Assembly (NCBI GenBank): GCA_964499705.1
Contig: CAZCME010000001.1
Location: 385,243-449,242, forward strand
DNA from: an uncultured bacterium
GTDB taxonomy: Bacteria; UBA8481
Reading direction: 5' to 3'
Length of the DNA: 64,000 nt
The notes beneath the pieces are model-generated. The model did not search any database. It had not been told where the DNA came from and was given only the letters and a program-made list of their open reading frames with translations. The first letter of the stretch is position 1. Each line of letters starts with the position of its first letter. Positions 1 through 64,000 of the stretch are shown piece by piece. The position numbers were made by a program, and so were the translations under genes.

Positions 1-62
1 CCCTGATTCATGCACGGGATTGCCGGACAAGACCGCGAGCGAACCTTGCCTCATGGTTCGGT

Positions 63-2594
63 GTGAGCGCAAACTTCGGGGTGGGACTCCTCCTTCTCCT
101 CATCGTGGGTGCTCTCGCGCCCGCCGCCGCGGTTTCGGGCGGCTCTCCGGCCACGAACGTCCGCGTGCAGAACATCCTCAAGGCGTTCGTCGGCACGTCG
201 GGGCAGGAGGCGATTGGTCTTGGCTCGTGGATCTCGGGTAAAACTTACGCCGATGTCCTTGCGGGCGGAGCATCCGATCACGATATCCGCCTCATCTCGA
301 ACGCGCTGACGCCCGCCGATGCTCAGCGCGAATGGATTCGCGCCCGCGCCACGCTTTCGGACATGGTGAAGAGAGAATTCGGCAAGGACGCTGCCAAGGT
401 CCTGAAGAGCATCAACCTCTATCCGCCTTCACAGCTCATGCGCGGCGTGGAGGATGCATCGGACGCGCTGGGGCGCTTCAGGAAACTCGGCAATGTTCCG
501 AATCTCGGATTCACCGGCGCCGTTGCGGCGGCGCCCGCCCAGTTCGCCGAAGGGCTCTACGGCTCCGGGGCGAAGGCGTGGACGCAGGCATACGAGCAGC
601 AGGCCGGCCGGATCTTCTATGCGCGCGACGGCAAGGTCTTCACGGGCTTTACGGATCTCACGCACATGTCGGAGGGCATCGCGCGATACGACGTGGCGGG
701 CATGTGCAACACATCGACGCAGTGGGCCGAGCATATCGTCGAGGAACTTCACGAGGGTCGCGGAGATAAAGTGGCGAAGTATCTCGAACGGCTCGACCGG
801 GATCTCGCCAAGGCCCGGAGCCTCGCGAGGGTCGAGCTCGATCCCGCCTGGCGGCAGCAGGTGAAGAAGCTCGCGGAGACATTGAAGAGGAATCCGGGCA
901 AGGCCGGCGAGCTCCAGGGAGAGATCAATGCGGTTCTGGCGAGAAGCCGGGGGGAGGCTTCGCTCCTGACTCGCATGACGCGTGCGCCGGCGGCGGAGCG
1001 GAAAATTCTGCAGAACGCGCTGAAAGAATTGCGGGGAGGCGGACGGTTCTCGCAGATTTTGACGCAGGCCGGGGAGGTCGTGACCTTCGAGCGGGCGCTC
1101 ACTGCGATCTCTGTCATTCTCCAAGTGCGGCAGACGGCGAAATTCGCCGGAGAAGAAGAGTATCATCAGGCCGTCTCGTCGGCACTGGCAGGCGTTGCCG
1201 GTATCGCTTCCTTCCCCGTCGGCTTTGTCGGAGACATGACGAACTGGGTCATGGAATCGGCCAAGGCGAACGGTTATGCCTTCGCGGCCTCCACGCAGGA
1301 AGCGTGGGATCTCATGGCCGGCATTCACACCGCGGTCGGACGGACCGACGTCGAGGATCGCGGGTACACGCTCGATGAACTTGTCGCGAGGATCGACGAC
1401 GAGAAGAAGCTGGAGGCCGTCGTTTACACCAAGGCCAGGAACGCCGCGAGCCGAGGATTCGGAGGAGCCGAGACGGGAAAGACCGACGAGAAGGTCGGGG
1501 ATGAAATCTTCGCCCGCTGCTGGCCGATCATTCGTGATGCCTGGCGCGAGCGCCGCGAGGAGCTCACGCTCGAATACACGGCGATCATGGACGAACTCGA
1601 GCACGCGCCCGTCCTGCTGAAATACGCACCTGTTCCCCTAAGCGTGAAACCCAAGGAGAAGGTGACCGTGACCGTGGCCGCGGAGATGGCGGATCCGAAG
1701 TTTGCCGAGAAGCTGGCGAGAGCGAAACAGATCCTGACAATCCTCTACAGGGAAGGAGTCTTCGCGGATGTGGAGTGGAAGTGGAAGGGGGGGCGCGCCG
1801 CATCCGACAAGACGAAGCGCATCTACGAGTTCGACACGGCCGGATCGCACGCCGTCACGCTCGCGGTGAAGATCAACGCGGGCGCGGCGAACGCGAGGAT
1901 CGGCCAGGTCTTGTCCCGCAAGTTCGAACTGCAATCCGGAATCGATGTGCTCGTCGAAGCGGCGCAGCCGGATTTCGAGTATCCGTTCATGAGCTGTTCC
2001 GTCCGCATCTCCGGGGAGGGCGTCATCAATAAGCGCGGCCTGGACGACAAAATCGATGCCCCGGCAAGGATCGAATTCACGATGGGCGGCTCGGACTTGA
2101 AATATGAGTGGAAGGATAACACCTTCGTCACGGAGTATTTCGAAGTTTACAGGGAAGGATGTCCGGCCCGGGTTCGTCTCGAGGGAAACTTCAATGAGAA
2201 ACGAACCGTCATTGAGAACCTGACGATCACGTGGGAGGGAGTGCGGGATGAAAAGAGCGTGGAGGTGGACATCAGGGAGATCGAAAAGTCGAGTTTTACC
2301 GCGGTGGGCATTCCCTTGAAGGAGACCTTCGACGGAGAAAGGCTTCTCTACTCCGTATCCTTTCGCAAGCTCGAGGATCGGCCGCCCGGATTTCAGTTGC
2401 TGAAGGCCGATTATCTGTATGACTCCCGCAGGGCGGTCCGTCTCACGTTCGACGCCAATGGGAACCGGATGGAGGATGTCATAACAGAGCGCAAGGATCG
2501 GTTCCGCTTCGACCGGGCAGGAGTCAGCATCAGCATCGACTTCTTTCGTGAGCCCATGAGTGATCCGCCGCCTCCGATGAGCGAGCCGAGATAA
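63..2594 (+). CDS. Secreted hypothetical protein, 843 aa (N-terminal nucleotidyltransferase-like motif, helical middle, PKD/Ig-like segment, beta-rich C-terminus)
   Basis: Long ORF with GTG start; hydrophobic signal peptide (LLLLLIVGALAPAAA); motif GLGSW...SDHDIRL; PKD-like segment WKWKGG..RIYEFDTAGSHAVTLAV. Confidence 0.8.
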   Translation: MSANFGVGLLLLLIVGALAPAAAVSGGSPATNVRVQNILKAFVGTSGQEAIGLGSWISGKTYADVLAGGASDHDIRLISNALTPADAQREWIRARATLSDMVKREFGKDAAKVLKSINLYPPSQLMRGVEDASDALGRFRKLGNVPNLGFTGAVAAAPAQFAEGLYGSGAKAWTQAYEQQAGRIFYARDGKVFTGFTDLTHMSEGIARYDVAGMCNTSTQWAEHIVEELHEGRGDKVAKYLERLDRDLAKARSLARVELDPAWRQQVKKLAETLKRNPGKAGELQGEINAVLARSRGEASLLTRMTRAPAAERKILQNALKELRGGGRFSQILTQAGEVVTFERALTAISVILQVRQTAKFAGEEEYHQAVSSALAGVAGIASFPVGFVGDMTNWVMESAKANGYAFAASTQEAWDLMAGIHTAVGRTDVEDRGYTLDELVARIDDEKKLEAVVYTKARNAASRGFGGAETGKTDEKVGDEIFARCWPIIRDAWRERREELTLEYTAIMDELEHAPVLLKYAPVPLSVKPKEKVTVTVAAEMADPKFAEKLARAKQILTILYREGVFADVEWKWKGGRAASDKTKRIYEFDTAGSHAVTLAVKINAGAANARIGQVLSRKFELQSGIDVLVEAAQPDFEYPFMSCSVRISGEGVINKRGLDDKIDAPARIEFTMGGSDLKYEWKDNTFVTEYFEVYREGCPARVRLEGNFNEKRTVIENLTITWEGVRDEKSVEVDIREIEKSSFTAVGIPLKETFDGERLLYSVSFRKLEDRPPGFQLLKADYLYDSRRAVRLTFDANGNRMEDVITERKDRFRFDRAGVSISIDFFREPMSDPPPPMSEPR

Positions 2595-2727
2595 GAGGAC
2601 AGGCCCGCCGGAGCCTGGTGATCTTGCTATTTATTTTCATGGTCGTGACATGGATCATGTCCCCGGGCATCCTTAATGTGGTTCAATGTTTTTCGGAATG
2701 GGGTGGCCCGGAAAATCATCGTCCGTC

Positions 2728-5310
2728 ATGCGATTATCGCTGCCCTTCCTCCTGTTCCTGATTCAGCTCGTCGCCGGGGTGATTCCTGCGGCCGCCGCGT
2801 CTCCTCCCGAAATCCGAATCGTTCGCATCGTGGGCTCCGCTCAGGTGTTGCGCGCGGGAGAATGGAGCAAGCTCGCCGCGCAGGACACGGTCTCCGCCAA
2901 CGAACGCATCCGAACTCCCGGAGGCGGCGAAGTCTTTCTCGACCTCGGAGGTGTTGCGGCGGTCCGGATCGGGCCTGACGCGGATCTGAGGGTTACTTCT
3001 CTTGCCGTAACAGACGCCGGCCGGGCGCGACCGACCGTGAACTCGCGGCTCGACCTGGGCAAAGGGCGTGCGTGGATCAACGTCAAGGAGCTTTCCCGGA
3101 ATTCCCGCTTCGAAGTCCGGACGCCCGTCATCGTGGCCGGTGTCCGGGGGACGTCCTTCGCCGTTGGCGCGGATGGTCCGTTCGCGGGCGTCGGCGTCGC
3201 GGCGGGTTCCGTGGATATGGGGCCCGCGCCCGATGCATCCGACTTTCCCGATGCGGCGGCACTGCCTTCACGTTTCACGCCGCTTCTCCTCGGCGTGCGC
3301 GAGCAGGCGCTCATCGGCACCGGCGATCCCGTGCGCGAGGCGATTCCGGATGAGGAATGGAATCTCCTGAAGCAGGCGCTACAGGAACTGGTGAACACGG
3401 TGGAGATGTCACGGATGAAGCGGTTGTTGGACCAGATACCGCGGAAGGAGGACGCGTCGCTTCTCCGGTTGACGAGTGCCTTCCGTGCGCTCTTCATCCT
3501 GAAGCAGGTGATCGATCGGGCGAATGCGCGGCTGGCCGAGGTGGAGTCCGAATTCGGCGAGAACAGATCGTACTGGCAGGAGGCGGCGAGCCTGGACCTC
3601 CTTCGCGAGCAGACCGTCGGCGCCGTGAGCGAAGCTCGACTGCGGTATGAAACGGCCTATGAGAAACTGGCGGGATCGACCATCCGGCAGATCGAGAAGA
3701 TCGTGGAGCGGTATGACGCGTTCGCGGCCAGGGCGCGGTTCAGCGAAATCGCCGGGGACACGGTATCCGGCCGCATACGCGCGCCGGAGGAAGTCATCCC
3801 GGTCACGCCGGATCTTTCGACACCCGTCGATCCTTTCGCAGCCTCGGAAATTGCGGAGTTCGTGAAGCGGACGCTGGAGCAATTCTTCGTCGCGCTCGAA
3901 ACCGAGAAGATCGGCGACGTCGAAGCACGCGTCGCGGAATCCTTCTTCAATAACGACCGCAACCAGTTCCGATACGGCCGGAACGATTTCCTCATTTCCG
4001 TCCAGAAGGATTTCGATCACCTCGACAACGTCGCCTACCGGTTGCGCGTGAAATCGATCGAGTTCTCGGGGAATCATGCGATCGTACGCCTGCTGTGGGA
4101 CAGGCGCGCGACGATCGCGACGACGCGGAGCGAATGGCTCGTGAAGGATCAGAGCAGCATCCTGACGTTCGAGCGTTCCGACGGCGATCGACGTTTTCTC
4201 CTGTCGCGCATCGACGGCGATCCGATCACGGGGCTTTCATCCAGTTATTCAGGAGTGACGCTCGTGAAGGACGGGACGCTCGACAACGTCCGGCTCGATA
4301 CGGCCATCGCCATCGACGACGACCAGCGGAAGGACACGGCTGATGCGGATGATTTTCCCGATGTGCCTCCGACGGAGATCGGTTTGACGCCGCCGGCGAC
4401 GGGCGCGGTCACTTACACGTTGAACGCCGATACCGTGATCGGAGCGGGGCAGACGTGGACGCTGAACAGCGGAGACCAGGTGCGCATCGGCGCGGGCGTG
4501 CGGATCACGGTCGCCAACGGAGGCGTCCTGAATGCGCACGGAGCCACCTTCACGAACCAGGGCGGCGGAAACTGGAACGGACTTTTCTTCTCCAATACGG
4601 GCGGCGCGAATTCGCTTCTGAATTGCACGATCCAGAATGCGGACACGGGGATCCATCTTTCGAGCGTCACCGCCATCTCGATTTCGAGTTGCCAGGTGAC
4701 CGTGACGGGAGATGCGATCGTGAGCGAGAACAGCACGTCGACGATCCAGAGCAATACGATCCGCGGGACGCAGAGAGGCGTCCGGCTCCGTGGCACCGGC
4801 ACGGTGACGATGTCCTCCAACACCGTGCAGAACTCCACCGGTGTCGCGGCGCTCTCGATCGAGATGGCCGCGCCGTTCACCGGGACGCTGACGAGCACGA
4901 GCGACTTCTTCACCGTGAGCCGCATGGGAGCGCTCTTTGTCGAGGGCGGGCCGGGCACGTACCAGTTCACATCGACGTCCTTCACGCAGAATACGCTCGA
5001 CGGCGTCAACGTCCAGATGGCCATGGGGACCAGTTACACTTTCACCGGTTGCCAGATCAACCAGAACACGAGGCACGGGATCTGGAACGTGGGCGGGGCG
5101 ACGATGACGGTCTCGAGTTCCAATATCATGCAGAATACAGATACGGGCATCCGCGGCGGCGGCGTCGCCACGATGAACGACTGCTATCTCTCCGGAAATA
5201 ACGGCGCGGCTGGCGTGGATCTTTCGACCGCGATCCCGAACTCCGGCTCGGCTCCGCCCCAGTACGCGGAGATGAACACCGTCACGAACCCGAGCGCAAC
5301 GCCGAAATGA
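2728..5310 (+). CDS. Secreted FecR-domain protein with NTF2-like domain and C-terminal right-handed beta-helix
   Basis: Start moved to ATG 2728, which opens a signal peptide (MRLSLPFLLFLIQLVAGVIPAAAA); FecR signature FEVRTPVIVAGVRGTSFAV; repeated S/T/N-rich strands (TIQSNTI, TMSSNTV, FTQNT, INQNT, IMQNT) typical of beta-helices. Confidence 0.8.
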   Translation: MRLSLPFLLFLIQLVAGVIPAAAASPPEIRIVRIVGSAQVLRAGEWSKLAAQDTVSANERIRTPGGGEVFLDLGGVAAVRIGPDADLRVTSLAVTDAGRARPTVNSRLDLGKGRAWINVKELSRNSRFEVRTPVIVAGVRGTSFAVGADGPFAGVGVAAGSVDMGPAPDASDFPDAAALPSRFTPLLLGVREQALIGTGDPVREAIPDEEWNLLKQALQELVNTVEMSRMKRLLDQIPRKEDASLLRLTSAFRALFILKQVIDRANARLAEVESEFGENRSYWQEAASLDLLREQTVGAVSEARLRYETAYEKLAGSTIRQIEKIVERYDAFAARARFSEIAGDTVSGRIRAPEEVIPVTPDLSTPVDPFAASEIAEFVKRTLEQFFVALETEKIGDVEARVAESFFNNDRNQFRYGRNDFLISVQKDFDHLDNVAYRLRVKSIEFSGNHAIVRLLWDRRATIATTRSEWLVKDQSSILTFERSDGDRRFLLSRIDGDPITGLSSSYSGVTLVKDGTLDNVRLDTAIAIDDDQRKDTADADDFPDVPPTEIGLTPPATGAVTYTLNADTVIGAGQTWTLNSGDQVRIGAGVRITVANGGVLNAHGATFTNQGGGNWNGLFFSNTGGANSLLNCTIQNADTGIHLSSVTAISISSCQVTVTGDAIVSENSTSTIQSNTIRGTQRGVRLRGTGTVTMSSNTVQNSTGVAALSIEMAAPFTGTLTSTSDFFTVSRMGALFVEGGPGTYQFTSTSFTQNTLDGVNVQMAMGTSYTFTGCQINQNTRHGIWNVGGATMTVSSSNIMQNTDTGIRGGGVATMNDCYLSGNNGAAGVDLSTAIPNSGSAPPQYAEMNTVTNPSATPK

Positions 5311-7151
5311 AGCGATCTCTTCTCTTCACGGCCGTCGTTGCCCTGCTGCTGCTCGCCGGTCCGCCGTCGCGCGCTCTAGACGTGGAATACTCCGATGGGA
5401 CCCGGAACAGCCCCACTTCATATTCCGGAAACGACGGTGTCCAGACCAACGCGCGGGAAAATGGAAATAATGTCGAAGCTTCCCTGGCCTATCGGGCACC
5501 CGCCTGGTCGCGCCCGGTTGTCGGCGTGCAGGATGCCTTCAAACAATTTCTGAAGTTCGACCGGCTGAACTTCGTCGTCAATTCGCAGTTGTACGACCAG
5601 AACGTGAAGGGAAACGTGAGCCGCTCCTTCAAGGACGAGGGCACTCATCTGACGCAGCGCCTGAATCTCAATCTGGAGAAGAACTACGGCGTCTCGGGCG
5701 GACGCTTCGCCTTCTATGGAGATGTCCGCGCCACAACCGATCAGCAGATCCAGCCTGACAAGGTCTTCGAGACGCTCGGAGCCTACGGCGAATTCGCGAA
5801 TGCGGGAAAGTACAGCCTGAGGCTGGGAAACGTCTCGGCGAACTTCTCATCGTACAGCTTCGGCCAGAGCGCGGATGTCGGCGCGCATCTCAAGCTGGAG
5901 GATCTGAAATTCTCGCGCCTCAACCTGGGCGGCGTCGTGAAGCGATTCGAATTGATCGGCGCCCAGCTTCGGCGGGCGATACCCGGCACGCAGTTCCGCA
6001 GGACCACTTACGGAGCGCATGTCGAACCGAAGATTCCCATCGCGCTCGTCAAACAGGTCGGCGTGAACGTCGTCCAGACGAAAGACGATCTGCGGAGCCT
6101 TCATACCGGCGAGCGGGGAACGCTGCGCGCGCTCACGAATACGCTCTATTCGGGAACGGCGCAACTGGGTTGGAGCGGGTGGATGCTCGATCTCGAAGCC
6201 GCCAGCAGCCGGCACGATGAAGATCAATTGAATTCCGCCCGCCCGCAGACCGGCAACGCGTATCGCGCGCTTCTTTCCGGAATGCTCGTCCAGAGATGGG
6301 GGCCGTTCCAGGGATTCCGGTTCTCCGGAGCGTATGAAAATGTCGAACCGGAGTTCAATTCGGTGACAGGCGCCGGCAATCCCGACAACCGTCTGTTGCG
6401 GGCTTCGCTGGATGTTTCCGTGCCGCGGGCCAATCTCACCCTGAGGCAGGAAGCGTCGCACAGCCGGAATAACCTGCAGGGACAACTCACATCGACGAAT
6501 TACCTGACGACGTACACGCACCGCATGTCCTGGCAGCCGCTCCGAAATTTCGCGAAGATCGAATTCCTCAGGAACGTCAACGTCGCCGTCTCCTTCGTGG
6601 AGACGCTCCGCCGCGCGACTTCGGGAACCCTGCACGGCATCAACGAGCGCCAGGACTTTACGCTCTCCACGCGCCACGGGCGGCACAATATGACCGCGTT
6701 TTACCGATACGGGATCGCGGGCAACAAGGCCGGAGGCACGGGCAACCGGCGGGATGAGGCGGCCGGAGTCTCATACGGGCTGCGTGAACTCGACCTGCAC
6801 GTGGTGAAATCGAGCCTCAACCTCTCGGTCCAGAAGAACTTCAGCGTCCAGAAGGACGGCAGCCTTGCGCGCACCGCTCAGCGGTCGATCGCCATCTCCT
6901 CGCAGAATTATCTCGCTCGCTGGCCCCATCTGCATCTCGACGGCGAATACAGCCGCAACCTGACGGAGAATTCCAATCCGGGCCAGAATATCGCGCGCGG
7001 CCGGTATTCCGTGGCCCTGGCTTCGGACCAGTTCATCGCGAAGGATGGTAAGCTCTCGCTTCTCTTCACCAACGAGCAGACATCGGAGGACCAGGTCGCG
7101 AACAGTTTCGAGGAGATCACATGGAAAGCCGAGCTCGAGTTCAGGTTTTGA
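5307..7151 (+). CDS. Predicted outer-membrane beta-barrel protein
   Basis: ATGA overlap with upstream gene; signal peptide; alternating amphipathic strands; C-terminal beta-signal WKAELEFRF ending in Phe. Confidence 0.75.
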   Translation: MKRSLLFTAVVALLLLAGPPSRALDVEYSDGTRNSPTSYSGNDGVQTNARENGNNVEASLAYRAPAWSRPVVGVQDAFKQFLKFDRLNFVVNSQLYDQNVKGNVSRSFKDEGTHLTQRLNLNLEKNYGVSGGRFAFYGDVRATTDQQIQPDKVFETLGAYGEFANAGKYSLRLGNVSANFSSYSFGQSADVGAHLKLEDLKFSRLNLGGVVKRFELIGAQLRRAIPGTQFRRTTYGAHVEPKIPIALVKQVGVNVVQTKDDLRSLHTGERGTLRALTNTLYSGTAQLGWSGWMLDLEAASSRHDEDQLNSARPQTGNAYRALLSGMLVQRWGPFQGFRFSGAYENVEPEFNSVTGAGNPDNRLLRASLDVSVPRANLTLRQEASHSRNNLQGQLTSTNYLTTYTHRMSWQPLRNFAKIEFLRNVNVAVSFVETLRRATSGTLHGINERQDFTLSTRHGRHNMTAFYRYGIAGNKAGGTGNRRDEAAGVSYGLRELDLHVVKSSLNLSVQKNFSVQKDGSLARTAQRSIAISSQNYLARWPHLHLDGEYSRNLTENSNPGQNIARGRYSVALASDQFIAKDGKLSLLFTNEQTSEDQVANSFEEITWKAELEFRF

Positions 7152-7603
7152 ATCAGGCTGGCCTGCTGAAACAGGCGCTCCTCCTGGCGGTCCTCACGTT
7201 CCTCACCGTGCAGACAGCCGGTTGCGTGCCCTCGTCGGAAAATACGCTCGATCCCGGCCTGGCCCAGCGAACGCTCGACGGATTCTTCCGGAATCTCCAG
7301 GACCGGAACATGCTGGCACTGCGCGATGCGGTGGATTCACAATTCGGTGGCGATGGCGAGCGACTCCTGGCTCAACTCACCGATGCTCTAGACGCCTACC
7401 AGGACATCAGGATCGAGGCGCACGTCCGGCGGGATATCATGGATGACGACGTCCTGGAAACGTCCTTCCGCTGGAATCGCCGATGGCGGTCGCAGGAGAC
7501 TGGCGCCGAGACGCTGGCAAGCGGCACTTCGGTGCTGCGTTTTCGCAGGACCGCATCCGGCTATAAACTGACAGGAGCGCCGGGGCGACAACCGTGGCAG
7601 TAA
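7148..7603 (+). CDS. Putative lipoprotein with NTF2/SnoaL-like fold
   Basis: Probable TTG start overlapping the upstream TGA; hydrophobic stretch then lipobox-like TAG-C; helix-then-strands pattern similar to domains in the 2728 and 7594 genes. Confidence 0.7.
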   Translation: MNQAGLLKQALLLAVLTFLTVQTAGCVPSSENTLDPGLAQRTLDGFFRNLQDRNMLALRDAVDSQFGGDGERLLAQLTDALDAYQDIRIEAHVRRDIMDDDVLETSFRWNRRWRSQETGAETLASGTSVLRFRRTASGYKLTGAPGRQPWQ

Positions 7604-10600
7604 GGTATCTTTCTCTCGCCTTTCTTCTCGCGCTGACGGCAGGCGGGCCGTTTCTTCCGGCGGAGGCGGCGGAATCGGAGGAGCCAGGGGCGCTCGACGT
7701 CTTCTTCCTACCGGCGTTTCCTCCGTTCTACGATGCGATGCTCGGCAAGATCGACGACCTGCACCAGATCTGCCCCGGCACGCCCGCTTCGGATCTGAAG
7801 CTCTACAATAATCTGCTGAAGTTTCCCGGCCACCTCGTCAATCTTCTCTCCTTCGCCAACGCGATCGACGCCGGCGACAATCTCGATGCGGCGATCTCCG
7901 GCGGCTTGAACGGCGCCGGCCTTCTGCTCGATGTCATGGGCGCGTCGGGCATGGAGAACCTGACGGTCTCGTTCGGCGCATCCAGCGCGGCCATCAACCT
8001 CACGGTCATCGGAGCGCTCGTCACATCGCTGCAGATCACGTATCAGAGCTACAAGCTCGCGGTGCAGAACGAAACCGGGCGCAAGATCGAATCGCTCTAC
8101 GGTTCCATTGAACGCGATCCGCATCTCAAGACGCCCGGCCGGAAGCTCGGCGAGGGCGAGCCCATCCGGAAAGACGCGAAGGCGCGCGAATATATCTGGA
8201 CGCGGATTCTCATCGACTCGACGTGGCGGGAGCTTTTCCAGACATATGTCGTGAGCGAGCTGGGCCAGGATTGGCCGCAAGCATCGACATGGGAAAGCAT
8301 GAAAGGCATTTCCGCGGAGGCGAAGATCATCGAGGAGGAACGCCGCCTGAAGGGTCACATCCTCGCGCTTCTGGACCAGATCAGCGGATACGCGAAGGCG
8401 CGCGAGGCCGCGGTCGTGGACGCGAAGAAGATGCGCGAACTAGGCGCCTCCGGAAATGGAAGTTTCACGCCCGCGCAGCTCCAGGCCGCCCTGGCGCGCG
8501 CGGGAGAGGCGCTGAAGGAACTTCCGCGCGCGGAGGAATATGCGAATCACGGGCTCGACGAGAAGGTGAAGGAGTTCAAGGCGGAGATCGAGAAGAAGGA
8601 TGCGACGGCGAGACGGATCCTCATGTTTCGAACCGGCGTCATTCCGGGCGAGATCAAGAATCTTCGCGGCTGGGCGCGCATTATCCAGGGGCTTCCCACC
8701 CGGGGGAAGTTCGGCGCTCAGCGCGAAGCGATCCTGAAGAAACTGGAAGGCGGCTATAGGAAGTTGCTCGCTCTCATCAATTCGATTCCCCGCGACAAGA
8801 TCGAGGAACTGGCGAAAGTGGAGGAGAAAGCGATCGAGCAGGAAGCGCTGGCGGAGCATGACCCGTGGAATCCGCAAGCGGCAGTTTCGGAAGCGGCGAC
8901 CGACAATGCCGTGATGAAGCACTTCCAGTTCAAGCGTCGGAAGCTCGAACGGAAATACGAGGATTACGCCGGAGAGATGCGGTCGATCGTCGAGAACGGG
9001 GAAGTCGACGAGCGGATGAAATCGGAACGGATCATCCAGGACGCGCGGGATGCGGCGGCGAAACTCCAGGGAGAATATGAATCGGACAGGCTCGACCATG
9101 AGAAATCGGATTACCTGAAGAAATATGATGAAGTGGCGGAAAAGCAGGGGGCGGAAATGGATGCTCTCAACAAGGATCTGGAGCGCACCAACGCCGAAAT
9201 TGCCGCGGCGGAGGGGCGCCTCTCCACTTCGCTATACCAGAGGCGATACGCGCTCCTTCAACAGATCGAGGTGTTGAAGAAGGAACAGCGAATCCTGGGG
9301 GCGAATCTGAAGGCCGTCATGCGTGAGGTGGAGATGTACGCGGCTCTTGATGTGGGGGAAGCGAACGAGATCGTGCAGCGCCTCGTCAACTACGCGGAGA
9401 TGTATCGCGCCCGCTTCGCGAACGTCACGGCGCTCCTGCAGTCGACCGCTGCCGATGCCTTGGCCAGGGTCGGCGCATTCCAGCCGCCTTTTTCGCTCCT
9501 GTCGAAGGATGACGTCCGCGCCTTGCGAGAACTCCTCGCGAAAGGAGGAACGACGTACGCGGGCACGACCGGCAACGATTATCTCAAGTCGAAATTGGCG
9601 CTCGATCCCGCTTCCACACCCCTGACACAGTTCCGCGAGCGCCTCAAGGAGCTGCGCGACGCCTCGAAAGCCTACGCGGAAAAAGTCGCGGCGCTCCGGA
9701 TTCCGCTCGAACATTCCATCGTTTCTCCCGAAGGCGGATTCATCGGATACATCTCGCAGCTCGAGAAGAATGTCGTGCCGGCGCTTCAATACGTCGAGAA
9801 GGGGGAATTCGCGCGGCAGCGGAAATTGATCGAGGACGCGCTCGCGGAAGCGGTCCGCTTCATCGAGGATCGCCACGACGAGATTCCCGAATCCTTCGAA
9901 GAGTCGTATGAGGCAATGATGAAAAACCTGGAGGAGTATCAGGCCGGCGCGAAAATCTATACCGCCGCCTTTCTCAATCCCGGCGTTTCGTCCGAAGAAG
10001 TGCAAACCTTTGTGAAGACGGCGGAGGAAAATAACCGGCGCGTGTCGGACGACCTGGACTACATCAATATGCTGTACGAACGATTCTGGAAGGCAGAGCT
10101 GGAAGCGGGCCGCCTGGTCGCGGGCATGATCGTCGCTTCATCCAGCCATGGCGGAGACGGCTCTCTTCCTCTCTTGGGATCTGAAGAGCTGAAGGACATC
10201 ATGAGCGAATATCGGTTGGAAGAGATCGACGTGCAGGCGAACCTGGGCCTTGGAAAACTTCTGGAGGCTCCCTGGGCTGTCACGCGAACGCGGGAACGGA
10301 TGGTCCTCATCCGTCAGAAGGAGCTCCAGGATTTTCATGCGCGACTCACGGCCATACCCCCCGCATCGCTCAACTCGATGATCGCGGAAGCGAGAAAAGC
10401 ATCGTCGGGCGTCGATCTCCTCATGGACAACCGGCTCCAGCGCGGGCAGGAATGCGCGCTCCAGCTCAAGGCGATCCCGGAATACGCGGAGCTGGGAAAG
10501 CGGATCGACGCGACGCTCGCGCTGAAGCGCAAGCAGGCGGAGGACGAGCGCGAGAGGGAAAACAAGGAAAGAACCACGGAGCTTCTGAAGATCTTCGAAC

Positions 10601-11874
10601 TGGAACGCGAACTGGAGATGACGCGGCTCGTGGACGCGGAAGCGCGCGGCGCGCGGCTGGAACAGTTTCGGCGGGAGATGCGGGAAACGACGAAAGGATT
10701 CACCCGGACGACGACGGAGCTCGCGGCTCTCGAAGCGAAGATCGACCGTTACATCCAGGAAGCGAAGGACCAGGCCGCGGAGAGGAAGACGCTCGATGCG
10801 GTCATCCGCGGAAAGCTCGATCGGCTCTCCGACGCATACAGGAAACGCCAGGCCACCGGCGTCCTCGAACTCTTCGCCCGCGATTTCCGGGGAGGATGGG
10901 AGAATCTCCGCGTCCAGCTCGACAAGGATTTCGGGCTCTTTTCCTCTCTTATCCTGACGATCCAGCCGATGTTCGTGAACGCGACGGGCGATCGAGCGGA
11001 GGTCGAGTTCGAGTGGAGGAACGAATCGCTGTACAGAAAGGGTGGCGCCGCCGCGAGCCGGACGGGGCGATCGAAGCTGATTTTCGAGAGAGGCATGAGC
11101 GATCAATGGCTGATCATGGATGCGGAGGGTGATCCGTTCCTCGGCATCGGAACCGAGCGGGCTTCCGCGCCGCAGGTCGTTTCAAACTCGCCCGCACAGG
11201 GGCAGTCGAACGTGCCTCCATCGGAGCAGGTGACGGTGGACTTTTCCGAGACGATGGATGCGGCGTCGATCTCCGCGGCGCTCACGATCGAACCGCGCAC
11301 CGATGTGAACCTCGATTACTTCGGATTCAACCTGACGATCCGGCCTCGGACATCCTGGCCGTCGAACGCGTCGATCCGCGTGCGTCTCTCCAGGGAAGCG
11401 ATGAGCGCGTTCGGCATCCCGCTCGACCGGGAACTGGACTTCACGTTCCGCACCGGCGATATTCTGACCGCGCCGCCCCCGCCGCCGCCGACCGTCGCGA
11501 CCGTCACGGGTAACGCATCGCTCTGGCCGTTCGACGGATTTCTCTTTTCGACGCAGAGTACAGTCAACGGCGTCGATCCGATGGGATCCTCCGATTGCGA
11601 TGTCTTCTCCTGGGGAGGCGACGCTCTGCATGGAATGGGCGGAGCAGGGCTCCTGGACATGGGTGCGGGCCGTCTCTCCAGTTTCGCGACGGCTCCGGAA
11701 TCCGGTTACCGGAAGGATCTCCCCGACAGGATGGAGATCGGACATGTGTACATGGTCCAGACCGCCGATATGCGCTTTGCCAAGCTCCTCGTATCGAACT
11801 GCGGACCGCACAGGCAGATCGTTTTCCGTTTCGTTTATCAACCCGACGGCACCCGGAATCTTCCGGGCGAGTAA
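7594..11874 (+). CDS. Giant secreted protein, 1426 aa: helical/coiled-coil body, NTF2-like domain, Big_5-type Ig domain, Pro linker, small C-terminal beta domain
   Basis: Signal peptide; long E/K/R/A-rich helical region; Ig-like motif PQVVSNSPAQGQSNVP..VTVDFSETMD...FTFRTG; APPPPPPT linker. Confidence 0.8.
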   Translation: MAVRYLSLAFLLALTAGGPFLPAEAAESEEPGALDVFFLPAFPPFYDAMLGKIDDLHQICPGTPASDLKLYNNLLKFPGHLVNLLSFANAIDAGDNLDAAISGGLNGAGLLLDVMGASGMENLTVSFGASSAAINLTVIGALVTSLQITYQSYKLAVQNETGRKIESLYGSIERDPHLKTPGRKLGEGEPIRKDAKAREYIWTRILIDSTWRELFQTYVVSELGQDWPQASTWESMKGISAEAKIIEEERRLKGHILALLDQISGYAKAREAAVVDAKKMRELGASGNGSFTPAQLQAALARAGEALKELPRAEEYANHGLDEKVKEFKAEIEKKDATARRILMFRTGVIPGEIKNLRGWARIIQGLPTRGKFGAQREAILKKLEGGYRKLLALINSIPRDKIEELAKVEEKAIEQEALAEHDPWNPQAAVSEAATDNAVMKHFQFKRRKLERKYEDYAGEMRSIVENGEVDERMKSERIIQDARDAAAKLQGEYESDRLDHEKSDYLKKYDEVAEKQGAEMDALNKDLERTNAEIAAAEGRLSTSLYQRRYALLQQIEVLKKEQRILGANLKAVMREVEMYAALDVGEANEIVQRLVNYAEMYRARFANVTALLQSTAADALARVGAFQPPFSLLSKDDVRALRELLAKGGTTYAGTTGNDYLKSKLALDPASTPLTQFRERLKELRDASKAYAEKVAALRIPLEHSIVSPEGGFIGYISQLEKNVVPALQYVEKGEFARQRKLIEDALAEAVRFIEDRHDEIPESFEESYEAMMKNLEEYQAGAKIYTAAFLNPGVSSEEVQTFVKTAEENNRRVSDDLDYINMLYERFWKAELEAGRLVAGMIVASSSHGGDGSLPLLGSEELKDIMSEYRLEEIDVQANLGLGKLLEAPWAVTRTRERMVLIRQKELQDFHARLTAIPPASLNSMIAEARKASSGVDLLMDNRLQRGQECALQLKAIPEYAELGKRIDATLALKRKQAEDERERENKERTTELLKIFELERELEMTRLVDAEARGARLEQFRREMRETTKGFTRTTTELAALEAKIDRYIQEAKDQAAERKTLDAVIRGKLDRLSDAYRKRQATGVLELFARDFRGGWENLRVQLDKDFGLFSSLILTIQPMFVNATGDRAEVEFEWRNESLYRKGGAAASRTGRSKLIFERGMSDQWLIMDAEGDPFLGIGTERASAPQVVSNSPAQGQSNVPPSEQVTVDFSETMDAASISAALTIEPRTDVNLDYFGFNLTIRPRTSWPSNASIRVRLSREAMSAFGIPLDRELDFTFRTGDILTAPPPPPPTVATVTGNASLWPFDGFLFSTQSTVNGVDPMGSSDCDVFSWGGDALHGMGGAGLLDMGAGRLSSFATAPESGYRKDLPDRMEIGHVYMVQTADMRFAKLLVSNCGPHRQIVFRFVYQPDGTRNLPGE

Positions 11875-11877
11875 AAC

Positions 11878-14800
11878 GTGAAATCATCGCCGGCACTTTT
11901 TCTCTGTCTCGCGTTGCTGGCGCCCGCCGCGCACGCCGCGAACGATTCGGACCCGTATTCGTTCATGAGGGGAACTCCGGAGGTGATCGAATCGCTCAGC
12001 TATGACGCGCGGATCCAGTGGGGCGGGAGGCTTCTGACCGTGAGCGAGCTCCGCGCGCTTCCCATCGGCGAGGCGGCCACGACGCAACTCTGGAACAAGC
12101 TCGATCGCGAAAATCGGCTCTTGCTCGTGAACTGCTATATCGGTTATCTCAGTGTGCCGACCAACTTCTTCCAGCATTTCGGTTCGCCCGCTCGCGAGGA
12201 ATTCTCCCGCTTCTGGAAGGAGAATACCGAGGCGCAGAAGCTCATCCGCAGGGGCGCCGAGAAACGCATCGCGCTGCGGTTGTCGCCGAGCGTCACGCAG
12301 GCGCTGGAGGAGCCGCTGCCGGATGTCGGCGCGGCCAGGGAAGGGGTCACGGAAGCGTGCAGGGAGTTGAACGAGCTGCTCACGAAGTCCAGGTCGCTCC
12401 AGAAAGGCATGCAGAATATCGTGGCGCACCTGAAGGAATTGGAGCGGCAGAAGATCGGGCAGGCGTTCACGGCAGCCGAGGGATTTCTCGCGGAGCAATT
12501 CGTCGGAGTCTTCATGGGACCGCTGATCGCGATGGGCGCGGTCGGAGAATTGAGCGGCGTGATCGCGGACGGCATCAATGTCAGCAAGGATTATCTGAAC
12601 GGCCTGGCGAACTCGCCCGACGCGAAGGATTCGAATGCGCGCGAGGATTTTTTCATCAGGGCCGCGAACGGTGTGCAGGAGAAACTGGTCGGCACGCTGG
12701 AGCAGGCCGCGAACGAGTTTCTCGCCAATGTGGATCGGATCGATCTGCTCCGCAGGCAATGCGCGGGGGATGACGAGGATGATGAGGGCCGGGGAAAGCC
12801 GATCGACGTCACGGAGATCGCCTGCATCACGGAGCTGAGAAGCGCACGCGGAGGCGTGGCGGAGTTGCAGAAGATCGTGGAGAAATACTATCCGGAAGGG
12901 CGCTTTCCGCCGGCGAGCATCCTCAAGCTGGTGGAGCAACTGCTGCGCGGGTCCAGGCCCGAGCTTCCCCGGCCCGAAACCGTCGCCCAACCTCCGGGTG
13001 GGAGAGGTGGTGTAGAGACGTCGTCGGAGCCGCCAAGCGGCGAGCCACCCGGAGGCGATGAGCCGACACCCATGGACGAGCCGATCGAGGAGCCGCAGAC
13101 CTGTCCTCCGGGTTTCCAGGCAATCTGGGCCGAACGACAAATCGAGACGGGGCCGTGGGAACGGTATCTCGCCGGTTGCGAGAAGATCGAAGATCCGTCG
13201 CTGGAGGACACCGTCGAGGCGGGATGGGAAGAGGAATGGGAGAATCTCTACGCGGAAGCCGGCGGCGAAGTGGACGGCGAGCCGGAACCGGAGGAGCCGG
13301 AACAATCGTGGGACGAGTGGAAGCGCGGAGGATATCAGCTTCCGAATCAGAAGTTTCCTCATCTCGACTTCGGGGCTCCGGAGTGGCGGCAGTGGAGCTG
13401 GGCGGAAGCGATCGCGATGAGCCGCACGCTCCGGGAGAATCTTCTCAATATCTACTCCACCATGACAATGTTGCGGGAGCAGGTGGAGCGGAGGGAGAAC
13501 GAGATATTCGGTCCGAGCGGGATCATGACGAAGCTTTCCCGCGACCGGCTTGCGGATCCCGCAGTCTTCTCGAAAGCGCAGTCGGACGCGGCGAATGCGG
13601 TCGGCGAGATCCACTTCTCCGTGTCGGGCGTTCTCCGCTTTCTCGACGACGGCAGTGGAGTCCTTGTCGTGCGGTCCGTCGCGGACCTGGAGAATGCGTA
13701 TGCGACGCTCCAGAAGATCCGGTCGGATATCGCGACGAGAGTGCACGCGATGCACCTCGCGGAGGCGGGGCGGCTTAAGAATGAATACGAGCAGGCCCTG
13801 AAGAAATACAGCGAGGAATACGCGAAGAACGAGAAGTGGATCGTGGTCATCAACGGGAACCTGGAGTCGATACTTCCCGCTTCGCAGGGACAGATCGCCG
13901 CGGGCATGAAGCATCCCGCGATCGAGAGGATCGAGTCGAAGGCGTTCGAGACGAGAGAAGCTTCCCTGGACGAACAGATCGACTTCCTCGCCGAGCTCGA
14001 CAGGAGGATCGCGGAATTTCCGGCGATGCTGCAGGCCATCCGCGCGGACCAGGCGAAGGTCATGGCTCTCATGGAGCCAGTCCGATCGAGAATCGACCAG
14101 ATCCGATCGATGACGAGCGCGCTGGAACGGAGCGAATGGCCGGCGCTTCAGGCGATCTACCGCGAGCTGGGGCACGCGGGATCCGAGGACGACGATTTTC
14201 TAGACGCGAGGATCGCGAAGCTGAAGCCGCTCCTGAGGATCGGAAACGCGAAGAACGGATATCGCGTGACGATGGAGTCGCTCATGAAGATGCGGGATAT
14301 TCTCGACGCGAGGCGCGATCTGGCCGCGACGACCGCCGAGCCGCTCCGCGTCGCGATCGTGAAGGCGTGCGCGAGAGATCTCGAGAAGCTCGCGGAGAAG
14401 ATATCGCAGGCGGCGACAACGGAGGAGCTCGACAGGCTTTCGAACCAGGCGAACGCGATCCTGGCGAGACCCTGGGCCAATTCGAATCGCGAGGCCATCG
14501 AGAAACCACTCAACAGGATCCAGGACGAAAAGCTCAAACGCCTCTCGACCCTGGCGCATGTGACGGTTCCTGTTATGAACGAACGAACAGGATCGTTGCC
14601 GGCCGGAACCAGGCAGGTGCTTCTGGAACTGGCTCTCCTGGAGGCTGAAGTCCGGCAGTTGATTCCCGGCTATGACGAACCGACGCGCGCGAAGAGCGCC
14701 GTCGAAAGGGCCGCCGCTCTTCTCCGGAAGCATGATGCCCTGACCGATCCGGCCGCACTCGCCCTCTATTCCGCCATTCGCTCGCGTGCCGCGTGGCTGA

Positions 14801-15435
14801 CGGGCGAAGCGTTGCCGATTCTCGACAAGGACAATACGACCTCGCCCGGTGGTGAATCCAGGCCCGCCAGCGGCGCGCTGTCGATAAAGCGCGAGGAGCG
14901 GATTATCGCGGTCCCGGCAACACCGGAAGCCCAGGCGCCGCCGCGGACAACCGCTCCGTCTTTCCCGGTAGACGTCGAGCAGCTCTGGAACCGGGTGACG
15001 AATGAGGAGCAGCCGAGGATGACGGTGCTGATCGTCTCCCTGGAGCAAGCCTCCTACCGAGCTCTCTACGATCAATTCGTCCGCACCCTGAAGCAGATGA
15101 ACGCCATCGAGAAGACGACCGGAAGCGTGGAGGAAATCACCGCGCCGGGGAATCTCCGGATGCCCGAGACCGAGGAAGAACTGAATCGCGTCGTCGCCCT
15201 GATCGACGAGTTCCTGGCGAAGCGGCAACGGATCATCGCCGACGTCGACGAACTGACCGAAGTGCTCGCCGGCCTCGACGAATTCTTCAGGAAGGTGGAC
15301 GCTCCCTCCGTGAAGCGCGCCGCGGACTATTACCGCGACCGGATCGAAAGCCTCCGTGCACTGGCGGCGCGGGCGAGAAAGGTCCTGGAACCCCTCAGGA
15401 AGGACCTGGAGATCCGCGGAAAAGATGGCGCCTGA
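11878..15435 (+). CDS. Giant secreted helical/coiled-coil protein, 1185 aa, with acidic Pro-rich linker
   Basis: GTG start 3 nt after upstream stop; signal peptide ending AAHA; almost entirely helical composition; P/E/G-rich region at about 12960-13320. Confidence 0.8.
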   Translation: MKSSPALFLCLALLAPAAHAANDSDPYSFMRGTPEVIESLSYDARIQWGGRLLTVSELRALPIGEAATTQLWNKLDRENRLLLVNCYIGYLSVPTNFFQHFGSPAREEFSRFWKENTEAQKLIRRGAEKRIALRLSPSVTQALEEPLPDVGAAREGVTEACRELNELLTKSRSLQKGMQNIVAHLKELERQKIGQAFTAAEGFLAEQFVGVFMGPLIAMGAVGELSGVIADGINVSKDYLNGLANSPDAKDSNAREDFFIRAANGVQEKLVGTLEQAANEFLANVDRIDLLRRQCAGDDEDDEGRGKPIDVTEIACITELRSARGGVAELQKIVEKYYPEGRFPPASILKLVEQLLRGSRPELPRPETVAQPPGGRGGVETSSEPPSGEPPGGDEPTPMDEPIEEPQTCPPGFQAIWAERQIETGPWERYLAGCEKIEDPSLEDTVEAGWEEEWENLYAEAGGEVDGEPEPEEPEQSWDEWKRGGYQLPNQKFPHLDFGAPEWRQWSWAEAIAMSRTLRENLLNIYSTMTMLREQVERRENEIFGPSGIMTKLSRDRLADPAVFSKAQSDAANAVGEIHFSVSGVLRFLDDGSGVLVVRSVADLENAYATLQKIRSDIATRVHAMHLAEAGRLKNEYEQALKKYSEEYAKNEKWIVVINGNLESILPASQGQIAAGMKHPAIERIESKAFETREASLDEQIDFLAELDRRIAEFPAMLQAIRADQAKVMALMEPVRSRIDQIRSMTSALERSEWPALQAIYRELGHAGSEDDDFLDARIAKLKPLLRIGNAKNGYRVTMESLMKMRDILDARRDLAATTAEPLRVAIVKACARDLEKLAEKISQAATTEELDRLSNQANAILARPWANSNREAIEKPLNRIQDEKLKRLSTLAHVTVPVMNERTGSLPAGTRQVLLELALLEAEVRQLIPGYDEPTRAKSAVERAAALLRKHDALTDPAALALYSAIRSRAAWLTGEALPILDKDNTTSPGGESRPASGALSIKREERIIAVPATPEAQAPPRTTAPSFPVDVEQLWNRVTNEEQPRMTVLIVSLEQASYRALYDQFVRTLKQMNAIEKTTGSVEEITAPGNLRMPETEEELNRVVALIDEFLAKRQRIIADVDELTEVLAGLDEFFRKVDAPSVKRAADYYRDRIESLRALAARARKVLEPLRKDLEIRGKDGA

Positions 15436-15510
15436 CGCGCCGATGGATTCGGGATCGATACGGCGGTACAGTTCCACGGCTTGCATTCCGCGTTTGCAGA
15501 AAGGTCCATC

Positions 15511-16956
15511 ATGAGCGATCCCCACCGTTCCCATCCCAATGCGTCCTATTCCTTCACCTTTCGAGTCGAACTGCCGTCGAAACCCGGAACCTTCGCGCGC
15601 CTCGCGGCCATCATCGGCAAAGCGGGCGGCGATCTCGGCGCCATTGACCTTGTCGCCACTTCGCCGCTTGGAACGGTGCGCGATGTCACGGTCGCCGCCG
15701 GCAATGAAACGCATGCCAGGCGGATTCTTGCCGCCATCAGGGCGCAGAAGAGATTCCGCATCGTCAATGTTTCGGACCGGACTTTTCTGCTGCACCTGGG
15801 GGGGAAGCTGTCCGTGGAGAATCGCAAGCCTCTCGTCACGCGCGACGATCTCTCCATGGCCTACACGCCGGGCGTGGCGCGCATCTGCGCCGCGATCCAC
15901 GAGAATCCGAAGGCGGCCTGGTCGCTGACGATCAAGGGTTCGACCGTCGCGGTGGTCTCCGATGGCACGGCCGTTCTGGGCCTTGGCGATATCGGGCCCG
16001 AGGCCGCGATGCCGGTGATGGAAGGAAAGGCGATGCTCTTCAAGGAATTTGGAGGCGTCAACGCGTTTCCGATCTGCCTGAACACGAGGAGCGTGGACGA
16101 GATCGTGGATATTGTGGCCGCTCTCGCGCCCACTTTCGGCGGTATTAATCTGGAGGACATCAGCGCGCCCCGGTGTTTCGAGATCGAGGAGCGCCTGAAG
16201 AAGCGGCTCGACATTCCGGTCTTCCACGATGACCAGCACGGCACCGCCGTCGTGGTGCTGGCCGCGCTTCACAACGCATGCCGCGTCGTGAAGAAGAACC
16301 TGCGCGAACTGAAGGTTGTGGTGACGGGCGTCGGCGCCGCGGGTGTGGCGTGCTCGAAGATCCTTCGTCACGCCGGAGTCCGCAACATCCTGGGTTTCGA
16401 CCGCGCCGGCGTCCTGTATCGGGGGCGCGTGGAGCACATGAACGACGCGAAGATCGCCTACGCCCGCATGACCAATCCGGCCAATTTCACCGGATCGCTC
16501 CGGGATGCGCTGAAAGGCGCTGATCTTTTACTCGGTCTCTCTGGGCCCGGCACTCTGGAGCCGAAGTGGTTGAGGCACATGGCTCGCCAGGCCATGGTCT
16601 TCGTGATGGCGAATCCGACGCCGGAAATCATGCCCGAGGAGATTCCGGGCAACATTCGCATCGTGGCGACAGGGCGGAGCGACTACCCCAACCAGATCAA
16701 CAACGTGCTCTGCTTCCCCGGAATCTTCAAGGGCGCTCTCTCGGTGCATGCCCGCGAGATCAACGAACGGATGAAACTGGCGGCCGCCCGCGCCATCGCG
16801 GAGATCGTGAGGAGAGACGGCGTTTCGCCGGAATACATCGTACCGAGCGTATTCGACCGGCGCGTGGCCGAGCGGGTGGCGGTGGCCACGGCCCGAGCCG
16901 CCATCGCCACAGGCGCCGCCCGTCGCATACCCAAGGCCGCGAATCCGTTGAGGTGA
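15511..16956 (+). CDS. NAD(P)-dependent malic enzyme with N-terminal ACT domain
   Basis: Motifs DDLSMAYTPGVA, VSDGTAVLGLGDIGP, GGINLEDI, FHDDQHGTA, GVGAAG, TGRSDYPNQINN; ACT-like N-terminus (KPGTFARL..IGKAGGDL); ATG 15511 preceded by GAAAGG. Confidence 0.93.
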   Translation: MSDPHRSHPNASYSFTFRVELPSKPGTFARLAAIIGKAGGDLGAIDLVATSPLGTVRDVTVAAGNETHARRILAAIRAQKRFRIVNVSDRTFLLHLGGKLSVENRKPLVTRDDLSMAYTPGVARICAAIHENPKAAWSLTIKGSTVAVVSDGTAVLGLGDIGPEAAMPVMEGKAMLFKEFGGVNAFPICLNTRSVDEIVDIVAALAPTFGGINLEDISAPRCFEIEERLKKRLDIPVFHDDQHGTAVVVLAALHNACRVVKKNLRELKVVVTGVGAAGVACSKILRHAGVRNILGFDRAGVLYRGRVEHMNDAKIAYARMTNPANFTGSLRDALKGADLLLGLSGPGTLEPKWLRHMARQAMVFVMANPTPEIMPEEIPGNIRIVATGRSDYPNQINNVLCFPGIFKGALSVHAREINERMKLAAARAIAEIVRRDGVSPEYIVPSVFDRRVAERVAVATARAAIATGAARRIPKAANPLR

Positions 16957-17031
16957 ATCCTGATCATCAGGATGGAGCCGGAACAGCTCGAGCGCGGATT
17001 TTACGGTGCGCCGCGATCAACGCCTGTTGAC

Positions 17032-17586
17032 TCAACCCGAAGCGCGCGCCAATTCAGCCACGAGCCGTTTCACTTCCGCCGCTGTGCGGCGCATCAGGCC
17101 CGCGCGAAAGCCGAGCTCGGCGATGACGCCTCCGAGATCCATGCGGCCCCGCTTTACCTTGAGGCGCGCGGACGTTTCCTTCTGCTGCGCCAGGAGCTGA
17201 CGGACCTGGCGGAGGACCGGGTGCTCCGCCATGGAAGGAGTTTGTTTTTCGAGGAGAAGCAGCCCCTGCGCCAGGCTGTCTTCGGCGGATTCGCGGAGGA
17301 TGTTGGACGCGATGATGGTGTCCTTGTGATTCAGGAAGAACGTGAAGTTCGTGTAGAAATCAGGACGTCGGCCGAGCGACTGTTCAAGTTCCTCCGCGCT
17401 GGCGACTAATCCGTCCGCTCCGGACCGAAGCGCCTGAATAGGAGAAGTGCGCGACGGCGGGGCCATCGACGACGCGTTACGGACCTCGCTGCGGCGATAC
17501 GCTCCCGCGGGACCGGCTGCCGCGAAGGTCAGCACCGGCAGAAGCAGGCCGATCAGGATGATTAATGTTGTATATCGCGCGCGCAC
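17032..17586 (-). CDS. Hypothetical exported helical protein
   Basis: ORF fills the gap between neighbours; probable GTG start gives a signal peptide (LIILIGLLLPVLTFA). Confidence 0.55.
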   Translation of the reverse strand: MRARYTTLIILIGLLLPVLTFAAAGPAGAYRRSEVRNASSMAPPSRTSPIQALRSGADGLVASAEELEQSLGRRPDFYTNFTFFLNHKDTIIASNILRESAEDSLAQGLLLLEKQTPSMAEHPVLRQVRQLLAQQKETSARLKVKRGRMDLGGVIAELGFRAGLMRRTAAEVKRLVAELARASG

Positions 17587-17726
17587 GATGATCGCTCCAT
17601 CGAGAAAAATCACACAGCGCGCCGTTAACACCAGAGCACGCTCTCGTGAATTATCGGCCGTCAGGCGGCGCGAGTAAAGCCCGGGAAACGAGTCGCCGAT
17701 ACTGTAAAACAGGTTATGCTTCGCTC

Positions 17727-18386
17727 ATGTCTTCAAGAGCTCGTCGCGATCTGTCTCTCATCTTCCTCACCGCTCTGGGCGTGCAGTTGATCTGCCGCTA
17801 TTTCCCGCATGTCTGGCTATGGCATGATCACTTCCACGGGCTCCGATTTGCTCTTCGCCTGCTGACGCCGCTCGCGCTTGCGTTCGCCCTGGGTTGGTCT
17901 GCGGCAGACCTGGGGCTTTCGCGGCCACGCCTCGACCGCGGATCGCTCCTGTTCATCCTGGCGTGCGTTATCCTGATATGCGGCGTGATCCCCGTGATCC
18001 GTTTGGCTCCCGATTACCTGGCGCGGTATGCGACATGGCGGAATGCCGCCGTTCCACTGGCCGTTCGCCTGGAACAATTCTCGCTCTTTACCATTTCGTC
18101 GCTGCTCGGGTGGGAGTTTCTGCATCGGGGATTTCTCCTCTTCGGCCTGCGCCGCGCATGCGCGATGGGCGGGATACCGGAGGATCTGTCACGCCATATG
18201 GCCGTCTGCGTCACGGCGACCTTCGAAGTGCTATTCCACTTCACAAAACCCGGAATGGAGGCCGCCGGCATGTTGCTGGCCTCGCCGCTTCTCTCCATCG
18301 CGGCTTTCAGGACAGGGAGCCTCTGGGTGCCGCTTGGTCTTCACCTGATGATCGAGGGCCTGTTCTTTCTCGTGATTTCATCATGA
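17727..18386 (+). CDS. CPBP (type II CAAX/Abi) family intramembrane protease
   Basis: Multiple TM helices; motifs WEFLHRG, FxxxxH (FEVLFH), RTGSLW...H. Confidence 0.8.
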   Translation: MSSRARRDLSLIFLTALGVQLICRYFPHVWLWHDHFHGLRFALRLLTPLALAFALGWSAADLGLSRPRLDRGSLLFILACVILICGVIPVIRLAPDYLARYATWRNAAVPLAVRLEQFSLFTISSLLGWEFLHRGFLLFGLRRACAMGGIPEDLSRHMAVCVTATFEVLFHFTKPGMEAAGMLLASPLLSIAAFRTGSLWVPLGLHLMIEGLFFLVISS

Positions 18387-18400
18387 GGAGTTGCCTGGAA

Positions 18401-19777
18401 CTAAAGTTCGCGCGCTCGTCTCGAGCGGAGATACATCACGAATATGAGGAGTGACATTATGGTGGCGACCGTGACGGCCAGGCGAACCGTCTTCGACCAG
18501 CGCGGTTTCCGCGCGTCGTTCGGGTCCCGCGCCGCCGGCTCGAATTCCGGATTCGTCGCCAGCGCGAGTTCGAAATAGGAGCGCGCTCGATCCGGGTCGG
18601 ATTCGCCTCGTTCGATGAGGCCGGCGAGATGGTAATAGTCGGCAATCCGTATTCCTGTCCGGAAGATTTCCTGCAGAACGCGGCGCGCTTCCGTCCGTTC
18701 ATCATTCCTGTAGAGAGCCGTGGCGAGCGCGAAGAGCGTCTCGTGATCGCGGCGCACGGTTGTCTCGTCCCGCAGGAGAAGAAGTGCCATGCGGATATCC
18801 TCGGGAGCGCCTTTGTCGAGGAGCACCCTAGCCAGATCCACGCGGTGGCTTGTCGAGTCGGCATCGAGCTGAGACCTCATCATGCGCGCGGCCTGGTCGC
18901 GGGTCTGATCGGCTCCGTTCTGGTCTCCCGCGCTCCGCATGGCGCGTGATTTTTCGAAGAGGTAGATCGGGGCCGGAAAGAGGCTGAATGCTTGCGTGAG
19001 GTAATCGGCGGCCTCCCGGTAATTTCCTTCGGCGATCTCGAGACGCGCGAGCCAGAAGAGGCCGAGGTGATATCCCGGAAGCGTGCGCAGCGCCTTGGAA
19101 TACATTTCGCGCGCTTCGGCCGTACGTCCCTTTCGAAAGAGAAATCTTCCGTAGAGCGACCGCGTCCACGCCTCGGATGCAGGGGCCAGGTCGGATTCCA
19201 GGCGACGCAAGGCTTCCCTATACTGATAGTCCGCCTCGGCATCGCGCCCCTGGGATTCGAGGACGAGCGCGGAGTAGGTGAGCGCTCCGGGTGATTGAGG
19301 CAGCGCTGCCAGGAGAAGTTCGGCATCGTGCCCGGCGGCGGTAACGGAACCCTGGGCCAGATGAACGATGATGGATGCGCCGAGAGCGCCCGCGTCGGAG
19401 GGGTGGTCGGCGAGCACATCGTCCAGGAGGTGACGTGCTTCGTCGAATTTGTGCCGCGCGTGCGCGATGGTGGCGAGCGCGGTCCTTGCGGAGGGATCGA
19501 AAGGATTCAACCGGTGGGATGTTGTCGCGGCCTTGTGAGCGCGATCGTACCAGTCGGCCTCTCCGGTCATGCGGGCTTTTCTGATGTAGGCCTCGGCGAG
19601 GTAAGCGAAGTGCAGCGCGTCGGAGGGCGCATCGGCGGTCTTCTTGAGATAGAAGGAGATCTCGTTATCGAGCTGAGCCTGGTCTGTTCCAACGGGGGCT
19701 TCCTGCGCCGGCGTTCCCATGGCCGCGATGAAAAGCAGGAAGAACATGAGGCCGCTTCGGCGAAATAGAGAAATCAT
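18401..19777 (-). CDS. Secreted TPR protein with C-terminal membrane anchor
   Basis: Signal peptide, tandem TPR-like repeats, C-terminal hydrophobic helix followed by basic tail RSRRAREL. Confidence 0.85.
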   Translation of the reverse strand: MISLFRRSGLMFFLLFIAAMGTPAQEAPVGTDQAQLDNEISFYLKKTADAPSDALHFAYLAEAYIRKARMTGEADWYDRAHKAATTSHRLNPFDPSARTALATIAHARHKFDEARHLLDDVLADHPSDAGALGASIIVHLAQGSVTAAGHDAELLLAALPQSPGALTYSALVLESQGRDAEADYQYREALRRLESDLAPASEAWTRSLYGRFLFRKGRTAEAREMYSKALRTLPGYHLGLFWLARLEIAEGNYREAADYLTQAFSLFPAPIYLFEKSRAMRSAGDQNGADQTRDQAARMMRSQLDADSTSHRVDLARVLLDKGAPEDIRMALLLLRDETTVRRDHETLFALATALYRNDERTEARRVLQEIFRTGIRIADYYHLAGLIERGESDPDRARSYFELALATNPEFEPAARDPNDARKPRWSKTVRLAVTVATIMSLLIFVMYLRSRRAREL

Positions 19778-19801
19778 GACGCGTAGTATAGGGGAGTATA
19801 T

Positions 19802-19833
19802 AAAAAAAAGGCAGGGACCCGAAGGTCCCTGCC
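19802..19833 (-). terminator. Intrinsic terminator downstream of the DUF4331 genes
   Basis: Minus strand reads GGCAGGGACC-TTCG-GGTCCCTGCC-TTTTTTTT: perfect 10-bp stem, UUCG loop and 8 U, 13 nt after the stop at 19847. Confidence 0.9.
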
Positions 19834-19846
19834 AAAGAGGTGAAAC

Positions 19847-20587
19847 TTAGTTCGGCTCGGAGAGGAACGGAAAGACCGAAGCCGCTTCCGCGGCGTCTTC
19901 ACCCATGAGAAAATGGTGACCGATTCCTGCGTTCGTGTCGTCGTTTGTGATTGCATTCAACTCGGGCTTGTACGGAATGCTGTCCGAATTGAAGCCGGAT
20001 GCTCCGGTGCCCGCGCGGTTGATGTCCGTGAGGACGAGGAGCGTGATGTCGATGACGTCATCCTCCGGAAGTCGGCCGGCCACGGGGCGGGCGATGCCGC
20101 CGCCGTAAGCGCCCTGCGCCGTGCCACCGACTCCTGATGCCGCCGTCCCTCCGGTGGAGAGCGTGGTGTAGCCGGAGTCGAAGTTCACGACCTGGTTGGC
20201 GTAGCCGCTGGCGATGGCGGTGTTGATCCGCATGACGTCGGGCAGAAATGCGCGCGCCGTGGAATCCACGCGCAACGCGCTGTAGGCCGCGGTCTGTCCC
20301 AGCGCCTGGTTGATGGCGCCGAGCGTCTTCGCGATTTCCGCGAGAGCGACCGTGCCGGTTTCCTGCGCCGGCGTTGCCGCGTGCCAGGCCGCGAAGGCCG
20401 TGTCGCTGATGATGAGACCTTCAGCGATGCCAGGCCGGGCCAGTTTTTCAACCTGGGTGCGTGAAGTCGTGATGGCGGCGATGTTGTCGTCGCAGCCGAT
20501 GGTGCTGATAGTTCCCAGCGACAAGACTGTCACAATGGGCATCAGGAAAGCGATCCTGATGTGGTTCTTCTGGATAAAGTCGATCAT
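19847..20587 (-). CDS. DUF4331-family lipoprotein (resembles the C-terminal half of the family)
   Basis: QVEKLARPGI, PDVMRINT, GRLPEDDVID, FPFLSEPN motifs; lipobox-like TIG-C. Confidence 0.75.
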   Translation of the reverse strand: MIDFIQKNHIRIAFLMPIVTVLSLGTISTIGCDDNIAAITTSRTQVEKLARPGIAEGLIISDTAFAAWHAATPAQETGTVALAEIAKTLGAINQALGQTAAYSALRVDSTARAFLPDVMRINTAIASGYANQVVNFDSGYTTLSTGGTAASGVGGTAQGAYGGGIARPVAGRLPEDDVIDITLLVLTDINRAGTGASGFNSDSIPYKPELNAITNDDTNAGIGHHFLMGEDAAEAASVFPFLSEPN

Positions 20588-20607
20588 TTTTTCAGGTCCT
20601 TTCCTTT

Positions 20608-21438
20608 TTAGAGTGAAATAGTTTCCCAGACATCGAAGACGGTTTCGTTGGATGTGGACTGCAGCATCGCGCGAGGAACACGAACGACAATCGCGTTGAT
20701 GTTGTAGCCCTTGGCGAAGTCGAGCGAAGTGCTGTCAGGGCGGCGGTTCATCCCCACAAGCGGTGCGCCTGCCTGGAATCCCGGGTTGATCGCCTGGATG
20801 ATGCCGTTGCGCGAGCGGTGAAACTGCTCCACGTCGAAGAAGAACGGATCTTCCCGAAGACCGGCAAAGACCTGGATCGTCGTGCTCTCCGTGGCCGTGC
20901 CGAAGGAGATGGAAGTAACGGTGGTTTCACCGGTGCCCGCTGCGGCGCCTGCGCCGGCCGGCGGAGAAATGAGGCTTGTCAGACCGGTCGCGCTCCCGGA
21001 TGTTGCAACGCCGTCCTTGATGTAGGTGACGGTAATCGTCTGCCTTCCGCCCGCGGTCGTCGCTGGATCGGAGAACTGGAACCGCAGGATGACATCTTCC
21101 GTTCCCTTGGGAGCGGCGGTGATCGTGTCTCGTCGCGCGATGTGGAATTGATAGTAAGCATTCGGATTGAAGGCATACTGGGTGCGTGCGACGGAACGCG
21201 GATTCGTTCCCATGATGAAGATGAGAGATGTGTCGCTCGCGACTGCTGCATTGATGCTCGATTCCTTGAAGACGTAGAGGTCCGTAAGATTGAGCGCCCG
21301 CGACTTCAGTTGCGCCTCCCCGTCGTCGTGGTCGGATGCGTCCACATTGCCGTAAGCGACAATGAGGCTGATCGACGCGGCGAGTGACAAACCCAGCACG
21401 CCTATCGCCTTCGCCTTGATCGGAACATGTAACTTCAT
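20608..21438 (-). CDS. DUF4331-family secreted protein (resembles the N-terminal half of the family)
   Basis: ASDHDD, LTDLYVF, FAGLREDPFFFD, NINAIV motifs; ATG 21438 preceded by strong RBS GAGGAGG. Confidence 0.8.
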   Translation of the reverse strand: MKLHVPIKAKAIGVLGLSLAASISLIVAYGNVDASDHDDGEAQLKSRALNLTDLYVFKESSINAAVASDTSLIFIMGTNPRSVARTQYAFNPNAYYQFHIARRDTITAAPKGTEDVILRFQFSDPATTAGGRQTITVTYIKDGVATSGSATGLTSLISPPAGAGAAAGTGETTVTSISFGTATESTTIQVFAGLREDPFFFDVEQFHRSRNGIIQAINPGFQAGAPLVGMNRRPDSTSLDFAKGYNINAIVVRVPRAMLQSTSNETVFDVWETISL

Positions 21439-21703
21439 TTCTTCCTCCTCGATGATCCACTCTTGAGAATTCAAGGTGGTGATATTTCTCACAGTTTCAG
21501 AAATATTCGGCGGCTCGTCAATCTGATTAATCGGACGGTATTAGTCCTAGTAACTGCATTGACATGACTTCGTTGTCACTGCCTCGGATCTTGATACGGT
21601 CAAAATGTCACGATATGGTGATCATCAGCCTGAAATAACGAAAGTTATCGTACGGGACCTTCGGCATGGAGGGTGCAACAATTTCAATCTGGAAAGCTGA
21701 AAT

Positions 21704-22180
21704 ATGATCCGATCGATCCTTATTGCGGATGATGAGGAACCGAACCGCGTGGTTCTTTGCGAGACTTTTGCGCGCAAGGGGTACCGTGTCGTGGCCGTTT
21801 CCAACGGGATCGAGGCGATCGAATATGTGAGAACACGACCCACAACGCTCGGAATCCTGGATCACGATATGCCGGGCATGGGAGGACTTGATGTGCTCCG
21901 GGAGATGCGACACTCTCACGTCAGTATTCCGATCCTCATCGTGACGTCCTCCACCGATCAGCGACTTCGAGAGAAGGCGATCGCGGAGGGCGCGCAGGGA
22001 TTTTTCTCCAAGCCCGTCGATGTGGGACGGATCAGGGCGGCAGTCGCCGACTTGATCGGCGAAGAAACATCCATCGTGGTCCGGACGATCGGGACGGAGA
22101 TCACGGTGACATTCAGTTCGAATCGGAGCAACGGAGCAGGGGAAGGGCCGCATGGTCCCACGCCCCGAAGGAGACGATAA
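21704..22180 (+). CDS. Single-domain response regulator (receiver) with short C-terminal tail
   Basis: ILIADDE, phosphoacceptor [17 protein letters not shown]. Confidence 0.88.
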
Positions 22181-24102
22181 TGTCGAAGATCATCGGAATT
22201 GACCTGGGAACAACCAACTCGTGCGTGTCGGTGATGGAGGGCGGCGAGCCCGTCGTCATCGCCAACTCGGAGGGCGGTCGCACGACTCCGTCTGTCGTGG
22301 CCTACACGAAGGACGGCGAGCGTCTCGTCGGCCAGGCCGCCAAGCGCCAGTCCGTTGTCAACTCGGAGAACACGATCTTCTCCATCAAGCGTTTCATGGG
22401 CCGTCGGCACAACGAAATCGGCACCGAGGCCGCGCGCATTCCCTACAAGGTCGTCGCGCACGACAACGGGGACGCTCATGTCGAGATTCGCGGCAAGCGC
22501 TATAGTCCTCCGGAAGTCTCCGCGATGATTCTCCAGAAGATGAAGCAGACCGCGGAGGATTACCTTGGCGAAAAAGTGACCGAGGCCGTGGTCACCGTCC
22601 CCGCCTACTTCAACGACGCGCAGCGCCAAGCCACGAAAGACGCCGGGCGCATCGCCGGGCTCGATGTCAAACGAATCATCAACGAGCCGACCGCCGCGGC
22701 GCTCGCCTACGGGCTCGACAAGAAGAAGAACGAGAAGATCGCCGTGTACGATCTCGGCGGAGGCACGTTCGACATCTCGATCCTGGAGATCGGCGACGGG
22801 GTCGTGGAGGTCAAATCCACGAACGGCGACACGCATCTCGGAGGCGACGATTTCGATATCCGCCTGATGGATTTTCTCGCGGATTCCTTCAAGAAGGACC
22901 AGGGCGTCGACATCCGGAGCGACCGGATGGCGCTGCAGCGCCTTCGCGAAGCCGCGGAGAAGGCCAAGATCGAGCTCTCCTCCTCGACGCAGACGGAAGT
23001 GAATCTCCCGTTCATTACAGCCGATGCATCCGGTCCCAAGCACCTTGTTCAGACCATCACCCGCGCGCAGTTCGAGCGGCTGGTGGAGGATCTCGTCGAG
23101 CGCACATCCGAACCCTGCAGGAAGGCCCTGTCGGATGCGGGATACAAGGCGTCCGACATTGACGAGGTCGTTCTCGTCGGAGGTTCCACACGGAAGCCGG
23201 TCATCCAGAGGAAAGTCAAGGAGCTTTTCGGGAAAGAGCCGAACAAGTCGGTCAATCCCGACGAAGTCGTCGCGGTCGGCGCGGCGATCCAGGGCGGAGT
23301 TCTTTCCGGCGACTCCAATCTCCAGAACATCCTGCTCCTCGACGTCACGCCTCTCTCCCTGGGAGTCGAAGTCGAAGGCGGCCTGATGAACGTGATGATT
23401 CCCCGGAACACGACGATCCCGACGAAGAAAGCCCAGGTCTATTCGACTGCAGCGGACAGCCAGCCGGCCGTGGAGATCAACGTCCTGCAGGGCGAGCGTT
23501 CTCTCGCGCGCGACAATAAATCGCTCGGCCTCTTCAAGCTGGATGGAATCCCGCCCGCGCCCCGCGGCGTTCCCCAGATCGAATGCACCTTCGACATCGA
23601 CGCCAACGGCATCATCCACGTGGTCGCGAAGGACAAGGCGACGAACAAGGAACAGTCGATCAAGATCACGGCATCCTCCGGCATGTCCAAGGACGAAGTG
23701 GAACGAGCGGTGCGCGAAGCGGAATCGCACGCGGAGGAAGACAAGAAGAACCGCGAGGAGATCGAGGCGATCAACCAGGGCGAGCATGAGCATTACTCCA
23801 CGGAGAAGGTTTTGCGCGAGATGGGCGATAAGCTCGGAGCAGATGAAAAGTCCGCGATCGAGTCGGCCAATAAGAAATTGAGGGAAGCCGTCGACGCGAA
23901 AAATGTCGGCGACGTGAAATCCGCCCTGGATGGGCTTCGCAAGGTGAGAGACGAGGCGGTCTCCAAGGCCTACCAGGCTTCCGCCGGATCTGCGCCTGAA
24001 GGCGATTCCGGCTCCGCACAGGGACCGGGCGCCGGTTCTCCGCCACCCGCTTCCAAGGGCGGCGGCGAGAAGGTTGTCGACGCTGATTTTGAAGTGAAGT
24101 AG
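22180..24102 (+). CDS. dnaK: Molecular chaperone DnaK (Hsp70)
   Basis: [39 protein letters not shown]-terminal VVDADFE; TAATG overlap with upstream gene. Confidence 0.97.
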
Positions 24103-24146
24103 GGAACCCGGCCCCATTGATTCCGGTCTAACGCCTGGATCATAAT
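24103..24146 (+). promoter_or_regulatory. Candidate promoter(s) for degP: ECF/sigmaE-like GGAACcc-N17-TCTAA overlapping sigma70-like TTGATT-N18-CATAAT
   Basis: Motifs read directly in the 74-nt intergenic region; RBS GGAGG at about 24162. Confidence 0.4.
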
Positions 24147-24176
24147 GTAACCAACCAAAGCGGAGGTGCGGCAACA

Positions 24177-25667
24177 ATGATGAAATGGATCATGCGATTC
24201 ACGGCGGCGGTCTTTATCATAGCATTCCTGTTTGTTCTCTCCTTCGCGGCGCACTACACCTACTTCGAATTCTTCGCGCGTCCCCGTTACGCCTCGGCCG
24301 CTTCGCGTCCGCCGCTCATGCCGAACATGTCGGTCATCGAATCGGAAAACGCGATCGTCGCTGCGGCGGAAGCGGTCATGCCCGCCGTGGTTTCCATCGA
24401 GACCAAGCAGACGATCACGTCACAGCCCTTCCGCCATCCCTTCGCCGACGATCCATTCTTCCGCCGGTTCTTCGGAGACGACATGTTCCAGCAGGGACAA
24501 CCGAGGCAGCACGAGCAGCGCGGGCTCGGATCCGGAGTCATCGTCGATACGCGCGGGTATGTGCTCACGAATTTTCACGTGATACAGGGCGCCCAGGAGA
24601 TTGTCGTCCGGATGGCGGACGGCAAGGAATACCCGGCCAAGATCCAGGGAACGGACGAGCGACTCGATGTCGCCGTCATCAAGATCGAAGGCAACGGTGA
24701 TTTTCCCACGGCCGCGCTGGGGAATTCGGATGACCTGAAAGTCGGTATGTTCGTCCTGGCGATCGGTACGCCCTTCAATCCCAATCTGTCCCAGACGGTC
24801 ACGATGGGGATCGTTTCGGCGCTGTCCCGAAGCGGCTTGGGAATCGAGCAGGTCGAGAACTTCATCCAGACCGATGCACCGATCAACCAGGGCAACTCCG
24901 GCGGCCCGCTCGTCAATCTCCGCGGCGAAGTCGTCGGCATCAACGTCGCCATCGTGACAGGCGGCGGTTCCGGGAATGCCGGGATCGGCTTCGCCATTCC
25001 CAGCAACTCGGCGCGGTATTCCCTGGAGTCGATCGTCACGAGCGGCAAAGTCGTGCATGGGTACCTGGGAGTATCGATCCAGAACATCGACGATGAGCTC
25101 CGGCAGAGCCTCGGGCTCGACAACAGCCATGGCGCGCTCGTCAGTGAAGTCGTGCTCGGCAGCCCCGCGGACAAGGCGGGCATCAAGAGGGGAGATGTCG
25201 TTCTGGAATGGAACGGCCGGCAGGTGCGGAGCTCTTCCGCGCTGACCGATGCCGTCTCCCGGACGATGGTGGGATCGAAGGCCGAGCTGAAATATTTCCG
25301 CAACGGAAAAACCGGCACGGTTGAGGTGACCGTCGCGGAAAGGCCGGCGAATATCGAGGCCAGGGCGCGCGGTGAAGAGGACGATGCGTCCTCCATCCGT
25401 GAACTGGGCCTCAGCGTCCGGTACGTGGAAGGACGCGACGCCAAGAAACTCGGGTTACCTTCGGACGGATGCGTCGTCATAACGGAGGTGGAAGAGGGAT
25501 CGATCGCCGAGCGGAAGGGATTGAAGCCCGGCATGGGGATCGTGGAAGTCGACCGAACGGCTTTGGAATCCGTCGAGGACTTCGAGGAACTTCTCTCCCA
25601 GTCCGGCCGGCATCTCCTTCTGATCCGCTTCCAGGGCTCGTCGTATTACGTGACGATCAGCAAATAG
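24177..25667 (+). CDS. degP: DegP/DegQ (HtrA, Do family) serine protease with two PDZ domains
   Basis: Catalytic motifs TNFHV, DVAV, GNSGG; GSGVI; two PDZ-like domains; N-terminal TM/signal. Confidence 0.93.
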   Translation: MMKWIMRFTAAVFIIAFLFVLSFAAHYTYFEFFARPRYASAASRPPLMPNMSVIESENAIVAAAEAVMPAVVSIETKQTITSQPFRHPFADDPFFRRFFGDDMFQQGQPRQHEQRGLGSGVIVDTRGYVLTNFHVIQGAQEIVVRMADGKEYPAKIQGTDERLDVAVIKIEGNGDFPTAALGNSDDLKVGMFVLAIGTPFNPNLSQTVTMGIVSALSRSGLGIEQVENFIQTDAPINQGNSGGPLVNLRGEVVGINVAIVTGGGSGNAGIGFAIPSNSARYSLESIVTSGKVVHGYLGVSIQNIDDELRQSLGLDNSHGALVSEVVLGSPADKAGIKRGDVVLEWNGRQVRSSSALTDAVSRTMVGSKAELKYFRNGKTGTVEVTVAERPANIEARARGEEDDASSIRELGLSVRYVEGRDAKKLGLPSDGCVVITEVEEGSIAERKGLKPGMGIVEVDRTALESVEDFEELLSQSGRHLLLIRFQGSSYYVTISK

Positions 25668-25691
25668 AGGACATTCTCCAACAGCTTGTTG

Positions 25692-27704
25692 CTACCGGAA
25701 ACCCAGCCTGCGCCTGATGCCCCATTCGGAGGCCAGGGCAGCGGCCAGGAGCAGCAGGAGCAGCGGGTGGTCCCAGAGTTCCACGCGTCGGCGCCGAATG
25801 ATCGTGGAACGGTTCGCGACGGACGAGGAGATCGATCCGAGATCGTTTCTGTCCACGATTCTCCCTCCGGTTCGGGTCGCGATCGCGGACATGAGCGCCG
25901 GGTCGCTGTCGGTTCCGTTGTATTCCAATCCGCGCTCGACGCAGGCGACATAGGTCGTTGCCAGCGCTTCGGAATCGTCCTCCGCCATGACGGATATCCG
26001 GCATTCGCCTTCTGATTTCGGCACGAGCCGGATCTCCTTGAAGTCGTCGCGGATTTTTCTTTCGGAGAGACCCGCGCCGTCGAGCCGCACTATGGCGCGC
26101 CGAATCGATGTTTCGCCGCGCAGTTCGACCAGCGCTTCTTCGCCCGGCAGGACCGGCTGCTTCGGCGCCGCCAGGCGCAGCCGAGGCGCGGGGGAGGGCG
26201 ATATGTAGTCGATGACATCGCGCCAGAACGAGCGGACCGCGCGGGAGTCTCCTCCGAGCCAGGCCGTTTTCCACGTCTCGAATCCGACGAGAACGGCGCG
26301 CGAGGTGCCGGCGCGTCCGACCAGGAGGGCGGAACCACCGTTGGCGTAGCTCGCCAGCGAATGCGCATCCGCCGCGGATTGCAGCGCGGTTCCTCCTTCG
26401 CCCGCGATCATTCCCGCGGCGCTCCTGGCGAGCGGATGTTCCGCGACCTCGATCGCGAGAGGTCCGGCGCTTGTCGCCGTATCGCGCGCGCGCAGGGGGA
26501 GAATTCCGGCGAGCGGAGACGACGAAGCCAGGGACGTTCCCTCCGCTGCGATTCCCAGCCGACCTGCGCTCGCCAGTTCTTCCACGACCTCCACGGCGGA
26601 TGCCGGCAGCATCGCCTCATCCGCGTCGAGAGCGATCAGGACGGCGATGGGCGACAGGAGCTCCTGGTTCCAGTCGCGCGGTCGCGCGAATCGACGGCCT
26701 TCGCCCGCGACGTAGACGGCTCGCGTATCGTCGAAGACCACGATGTGCGCTTTCGGTTCCTCGACGGATTCGAGGGCATCGCGGAGATACTTGTATTCCC
26801 ATGAGAGTCGTCCGGCGATGAGAAGCACGTCGCGCGGAGGAAGCACGGTCAGAGCGAGCGTTCTCGAATTATCCGCAGCGTAGGCATCTTCTCCCTCGAC
26901 GCGGATTCGATAGGTCGCGATGCCCGGGGTCCGCGCGTCCACGGAGAAACGGTGCTCGCCGGCGGTCACGGTTTTCTTCTCGATCAACTCCTCCGCGCCG
27001 CCCTGCAGCTTATAGAGCGCGACGACCATGGATCCGGATCCCGCGATCCGGCACGTCACGGGAATTTTTCCGCCGAGGCTGACGGCCGATGGAGTCGACG
27101 CGGCCAGGATCCGCGCGCCGGGATCGCCCGCCTCCGGTGGCAGAAAGAAAATGGGAGCCTGCAACCGGTCCGCGGCGGTCATGCAATCCCCCTCCCGATT
27201 GGATACACCGTCGGTCACGACGAGGATGGCCGTTGGAGTCATCCCGCCCAGAGCGCCTCGGACGGACTGTAATGCTCCGGCCAGGTCCGTTCTTCCTCCC
27301 GTGTCGCCGATCTCGGAGATCGCGGCGGCCGGCCTGCAGATGACGTCGAAGGAATAGAGAGAAACTTCTCCATCGACGTCCCATTGCCGGATGAAATTTG
27401 CCACGGCTTCCCGGAGAGGTTCGGAACGAGGCCGGCCATCGGTGCCGGACATGCCCATCGATGCGGAGGCATCGAAAAGAACCAGGAGTCGCCGTCCCGC
27501 GGGATCGGCTATGGCCTCTTCGCGCCATGGGCGATACAGGGCGAGGAGGACGCTGATCAGGATGAAGGCCCGCAGGACGGATAGCAGGACCGCCGCGTGT
27601 CGATGCGTGGAGAAGAGTCCGCGATAGGACCATGCCGCGAGTCCGGCGAGCGCGAGGAGCGAGAGCGTGAACCAGGGCTCCGCGGGCGCGAGATCGAATT
27701 GCAT
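25692..27704 (-). CDS. Membrane-anchored vWA-domain protein of MoxR operons
   Basis: Two N-terminal TM helices, MIDAS FDASASM and VTDG, C-terminal TM ending EWGIRRRLG. Confidence 0.8.
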   Translation of the reverse strand: MQFDLAPAEPWFTLSLLALAGLAAWSYRGLFSTHRHAAVLLSVLRAFILISVLLALYRPWREEAIADPAGRRLLVLFDASASMGMSGTDGRPRSEPLREAVANFIRQWDVDGEVSLYSFDVICRPAAAISEIGDTGGRTDLAGALQSVRGALGGMTPTAILVVTDGVSNREGDCMTAADRLQAPIFFLPPEAGDPGARILAASTPSAVSLGGKIPVTCRIAGSGSMVVALYKLQGGAEELIEKKTVTAGEHRFSVDARTPGIATYRIRVEGEDAYAADNSRTLALTVLPPRDVLLIAGRLSWEYKYLRDALESVEEPKAHIVVFDDTRAVYVAGEGRRFARPRDWNQELLSPIAVLIALDADEAMLPASAVEVVEELASAGRLGIAAEGTSLASSSPLAGILPLRARDTATSAGPLAIEVAEHPLARSAAGMIAGEGGTALQSAADAHSLASYANGGSALLVGRAGTSRAVLVGFETWKTAWLGGDSRAVRSFWRDVIDYISPSPAPRLRLAAPKQPVLPGEEALVELRGETSIRRAIVRLDGAGLSERKIRDDFKEIRLVPKSEGECRISVMAEDDSEALATTYVACVERGLEYNGTDSDPALMSAIATRTGGRIVDRNDLGSISSSVANRSTIIRRRRVELWDHPLLLLLLAAALASEWGIRRRLGFR

Positions 27705-30652
27705 CAGCGAAGGAGTTCGAAGTAGCGGCGGACGATCTCCCGCATCTCGGGAGGAACGGAATCAGGATCGTTCTCGATCTCCTCCAGGAGTTCCGCGATC
27801 GTCTCGCGCGCGGACGTCGTGTCGCGGATGGATTCCAGGAGATCGACGAGCCGGCCGAGCAGATCCACGAGCGCGCCGCTGCCGCCCGCGTTGATCGTGC
27901 CCCCGGGGTTTCTTCCCGAAGCCTGACGGATCTGCCGCGCGAGGTCGCGAAGTTGTTCCGCGAATTGCCGATCCTGGCGGCGATTTGGCGCATTTGCTCC
28001 GCCCGCCATGCTCCCGGGCCTGTCTTCATCGGCCTGCGGCTGCAGGGATCCCGATGGCCCGGATCGTTCATCGCGAGCGCTTCGATTGCCGGTCTGCTGG
28101 TTGCCGCTCTGCTGGTTGCCGCTCTGCTGGCTTCCGGGATCCTGACTGCCGTTTCTCTGATCACGAGAACCTTGATCTCCCGGCTGATCAAGGTTCCGGT
28201 TCCCCGAAGCGCTCCCGCCGGACTGATCCTCGGGATTCCTCGATCCGCCCGACCCGTTCCTCCCGCCTCGCCGGTCGTTGCGATTTTCTCCTGCCGAGCC
28301 GTTTTCATTCCGGGCTTCACGTCCTCCGCGCGCGTCGCCCCGCTGCTCTTCTCCCCCCGTGCCGCCGCCGGATCGCGCCCGCTCCTCTCCACCAGCGTTA
28401 CCCTGCGCGCGCCTTTCTTCGTCCCGTGCGGATTCGCTTCCCGTAGTGCCCGGGCTATCCGCGTTCGAGCTTCCCGTCCGAGTCCCATCCTGCGCTTGCT
28501 CTCCGGATGACGAGCCCGACCCCTCCATGCCCTGCGCCATCCGCTCGACGTCGTCGGCGAGATTCTTCAGATCCTCCGGCGCCGCGTTTCCGTTCTTCAT
28601 CATCTCCCGGGCGCGATCCATCAGTGATTTCGCGTCCTGGGCGGTCTCGGAATTTTTCCGCTCGCCGCTGGCCGCCTGCCGGGGCGCGCTGTCCACGGGG
28701 AGATTTTCGAACTGCTCGTCGAGCGCCTGTTCCATCTGCCTCGCCTTCGGGCTCGCGGATTGCGAGATGAGCGTGAGTATGCTCTGAAAGGCCTTCATCA
28801 GGTGATTGAGCGCCGACCGTTCCGAGCTCAGTCCCTCGATACCCCGTCCACCGTTCAGGCGGTCGCGGGCGCGCGCCATGTCGTCCGCGGCTTTCTCCGC
28901 GTCGTTGAAGATCTGATCGATGACTTCTCGGTTTCTGTCGAGCGGGTCGTTGGTCTTCATTACTTCACGAAGTTCCTGCAGCTCGGCGTGCAGATCCGCG
29001 CGGACCCGCTCCTGCTTTTCGGAGGCCTCGCTCATTTCCTCAGGACCGTGGCCGAGCGATTCTGTCGTGCGAGTGATGACGTTCTGTTCGAGAGCGATGA
29101 ACTTCTTCAGCGCGGGCATCAGGGCTTCGATGCCGCCGGGCATCGTATGTGCGAAGCGATAATACCGCTCGAATGCCGTGATCTGGACCATCCGCTCCCG
29201 GCTCGTCGATCCGCCCGCGGCATCCGTTCCCTCCACGCGGATGTGGACCGCGTCTCCGATTTCGAGCGAAAACTCCTCGAGCGGAAATACGAACGAAGCG
29301 GCTGCCGTTTCACCTCTTCGGTCCAGTTTTCTCCACTCCGCCTCGGTCTCCTCGGCGACCGCCACATACACGTTGATTCCCGTCAGTCCGTAATCGTCCT
29401 TCGCCACGATGTCGAACGGGATCTCCTCCGTGGCGACAGCCTTGACGGTTCTGCGGGGCGAGAGAATCTGCAGAACCGGCGGTCGATCCTCGATGACGAT
29501 CATCCGGATATCGCGATGCGCCCGCGCGCTCGCGCCCCGCTCGAAAAATCCGTCGCGGCCATCGAGGTGAATATCCAGAGTGCAGGATTCCTCCGCGACA
29601 AAACTTCCCTCGGCGCGGCTTCCTTCATGGCTCATCGGCAGGATCGTTTCCGTGTCGGACTCGAGGACGATCCGAGCACCGGCCAGCGCGCGGTCGGCAG
29701 TCACGATCACCTCAACCCGTGTACCGCGCAAGAGGCGGATTTCTCCGGGATCGAGAAGCTCTTCCGCAGTGCGACCGGTATAGGCCGGCGCTTGGAGGCG
29801 CAGGGTGAGGCCGGCGAGCGACGGGGGCACAAGGCATGTGATCTTCTTCGGATACGTGCGCGCGTCGCCCGCCGCGATTTCATAGCCGAAGTTCGCGTCC
29901 ACGCGGAGTATCCGCGCCTCGAAGATCCGTTCCGCGGTGTCGCCCCGCGCCACGTCCATCGGGATCCGCGTCACGAGCCCAGTTTCATCCGTCATGAGGA
30001 GTATCGCATCGGGAGGAAGAACGCCGGTTGTCGTCGCGCGAATCAGGAGAGAATCTCCGCGCGTGACGACGGCGTCCCCGGGATCCACGCGGATTCTTGT
30101 TGATGTCGCGGCATCGATCGGCGCCGTCGGGAAGAGAACCCTCAGCGTGTGGCGCGCGGACGCATCGGGATCGAGGGCGAATAAGACAAGCGAGATCGCC
30201 GTGACGAGGAGGATCGCACGCATGATGCGGACAAGCGGCGAGCGGTCGATCGTGCCGATCGCGTCGTCGCCGATCGTCCGCGCGGCGTCGCTGATGACTT
30301 GTCTCGTATAATCCGCATCGCCCCGCGCGCGGCCCGCTTCAGCCTCCACGCCCGTCAGGAAGAGGCTCTTCAGATTCTTCCGGGCTCGCTCCACGAAACT
30401 CGCCGCGTCTGTTTCGCCCGCCAGGGGCCGGAAGCGGTGGATGAGTTTGCGCCAGGCGGCGACGGCGGACGCGATCATGATAACCGCCAGCACACAACGG
30501 GCGCTCCGGTTGAATCGGAAGGAGTAGTCGAGCATCCCGAGGGGAATGAGCGAAAACGCCAGGGCCGCGAACGTGCCGGCCATGACGATGCGCAGGCTGA
30601 TCGACCGGGAGGTCCGCGTGAGATCCCGCGCGATATCGAGCGGACTGCTCAT
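27704..30652 (-). CDS. Large membrane protein with Ig-like domains, coiled coil and Q/G/S/N-rich linker (DUF4175-like)
   Basis: ATG 30652 overlaps upstream TGA; three TM helices; DRPPVL, AKDDYGL; C-terminal VPPEMREIVRRYFELL. Confidence 0.75.
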   Translation of the reverse strand: MSSPLDIARDLTRTSRSISLRIVMAGTFAALAFSLIPLGMLDYSFRFNRSARCVLAVIMIASAVAAWRKLIHRFRPLAGETDAASFVERARKNLKSLFLTGVEAEAGRARGDADYTRQVISDAARTIGDDAIGTIDRSPLVRIMRAILLVTAISLVLFALDPDASARHTLRVLFPTAPIDAATSTRIRVDPGDAVVTRGDSLLIRATTTGVLPPDAILLMTDETGLVTRIPMDVARGDTAERIFEARILRVDANFGYEIAAGDARTYPKKITCLVPPSLAGLTLRLQAPAYTGRTAEELLDPGEIRLLRGTRVEVIVTADRALAGARIVLESDTETILPMSHEGSRAEGSFVAEESCTLDIHLDGRDGFFERGASARAHRDIRMIVIEDRPPVLQILSPRRTVKAVATEEIPFDIVAKDDYGLTGINVYVAVAEETEAEWRKLDRRGETAAASFVFPLEEFSLEIGDAVHIRVEGTDAAGGSTSRERMVQITAFERYYRFAHTMPGGIEALMPALKKFIALEQNVITRTTESLGHGPEEMSEASEKQERVRADLHAELQELREVMKTNDPLDRNREVIDQIFNDAEKAADDMARARDRLNGGRGIEGLSSERSALNHLMKAFQSILTLISQSASPKARQMEQALDEQFENLPVDSAPRQAASGERKNSETAQDAKSLMDRAREMMKNGNAAPEDLKNLADDVERMAQGMEGSGSSSGEQAQDGTRTGSSNADSPGTTGSESARDEERRAQGNAGGEERARSGGGTGGEEQRGDARGGREARNENGSAGENRNDRRGGRNGSGGSRNPEDQSGGSASGNRNLDQPGDQGSRDQRNGSQDPGSQQSGNQQSGNQQTGNRSARDERSGPSGSLQPQADEDRPGSMAGGANAPNRRQDRQFAEQLRDLARQIRQASGRNPGGTINAGGSGALVDLLGRLVDLLESIRDTTSARETIAELLEEIENDPDSVPPEMREIVRRYFELLR
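28086..28130. repeat. 15-bp tandem repeat, about 3 copies, encoding QQSGN/QQTGN
   Basis: ttgccggtctgctgg-ttgccgctctgctgg-ttgccgctctgctgg. Confidence 0.85.
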
Positions 30653-32307
30653 GGTTTTCTCCGCGCCAGGAGCGTTTCGCCGAGCAGGAGTCCGAATGCG
30701 CAGGCGAGCGCGGCGGACGACCATTGCGCGGGATCATTCACGTTCGAAGCGGAGACCGAAGTGCGGCCCGCTTCGCCGCCGGGTCCGATCTTTTCCGCGA
30801 GTTCGTCGAGGCTCGCGCATTCGAGATCCGATTCCGCCGGTTTGAATTCCGGTTCGCGCGAGAGGATGCGCCCGTCCTGCCCGATCCCGAGGGCGTTCAG
30901 GGACTTCCGCAGAAGAATCGGGAACGACGTGGAGAGAACGGCGTCGGCGGATCCCAGGTCCGCTCCGAATGCGAAATGAAGGACGCGAAGGCCTGCCGGC
31001 GACTTGTTCTCGACCGCGGCCGGCTTTCCGTCGTCGAAAACGAGCAGTGCGTTTCCGGATCCGGCTAGATTCGAGCGGCGCCGCACACGGACGGCGCTGA
31101 TGCCGTCCACATCCAGCGTTCCCGCGCTGATTCTCCATGAGCCCGCAGTTTCTGCGACGACTTCTGGTCGGCCTGCCTGAAAGAGAAGCGCGCCAATGAG
31201 GCCGGGTGCCGCGAGATCTTCTTCGCCGGCCGCGCCGTCGCCCAGGAGGACCGCGCCCCGCGGATCGGATACCTCCACGCCGTTGATCGCCCGCACGGCC
31301 GCCGATAGATAGGGAAGCGCTTCCGGCGTCGCGCGTATGAGGACGGGGATGCGGCGGGGAGAAGCGACCGTGATCCGGGCGCGATCGTCCTCCTCCAGGC
31401 AATCGGATCCGGTGAGCTCGATGGAGAGAGGAATCGTATCCGATTCGCGAACCGCACCCGCGGAAAGGATCCGATCGCTCGCCGGCCATTCCCGTTCTCC
31501 ATCGTTCCAGCTGATCTTCCACTTGCGGCTCCGGACGGAAACGTCGCGCGAACCCGAAGGCTGAATATCGAGCGTCAGCATGCCGTCGAAGATGTTCGAT
31601 TGAATCTCCCCGATGCCGCTGTTGGGCGGAGCCGGCGCCATGAGGCGCGGCTCGAAGATCCACTGGACGGAGAGATCCTGGAAGAGGCCGGGCGCCACCT
31701 CGCGGAGCGAGCTCTTCTGCATGTCGGAAAGGAGGGCCACGCGCGCCGCGCCGCCCGAACCCAGGATCGAGGCGCGTGCCAGGACGAGGGCGCCGCCCGT
31801 CGATGTGCCGCCCGTTCCCGCCTGGATGGTTGTGACGATTTCGACGGCCCGCGCGGCGTCGGGCTCATTCTCGCAGAGCAGCTCGGCCTGCTCATCGAAT
31901 GCGATGATTGTGTACATCGTGCCGCGCGGAGAATTCTCGATAAGCTTCCGCGCCGCATCCTGCGCTTCCGCGAACCGCGACCTTCCTCCGACCACGGCGC
32001 GCATGGAGAGCGAGCGGTCGATCAGGAGCACGAGGCGCCCTTGCGTCTTCGCGAGCAGCGCCTGCTCCGCCGGCGGCGCGGGCCGTGCCCAGGCGACGAC
32101 GGCGGCAAGGATCGCGGCCGTCCGAAGAAAAAGAAGGAGCCATTCCACGAGCCTTTTCCGCGCGCGGTCGCTCGAATCGCGCTTCGCGAGAAACCTGAGC
32201 GTCGGCAGAACCTGCTTGCGGCGCAGGAGTCGCTCCACCAGGTGATACAGCGTTGGAATAAGCGCCAGCGCGGCGAGCGGGAGCAGCTCGGGACGGAGGA
32301 AGGTCAA
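30649..32307 (-). CDS. BatA-domain and vWA protein
   Basis: N-terminal FLRP..L..LALIP..YHL...PTLRFL...LLLFLR...ARP (BatA pattern); MIDAS IDRSLSM; LLSD; C-terminal TM. Confidence 0.85.
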   Translation of the reverse strand: MTFLRPELLPLAALALIPTLYHLVERLLRRKQVLPTLRFLAKRDSSDRARKRLVEWLLLFLRTAAILAAVVAWARPAPPAEQALLAKTQGRLVLLIDRSLSMRAVVGGRSRFAEAQDAARKLIENSPRGTMYTIIAFDEQAELLCENEPDAARAVEIVTTIQAGTGGTSTGGALVLARASILGSGGAARVALLSDMQKSSLREVAPGLFQDLSVQWIFEPRLMAPAPPNSGIGEIQSNIFDGMLTLDIQPSGSRDVSVRSRKWKISWNDGEREWPASDRILSAGAVRESDTIPLSIELTGSDCLEEDDRARITVASPRRIPVLIRATPEALPYLSAAVRAINGVEVSDPRGAVLLGDGAAGEEDLAAPGLIGALLFQAGRPEVVAETAGSWRISAGTLDVDGISAVRVRRRSNLAGSGNALLVFDDGKPAAVENKSPAGLRVLHFAFGADLGSADAVLSTSFPILLRKSLNALGIGQDGRILSREPEFKPAESDLECASLDELAEKIGPGGEAGRTSVSASNVNDPAQWSSAALACAFGLLLGETLLARRKP

Positions 32308-33119
32308 GGTGTGGGGAGACCCCAGAGATGGAGGAGCGAGACGAAGCGGTCCGGATCCTCATAGCAGGGCCAGTAACCGGTCGGCCGGTTGGACGAACGG
32401 ACCTGGATCGGCATCGAAAGTCTTTTCGCGCGCAAGGTGAATATATTTTCGAGCTGTTGCATTCCTTCCGTGGATCGCCCGAGCGCCTTCAACACCTGAG
32501 CGAGGTAATATCGCCCTTCAAACAGAGCCTCCACATCGTTGGAGGGATAATTGAACGGCGCGAAATTTTCCGGCATATCCCGGATCGATTCTTCCAGCTC
32601 GACCCGCGCTTCTTCAAGCCGACCGAGGCGAAAGAGCGCGGCTCCGCGATAGGCGCGATGAGACGCCGCCTGCTTGTCCGGATCGTCGGCGTCGGCGAGA
32701 TCGAGATGATCGAGCACCTGCTGCGGATCGCCGCCGGTCCGGACGAGCAGGACGGCGAGATTGAAATGCGCGTGCCCGAAGGATGGCAGGACGGCGAGGG
32801 CGTTCTCGAAATCGCGCCGGGCTTCTTCGTTTCGACCCAGGCGCATCAGGATGATTCCTCGATCGGAAGGAACATATTGCGGCGTCGCGTCATCCACGTT
32901 CAATTCGATCATCTTGTCGTAGACCGCGAGAGATTCCTCATTGCGCCCCATCTGGTACAGCGACAGGGCGAGGCCGAAATATCCGAGCGGATTGGCGGGA
33001 TCGTTCCGGATCGCCTCCCGCGAGGCGACGGCGCGCGCAATGTCGCCCTGCCGGTCGATCATCGCGTCGTCGAAGGTCGCTCCGCCGAGCGCGATCGCGA
33101 GGACGATCGAAGCGATCAC
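32304..33119 (-). CDS. TPR protein, probably exported
   Basis: Tandem TPR-like repeats; hydrophobic N-terminus; overlaps both neighbours by 4 nt. Confidence 0.8.
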   Translation of the reverse strand: MIASIVLAIALGGATFDDAMIDRQGDIARAVASREAIRNDPANPLGYFGLALSLYQMGRNEESLAVYDKMIELNVDDATPQYVPSDRGIILMRLGRNEEARRDFENALAVLPSFGHAHFNLAVLLVRTGGDPQQVLDHLDLADADDPDKQAASHRAYRGAALFRLGRLEEARVELEESIRDMPENFAPFNYPSNDVEALFEGRYYLAQVLKALGRSTEGMQQLENIFTLRAKRLSMPIQVRSSNRPTGYWPCYEDPDRFVSLLHLWGLPTP

Positions 33120-34018
33120 GCGCTGGCCCTGGCGCGGGCGCGCCTGCGCTGCAATTCGATGAGCACTCCGCGCAGATCCTCGGTGCTCCGGATCAGGCGG
33201 TGATCTCCGCCGCGCTCCTGGATGATCCTGCGGACGCGGTCGATGTGCAGGTAAAGAGCGCGGAGATACTCGTCTCGTATTTCGTCCGGCCGCGTGTCCA
33301 TTTCATCGCCGGTTTCCGGATCCCGGTATCGCATCATGCCGTGGCCGTCGAGGTCGAGCTCCGCGCGGTCGATGAAGTGGCACGCGATCAGGTCGCCTCC
33401 TCGTCCGCTCCAGTTCCTCAAGGCGCGGGCCAGGTCGTCGAGCGAGCAGAGGAAATCCGAGCAGAGGATAAGGAGCCTCCCGCCTCGACCGTCACGGTTG
33501 CGCCGTTCCACGGCGCCCGCGAGCGCCAATTCGTCCGCGGCGTTCGCGGATTTCGAGGACCCAAGATATTCGAGCGTCTTCATGATCGCGATCCGGTGCG
33601 CGGGCCCGCGGCGGCAGGGGAGCGACGAACCGGAGTGGAGCGCGTCGATGCCGTAGGAGTCGCCGGTGCGTTCGCACAGCAGCGCGAGCGTCGCCGCCGC
33701 CAGCGCGGCGCGCTGCAGCTTCGTTTCCGGTGATCCGAAATCCATGGAGCGGGAATCGTCGATCACGATGGAGACCCGGCGCGAAACTTCCTGCTCACGG
33801 AGCCTGACGTACAACCTGTCCGTCCGCGCGTACACGCGCCAGTCCACATTGCGGAGCGGATCGCCCTGGCGATACGGCCGGTATTCCGCGAATTCCGCAC
33901 CTTCTCCCCGGATCCGCGAGCGATGACTGCCGAGGTGAACTCCGTCGACCAGCCTCCGCGCGCGCAGCGGGAACGGCGGAAGGACCGGCGGCGAAAAGCC
34001 TGGAAGATCGGGGCTCAT
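33116..34018 (-). CDS. DUF58 family protein
   Basis: G.HRSR..G.G.EFAEYRPY..GD..R.VDWRVYAR, IDDSRSM, SDF. Confidence 0.92.
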   Translation of the reverse strand: MSPDLPGFSPPVLPPFPLRARRLVDGVHLGSHRSRIRGEGAEFAEYRPYRQGDPLRNVDWRVYARTDRLYVRLREQEVSRRVSIVIDDSRSMDFGSPETKLQRAALAAATLALLCERTGDSYGIDALHSGSSLPCRRGPAHRIAIMKTLEYLGSSKSANAADELALAGAVERRNRDGRGGRLLILCSDFLCSLDDLARALRNWSGRGGDLIACHFIDRAELDLDGHGMMRYRDPETGDEMDTRPDEIRDEYLRALYLHIDRVRRIIQERGGDHRLIRSTEDLRGVLIELQRRRARARASA

Positions 34019-35001
34019 GCGGGAGCGGGAATCGCGTCCAGGAGGCGCCGGACAAGCTCCGAGGAGGAAACGCCTTCCGACTCCGCGACATAGCTGGGAA
34101 GGATCCTGTGCTGCAGAACGCCGTACGCGGAATCGCGGATATCGTCGACCGCCACGTACATCCGGCCGTTCAGCGCGGCGCGGACGCGGGCAGAGAGGAT
34201 GAGATACTGGGAGGCGCGCGGTCCCGCGCCCCAGGCGATCTGGGACTTGAGGTTGTGCGGACAGGACGGGTCCGCGGGCCGCGAAGCGCGCACCAGCGAA
34301 ACCGCATACGCGGCGATCGCCTCGGCGACCACGATGCCGCGCACGAGATCCCTCTTACCGAGAAGCTGCTCCGGCGTGATCACGGCCTTCGCCGGAGCGG
34401 GCTCGATCACGGGATCCATGAGAGCGATCGCGAGCTCCTCGCCGAGCTGAGGATACGGCACCTGGATCTGGAGCATGAAGCGGTCGAGCTGAGCTTCCGG
34501 AAGAGGATATGTACCTTCCTGCTCGATCGGATTCTGCGTCGCCAGGACGAAGAAGGGATCTTCCAGCTTGTACGTTCTCCGCCCGATCGTGACCTGGCGC
34601 TCCTGCATGGCTTCAAGCAGCGCCGCCTGCGTCCGCGGCGGCGTGCGGTTGATCTCGTCGGCGAGGAGCATGTTCGTGAAGACGGGACCCTGGACGAAAC
34701 GTGTTGAGCGCCGACCGCTGCCGACTTCCTCTTCGAGAACTTCCATGCCGGTGACGTCGGACGGCATGAGGTCGGGCGTGAACTGGATCCGACGGAACTG
34801 GAGCCCGAGCGAGCCGGCGACGGTTTTTATGAGGCGCGTCTTCGCAAGGCCAGGAACGCCCACGAGGAGCGCATGGCCGCCCGCGATCAGAGCGATCATG
34901 ATCTCGGACAGGACCTGCTCCTGCCCGACGACGGTCTCGCGCACCTCCGTCTCGATCCGCGATTTCAGTTCCGCCAGCTCGGCAATGTGCTCGGGGTTCA
35001 T
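34015..35001 (-). CDS. moxR: MoxR family AAA+ ATPase
   Basis: Walker A GVPGLAKT, RIQFTPDLMPSD, Walker B LADEINR, ATQNPIEQEGTYPLPEAQLDRF. Confidence 0.95.
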   Translation of the reverse strand: MNPEHIAELAELKSRIETEVRETVVGQEQVLSEIMIALIAGGHALLVGVPGLAKTRLIKTVAGSLGLQFRRIQFTPDLMPSDVTGMEVLEEEVGSGRRSTRFVQGPVFTNMLLADEINRTPPRTQAALLEAMQERQVTIGRRTYKLEDPFFVLATQNPIEQEGTYPLPEAQLDRFMLQIQVPYPQLGEELAIALMDPVIEPAPAKAVITPEQLLGKRDLVRGIVVAEAIAAYAVSLVRASRPADPSCPHNLKSQIAWGAGPRASQYLILSARVRAALNGRMYVAVDDIRDSAYGVLQHRILPSYVAESEGVSSSELVRRLLDAIPAPA

Positions 35002-37769
35002 GTTGTTCTCCTTTTACGATTCAGTAATGTGGCGAGGACGGCCCCCAGGATGGCCGCAGCGGCCAATCCGGAGATGATGAGGCCCCAGTTCGTCGCCGCC
35101 TGCTCCATGATGCGCGCCCCGAGAAAGACGGGCGCGGGAGCGACAAGCGCCAGAAAATCTTCATAGGTATCGGCGGGCATGTCTCGCTGCGGGAGCCGCA
35201 GCACTCTCCGGGCAACGAGAAATCCCGTCCCGCCATCAGTCGCCGCCAGCTCTTCATAAGTCGTCCGGACTTCGCCCGCGGAGTTGGATGCCGCTGCTCC
35301 GGCTGGAACGACGGACGTCTCGAATCCCGTGCGGTCCAGGTACGTCGTTTCCGCGAGAAGCATGGTCGAAGGGAGCTGGATCGGGAGGCGTCGCGGAGGC
35401 GGCGGCAGGATCATTCCGGAGAAGGGAATGGGAAGAAGACCGCCCGCGAGCGGAATCCGGTAGCGGAGAAATTCGCGGAAGGGAGCGGTCGCGGAATCGG
35501 AATTCTCGTTGGCGTAATCCAGCAGCACCGCGCCTGCATGCCGGGAGGCGATCTGCTGGCCGAGCGAGGAACGGTGCTGATCGGGAGAGCCGGAACGCAG
35601 AGCCTGGCGCGACTGGAACGCGGCTTGCCCCGTCAGGATCCGCGTCTCGGACACGACGAGCGCGCCGTTGTCCTGGATCGCGCGCCGCTCGATATCCACG
35701 CGGTTCTTCTCCGGAGGCGAAACAGGAGTGCGGACCAGCGCGCCGGAATCGTCGAAGATGACGAGCGCCAGCCGCCCTTCGTCCATGTTCGGCAACGTGC
35801 CATATTCCGCCACTTCCGACGTCGGATCTGTGAAGAGGTATCCCTCCGCGCCCGGGATGGCGACGATCGCGTGATTGAAGGCCCCGGGGCGCGGAACTTC
35901 CTCCACAACGTCGCCCCGTCCCGCGCCGATCAGAACGATATGAGCGCGGCGGCCGTGCGATGCGAGCGCTGAGACGAGAAGAGACGCCTTGTCCTTGCAG
36001 TCGCCGAATCCGCGCCGCACCGTGCCGGCGGGCAGGGACGGCTTGTACGAGTGCGCGCCGAGCGGTACGAAGACGTATCGGATCGACCGGCAGACCCAGT
36101 CGTAGAGGTCGGACTCGACATGCGCGGTGTCAACCTGCCCGATCGCTTTGGCCACGCCGCTGTCGGGAAGCCGCGCGCCCTCCGAGAGCCTCGAGTACCA
36201 TCGCCCGATCTCCTCCCACGTCTGCTTCTTCGCGATGATGAGGCGCGGAACAATCTCTTCCAGCGGCGGCGCCATCGGCTCGAAGGAAATGCCGGGCATA
36301 TTCTCGACGGCGACCGAATACGTGCGCGAGTAACGGTCCTCGGTCTCCTTCAAGGGCGGAAGCCGGCGCCCGGCGATCGAAAGTTTCATGCGCTTCGGAA
36401 CCGTGACGCGCACGAGCAGCCGGGTGACGGGACGCAGGTCCATGAGCGGCCAGTCGATTCCCGGTTCCGCGTTCACGCTGAATGTCCGCTCGCGCCGGAC
36501 GTATTCGATGTCGGAAATGCTCCCGACTTCCATCCCCGGCGGATGGATCGTCACGCTGCGCGGAGCGGTCTTCAGCATCATCTCCGCGGGCATTGCCATG
36601 GGATTTTCGAAGATGGCATCCTTGCCGATCCTGATGACCGTATCGGCGGCGTTGCCGTTGCGACGCACCTCCGCGCGGACGAGCGTCCACGTGTCGTCTT
36701 CCGTTCCCGAGATGAACGTGATATCGCCCGCGTCCCGCGCGCGCGCCGATTGCACGCGAACCACTTCGCGCCGCCGCTCCGTGATGTTTCCTTCTTCATC
36801 CATCGTGAGATCGATCATCCGGAAGAGCACGACCGCGTCGGCATCCGGCGCGTGCGAGGCGATGGTTGTGGCCGCTTCGAACGCGCTCGAAAAGGGATCT
36901 GTCGTATCCGCTACCGCGACAGCCCGTGTGCTCCAGGACGCCGCCGCCGCGCCGGTGAGCGGAGTCTGGAAGAGGCTCGTATCGCCGTTCAGATCCTGCG
37001 ATTCGGCCTGGGCGAAGTTGTTGGACTTGTACCATGTCGTGACGGCGGCGCGGAGCGTCTCCGTGAAGCGCGCGATCGGGAAGCCCTTCGAGGCGGAGAA
37101 TGCCGGAGCCAGAACGGATGGCGAAGCGAGCATGTTGCCCTGGTTTGCGCGGCAGAGAGTCACGAGAACGCACCGGGTTCCTTCGAGAGCGCGCCCAAGA
37201 GAGCCCGCATGCGGTGTGGCGGCGATGAGGATGACAGTGCCCGGGTATTGCGACACAAGGGATCGCAGCTTTTCGGAATCGAGGTCGGGCCCGGGCAGAT
37301 GCAACCGCCATTTTCCCCGGTCGGCCGGCCGCGCGGAAGAAGCGCTGACATCGGCGTGCCCGCTCAGGACGAGAAGAAGCACATCGCCCGCTTGATCGGC
37401 CGCGCTCGCTTCCTGCAACGCGGCCTCGATCGTCTCCAGCCGCGCAGGTCCGTCCGGCAGGCGGAGCCCGGAGAGCCGCGCGGCATCGGCGCCCGATGCG
37501 GCGCCGGGGAATCGTCCGTCCTCCAGGAGGAACCGGACCGCGTCGTTATAACCGATCGATCGGAGCGCCTCCACGGTCGCGGATCCCGACGCGGCGTATT
37601 CCGCGGCGTGAGTAAGATCGCCGCCGAGGCCTGTCACGACAAGCGCGCGATAGGAAGGAGGTTCGGGCCGGACGAGAACGAGCGAGATCACGAGGAGAAG
37701 AATCAGCGAAGCTGAACTTCGCAGACCGATCAAGGTTGCCCGGTTGACGCTTGCGTCGGGGATACGCAT
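34998..37769 (-). CDS. Fusion of a caspase/legumain-like fold domain, DUF3857-like domain and transglutaminase-like domain, with N- and C-terminal TM helices
   Basis: Transglutaminase triad GDCKDK / FNHAI / DPT; IRYV; N-terminal LVLSGH...LPGPDL segment. Confidence 0.8.
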   Translation of the reverse strand: MRIPDASVNRATLIGLRSSASLILLLVISLVLVRPEPPSYRALVVTGLGGDLTHAAEYAASGSATVEALRSIGYNDAVRFLLEDGRFPGAASGADAARLSGLRLPDGPARLETIEAALQEASAADQAGDVLLLVLSGHADVSASSARPADRGKWRLHLPGPDLDSEKLRSLVSQYPGTVILIAATPHAGSLGRALEGTRCVLVTLCRANQGNMLASPSVLAPAFSASKGFPIARFTETLRAAVTTWYKSNNFAQAESQDLNGDTSLFQTPLTGAAAASWSTRAVAVADTTDPFSSAFEAATTIASHAPDADAVVLFRMIDLTMDEEGNITERRREVVRVQSARARDAGDITFISGTEDDTWTLVRAEVRRNGNAADTVIRIGKDAIFENPMAMPAEMMLKTAPRSVTIHPPGMEVGSISDIEYVRRERTFSVNAEPGIDWPLMDLRPVTRLLVRVTVPKRMKLSIAGRRLPPLKETEDRYSRTYSVAVENMPGISFEPMAPPLEEIVPRLIIAKKQTWEEIGRWYSRLSEGARLPDSGVAKAIGQVDTAHVESDLYDWVCRSIRYVFVPLGAHSYKPSLPAGTVRRGFGDCKDKASLLVSALASHGRRAHIVLIGAGRGDVVEEVPRPGAFNHAIVAIPGAEGYLFTDPTSEVAEYGTLPNMDEGRLALVIFDDSGALVRTPVSPPEKNRVDIERRAIQDNGALVVSETRILTGQAAFQSRQALRSGSPDQHRSSLGQQIASRHAGAVLLDYANENSDSATAPFREFLRYRIPLAGGLLPIPFSGMILPPPPRRLPIQLPSTMLLAETTYLDRTGFETSVVPAGAAASNSAGEVRTTYEELAATDGGTGFLVARRVLRLPQRDMPADTYEDFLALVAPAPVFLGARIMEQAATNWGLIISGLAAAAILGAVLATLLNRKRRTT

Positions 37770-39565
37770 CAGTCAGCCTCCCGGACGGGAGGCCCGTCGG
37801 ACGGGGAGACTTCCCCTCGAGCGGAATCACTTCCGGATGTCGAATCCGACGCGCGTGTTCCGTTCGGAAGCGGCTCGCCCTTTTTCGCGCGGGCCAGGCC
37901 CAGTTTCATCGCGCTCATGCGCGGCGATCTCGGCGCTTCCTTAATCCCCGTCTCATACGCCCAGATCGCGTTGCCCGGCCGCCCCAGGGATTCATACGCC
38001 TCGCCGAGATTGCCGTACGCGTAGGATTGATTCTTCTGGATCCGGATCGCTTCGAGATAGCACGCGACGGCCAGTTCCCGTTCCTTTCGCTGAAACGCGG
38101 CGACGCCGAAGTTATTCCAGAGATTGGCCGCGCCTCGATCGCGCACCCCGTTTCCCCTGAGCCGAATTCCCTCCCGAAGAACGGTATACGCTTCTTCGCC
38201 TCTCTTGAGATGCCACAGGAGGCAGTTGCCCGCCTCCTCGAAATTGCGCGAGTAATCATCCTCCACTTCCGTGCCTTTCAGCCACGCGCTCGCCGCCTCC
38301 TCATGCCGATCCATCGCATGCAACATCTGGCCGCGATGCCGATATAGTTCTCCGGCCCACGGCGCGAGCTGGATCGCTCTGTCATACGTTTCAAGAGCCG
38401 GTATCTTATCGGCTTCGTTGTCGATCGTCTCTCCCAGAAAGTGATAGCAGTCCACGTTCTCGAATCCCAGCGAGATCGCTTTTCGATACGCCGCGATCGC
38501 TTCCGGCACTCTTTTTCCGTACCGGAGCGCCTGCGCCAGCTGATACAAGGTGCGATTGTGCTGATCGCCCATGCCCGCGGAGATCGCCGCCGTGAAATGA
38601 TTCACCGCCGTGGAGTAGTCGCGCCTGAGATACGCGAGCTTGGCGAGAACATAGTGCATCATTCCCTTCGCGGCGCCTTTCATGGACCGTTCATCCACGC
38701 CCTTCATGTAAGCCTCGACCTCGTTGCGATGCCGCGCGAGCCTCGCATTGGCCCAGACAAGCATCGCCAGGGGATCCTGGCTCCGAACCTGGGAAATCCG
38801 ATCCGCGATGAACTGAGCCTGTGCTCCGGAGCCCTCATCCCAGAGCTTGAAGTATAGCGACAGCAGCGCGGCACCGGGCTGGTCCGCCTGCTGCTGAAGA
38901 CGCAATTTCCATCTCAGGGCTTCCACTCCCATCATGTCGGGCTGCGCGAGAATCTGGAGAAAGGCATCCGCCTCGAAAGGCCTGCGCGCTTTCGCATGCG
39001 CCGATGGAGCATCGCGAATGAAATGGACGATCGGAAGCTGCATCGTGGGATCGGTGATCCCGCACTTCTCCCAGTCCGGATCGCCCTTCGGCCGATACAC
39101 CTTAAGGGTCCCGGCAAACCGCCGCGCGAAATCGGCGGAAACGGCACTGTCGCGGCCGGCGTCGAGGAGGATCGGTGTCAGGGGAACACCCTCCGACTGG
39201 AACCATCTCAGGAGAGAAACCGCATCGCGGGATTGCTCGTTCGGCTTGTAGATAACGAGCGCGGAAATGACGCCCGGCCTGGTCAGCGATCCGAGCGGCA
39301 CCGCGCCGCCGCCTGATAACGGCTCCACATCGATTGCGGGCATCTTTCCTTCGGGAAGTTCAGCCGGTTCCCGTAACTTCGATTTCATGCCCGCGATCAA
39401 CTCCCGCTGATAATCCTCCTCGCGCGGCGATTGCGAACCGGGAATAACCGTCGCCTGATCGACGGGCGGGGATTTCCCTCCGCAGGAGAAGAGCGCGATA
39501 CCGGTCAGCAGTAGAATAAATAGGCAGGCGATATTTACGATCGATGGCGTATGGAGCGGTCGCAT
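37769..39565 (-). CDS. TPR lipoprotein with possible degenerate thioredoxin-like N-terminal domain
   Basis: Lipobox LFS-C; C-terminal TPR repeats (LWNNFG.., AYGNLGEAY); start uncertain. Confidence 0.8.
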   Translation of the reverse strand: MRPLHTPSIVNIACLFILLLTGIALFSCGGKSPPVDQATVIPGSQSPREEDYQRELIAGMKSKLREPAELPEGKMPAIDVEPLSGGGAVPLGSLTRPGVISALVIYKPNEQSRDAVSLLRWFQSEGVPLTPILLDAGRDSAVSADFARRFAGTLKVYRPKGDPDWEKCGITDPTMQLPIVHFIRDAPSAHAKARRPFEADAFLQILAQPDMMGVEALRWKLRLQQQADQPGAALLSLYFKLWDEGSGAQAQFIADRISQVRSQDPLAMLVWANARLARHRNEVEAYMKGVDERSMKGAAKGMMHYVLAKLAYLRRDYSTAVNHFTAAISAGMGDQHNRTLYQLAQALRYGKRVPEAIAAYRKAISLGFENVDCYHFLGETIDNEADKIPALETYDRAIQLAPWAGELYRHRGQMLHAMDRHEEAASAWLKGTEVEDDYSRNFEEAGNCLLWHLKRGEEAYTVLREGIRLRGNGVRDRGAANLWNNFGVAAFQRKERELAVACYLEAIRIQKNQSYAYGNLGEAYESLGRPGNAIWAYETGIKEAPRSPRMSAMKLGLARAKKGEPLPNGTRASDSTSGSDSARGEVSPSDGPPVREAD

Positions 39566-39584
39566 TGGATGGAGATTAACATAG

Positions 39585-39612
39585 AAATCCAAAATCCCAA
39601 ATCTCAAATCCC
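39585..39612. repeat. Heptamer tandem repeat (AAATCCC)x4, imperfect
   Basis: AAATCCA AAATCCC AAATCTC AAATCCC. Confidence 0.8.
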
Positions 39613-39687
39613 AAAGTTACCTGCGCAGGATGACTTTAGGATTTATTTTAACCGTTCAGTCACGAATTTCGTCGCCGTTGCCGTAGT

Positions 39688-39780
39688 CGTTGACGTCGCC
39701 GTCGCCGTCGCCGTCGTCGGATTTGACAGGATTAAGTATGAGTAGTTTTCTCTTCGGCGACGGCGACGGCGACGTCAACG
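39688..39780. repeat. Perfect 26-bp inverted repeat built from GTCGCC hexamers, 41-nt spacer
   Basis: 39688-39713 cgttgacgtcgccgtcgccgtcgccg is the exact reverse complement of 39755-39780. Confidence 0.9.
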
Positions 39781-39835
39781 GAAACGCCAAGGGCATCGAC
39801 GACGGTGCATAAAACAGGTGAACGGTTACGAATTA

Positions 39836-41044
39836 TTAATACACGAATCCCTCTATTCGATAAGGGATGATCTGGATGTGGCCGGGAAGAATTTTCCGCA
39901 ACGAAGTTTCCTGATCGGTCATCTCCGTGTCGGACAGGGGCGTCAGATCGAGCCGGCCGTAGGGGGCGCCGGGATCGAGGACGAGGCGGGAGAAGAAGAT
40001 CTTGTCGTCGACACCGAGCGAGCACTCGTCGATGATGCGCGCCGTATGGATCACGTGTTCCTCATGATGCTCGCGACCGCCAAGGCCGATGATGATCATC
40101 AGGCTGATCGAGAGTCCCGCCTTCTTCGCAGTGCGCACGCCGGCGACGACGTCCGATGCGGGACCAGGCTTGGAGACAAGCTTCCTGATGTTGTCACTGC
40201 CGGACTCCAGGCCGATGTAGATTCTGCATAGCCCGCGCTTTATCAGCTCGGCATATCCTTCGGGCTGCGATGGAATGTTCGGGCCGAACGCATCCTGGAA
40301 CGCCACGATCCCGGGACCGGTCCTGTTCCACATCTCCGGGAAGATGTGCCGCGCCGCGAGCAGCCGGTCGGCGAGCGCGTCCGGTTCCATGTCGAGGGCG
40401 TTGGCATCGCCGAGAAAGAGTCCGTGTCGCGTGGAGATGCTCGCGCCGAAGAGTTCCCGCGCATCGCTCAGGTGTTCGTGCCATTCTGCATCGCTCCGCA
40501 CATGATGCGCCTTGTCCCAGTAGAGCGTGCAGAAACCGCAGCGATGATAGCGGCAGCCGATGACGGGCTGGAGATAGAGGGCGAGATACTGGTCCGGCGG
40601 CAGGATGGGAATATGGCCGTATACTTTCCTGAAGAGCGCGATGTTCTGGGCATACCGTTTCTCGTCCCATCCGCGGATCTTCTCGAACCCGGCCTCGATC
40701 TGCCGCTGGCTGGTGGAACGGAGCGGCTTGCGGAATCCGCGCTGCCATTCGTCGCGCGCGACCATCGCGCGTTCGTGCAGAATATGCGTTATCTTGAGCG
40801 CATCCGCATCGGAAATCCTCGTCGGAACCGCGGGATCCTGGCCTCGCGTCGCGCGTTCCACGCGGGTCACGATGCCGCTCATGCCTCGACGATACCGCCA
40901 TGTTCCCGCCAGGGCGTTGAACCAGCGGCCCTCGTGGTCGAAGCTGACCGAGAAATCCTCCTCGTCGCCGATGACGAAGAGGTCGGGGCGGAGATCCAGG
41001 AACTTGACCAGAGTTCCTCGCCCGTGCGTTTGCAATGCAGGCAT
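39836..41044 (-). CDS. Radical SAM protein
   Basis: CxxxCxxC motif CRYHRCGFC; FLGDANAL; IYIGLESG; IIGLGG. Confidence 0.9.
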   Translation of the reverse strand: MPALQTHGRGTLVKFLDLRPDLFVIGDEEDFSVSFDHEGRWFNALAGTWRYRRGMSGIVTRVERATRGQDPAVPTRISDADALKITHILHERAMVARDEWQRGFRKPLRSTSQRQIEAGFEKIRGWDEKRYAQNIALFRKVYGHIPILPPDQYLALYLQPVIGCRYHRCGFCTLYWDKAHHVRSDAEWHEHLSDARELFGASISTRHGLFLGDANALDMEPDALADRLLAARHIFPEMWNRTGPGIVAFQDAFGPNIPSQPEGYAELIKRGLCRIYIGLESGSDNIRKLVSKPGPASDVVAGVRTAKKAGLSISLMIIIGLGGREHHEEHVIHTARIIDECSLGVDDKIFFSRLVLDPGAPYGRLDLTPLSDTEMTDQETSLRKILPGHIQIIPYRIEGFVY

Positions 41045-41227
41045 GTTCTATTATTGTCCTGCAGGGACTGTGCCATGCGGTTTGTAGGATTCCGCCCTAA
41101 GGCCGCCCGCCTTCTCTGCCTACTCCGGTTGGCGATCCGGTTCACACCTGCCAAGTCGAGTTTACAGTCTGCTATATATCGGAGCTGTAACTCCTGTGTT
41201 CATAGCATCGGTGCGATCGGGGAGGCA

Positions 41228-41243
41228 TGGCACGCTCCATGCC
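41228..41243 (+). promoter_or_regulatory. Candidate sigma-54 (-24/-12) promoter of the nar-act operon
   Basis: TGGCACG-CTCC-ATGC matches TGGCACG-N4-TTGC with one mismatch and correct GG/GC spacing. Confidence 0.4.
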
Positions 41244-41255
41244 CTGTAAACCGGC

Positions 41256-42142
41256 ATGACGAAAGCACTTCCTCGCCTCGCCGCATCCATTCTCATTTCT
41301 GGCATTACGGCCGTCTCTGTCTCGGCCCAGGACGTCGCTGCTTTCTTCAAGGGGAACTGTGCAAGTTGCCACACGATCGGCGGCGGAAAGCTCACTGGTC
41401 CCGATCTCCGGAATGTCACAGAGCGACAGGACCGCGCTTGGCTCCAGCGTTTTATCTCCGATCCTCCCGCTCTTCTTTCGTCCGGAGACGTCTACGCGCA
41501 GAAACTTCTCTCCGAGGCTCGTGGTGTTGTCATGCAGAAGGTCGCGGGCATGACGCCGGACCTTGCGGGAAAGCTCCTCGATTTCATCGAGTCTGAATCG
41601 GGTAAGGAACCGTCGGCCTCCGCGAATGCCCTGCGACTCCTGACTCCGGAGGCCGCCGAAAACGGCCGGCTCATTTTCGTGGGCGACAGGCGTCTTTCTC
41701 TCGCCGGCGCCCCCTGCATCTCCTGCCACACGATCGAGGGGCTCCGCAATCTCGGCGGCGGAATGCTCGGCCCCGACCTTACCGAGGTCTACTCGCGGCT
41801 TGGCGGTGAGCGCGGACTCTCAGCCTGGCTTTCGTCTCCCGCGTCGCCGACGATGAAGCCGCTGTTTGGAGAGAATCCCTTTTCGGACGACGAGATCACG
41901 ATGCTCGTTTCCTTCTTCAAGTCGACGGCGGAACGCAGGAGCTTGATTTCCGCCGGGCCGGCGGGATCCGGGCACGACGTCAGTGGTCAGGCGCCGTCCC
42001 TGTTTAACTCCACGATGGTCTTCCTCGTCATCGGGCTCATCGCCACCGTCGCCGGTCTATCCTCCATGGACTGGATCTGGCGCCGCCGATTCCGCTCCGT
42101 GCGCGAACCTATGGTTCGTAGCAACCTCTCAAGGAGCGAAAC

Positions 42143-42146
<4 letters not shown>
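41256..42146 (+). CDS. narC: Periplasmic diheme cytochrome c with C-terminal membrane anchor (NarC-like)
   Basis: Signal peptide; CASCH and CISCH, each followed by GPDL; C-terminal TM; ATGA overlap with narG. Confidence 0.8.
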
Positions 42147-45821
<3,675 letters not shown>

Positions 45822-45823
<2 letters not shown>

Positions 45824-45857
45824 TGAGAAGGATGATGGATGAGGCGGGGATGAGGAG
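45822..45857. repeat. Degenerate GATGA(G/T)G repeats between narG and narH
   Basis: GATGAGA AG GATGATG GATGAGG CGGG GATGAGG. Confidence 0.55.
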
Positions 45858-45863
45858 CATGTC

Positions 45864-47354
45864 ATGAACGTACGCGCGCAGATTTCGATGGTGTTTCATC
45901 TCGACAAGTGCATCGGGTGCCATACGTGCTCCGTGGCCTGTAAGAACGTCTGGACGGACCGCAAGGGCACCGAGTACATGTGGTGGAACAACGTGGAGAC
46001 GAAACCGGGGACGGGATACCCGACGAAGTGGGAGGATCAGTCGAAGTACAACGGAGGATGGAAGGTCGAGGATGGCAAGCTGAAGCTCCGGTCCACTTCG
46101 AAGTCGCGCTCCCTGACGGACATCTTTCACAATCCGAACATGCCGACGATGGACGATTACTACGAGCCGTGGACGTACAAATACGACGAGCTCTTTAGCG
46201 CGCCGGAGGGAGACGATCAGCCGACGGCGCGGCCCATCTCCATGGTCTCGGGACAGCCGATCGACATCAAGGCGGGACCGAACTGGGACGACGATCTCGG
46301 CGGCTCGAAAATCTACGCCGCGAACGATCCGAACCTGGAGGCGCTTACGCCCGAGCAGCGCGCGCAGCTTTCCGCGATCGAGCGGCTCGTCTTCTTCTAC
46401 CTTCCCCGCATCTGCAACCACTGCCTCAATCCCGCGTGCGTCGCGGCTTGTCCGTCCGGAGCGATCTACAAGCGAGGGGAGGACGGCATCGTTCTCATCG
46501 ACCAGAAGGTCTGCCGCGGCTGGCGCGCCTGCACCGCCGCCTGTCCCTACAAGAAGACGTACTTCAACTGGTCCACCGGAAAGTCGGAGAAGTGCCTCCT
46601 GTGCTTTCCGCGGCTCGAGACGGGCCAGGCGCCCGCCTGCTTTCATTCCTGTGTCGGGCGCATCCGCTACCTCGGCGTGCTCCTGTATGACGCGGACATG
46701 ATGGAGGAAGTCGCGAAGACGCCCAACGAGGAACTGGTGGAGGCGCAGCGACGGATGATCCTCGATCCGTTCGATCCGGATGTCATCCGCGAGGCGCGGA
46801 AGAACGGTCTGCACGAATCCATGATCCAGGCCGCGCAGGAATCGCCTGTCTACCAGTTCGTCAAGGTGTGGAAGATCGCGCTGCCTCCGCACCTGGAGTA
46901 TCGGACGCTGCCGATGCTCTTCTACGTCCCGCCGCTTCTTCCCGTCATGTCGCAGCGGAACGGCGAGACGGTCTCCAATATCTCGGAAGATCTCTTTCAC
47001 GATATCGACCAGGCGCGCGCTCCGATGGCCTTTCTCGGCAATCTGCTCGGCGCGGGCAACGACGGCGTCGTGCGCTACGCGCTCCGCAAGCAGATGGCCG
47101 TCCGGACGCATCGCCGCGCGGTGACCGTGGGAGACATCAGCCGGGAGACGGCCGATCGGCTCCTTTCTGCGGCCGAGTGCACTCCGGAGGAAGCGGACGC
47201 GATCTTCAAGCTCTCGTCGCTCGCCACGTTCGAGGATCGCTTCGTCATTCCGGCGTCGCATCGCGAGGAGGCGATCGAGATGATGAAGGACCCGCTGGAA
47301 CACAAGCAGGAGGTCGGATTCGGATTCTTCGACGGCCCGAGACGAGGGCTGTGA
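45864..47354 (+). CDS. narH: Respiratory nitrate reductase beta subunit
   Basis: LDKCIGCHTCSVACK, WWNNVETKPG, CNHCLNPACVAAC, CRGWRAC, CVGRIRY. Confidence 0.96.
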   Translation: MNVRAQISMVFHLDKCIGCHTCSVACKNVWTDRKGTEYMWWNNVETKPGTGYPTKWEDQSKYNGGWKVEDGKLKLRSTSKSRSLTDIFHNPNMPTMDDYYEPWTYKYDELFSAPEGDDQPTARPISMVSGQPIDIKAGPNWDDDLGGSKIYAANDPNLEALTPEQRAQLSAIERLVFFYLPRICNHCLNPACVAACPSGAIYKRGEDGIVLIDQKVCRGWRACTAACPYKKTYFNWSTGKSEKCLLCFPRLETGQAPACFHSCVGRIRYLGVLLYDADMMEEVAKTPNEELVEAQRRMILDPFDPDVIREARKNGLHESMIQAAQESPVYQFVKVWKIALPPHLEYRTLPMLFYVPPLLPVMSQRNGETVSNISEDLFHDIDQARAPMAFLGNLLGAGNDGVVRYALRKQMAVRTHRRAVTVGDISRETADRLLSAAECTPEEADAIFKLSSLATFEDRFVIPASHREEAIEMMKDPLEHKQEVGFGFFDGPRRGL

Positions 47355-47360
47355 GAGAAA

Positions 47361-47388
47361 GATGCAGGATGACATATGAAGGATGAAG
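47361..47388. repeat. Heptamer tandem repeat (GATGAAG)x4, imperfect, spanning the narJ start
   Basis: GATGCAG GATGACA TATGAAG GATGAAG. Confidence 0.65.
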
Positions 47389-48002
47389 TGATGCTGGGAA
47401 AGCTCGCGGCCCTGGCCGCGCTGATCGGATATCCGGACGCGCGAATCGGCTCGGTCGCGGCGTCTGCATGGGCCGCCGACGCATGTCCCAATGACGAGAG
47501 CCGGGCCGCCATGATGCGTTTTTCCTCGATTGTCGCGGTCTCGACACTCTCCGACATGGAGGAACTCTTCACGCGCACGTTCGACATCAATCCGGTCTGC
47601 TCCTTCGAGATCGGCTGGCATCTCTTCGGGGAACAGTACGAGCGGGGTGCGTTCATGGTGAGGATGCGCGGCTTGATGCGGCAATTTGACATCGAGGAAT
47701 CGGCGGAACTGCCGGACCATCTCGCGCACGCTCTGCTTCTCATCGATCGCATGCCCTCGGACGAGGCGGCGAAGCTCGCGCGGGAAATCCTTCCCGCCGT
47801 CGTGAAGATGCTGGACGGGCTTTCAGACAGGAAAGCGGAGGGAAATCCCTATCGAGACCTGATGTTCGTGATCATGGAAGCGATCCGGACGATCTGCATG
47901 AAGGATGCGGAGTCGGATCAATCCGGACTGCCCGCCGGTCCTTGTTCGCGGCGAGATCATTCCCGGTTCGCGGCTTCAGGGAGTTGTGCTCATGTCGATT
48001 GA
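47376..48002 (+). CDS. narJ: Nitrate reductase molybdenum cofactor assembly chaperone
   Basis: LIGYP, ELFTRTFD, GEQYERG, ELPDHL, NPY; position between narH and narI; start could be slightly later. Confidence 0.88.
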   Translation: MKDEVMLGKLAALAALIGYPDARIGSVAASAWAADACPNDESRAAMMRFSSIVAVSTLSDMEELFTRTFDINPVCSFEIGWHLFGEQYERGAFMVRMRGLMRQFDIEESAELPDHLAHALLLIDRMPSDEAAKLAREILPAVVKMLDGLSDRKAEGNPYRDLMFVIMEAIRTICMKDAESDQSGLPAGPCSRRDHSRFAASGSCAHVD

Positions 48003-48696
48003 TCACGATGTTCTGCTCTTCGCCGTCTTTCCCTACGTCGCTTTTGTCCTCCGGCAGATCGTCGAGATCCAGCGATACGCCGGCCGCCCGTTCACGTTTT
48101 CGAGTCTCTCCTCGCAGTTTCTCGAAAACCGGCATCACTTCTGGGGATCGGTGCCGTTTCACTACGGCCTTCTGACCGTGCTGGCGGGCCACTTCGTGGC
48201 CTTTCTCGTGCCGCGCGGAATCCTGCTCTGGAACGGTCATCCGCTCCGGTTGTATATACTCGAGCTTTCCGCATTCGTCTTTGGCGTGCTGGCGCTGGTC
48301 GGGATCGTGAACATCATCCTCCGCCGCTTCTTCAATCCGAAGCTGATGGTGGTCACCTCGGTGATGGATCGCGTCCTCTTCGGCGTGCTCTTCTTCCAGA
48401 TGCTCTCCGGCCTCTCGATCGCGGTCTTCTATCGATGGGGCTCCTCGTGGTACGCCTCAGCCATGTCGCCCTACCTCTGGTCGCTTGTGACGCTCCGGCC
48501 TGACATCAGCTTCATCGCGCCGATGCCGCTGCTCGTCAAGTTCCACGTCGCCAACGCCTATCTCATCCTCGCGCTCATTCCGTATTCCCGGCTTGTCCAT
48601 TTTCTCGTGGCGCCGTTTCCCTATCTCTGGCGACGGCCGCAGATCGTGCGGTGGAATTATGACCGGCGGCGTATCCGCATGGAGGAACCTCGATGA
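47992..48696 (+). CDS. narI: Respiratory nitrate reductase gamma subunit (cytochrome b)
   Basis: FPYVA, SSLSSQFLE, FHYG...GH, KFH...PYSRLVH (four His ligands); ATG 47992 after AGGGAG. Confidence 0.92.
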   Translation: MSIDHDVLLFAVFPYVAFVLRQIVEIQRYAGRPFTFSSLSSQFLENRHHFWGSVPFHYGLLTVLAGHFVAFLVPRGILLWNGHPLRLYILELSAFVFGVLALVGIVNIILRRFFNPKLMVVTSVMDRVLFGVLFFQMLSGLSIAVFYRWGSSWYASAMSPYLWSLVTLRPDISFIAPMPLLVKFHVANAYLILALIPYSRLVHFLVAPFPYLWRRPQIVRWNYDRRRIRMEEPR

Positions 48697-50276
48697 ACGA
48701 CCGGCGGAAAGCAGTCACGGTCCTGACATTGAACACCCTCGCGTTCACCGTCTGTTTCGCGGTCTGGATGATGAACGGCGTCCTCATCACGTTTCTCGTG
48801 GAGAACGGCGTCTTCACGTGGAGCAAATCGCAGATCGGGTGGCTCATCGGGATTCCCGTACTGACCGGTTCGCTCGTCCGCCTGCCCGTCGGCGTCCTGA
48901 CGGACAAGTACGGCGGCAGGATCGTGTACACGGGCGTGCTTCTCGTCTCCGCGTTCGCGACGTACCTCGCGAGCTACGCGAACAGTTACAACGAATTTCT
49001 TCTCGCCGGACTGGGTTTCGGTCTCTCGGGCACCGCCTTCGCGGTCGGGATCGCCTACACGTCGGTCTGGTTCCGCAAGGAGCACCAGGGCACGGCGCTC
49101 GGCATCTTCGGCATCGGCAACGCGGGCGCGGCCTTCACCAGCATGGCGGCGCCCTCGATCCTGAAGTATCTGACGCAGAACGGCGCGAATCTCGAAGGAT
49201 GGCGGAATCTTCCCCGGCTTTACGCCGCGGCGCTCGCGGTGACCGCGGTCGTCTTCTATTTTCTGACGTACGACCGCACGGTTTCGAACGGCGCGGGCCG
49301 GTCTCTTTCGGAACGACTGGCCCCGCTGAAGATCGTTCGCGTCTGGCGGTTCGGGCTCTATTACTTCTTCGTCTTTGGCGGTTATGTCGCCCTGTCGCAG
49401 TGGATGATTCCCTACTACGTCAGCGCCTACCAGATGTCGATCGCGACCGCAGGGCTCCTCGCCGCGACCTTCAGCCTTCCCTCGGGCGTCATCCGTGCTC
49501 TCGGCGGATGGATGTCGGATCGATGGGGAGCGCGGTCGATCATGTACTGGGTGCTCGGGGTGAGCCTCGTCTGCTGCGTGCTCCTCTTCGCGCCGCGGAT
49601 GGACATCATGACGCCGGGGGCCGGCGTCAACGCTCATGTCGGAGGAACCGTCGTCTCGGCAACTCCGGATCTGATCGAGCTCAACACGAAGGCGGGACTC
49701 CTGAAGTTCCCGGTCCGCGCCCAGGTTCTTGACGGGAACGAAGCGGTCTCCGAGGAGATGATGGTGCTGCCCGCGGTCCGGTCGTGGCAGGAGCCTGTTG
49801 TCAGTGCGGGCGACGTCATCGTCAGGAAACAGCTCCTCGCGCGCGGCGTGACGCACATCTTCTTCCAGGCCAATGTCTGGATCTTCACGATCATCGTCTT
49901 CGTCCTCGGCATCGCGATGGGGATCGGCAAGGCCGCGGTCTATAAGTACATCCCGGATTATTTTCCGAATGATGTCGGCGTGGTCGGAGGAATCGTCGGC
50001 GTCATCGGAGGACTCGGCGGATTCGTCTGCCCGATCATCTTCGGCTACATGCTCGAATCGACCGGGCTCTGGACCACCTGTTGGATGTTCTTCGCCGCGC
50101 TCGTCGCCGTCAGTCTCGCCTGGATGCATCTCGTCATCCGCCGTCTGATGGCCGCTCATGCGCCGCAGGCGATCCGGCACATCGAGGACGGTCATGCGCA
50201 CGTTCACTTTCCCGAGCGGTCCCTTCGCAGGCAGGAATCGCCGGCTCCCGCGTCCATCGAGGCGATTTCTTCGTGA
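48693..50276 (+). CDS. narK: NarK/NasA family nitrate/nitrite MFS transporter with inserted soluble domain
   Basis: FTVCFAVW, PVLTGSLVRLP.G.LTDKYGGR, GIFGIGNAG, GIGKAAVYK, GGLGGF. Confidence 0.9.
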   Translation: MNDRRKAVTVLTLNTLAFTVCFAVWMMNGVLITFLVENGVFTWSKSQIGWLIGIPVLTGSLVRLPVGVLTDKYGGRIVYTGVLLVSAFATYLASYANSYNEFLLAGLGFGLSGTAFAVGIAYTSVWFRKEHQGTALGIFGIGNAGAAFTSMAAPSILKYLTQNGANLEGWRNLPRLYAAALAVTAVVFYFLTYDRTVSNGAGRSLSERLAPLKIVRVWRFGLYYFFVFGGYVALSQWMIPYYVSAYQMSIATAGLLAATFSLPSGVIRALGGWMSDRWGARSIMYWVLGVSLVCCVLLFAPRMDIMTPGAGVNAHVGGTVVSATPDLIELNTKAGLLKFPVRAQVLDGNEAVSEEMMVLPAVRSWQEPVVSAGDVIVRKQLLARGVTHIFFQANVWIFTIIVFVLGIAMGIGKAAVYKYIPDYFPNDVGVVGGIVGVIGGLGGFVCPIIFGYMLESTGLWTTCWMFFAALVAVSLAWMHLVIRRLMAAHAPQAIRHIEDGHAHVHFPERSLRRQESPAPASIEAISS

Positions 50277-51712
50277 CGACGGCCGTTGTCTCGGGCCCCG
50301 CTCCGAAGGACCCGCGCGCGAAGAGCCCGTGGGCGCCGGGATGGATCGAGGAATGGAATCCGGAGGACGAGAGATTCTGGAACGAGCGCGGCGCAAAGAT
50401 CGCGACCAAGAATCTCTGGGTTTCCATCCCCTCGCTCTGTCTCTCCTTCATCGTCTGGATGATGTGGAGCGCGATCGTCGTCAATCTCAACAACATCGGA
50501 TTCGCCTTCACGTCCGCCCAGCTCTTCACGCTGACCGCCGTGCCCGGTCTCGCCGGCGCCACGCTCCGGATCTTCCACTCATTTCTCGTCGGGATTTTCG
50601 GAGGGAGAAACGTCACGATCTTCAACACGGCCTCACTTCTCATTCCCTGCCTTGGCCTCGGTTTCGCCCTGCGGGACACGACGACGACGTTCACGACGTT
50701 CGTCATCATCGGAGCGCTCTGCGGTTTCGGCGGCGGCAATTTCGCCTCGTCGATGTCGAACATCAGCACGTTCTACCCGAGGCGGAAACAGGGAGCGGCG
50801 CTCGGATTGAACGCGGCGCTGGGAAATCTCGGCGTGAGCATCGTTCAGTTCGTCATTCCGATCGTGATCGGAGCGGCCGTGCTGTCGTCGTTGGGCGGCG
50901 ACTCCCTGGCGTGGAATGCCGGCAAGTTCGACGAGACGGGACGATGGATCGTGACAAGCGCCCAGCCGGTCAAGCAGATGTGGCTCCAGAACGCCGCGCT
51001 CGTCTGGGTGCCGCCGATCGTCCTGACGCTCCTGGCCGCGATCTTTCTGATGAATAATCTCCGCGCCGCCACCGCGTCGCTCTCCGACACGCTTCCCATC
51101 TTCCACATGAAGCACACGTGGATCATGACGTGGCTCTACACCATGACCTTCGGATCGTTCATCGGATTTTCCGCGGCGTTTCCTCTCACGATCAAGGTGA
51201 TCTTCGGTAATCTGCCGGACGCGCCGGAGGGCCTCGCGCTGAAGTTCGCCTTCCTCGGCCCGCTCGTCGGTTCGATCGCCCGCGCGGTCGGAGGTTACGC
51301 ATCGGACAAGTGGGGCGGCGCGCGCGTCACGTTCTGGAACACGCTCGTCATGGTCGCGAGCGCGTACGGCGTCACGTTCTTCACGTCGCCGCGCGACATG
51401 AGCACGTTCCCGATGTTCATGGGCTTGTTCCTTCTCCTCTTCATCACGACGGGTGTCGGTAATGCGTCGACGTTTCGGATGATCGGCGTTATCCGCCAGT
51501 TCACGCTCGCGACGCGCGGCCCCGTCCTCGGCTGGACCTCGGCGGTCGCGGCCTACGGCGCCTTCGTCATCCCGATGGTCTTCAAGTCGTCGATCGAGAA
51601 GACGGCGTCTCCGAATCCGGCGATCTACGCCTTCATCGCCTACTACTTCGTCTCGGCTGGTCTCTGCTGGTGGTTCTACATGCGGCGGTCCGCCGAGGAG
51701 TATGGCGCCTGA
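50273..51712 (+). CDS. narK: NarK2/NarU-type nitrate/nitrite transporter
   Basis: WNPEDERFW..KIA.KNLWVS, GFGGGNFASSMSNI, FGSFIGFS, GNASTF; GTG start overlapping upstream TGA. Confidence 0.9.
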   Translation: MTTAVVSGPAPKDPRAKSPWAPGWIEEWNPEDERFWNERGAKIATKNLWVSIPSLCLSFIVWMMWSAIVVNLNNIGFAFTSAQLFTLTAVPGLAGATLRIFHSFLVGIFGGRNVTIFNTASLLIPCLGLGFALRDTTTTFTTFVIIGALCGFGGGNFASSMSNISTFYPRRKQGAALGLNAALGNLGVSIVQFVIPIVIGAAVLSSLGGDSLAWNAGKFDETGRWIVTSAQPVKQMWLQNAALVWVPPIVLTLLAAIFLMNNLRAATASLSDTLPIFHMKHTWIMTWLYTMTFGSFIGFSAAFPLTIKVIFGNLPDAPEGLALKFAFLGPLVGSIARAVGGYASDKWGGARVTFWNTLVMVASAYGVTFFTSPRDMSTFPMFMGLFLLLFITTGVGNASTFRMIGVIRQFTLATRGPVLGWTSAVAAYGAFVIPMVFKSSIEKTASPNPAIYAFIAYYFVSAGLCWWFYMRRSAEEYGA

Positions 51713-51715
51713 ACC

Positions 51716-52399
51716 ATGCCCGTTCTCGTTCGGAACATCCTCATCCTGGCGGCCATCGCTCTCGGTTTCGGCGCGGTCTCGCTCGCGCGGGAAAGCAAAA
51801 TCCGGATTCCCGGCACGGATCAGGGGTACGCTCCGGAGCAACCCATCGCCTTCTCGCATCGTCTTCACGCGGGTGAACTGGAGATCGATTGCCAGTTCTG
51901 CCACGCGGGCGCGGAGAAGAGCCGCCATGCGGGGCTTCCTCCGGTCGCGACGTGCATGGGGTGTCATCGATTCGTCGGAGCCCCGGCGAACGACATCCGC
52001 GTGGAGGAAGCGCGCGCGCAGGCGGAAAGCCGCCCCGCGCGCCCGATCGTTTCGAGCGAGATCATGAAGATCTACCGCGCGATGGGACTCGACAGCGCAC
52101 TTCGCCGCGATTCCTCGATGGAGGCGGCGGACAACGGAATCGGACGACCGGGCATACGATGGGCGCGCGTTCATAATCTCGCGGACTTCGTCTTCTTCGA
52201 CCACAGCCGCCATGTCAACGGCGGCGTCGCATGCTCCGCGTGCCATGGCGCCGTGGAGACGATGGAGCGGATCGAGCAGGTGAGCGACCTGACGATGGGA
52301 ACTTGCGTCAACTGCCACCGGGAGAAGAACGCGGAATTCCATGCGCAGGGCGGAAAGCTGGATCGTGCGAGCATCGATTGCTCGTCGTGCCATATATGA
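51716..52399 (+). CDS. actA: Alternative complex III pentaheme cytochrome c subunit
   Basis: N-terminal TM; PEQPIAFSHRLH; five CxxCH (CQFCH, CMGCH, CSACH, CVNCH, CSSCH); FFDHSRH. Confidence 0.9.
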   Translation: MPVLVRNILILAAIALGFGAVSLARESKIRIPGTDQGYAPEQPIAFSHRLHAGELEIDCQFCHAGAEKSRHAGLPPVATCMGCHRFVGAPANDIRVEEARAQAESRPARPIVSSEIMKIYRAMGLDSALRRDSSMEAADNGIGRPGIRWARVHNLADFVFFDHSRHVNGGVACSACHGAVETMERIEQVSDLTMGTCVNCHREKNAEFHAQGGKLDRASIDCSSCHI

Positions 52400-55300
52400 A
52401 GAGGCTATTCCCGAATCCCAACTCCGAAATCCCGAAAATCGGGAACGAGCGCGAGAATGCGGCTGTCGGGAGTTCCGCCTCCGGCATGCCGGACAATGCG
52501 GAATTGCGCGATGTCCTGGCGGGCGGTGAACGATGGAATAGGCGATCTTTCCTGAAGACCGCCGGTTTCGCATTCGCGGGCGCGGCGGTCGGGTGCGACC
52601 GGGGGCCGGCGAAGTATGCGATTCCGCACCTGGTTCAGCCGGAGGAGACGACGCCCGGCCGATCGATCTGGTACTCGTCCATGTGCGGAGGATGTGAAGC
52701 GCGTTGCGGAATACTCGGTCGCGTCCGCGACGGCCGTCCCGTCAAGATCGAGGGCAATGCGGAGCATCCCGTTTCGAAAGGCGGCCTTTGCGCGATAGGA
52801 CAGGCGATGATCCTGGGATTGTACGATGCGGAACGGCTCGCGCATCCGATGATCCGGGGTAAAGAAGCCGGTTGGCCGGAAGTCGATCGTCTCATCGCGG
52901 AAAAGCTTGCCAACGCGAAACGGGTCCGGATTCTCGCGGGATCGATGATGGGGATGACGGAGCGTAAATGCGCGGAGGAGTTTCTCGCGCGCTTTGAGGA
53001 CGGCAAGCTTCTTCGATACGATCCGCTCTCTGTCGCGGCCATCCTCGATACTCATGTTCTGTCGCACGGACGCAGGGTGCTTCCCCGATACCGGTTCGAT
53101 CGCGCGGATCTGATCGTCGGCATCGACGCGGATTTTCTCGGGACGTGGATCTCTCCGGTGGAATTCGCGGCGGGATATTCCACGCGGAGGAAGCCCGATC
53201 CCGAACACGGCGCCGGCATGTCGCGCCATGTCCATCTGGAATCACGCGTGTCCCTGACAGGTTCGAATGCCGACGTGAGAAAACGGATCGCGCCGGGAGA
53301 GGTGATGCCCCTGCTCGAACACCTGGCCGCGCGGCTTGCGGGCGGCGCGGCGCCTTCGGCGGGCATCTCATCCGTACCGGAAGCGTTCATCGACGGGCTG
53401 GCGACGGAACTGGGCGCGGCGAAGGGGAAGAGCCTGCTGGTCTGCGGCGCGAACGAGCGCGGCGCACAGGTGCTTGCGAATCGCATCAATGAGGCGCTCG
53501 GAAACTATCGTGCGACGCTCGATATCGACTCGCCATCCTTCCAGAAAGAAGGCGATGACGACGCGCCGATCGGGCTTCTGTCGGAATTGGAATCAGGAAC
53601 CGTGGACGCGCTGTTCGTTCACGGTGTCAATCCGGTATACGACCACCCCTTCGGCGAGCGCTTCGCGGTTGCGATAAAGAAAGCCGGTCTGACGGTATCC
53701 TTCGCTGATCGCATCGATGAGACATCGGCCTGCGCGGAATATAAGTGTCCTTCCCATCATCCGCTCGAAGCATGGAATGATGCGGAGACCGTTGCGGATC
53801 TCATGACGATCGCGCAGCCTCTCATCGCGCCGCTGAAATTGACCCGCGCGTTCACGGAAAGTCTCGCGTGCTGGAGCGGATCGCCGCGCGGAGAGTACGA
53901 GATCATTCGCGCTTCATGGAAGGAGCGGATTTTCCAACGAAGAAAGGACTCGGCGCTGACGTTCGAGACATTCTGGAATCGGACGGTCCACGATGGATTC
54001 GCGGAATTGAAGGCGGGAACAAGTCCGGTTGCCGCGATTCGACCTATGTCTTCGGCGGCGCATTCATCACCGAATCACATGAGGCCCGCGACAGGGGAGC
54101 TTGCGCTGGTCCTGTATCCGAAGCTCGCGATGCTTGACGGTCGCCATGCTCATAATCCCTGGCTTCATGAACTGCCCGATCCGGTCACGAAAGTGACATG
54201 GGATAATTACGCTTCGCTGTCGCCGGCTGTGGCCCGGCGGGCTGGAGTCAACCAGGGAGATGTCATTCGCGTCTCGTCACGAGTGGGATCCGTGGAGCTT
54301 CCCGTCTTCATCCAGGCGGGACAGCACGATGAGATCGTCGCCGTCGCGCTCGGTTACGGTCGCCAGGGGACGGATCGCTTCGCCCGTATCGGACCGCAGT
54401 GGTTCGAGAGCAACCTCACGGTCGAGGAGGGAGCCACGGTCGGAAAGAATGCGGCGCGATTCCTGGAAATCGCGGATCATGCGATCCGATTCGCCGGAAT
54501 GCCGGTTCGGATCGAGAAGACGGGCCGGTCGCACGCATTGGCCGCCACGCAACGCCATCACACGCTCGATATCAAGTCGGAGCTCGGACTCGCAGGCGGG
54601 GAACCGCTTCCCTTGATCCGGGAGATGACGCTGGCCGCGCTCCTCGCGCCCGGGAACGATGGTCATACGGTCGGCTCCCACGACGCGGCGGCTGCCACGC
54701 TCTGGAGCGCGGATCACGCGTCTCCCGGGCATAAGTGGGCCATGGCGATCGACCTGAGCGCGTGCACGGGATGTTCCGGATGCGTCATCGGCTGCCAGGC
54801 GGAGAATAATATCCCGATCGTCGGGAAGGATGAGGTGATGCGCGCGAGGGAGATGCATTGGATCCGGATCGACCGGTATTATTCCGGTCCGGACGACGAT
54901 CTGCGCGTCGCGCACCAGCCCATGCTCTGCCACCACTGCGGCAACGCTCCCTGCGAAACGGTCTGCCCCGTCCTGGCGACGGTGCATAGCGCCGAGGGGC
55001 TCAACCAGCAGGTCTACAATCGGTGCGTCGGCACGCGCTACTGTGCGAATAATTGCCCGGTGAAAACCCGCCGCTTCAACTGGTTCGATTATCCGCACCA
55101 TGACAAGTTGAAGAACATGGCTCTCAATCCCGACGTAACCGTACGGACACGCGGCGTCATGGAGAAATGCTCCTTCTGCGTCCAGCGGATCATGGCCGCC
55201 AAGGCGGAATCGACTCGCCATGGAGTTAAAATCGCCGACGGCGACATCTCGCCCGCGTGCGTGCAGTCCTGTCCGGCCCGCGCCATCGTCTTCGGCGACC

Positions 55301-55414
55301 TGAACGATCCTGCCAGCGCCATCTCGCGGGCGCGTGCGGGATCGCGCCACTTCACGATTCTCGATGAGCTGAACCTGGATGCGGCGGTCGGATACAGGGC
55401 GAAGGTGCGCAACC

Positions 55415-55422
<8 letters not shown>
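52396..55422 (+). CDS. actB: Alternative complex III subunit B (molybdopterin-oxidoreductase-like plus Fe-S domain), Tat-exported
   Basis: ATG 52396 overlaps actA stop; Tat motif NRRSFLK...[53 protein letters not shown]. Confidence 0.92.
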
Positions 55423-56790
<1,368 letters not shown>

Positions 56791-56794
<4 letters not shown>

Positions 56795-57333
56795 GCAGGG
56801 TCGCCGCAACGCGGCGCGTCGTCATCGCGTCCTTCGAGAACGAGCATGACCTGGTCGCCGCCGCGCGCGCGGTGAAGAACAAGGGTTGCGAACTGCGCGA
56901 TGCGTACACGCCGTACGCCGTGCACGGTCTCGATGAGGCGATGGGCGTCGCGCCGTCGCAATTGCCGTGGGTCTGCTTTCTCTTCGGGCTGGGAGGCGCC
57001 GTCCTCAAGGTCTGGTTCGAGTTCTGGACGACGTCCGTCGACTGGCCCGTCAACGTGGGAGGCAAGCCGTGGAACTCCTGGCCCGCCTTCATCCCGATCA
57101 CGTTCGAGGTGATGGTTCTGCTGGCCGGTCTTTCCACCGTCGCCGCCTTTCTTCTTCGCGCGGGCCTGTATCCCGGCCGTAAGCCCGTGATGCCCGATCC
57201 TCGCGTCACGAACGACAGGTTCGCGCTCGTTGTGGGCGAGAAGGATTCCTCTTTCGAACTCGGAGCGGTCCGAGCCCTGTTGATACGGAACGGCGCGGTC
57301 GAGGTCCGCGAGGACCTAGAGGAGGAAGCATGA
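56791..57333 (+). CDS. actD: Alternative complex III subunit D (DUF3341)
   Basis: [37 protein letters not shown] 56791 after GAGGAGG. Confidence 0.9.
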
Positions 57334-57935
57334 ATGCCGCGCGAATGAGCCTCGTCGCGGGAGTCACGATCCTCGTCGCGATGGGACTGCTCCTGGCCCG
57401 GATCGTCACATCCCCGGATCCGCAATCGCGCGCGTACGAGATCTTCAACGACATGGCGCATTCCCCCGCGTTCAAGTCTCAGTCGCCGAATCCGAATTTC
57501 AGCGACGGCATGACCGACCGGTTGCCGCCGGCAGGAACGATCGCGCGCGGATTCCTTCCGCTCCCCGAGGATTCACCTGCGTTCGCCGCGATGAGAAATC
57601 CCTTCGCGGATTCCGCGGCAACGGTGGCGCAAAGAGGGGAGACCATCTACAAGCGCGACTGCTTGCCCTGCCACGGCGCGGATGCGCTCGGAGACGGGCC
57701 CGTCACCCGGCGAGGTTTTCCGCCTCCGCCGTCGCTCATCGGGGAGCAGGCCGCGCAACTTCCCGACGGCGAGATGTTCCGGATCGTCACCCGGGGCCGG
57801 GGCAACATGCCGCCTCTGGCCTCGCAGGTGGATCGCGACGATCGATGGAAGGTGATCCTTCACATCCGGTCGCTTCAGCGCGCCGCTTTTGCCTCGGCGT
57901 CAACCGTCGCCGATTCCAGGGTGAACAGGCCATGA
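57330..57935 (+). CDS. actE: Alternative complex III monoheme cytochrome c subunit E
   Basis: DMAHS, PPAGTIARG, CLPCH, GNMP, DRWKVI. Confidence 0.88.
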   Translation: MNAARMSLVAGVTILVAMGLLLARIVTSPDPQSRAYEIFNDMAHSPAFKSQSPNPNFSDGMTDRLPPAGTIARGFLPLPEDSPAFAAMRNPFADSAATVAQRGETIYKRDCLPCHGADALGDGPVTRRGFPPPPSLIGEQAAQLPDGEMFRIVTRGRGNMPPLASQVDRDDRWKVILHIRSLQRAAFASASTVADSRVNRP

Positions 57936-59176
57936 ACGTAACGCAGACCGGATGCCAGGGAGCGGAAGCATTGTCCGCCGGATCGCGGACGGAGAAAGCG
58001 CTCAGGGCCGGCGTCCTGCTGGGCGGAGCCGGTTTTGTCGCGGGGCTTTTGTGGGCGCCGGACCGGATCTGGCCCGCGTTCCTCATCGCCGTCACGTATC
58101 TCGTCCACCTCGGTCTTGCCGCCGCGTTCTTCCTCGCCGTGCAGAACACGACCAAGGCGGGATGGAGCGTTCTCCTGCGCCGCGTGCCGGAAGCGATGAC
58201 GGCATCCCTCGCGTGGGCGGCGCTCCTCGTTCCCATGCTCCTCTTCGGCGTGCATGAGCTCTATTCGTGGACGCATGAGGACGCCTTCACCGGAGCGCAT
58301 GCCTGGATGGCGGGGAAGAAGGCCTGGCTCAATCTCCCGTTCTTCTCCGTCCGCACCTTCCTGTATTTCGCGGCGTGGCTCCTGCCCGCCGCTCTTCTCG
58401 TCCGGAACTCCCGCCTCCAGGATGACGACGGTCTCATCATCCACACCGTGCGCAACAGGAAAGTCTCCGCGATCTTTCTCTTCCTCTTCGCGATCACCGT
58501 CTCGGCCGCGTCGTTCGACTGGCTGATGTCGCTGGAGCCGGAATGGTACAGCACGATCTTCGGCGCCTATGTCTTCGCGGGGCTCTTTCTCACCGGCTCC
58601 GCCGCCACGACGATCGTCGTCATCCTCCTCAGGCGCAAGGGGTCCTTCCGCAAATCGAAATTCTGCCGCTTCGATCATCTGGGCGAAATCGCCCCGGAGG
58701 AATCGCTCATCTCTCCCGCCCACCTGCACGATCTCGGCAAGCTTGTCTTCGCCTTCTCGTCCTTCTGGGCCTATCTCTGGTTCTGCCAGTTCATGCTGAT
58801 CTGGTACACGAACATGCCGGAGGAAAGCCTCTACTTCGCCCGGCGAATGCGCGGCGGATGGGAGACATTCTTCTGGATCAACGTGGCTCTCAACTGGGTG
58901 ATTCCCTTCTTCGGCCTCATGTCCCGGACCTTCAAGCGCGACGAGCGGATCCTGCTGCTCGTTTCCCTGTCCGTGCTCCTGGGCCACTGGGTTGATCTGT
59001 ACGTGATGGTCCAGCCCGTCTTCTTCGATCGTCCGGTTCTCGGATTGTGGGAACTGGCTCCGATGTGCGGCGTCGCCGCGCTCTTTTTACTGACGACCTT
59101 CGTCCGTCTCCGCGCGGTTCCGCTGATCCCCCTGAGGGACCCGCTGGTGGAGGAGAGTGTGCTGCACCGGATGTGA
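57932..59176 (+). CDS. actF: Alternative complex III subunit F (membrane)
   Basis: AGWS..RRVPEA, WLN.PFF..R, DWLMSLEPEWYSTIFG, HDLGK, QFMLIWYTNMPEE. Confidence 0.9.
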   Translation: MNVTQTGCQGAEALSAGSRTEKALRAGVLLGGAGFVAGLLWAPDRIWPAFLIAVTYLVHLGLAAAFFLAVQNTTKAGWSVLLRRVPEAMTASLAWAALLVPMLLFGVHELYSWTHEDAFTGAHAWMAGKKAWLNLPFFSVRTFLYFAAWLLPAALLVRNSRLQDDDGLIIHTVRNRKVSAIFLFLFAITVSAASFDWLMSLEPEWYSTIFGAYVFAGLFLTGSAATTIVVILLRRKGSFRKSKFCRFDHLGEIAPEESLISPAHLHDLGKLVFAFSSFWAYLWFCQFMLIWYTNMPEESLYFARRMRGGWETFFWINVALNWVIPFFGLMSRTFKRDERILLLVSLSVLLGHWVDLYVMVQPVFFDRPVLGLWELAPMCGVAALFLLTTFVRLRAVPLIPLRDPLVEESVLHRM

Positions 59177-59281
59177 GTTGAGACTTGCCTGCAATTCAGG
59201 CTACGATCATGGAAAGCTTATCCATGAACGCGAATGGTCTCCTTAATTCGTCAGGATACATGGTGTTGAAGCACGGAACAT

Positions 59282-62200
59282 TTACCACGAGTCGCCCGCG
59301 GATTCTGAACCGGCGGCTCCGCCCGCTCTCGATACAGACATTAATTGCCACAAGGGAACGTCACCGCTTCGGGATGTTGCCTCGCTTCCGAAGATTTCCC
59401 GTTCCAACGCGCGGAGATCCGATCGCAATACAACGGCTCGCTCAAACGCCTGGCGTGCTTCCGATATCCGATTGGCCTTCGCATACAGCCGGGCGAGATT
59501 GAGACTCGGACGGTAATCGCCCGGCATCGCCGCCGCGGCGGTTCGCAGGAGCGCGGTGGCTACGGCGTTGTTACCGCGACGCATCGCGAGGACGGCAAGA
59601 TAGAGCTTCATTTCGCCTTCGCTCTCCGGGATCTCGCCGACACGCAGCCACTGGGATTCGGCACCGTCAAAGCGGCCCAGCGACCAGAGGAAGGCGCCAT
59701 AAGCCTTCCTGAGTTCGGTGTCGCGCGGGTGCTGAGCGAGCGGATCTTCGAAGAGCTGGCGAATGACGGCGTCCTGTCGGACGCGGAGTTCGCTGGTCCG
59801 ATCCCTGTAGCCGCTCCAGGCGGTTTGCCAGTCGGCGACGATGTCGCGGGGCGATGGCAGCGCAGCAGGTCGGCAGAGTCTCCACGCGTCCGCGAGGCGA
59901 AGGTGATTCTCGACGTTACCCCTGGCTTCGCGCGCCCCCCGGCTCACGGCCCTCAGGAAACCGCCGTCTGAGAGAGTGGTCTCGACGGCCAGCCACACCT
60001 TGCCGTCGTGCAGAAAGACGTCGTCGTGCGGAAGCCCGATCTTTTCCCACTCGCCGGCGTCGATATCGGTCTTGAATTGCACGAGGATATGGCCGGGCGT
60101 CAGTAGAAAACGCGTCGGTACTCCGACCGCCTCGAGAAGCGTCGAATAGAGGACGGCCAGATCATCGCAATCACCGGTTCCCCGGTCGAGCGTCTCCGCG
60201 GGTAGTTGAACGTAGTCGATGGCCCATCGCGCCGTATCCGTTCCGATGTAGGGGGCGTTCGGGTCGCTGACATAGTGGATATTCTTCATGGCTTCGAAGA
60301 GGACGACGGCCTTGGAGAGCGCCGGATCCATGAACGGAAACAGCGCCGTGTCCGGGCGGGAGAAGATCTGGCTCCTGAACGATACGATCGCCGGTTCCTG
60401 CGGATTGACGAACGCGCCGACCATTTCCTTGTTCTGCCACGTCATCGCGTTCCGTCCCAGGATGCGAACCGGAACGACGCGTTCTTCCGAATACTTTTGT
60501 CGGCGAAATTCCCATATAACCGAGATTTTTGCCTGCCGCACCTGGTCTCGATCGTTGCGAAGGAACGCTTCGTTGAAGACGGGGTTGAGGTGAAGGGTAA
60601 GCGAGGCATCGGGCAGCACACGTTCGACCACCACTTCGGAGGGGAGATCCATGAAACCGGGAATCATGATCGAGACCTTCATGTTGGAGATCGCGAGCGA
60701 GTCGGTATTGCGGATCTCGATGCGGCCGACTACGGCCCCCGTCGCCGCGACGGCGGGAAAGATCGGGTCCATCGTGATGGAGTGGATGGAGAGGCGCCCG
60801 GCTTCTCGTGTCAATGCTTCGTCGTCTCGACCGCGCACGAGCCGTGCGCGAAAGCCCGGCTGGAGCGTGACCGACCTGTCGATATCCAGAACCTCGGCGC
60901 GGCTCAGGCGCGGATAGACATCGGTAAGACGGAACCGTGCGTCGGCCTTCGCGTCGATGTGGAAGATCTCGCCGGTCGCGGCGTCCTTGATGTCGCGCGC
61001 GGGCCTGACGTGCTCCAGATGCGTGCCTGCGGTGACGCCCTGATCCTGCCCGATCTTGAAGAAGATCTCTCCGTTGTCCGCCGAAAGGATCTCCGCCTCG
61101 ATGGGCAGGTGCTTCAAGATCTCGTCGCGCACGCGATCGGCCATGTCGGTGAGCCGGTCGCGGCCCTGGACGCGGAACTGCACGACCTCGACCCATTTGC
61201 CGGGGCGCGCTTCCATCCAGTAGTTCTCGGTGAGCATGTTGGAGGCGGGCATCTCGACATTCGTTTCCCCCGAACGAGCGAGCAAATCCGTGACTAAGCG
61301 TTGGAACGACCCCGTACGTATCCATGTCGCACGAAAACTGGCTTTTTCATCAGTAGGAACGTTGTTCTGCCTCATGATCTCGACCAGAAAATCGTTTCGA
61401 GCGCGATTCTCCTCTTCGACGATCAGGACGGAGTCCTGAGGGATTTCCGTCAGAGCTTGTCCCGCCGAAAAACCCATGGAGCCCCAAGGAGTTTCACCGA
61501 TGAATCTCCGCGACACCAGATCATTGACGGGGCCGAGTCTCGCGCGGGCCTGCGAAACGATTGATCGGGCTGTGTCATTCCACTCGATTCGAAAATATTC
61601 GTTGGGACCACTGTGAAAGAGTCTGGATGTCGAGTCCGTGGAATATGCAATCTCGGAATACTCCCCGAGCGGATCCGCCGCGAGCATGTCAGCGACCGGC
61701 GCGAGAAAGAGAATGCAATTGATCGACGGTCCTTCGTAGGCGATCTTCAAGGCGGCGGCGAGAGGGACGTTCCGGTCGCGAGCGAAGTCAGTCTGGAGCT
61801 TGGCGCTCGCTTCGATCGAGGCCATCGCGAGGCCCTGCTCGATGGCGTAGTCGCTGACGTCGTCGGGCGTCACGAAGCGCGTAAGCCCGGTTCCTCCGAT
61901 CCGGTCCGCAAGTATATCGCGAACGCCTTCGCTCTGACCGAGGTGCCGCAGCCGATTTCCTTTTTGTCTCAATCCGGCAAAATAGATTCCCGGTACGTTT
62001 CCCGATCCATGCCGAACGACGGGATTCTCGAGGAAAAACCGCGAAAACTCGCCATCGGGATTCAATGCAACCGCCTCTTGAAACTCCCGGCGAGCCGCCT
62101 CGGTCTCGCCCCGATCACGATGGAGCAGCCCCTGGTAATAGTGAATGTCGGCGTTATCGGGAGCCTCTTCGAGCGCCTTCCTGAAGAAGAGCATCGCTTT

Positions 62201-63772
62201 TTCGTCATTACCGAGCGTGTGCTGGAGCCAGCCGCCGAGCGCAAGCTGGCTGGGCCTCGGTCTTGAACGATTAATCCGCATATTCCCCATTTCACCGGCC
62301 AACCCGGGGACTGTCGAAAAGAAGTCGTCGATGTCCTTGATGCTGAGAAAGAAGCTTCTCTGCCTGCGGAGTCCGCTCATGTCCCAGTAGTTTTGGCTTT
62401 CGAAAGACCGCCGCATCTCCGATTCCAAGGGGCGGCGACGACTGAATCTTCTGTAAGGCCCAATCTGTTGATCGAGTGAAGAGAGAGCTGTGCTGACGCG
62501 GTAGTCAAAAAAGCTCCATACCTGCCACAGATGTTTGTACGCCTCGCCGTCATTTCCAAGTTCGAATTCGGAGACGGCTTTGCCGAGAAGAGCGGGAGCG
62601 GAAATCACTTCGTTAACATACCAAATCCGCGTGTCGGTCCCGATTATCTCCTCCGAGATGGAAAGCGCGCGATCGAATGCTTCGCGAGCGCCTTCGGCCA
62701 GACCTAGCTTGAGAAGTGAGTTGCCTCGCTGGCAGAAATAAGCAAACCTCGAGATGGTGTCAGAGCCTTTGAAGAAGCCGCTGGTCTCGATATCAGCCGC
62801 CTCGGGTTCCGACTTGTACGGCCTGTCTACCACCGCGACCGAATTACCGGAACTGGAACTGGAGGGATCCCAGTCATACCAATAACCTTCCGGAGAGGGT
62901 GAAGTGACCCAACGTTCGCCGTCGATCCAGTACTTGTACTGGTAGATCCCAGAACTCAGAACGACTGAGGTCTCCCACAGTCCATTGCCGTCGGGATCTT
63001 CCAGGGGCAGAGTGTGTTGATTCCAATTGTTGAACTCTCCGGCAAGATGCACGGAGACAGCGTGGGGTGCGAAGAGACGAAATGTATACCGGCCTGCCGC
63101 CAAGGTTGTCGGAGCTCGATGAAACTTCACGTTGCATATCGAACGACCATAGTCCAATGTTCGCTCGGCAAGCTCCAGATGCGAGAAAATCGGGTGAGAA
63201 TCCACCTCATACCAGCCGGAGGACACGTCCGGCATTTGAATGAACGCCTGAGAGTTGACCACGAATCGAAACCGGTACATTCCGGTCGGGAGCGCACGTT
63301 CTCCCCGCCATCGTTTTCCAACATGGTGAAGTGGAAACTCGTCGGGATCCCAATTATTGAAATCCCCTATGACGGATACACGCGTCGCGCCGATTATATC
63401 TTCTATCTGGAAAACGGCGTTTACGGAGGGGGCCGCCTCGTCGGGAACGAGAATCACGGAATTTCCATTCTTGATCGGCGCACTGGGATCGGTTACCCAG
63501 ATCCATTCATCCATCGGCCCGTCACCGTTCAATACGAACTTGTATTCGTATTCCCTGCCCGGTTCGAGATTCATCGTCGTTCGCCAGACGCCTGTCTCGA
63601 CGAGCGCCATCGGAACTTCCGGATTCCAGGAATTAAAGGTGCCTCGCAGAGCAACGATCCGGCCCGGTTTCACCTCGGAAATCGTTTCCCGGTATTCGAA
63701 TGTGACTTCAGTTGCGTGGGCATCGTGCGCGAGGAAAAGAAGAAATGTGAAAAGCAGGGCGGCTCGATTCAT
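59282..63772 (-). CDS. Large secreted multidomain protein: three CBM48/AMPK-type glycogen-binding domains, TPR repeats, transglutaminase-like domain
   Basis: Signal peptide from ATG 63772 (MNRAALLFTFLLFLAHDAHA); three G.FN.W...YxF/YKY motifs; TPRs; GDCDD / GHIL / VETT. Confidence 0.85.
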   Translation of the reverse strand: MNRAALLFTFLLFLAHDAHATEVTFEYRETISEVKPGRIVALRGTFNSWNPEVPMALVETGVWRTTMNLEPGREYEYKFVLNGDGPMDEWIWVTDPSAPIKNGNSVILVPDEAAPSVNAVFQIEDIIGATRVSVIGDFNNWDPDEFPLHHVGKRWRGERALPTGMYRFRFVVNSQAFIQMPDVSSGWYEVDSHPIFSHLELAERTLDYGRSICNVKFHRAPTTLAAGRYTFRLFAPHAVSVHLAGEFNNWNQHTLPLEDPDGNGLWETSVVLSSGIYQYKYWIDGERWVTSPSPEGYWYDWDPSSSSSGNSVAVVDRPYKSEPEAADIETSGFFKGSDTISRFAYFCQRGNSLLKLGLAEGAREAFDRALSISEEIIGTDTRIWYVNEVISAPALLGKAVSEFELGNDGEAYKHLWQVWSFFDYRVSTALSSLDQQIGPYRRFSRRRPLESEMRRSFESQNYWDMSGLRRQRSFFLSIKDIDDFFSTVPGLAGEMGNMRINRSRPRPSQLALGGWLQHTLGNDEKAMLFFRKALEEAPDNADIHYYQGLLHRDRGETEAARREFQEAVALNPDGEFSRFFLENPVVRHGSGNVPGIYFAGLRQKGNRLRHLGQSEGVRDILADRIGGTGLTRFVTPDDVSDYAIEQGLAMASIEASAKLQTDFARDRNVPLAAALKIAYEGPSINCILFLAPVADMLAADPLGEYSEIAYSTDSTSRLFHSGPNEYFRIEWNDTARSIVSQARARLGPVNDLVSRRFIGETPWGSMGFSAGQALTEIPQDSVLIVEEENRARNDFLVEIMRQNNVPTDEKASFRATWIRTGSFQRLVTDLLARSGETNVEMPASNMLTENYWMEARPGKWVEVVQFRVQGRDRLTDMADRVRDEILKHLPIEAEILSADNGEIFFKIGQDQGVTAGTHLEHVRPARDIKDAATGEIFHIDAKADARFRLTDVYPRLSRAEVLDIDRSVTLQPGFRARLVRGRDDEALTREAGRLSIHSITMDPIFPAVAATGAVVGRIEIRNTDSLAISNMKVSIMIPGFMDLPSEVVVERVLPDASLTLHLNPVFNEAFLRNDRDQVRQAKISVIWEFRRQKYSEERVVPVRILGRNAMTWQNKEMVGAFVNPQEPAIVSFRSQIFSRPDTALFPFMDPALSKAVVLFEAMKNIHYVSDPNAPYIGTDTARWAIDYVQLPAETLDRGTGDCDDLAVLYSTLLEAVGVPTRFLLTPGHILVQFKTDIDAGEWEKIGLPHDDVFLHDGKVWLAVETTLSDGGFLRAVSRGAREARGNVENHLRLADAWRLCRPAALPSPRDIVADWQTAWSGYRDRTSELRVRQDAVIRQLFEDPLAQHPRDTELRKAYGAFLWSLGRFDGAESQWLRVGEIPESEGEMKLYLAVLAMRRGNNAVATALLRTAAAAMPGDYRPSLNLARLYAKANRISEARQAFERAVVLRSDLRALEREIFGSEATSRSGDVPLWQLMSVSRAGGAAGSESAGDSW

Positions 63773-64000
63773 TCTTTCACCGTGATGACGGAGTTGAAGC
63801 CTCCGTAGCCATCCGGGAGCCGCTCGGGGTTTCCGGGGTCGGGAAACCATTCATCGTCCTGGATGAACTTGTAGGTATATCGACCGGGGCGAAGTGGCAC
63901 TCGAATTGTCCACTGTTCAGTCTGAGCATCGAATTGCATCGGCCATTTTTTCCAGTCGTTGAACTGGCCCGCGATATAGACACGACTGTCTTTGTCTTCG
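63769..64000 (-). CDS. 3' end of a gene encoding a C-terminal CBM48/AMPK-type glycogen-binding domain (truncated by window edge)
   Basis: Manual translation from 63999: EDKDSRVYIAGQFNDWKKWPMQFD...LRPGRYTYKFIQDDEWFPDPGNPERLPDGYGGFNSVITVKE*; stop overlaps the next ATG (ATGA); absent from the supplied ORF track. Confidence 0.85.
   Translation of the reverse strand, partial: EDKDSRVYIAGQFNDWKKWPMQFDAQTEQWTIRVPLRPGRYTYKFIQDDEWFPDPGNPERLPDGYGGFNSVITVKE

Follow-up and report, generated by a model that had tools for sequence, protein, structure and literature searches.

The core of the locus analysed here may well be a new outer-membrane module of the plug-and-barrel type to which large exported proteins dock, a reading to which a little less than an even chance is given. 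The plug-and-barrel module itself is well supported, and for it we infer a display function. Four of the six genes (g2, g3, g4 and g5) are tied together by more than adjacency, while g1 and g6 are tied to the rest by operon layout only and are probably co-transcribed accessory exported proteins. The window analysed is a stretch of 64,000 nucleotides from an uncultured bacterium.

Organization of the locus

ORF calling and reading of the DNA identified six ORFs, all co-oriented on the + strand. A gap of 91 nt separates g1 from g2. The next genes overlap: g2 and g3 by ATGA, g3 and g4 by TTGA with the g4 start at TTG 7148 or by 31 nt with the start at ATG 7121, and g4 and g5 by 10 nt. A gap of 3 nt lies between g5 and g6. 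Six co-oriented genes with the last five overlapping or abutting, as described in the initial annotation, were thus confirmed in the ORFs and at the DNA junctions. The overlapping genes are translationally coupled, and GC3 is 0.70-0.80 across all six.

Export signals were judged by eye from the N-terminal sequences. In g2, g3, g5 and g6 a hydrophobic stretch is followed by an Ala-rich cleavage-type site, and in g4 the hydrophobic stretch ends in T-A-G-C. The signal of g1 is less sure. Its n-region after GTG 63 has no positive charge and its frame is open up to the first bases of the window, so that g1, and with it the locus, may begin further upstream, outside the window. The claim that every product carries a signal peptide or a lipobox therefore holds by eye for g2 to g6, and less surely for g1.

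Sigma factor, TonB-dependent receptor, POTRA and secretion ATPase families, which had been reported as missing, were found neither in the six proteins nor in the 27 + 7 other window ORFs scanned. Genes for an inner-membrane transporter, an ATPase, a periplasmic bridge or polysaccharide synthesis were not found in the cluster or among the scanned window ORFs.

The barrel and its predicted lumen plug

g3 (5307..7151, + strand) encodes a 614-aa predicted outer-membrane beta-barrel with a signal peptide and a C-terminal Phe. An alignment of 75 sequences gave an AF2 model with 26 strands (pLDDT 88.3, pTM 0.79), in agreement with the barrel assignment made earlier; residues 18-72 are disordered and no N-terminal beta-jellyroll is seen. 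There was no match at E <= 0.1 in Pfam or NCBIfam and no family match among PDB sequences, and an exhaustive profile search collected 128 representatives of the family at E <= 1e-3. Foldseek returned generic large barrels only, at TM <= 0.50 and 8-12% identity among the 43 matches listed. Judged from sequence, the g3 family appears to be previously uncatalogued and to have no curated model. Weak Porin_4 and SlpA_C matches occur in its distant members.

The lipoprotein expected in the locus is g4 (7121..7603, + strand; alternative start TTG 7148), a 160-aa protein with the lipid-attachment candidate Cys35 and an NTF2-fold domain at residues 48-159. A clear lipobox Cys is present in seven of its nine full-length stand-alone relatives. 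The AF2 model (pLDDT 90.7) has three helices and four long strands and shows the cone-shaped alpha+beta fold, three helices on a curved sheet, of the NTF2-like superfamily. In Foldseek 3rob came first (TM 0.73), ahead of ketosteroid-isomerase-like, SnoaL and CaMKII-hub structures. g4 has no Pfam match, curated NTF2-type families such as SnoaL and DUF4440 included, and among 13 relatives just two gave a match, to SnoaL_3 (E 0.025) or DUF4440 (E 0.037).

Complex prediction, one of the checks proposed earlier, placed g4 in the lumen of g3. The g3-g4 scores were 0.77, 0.75 and 0.77 against 0.06 for the best control; the runs agreed in at least 77% of contacts, with a partner pLDDT of at least 77. 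In calibration, 116 of 157 solved complexes reached the mark applied, as did 2 of 215 mismatched pairs; these counts carry over only roughly, since our own alignments were used. In the predicted complex g4 contacts alternating residues in 19 of the 26 strands. The contacting residues are polar (mean hydropathy -1.11 vs +0.54 for the opposite face of the same strands), and this pattern puts g4 inside the predicted barrel. Strands 7-11 and 25-26 have no confident contact with g4. Conservation of the barrel residues at the interface does not exceed that of its other residues (0.306 vs 0.321, p = 0.32), and the pass could come partly from likeness to solved plug-in-barrel complexes such as LptDE.

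A plugged barrel could also be a gated channel or translocon for a lipid, a glycan or another bulky substrate, comparable to LptD/LptE or to a TonB-type barrel with its plug. g4 would then be the gate, and g1, g2, g5 and g6 would be accessory proteins, periplasmic or at the surface, with a part in processing or binding the substrate. The predicted 26-strand barrel with its lumen plug fits such a channel, and the strands free of confident g4 contact would leave room for passage. The weak Porin_4 and SlpA_C matches of the distant family members point the same way, as does the match of g2 to NosD (Pfam, E 1.5e-6), a beta-helix of a carbohydrate-binding type; on this view g2 might act on glycans as an enzyme through its beta-helix. 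Against it, the transport and synthesis genes named above are missing from the cluster and the scanned window, no LptD, LptE or TonB-family signal was found in Pfam or NCBIfam, and a plug-type domain embedded in two giant proteins is left unexplained. Among the alternatives this one survives best, and it is still rather unlikely.

Plug-type domains in g2 and g5

A domain HMM of the g4 family, run over 476 ORFs of the window, matched g4, g2 and g5 only. It also matches all four g2-like proteins of the related loci described below.

g2 (2686..5310, + strand) encodes an 874-aa exported multidomain protein. A signal peptide is followed by a FecR domain, a helical region, the NTF2-like plug-type domain (residues 393-512; 3862..4221, + strand; 33.9 bits, E 6.2e-11), a conserved linker and a right-handed beta-helix. 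The FecR/beta-helix protein of the initial annotation was recovered in Pfam: FecR (PF04773) at residues 74-176 with E 2.1e-10, and Beta_helix at residues 614-719 with E 5.8e-12. The NCBIfam Lsa33 and LipL45 models match the FecR part only (~residues 41-180, E ~5e-11), and their 42 bits lie far under the curated cut-offs of 350-420.

FecA/FecR-type surface signalling was considered for this protein. The barrel would sense an outside signal and the FecR domain of g2 would be released by self-cleavage at Gly-Thr. The FecR score (41.3 bits vs a cut-off of 24) and a G155-T156 motif inside the domain favour this, and in a study on Leptospira FecR-domain proteins the conserved GT motif of LipL45 and FoxR is described as a putative self-cleavage site tied to cell-surface signalling (PMC13719327). 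However, g2 starts with a cleavable-looking signal peptide in place of a cytoplasmic anti-sigma part and membrane span. No sigma factor was found among the scanned ORFs of the window, whose sequence starts at g1, and the 26-strand g3 has no TonB-receptor, Plug or STN match. The g2-like proteins of Lindowbacteria have no FecR match, which places FecR outside the conserved core. Signalling of this type is therefore improbable.

g5 (7594..11874, + strand) encodes a 1426-aa exported protein. Its long helix-rich N-terminal part contains a hydrophobic segment (residues 99-150) and is followed by the plug-type domain (residues 1071-1182; 10804..11139, + strand; E 4.9e-10), a Big_5 Ig-like domain (residues 1191-1287; Pfam, E 3.8e-11), a Pro-rich linker and a C-terminal beta domain (~1353-1423). 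A word search returned P0133 (64% identity), P0134, a fragment with 100% identity, and nothing else. In two distant relatives, P0123 and P0101, the plug-type and C-terminal domains recur in the order seen in g5. Through the common plug-type domain g5 is tied to the barrel module.

Beta-rich C-terminal modules stand behind the plug-type domain in both g2 and g5. In a type V-like secretion pair, comparable to two-partner secretion or an autotransporter, g3 would export the g2 beta-helix and the g5 C-terminal modules as passengers, which would then be set free or stay attached. The beta-helix gene directly precedes the barrel gene with an ATGA overlap, the C-terminal modules vary, and lumen-plugged ushers are among the best fold matches listed (FimD, TM 0.45). 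Yet no POTRA, Omp85/ShlB, TPS (haemagglutination activity) or usher family was matched in Pfam, the barrel has 26 strands and not 12-16, and the listed fold matches are generic. The beta-helix, moreover, lies C-terminal to a folded domain and not at a secretion-competent N-terminus. Little weight is given to this pairing.

Related loci

Lindowbacteria MAGs hold related loci, and seven (L001-L007) formed the comparison set. Lindowbacteria are given as the closest phylum to Spirochaetes in a preprint (10.1101/2025.07.04.663154). Wherever the C-terminus of the barrel is present (L001, L003, L004 and L005; 4/4), it is fused to a g4-type domain, and the same fusion occurs in P0002-P0005. The synteny check proposed earlier was run: in all four loci with upstream DNA (L001, L002, L006 and L007), three of which are paralogous loci in one MAG, the gene immediately before the barrel is g2-like. 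Divergence of barrel and partner does not track within Lindowbacteria (r = -0.53 over 6 pairs).

In Lindowbacteria a g2-like protein accompanies barrels that already have a fused plug of their own. The g2-type domain is therefore no mere substitute for the plug; the two may pair, both may occupy a two-lobed lumen, or the domain may have another role. Behind the plug-type domain and its conserved linker stands a variable module, a beta-helix here and a Gly-rich domain in Lindowbacteria, and such variation would be expected of a displayed part. The N-terminal parts of the g2-like proteins vary too and carry Ig- or MG2-type domains, so that each part may lie on either side of the membrane. The earlier interpretation is thus borne out in part: the barrel, the lipoprotein and the FecR protein belong together, as judged by the natural barrel-lipoprotein fusion, the conserved gene order, the common domain and the passed complex prediction.

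No relatives of g1 and g6 were found in the seven loci, and their expected co-occurrence with the barrel was not seen. g1 (63..2594, + strand) encodes an 843-aa exported protein whose membership in the system is uncertain. Its N-terminal two-thirds are helix-rich, with a single Gly/Ala-rich hydrophobic segment at residues 369-393, and its C-terminal third is beta-rich. PKD was the only Pfam match and is sub-threshold (E 0.052); the PDB-sequence search gave no match and the Atlas search no usable one. g6 (11878..15435, + strand) encodes a 1185-aa exported helix-rich protein with a hydrophobic Gly-rich segment at residues 199-235. No family reached its cut-off in Pfam or NCBIfam, PDB-sequence relatives were not found and the Atlas search gave no usable match; blastp against a database of 7 proteins showed a weak local likeness between g6 and g5 (E 0.002). 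By a crude propensity count, 31-46% of windows are helix-like in g1, g5 and g6 vs 4% in g3. The earlier description of three very large helical proteins stands to that extent, but g5 is not purely helical, since it carries Big_5 and a beta-rich C-terminal domain. The idea of a six-gene machine was not upheld, as g1 and g6 are linked to it only by co-orientation and the 3-nt gap.

That g3 and g4 alone work together, the other four being unrelated envelope proteins sharing an operon, would suit the near-orphan g1, g5 and g6, which were not found in the related loci, but has only a slim chance given a plug-type domain common to g2, g4 and g5 and nothing else in 64 kb, a g2-like gene upstream of the barrel in 4/4 loci and translational coupling via overlaps.

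Comparison with known outer-membrane systems

The layout had been said to match no nameable system, and it matched none of those tested: TonB/FecIR, two-partner secretion, LptDE, Mtr and usher. The strand count of LptD (26) and the term 'plug-and-barrel' were taken from literature abstracts and passages. Like LptD/LptE, g3 and g4 are predicted to form a 26-strand barrel with a small lipoprotein in the lumen. In contrast to LptD/LptE, they have no LptD, OstA or LptE family match (Pfam, NCBIfam), the plug has an NTF2-like fold, g3 begins with the disordered residues 18-72 and not with a beta-jellyroll, and no LptD chain is among the 43 Foldseek matches listed. The plug domain here is also found fused to the barrel and embedded in giant proteins. 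Identity with LptD/LptE was rejected: the LptD C-terminal barrel family, the beta-jellyroll and the LptE family are missing, and only the predicted 26 strands and lumen lipoprotein agree.

MtrB, too, is a barrel of 26 strands, and it encloses a membrane-spanning partner protein. Among the 43 matches listed, MtrB (6r2q_B) has the highest TM to g3 (0.50, at 9% identity). With 0 CxxCH haem motifs in the six proteins g1-g6 and no MtrB/PioB family match, an MtrAB porin-cytochrome was rejected. The ushers FimD and PapC, large barrels with a folded lumen plug, gave the best E-values among the matches listed (1.6e-8), but at a TM of only 0.33-0.45. A chaperone-usher system was rejected, there being no Usher, PapD or fimbrial matches and no chaperone or pilin genes in the scanned window.

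A FecR-domain protein encoded beside a plugged barrel recalls TonB transducers with FecR/FecI. Here, however, the plug is in trans or fused C-terminally, not N-terminal, and g3 has 26 strands where a TonB-dependent receptor has 22. A TonB-dependent receptor with FecIR was rejected on the missing TonB_dep_Rec, Plug and STN matches, the disordered g3 N-terminus, the absence of a sigma factor from the 6 + 27 + 7 ORFs and of an anti-sigma part from g2; only the periplasmic FecR domain agrees. For two-partner secretion (type Vb), POTRA, ShlB, Bac_surface_Ag and Haemagg_act were not matched, and 26 strands are not the 16 of the Omp85 type.

The FecR part of g2 (~41-180) matches Leptospira LipL45, Lsa33 and Lsa19, with the GT motif common to both. 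The Leptospira proteins differ in being short and single-domain, so that only the FecR domain is common to g2. They are reported to be at least partly located in the outer membrane (PMC13719327, excerpted text); in that text 'beta-barrel' occurs 0 times and no barrel partner was found.

Discussion

To return to the docking module, g3 would form a 26-strand barrel in the outer membrane with its lumen filled by the NTF2-fold domain of g4. Beta-rich modules come after the plug-type domain in g2 (a beta-helix) and in g5 (Ig-like and C-terminal beta domains), and modules of this kind are usually extracellular. The plug-type domain would act as a docking module fixing g2 and g5 to the barrel, with their C-terminal modules at the cell surface and their long N-terminal parts beside or below the barrel. 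Docking and exposed C-terminal modules together would make the cluster a builder of an outer-membrane-anchored surface structure and not a small-solute transporter. Of the suggestion that a barrel with adaptors assembles or displays large proteins, the tie of g5 through the common domain stands; assembly or display would be a step beyond that tie.

More speculatively, and with a rather low probability, the locus may represent an undescribed class of display or tethering system. With a mid-protein NTF2-type domain lodged in the 26-strand barrel, a single giant polypeptide would cross the outer membrane, its long helical N-terminal part periplasmic and its adhesin- or enzyme-like C-terminal module outside, and the lipoprotein or fused copy would be a resting plug or pairing partner.

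To our knowledge, bacteria have few routes for inserting folded proteins into the outer membrane or positioning them across it, and Lpt, Bam/Tam, type V, ushers, Slam, RcsF-porin threading and Mtr are the ones commonly named. The g3 barrel family, for which there is no curated model, would extend this list by a design in which the lumen partner is a modular NTF2-type domain, present as a free lipoprotein, as a fusion with the barrel or within giant proteins. g3 and g4 form a concrete, testable pair for structural work. The plug domain in two giant proteins suggests a new anchoring or display route for large proteins at the cell surface. The family is found in poorly known lineages, Lindowbacteria included. 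Many such bacteria expose lipoproteins and adhesins, and the module may bear on how they build their surfaces.

Organization of the locus

The six genes lie on the + strand: g1 (63-2594), g2 (2686-5310), g3 (5307-7151), g4 (7121-7603, with an alternative start TTG at 7148), g5 (7594-11874) and g6 (11878-15435). Because the g1 frame runs open to the very first bases of the window, the true start of this gene, and with it the upstream limit of the locus, possibly lies outside. Gene junctions described in the initial annotation were confirmed by reading the DNA. A gap of 91 nt separates g1 from g2, g2 and g3 overlap by ATGA, and the g3/g4 junction is TTGA with g4 starting at TTG 7148 or a 31-nt overlap with the ATG at 7121. 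It is followed by a 10-nt overlap (g4/g5) and a 3-nt gap (g5/g6). Export signals had been assigned to all six products. By eye, signal-peptide-like N-terminal stretches were seen in g2, g3, g5 and g6, and a hydrophobic stretch ending in T-A-G-C in g4; the assignment is less sure for g1, whose start is uncertain.

Third-position GC is 0.70-0.80 in the six genes, like that of the remaining genes. A malic enzyme gene lies downstream of g6, and the rest of the window is made up of housekeeping and respiratory genes. The regulatory scan found no promoter-like sites, and its 9 terminator-like sites are fewer than the roughly 15 that chance would give; searches of the window for Rfam families and tRNAs were negative.

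PHROGs and PADLOC returned 0 families across all six proteins, and the Pfam cut-off was reached by none of g1, g3, g4 and g6. PDB sequence searches with g1, g2, g3, g5, g6 and the profiles A2 and A4 (A4 being the alignment of the plug-type domain) gave no meaningful match, and the ESM Atlas no usable match to g1 or g6.

g3 is a predicted outer-membrane barrel

Word-based search found four relatives of g3. The closest, P0001, shows 76% identity; the other three, at 28% identity, measure 736-781 aa, and the name of one refers to a Candidatus Lindowbacteria MAG. An exhaustive profile search extended the family to 128 representatives at E <= 1e-3 (63 at <= 1e-10, 8 at <= 1e-30), mostly of 500-700 aa. 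Of 32 representatives scanned with Pfam, 23 lacked any family at E <= 0.01, and only one SlpA_C and one Porin_4 match passed the cut-offs. Of the window's 476 stop-to-stop ORFs (minimum 70 aa), g3 alone was matched by the barrel HMM.

The AF2 model of g3 (75 sequences; pLDDT 88.3, pTM 0.79) has 26 strands within residues 86-613, preceded by a disordered stretch (18-72). Foldseek against the PDB returned generic large barrels at 8-12% identity, including FimD (TM 0.45), MtrB (TM 0.50), SlpA and PapC. The 26-strand model and these generic matches bear out the earlier call of a barrel, and argue that g3, as modelled, is a genuine outer-membrane barrel whose family is uncurated.

g4 is predicted to occupy the barrel lumen

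The locus was compared with seven related loci (L001-L007) from Lindowbacteria MAGs. The C-terminal extension of the long Lindowbacteria g3 relatives aligns with g4. By tblastn and phmmer, a g4-like domain lies directly behind the barrel, within one ORF, in L001, L003, L004 and L005, that is, in 4/4 related loci in which the barrel C-terminus is present. Free-standing g4-family proteins from the exhaustive search are about 140-166 aa long, and seven of the nine full-length ones carry a lipobox Cys. The g4 model (22 sequences, pLDDT 90.7) has an NTF2-like fold (TM 0.73 to 3rob); curated NTF2-type families were hardly matched, by just 2/13 relatives at E 0.025-0.037. Nearly all g4-type domains, stand-alone and fused (P0044, P0048, P0053, P0002 and others), share a conserved Pro-aromatic C-terminus, from which the C-terminus of g4 differs, and a Trp/Arg-rich strand motif is common among them.

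Complex predictions were carried out with g3 residues 24-614 and g4 residues 35-160, with alignments for both. The scores were 0.77, 0.75 and 0.77 against 0.06 for the best control, with at least 77% of contacts shared between runs and partner pLDDT of at least 77. The calibration mark was reached by 116/157 solved complexes and 2/215 mismatched pairs, counts that are only approximate for this pair because our own alignments were supplied. The pass could be due partly to resemblance to solved plug-in-barrel complexes.

In g3, the confident g4 contacts involve every other residue along 19 of the 26 strands, together with loops that face the cell exterior if the N-terminus is periplasmic. Strand residues in contact with g4 are polar (mean hydropathy -1.11, versus +0.54 on the opposite face). 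As the lumen is the sole position giving such an alternating polar pattern, g4 is predicted to lie within the barrel lumen. Interface positions of g3 were conserved no more strongly than other barrel positions (p = 0.32), and strands 7-11 and 25-26 showed no confident g4 contact. A gated translocon could make use of a large barrel with strands free of the plug; we regard it as possible, though doubtful.

The plug-type domain recurs in g2 and g5

The NTF2-like domain of g4, here called plug-type, is also found inside two other proteins of the locus. Its HMM matched g2 at residues 393-512 (E 6e-11), g5 at residues 1071-1182 (E 5e-10) and each of the four g2-like proteins encoded in the related loci; of the 476 ORFs in the 64-kb window it matched g4, g2 and g5 only. 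A word-based search of longer proteins with the plug alignment found none, which, for a search of this type, is weak evidence.

Wherever upstream DNA is present (4/4 loci: L001, L002, L006, L007), the barrel gene is directly preceded by a g2-like gene; three of these are paralogous loci from one MAG. Co-occurrence of homologues in other genomes holds for the barrel and its g2-like neighbor; for g1 and g6, no relatives were found in the seven loci. The divergence of barrel and g2-like partner was considered as further support and dropped: the overall correlation (r = 0.96) is due solely to the contrast between window and Lindowbacteria, and is not kept within Lindowbacteria (r = -0.53, 6 pairs only).

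Conservation among the g2-like proteins covers the plug-type domain, a short helical stretch leading into it, and a linker. After the linker comes a beta-helix in the window g2 and a Gly-rich domain in the Lindowbacteria proteins; N-terminal parts vary. The Lindowbacteria genes (L001 7347-9812, L002 3-5783, L006 5439-9746, L007 5908-8211) encode proteins ending in this conserved, extremely Gly-rich domain of about 300 aa with a common five-residue C-terminal motif, and giant (>1800 aa) Ig-domain proteins are encoded immediately upstream. At L001, a 2201-aa secretin (12156-18761, - strand) is convergent to the barrel gene; it carries Secretin_N five times and helix-hairpin-helix (HHH_3) repeats at its C-terminus.

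As first annotated, g2 has Pfam matches to FecR, at residues 74-176, and to a right-handed beta-helix, at 614-719. The FecR match would suit a FecR-type signalling device, a reading we consider improbable. No FecR match came from the g2-like proteins of Lindowbacteria, and similarity of g2 to Leptospira LipL45 and Lsa33 in NCBIfam is at the FecR level only (about 42 bits, cut-offs 350-420).

Word search for g5 relatives found only P0133 (64% identical) and one identical fragment. The distant relatives P0123 and P0101 from the exhaustive search have the same order as g5, a helical part followed by the plug-type domain and a C-terminal beta domain; the latter is homologous in these proteins and g5 (pairwise E 2e-6). 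In g5, Pfam finds a Big_5 Ig-like domain at residues 1191-1287.

g1 and g6

The helical character claimed for the three large proteins agrees with a crude propensity count, by which g1, g5 and g6 are helix-rich. Paralogy among them was not detected by phmmer at E <= 1, and g5-g6 homology was not accepted, the blastp match being at E 0.002 only and over 225 residues of coiled-coil-like sequence. Each has one moderately hydrophobic Gly/Ala-rich segment (g1 369-393, g5 99-150, g6 199-235; hydropathy maxima 1.67-1.72), possibly a membrane-inserting hairpin. What ties g1 and g6 to the module is operon layout only. The six genes could be a loose neighbourhood, as the two outer members might suggest; the g2-like gene beside the barrel and the plug-type domain in g2, g4 and g5 make this unlikely.

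Other genes of the window

A complete Hsp70/DnaK (E 7e-264) is encoded on the + strand at 22180-24102. The longest ORF there, 21958-24177 (-), matches Pfam NAD-GH (E 7e-163); its GC3 is lower, at 0.63, and it appears to be an antisense artefact of dnaK. A single DUF4331 domain spans two adjacent ORFs, 19847-20587 (-) and 20608-21492 (-), covering profile positions 1-235 and 250-421; this may reflect a frameshift, a stop codon or a genuine split. A run at 25692-39607 (-) encodes MoxR AAA_3, DUF58, TPR and large proteins without family, with a sub-threshold VWA_2 match (24.3 bits, cut-off 27); the run resembles Bat/aerotolerance-type operons. Genes for a NarG, NarH and NarI-type nitrate reductase, and for a second molybdopterin/4Fe-4S oxidoreductase that has an NrfD-type membrane subunit, lie at 42143-48696 (+) and 52231-56794 (+). 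A 1522-aa protein encoded at 59282-63850 (-) has CBM48/AMPK glycogen-binding modules and many TPR repeats.

Comparison with known systems and proposed organization

Membership of TonB/FecIR, two-partner secretion, Mtr and usher systems was tested and rejected, in keeping with the view that the layout fits no named secretion system. Nor was a sigma factor, TonB receptor, POTRA protein or secretion ATPase found in the window ORFs scanned, as had been noted. A type V-like export pair, in which the barrel would export a neighboring product, could account for a barrel beside large exported proteins; lacking a POTRA protein among these ORFs, it has little probability.

LptD/LptE, in which a lipoprotein sits inside a 26-strand barrel, offers the nearest working analogy; beyond these two features, g3 and g4 matched LptD/LptE in none of the family, domain and fold tests. 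'Plug-and-barrel', wherever explained in a title or abstract among the matches listed, denotes LptDE. Literature text searches did not find NTF2 paired with a barrel lumen, or SnoaL combined with outer membrane, lipoprotein and barrel; in a looser search the term NTF2-like was absent among the matches listed.

We propose that g3 forms a 26-strand barrel with a predicted NTF2-fold plug, supplied in trans by g4 and in cis in Lindowbacteria. The plug-type domain would be a docking module for the barrel, and docking may hold g2 and g5 to the outer membrane, leaving their beta-rich C-terminal modules exposed. Lindowbacteria barrels with their own plug keep a g2-like partner, so plug and g2-type domain would have to coexist, perhaps by pairing or by sharing a two-lobed lumen. 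We rate the locus as a plug-and-barrel kind of outer-membrane complex with a modular twist, the plug-type domain being embedded elsewhere as well.
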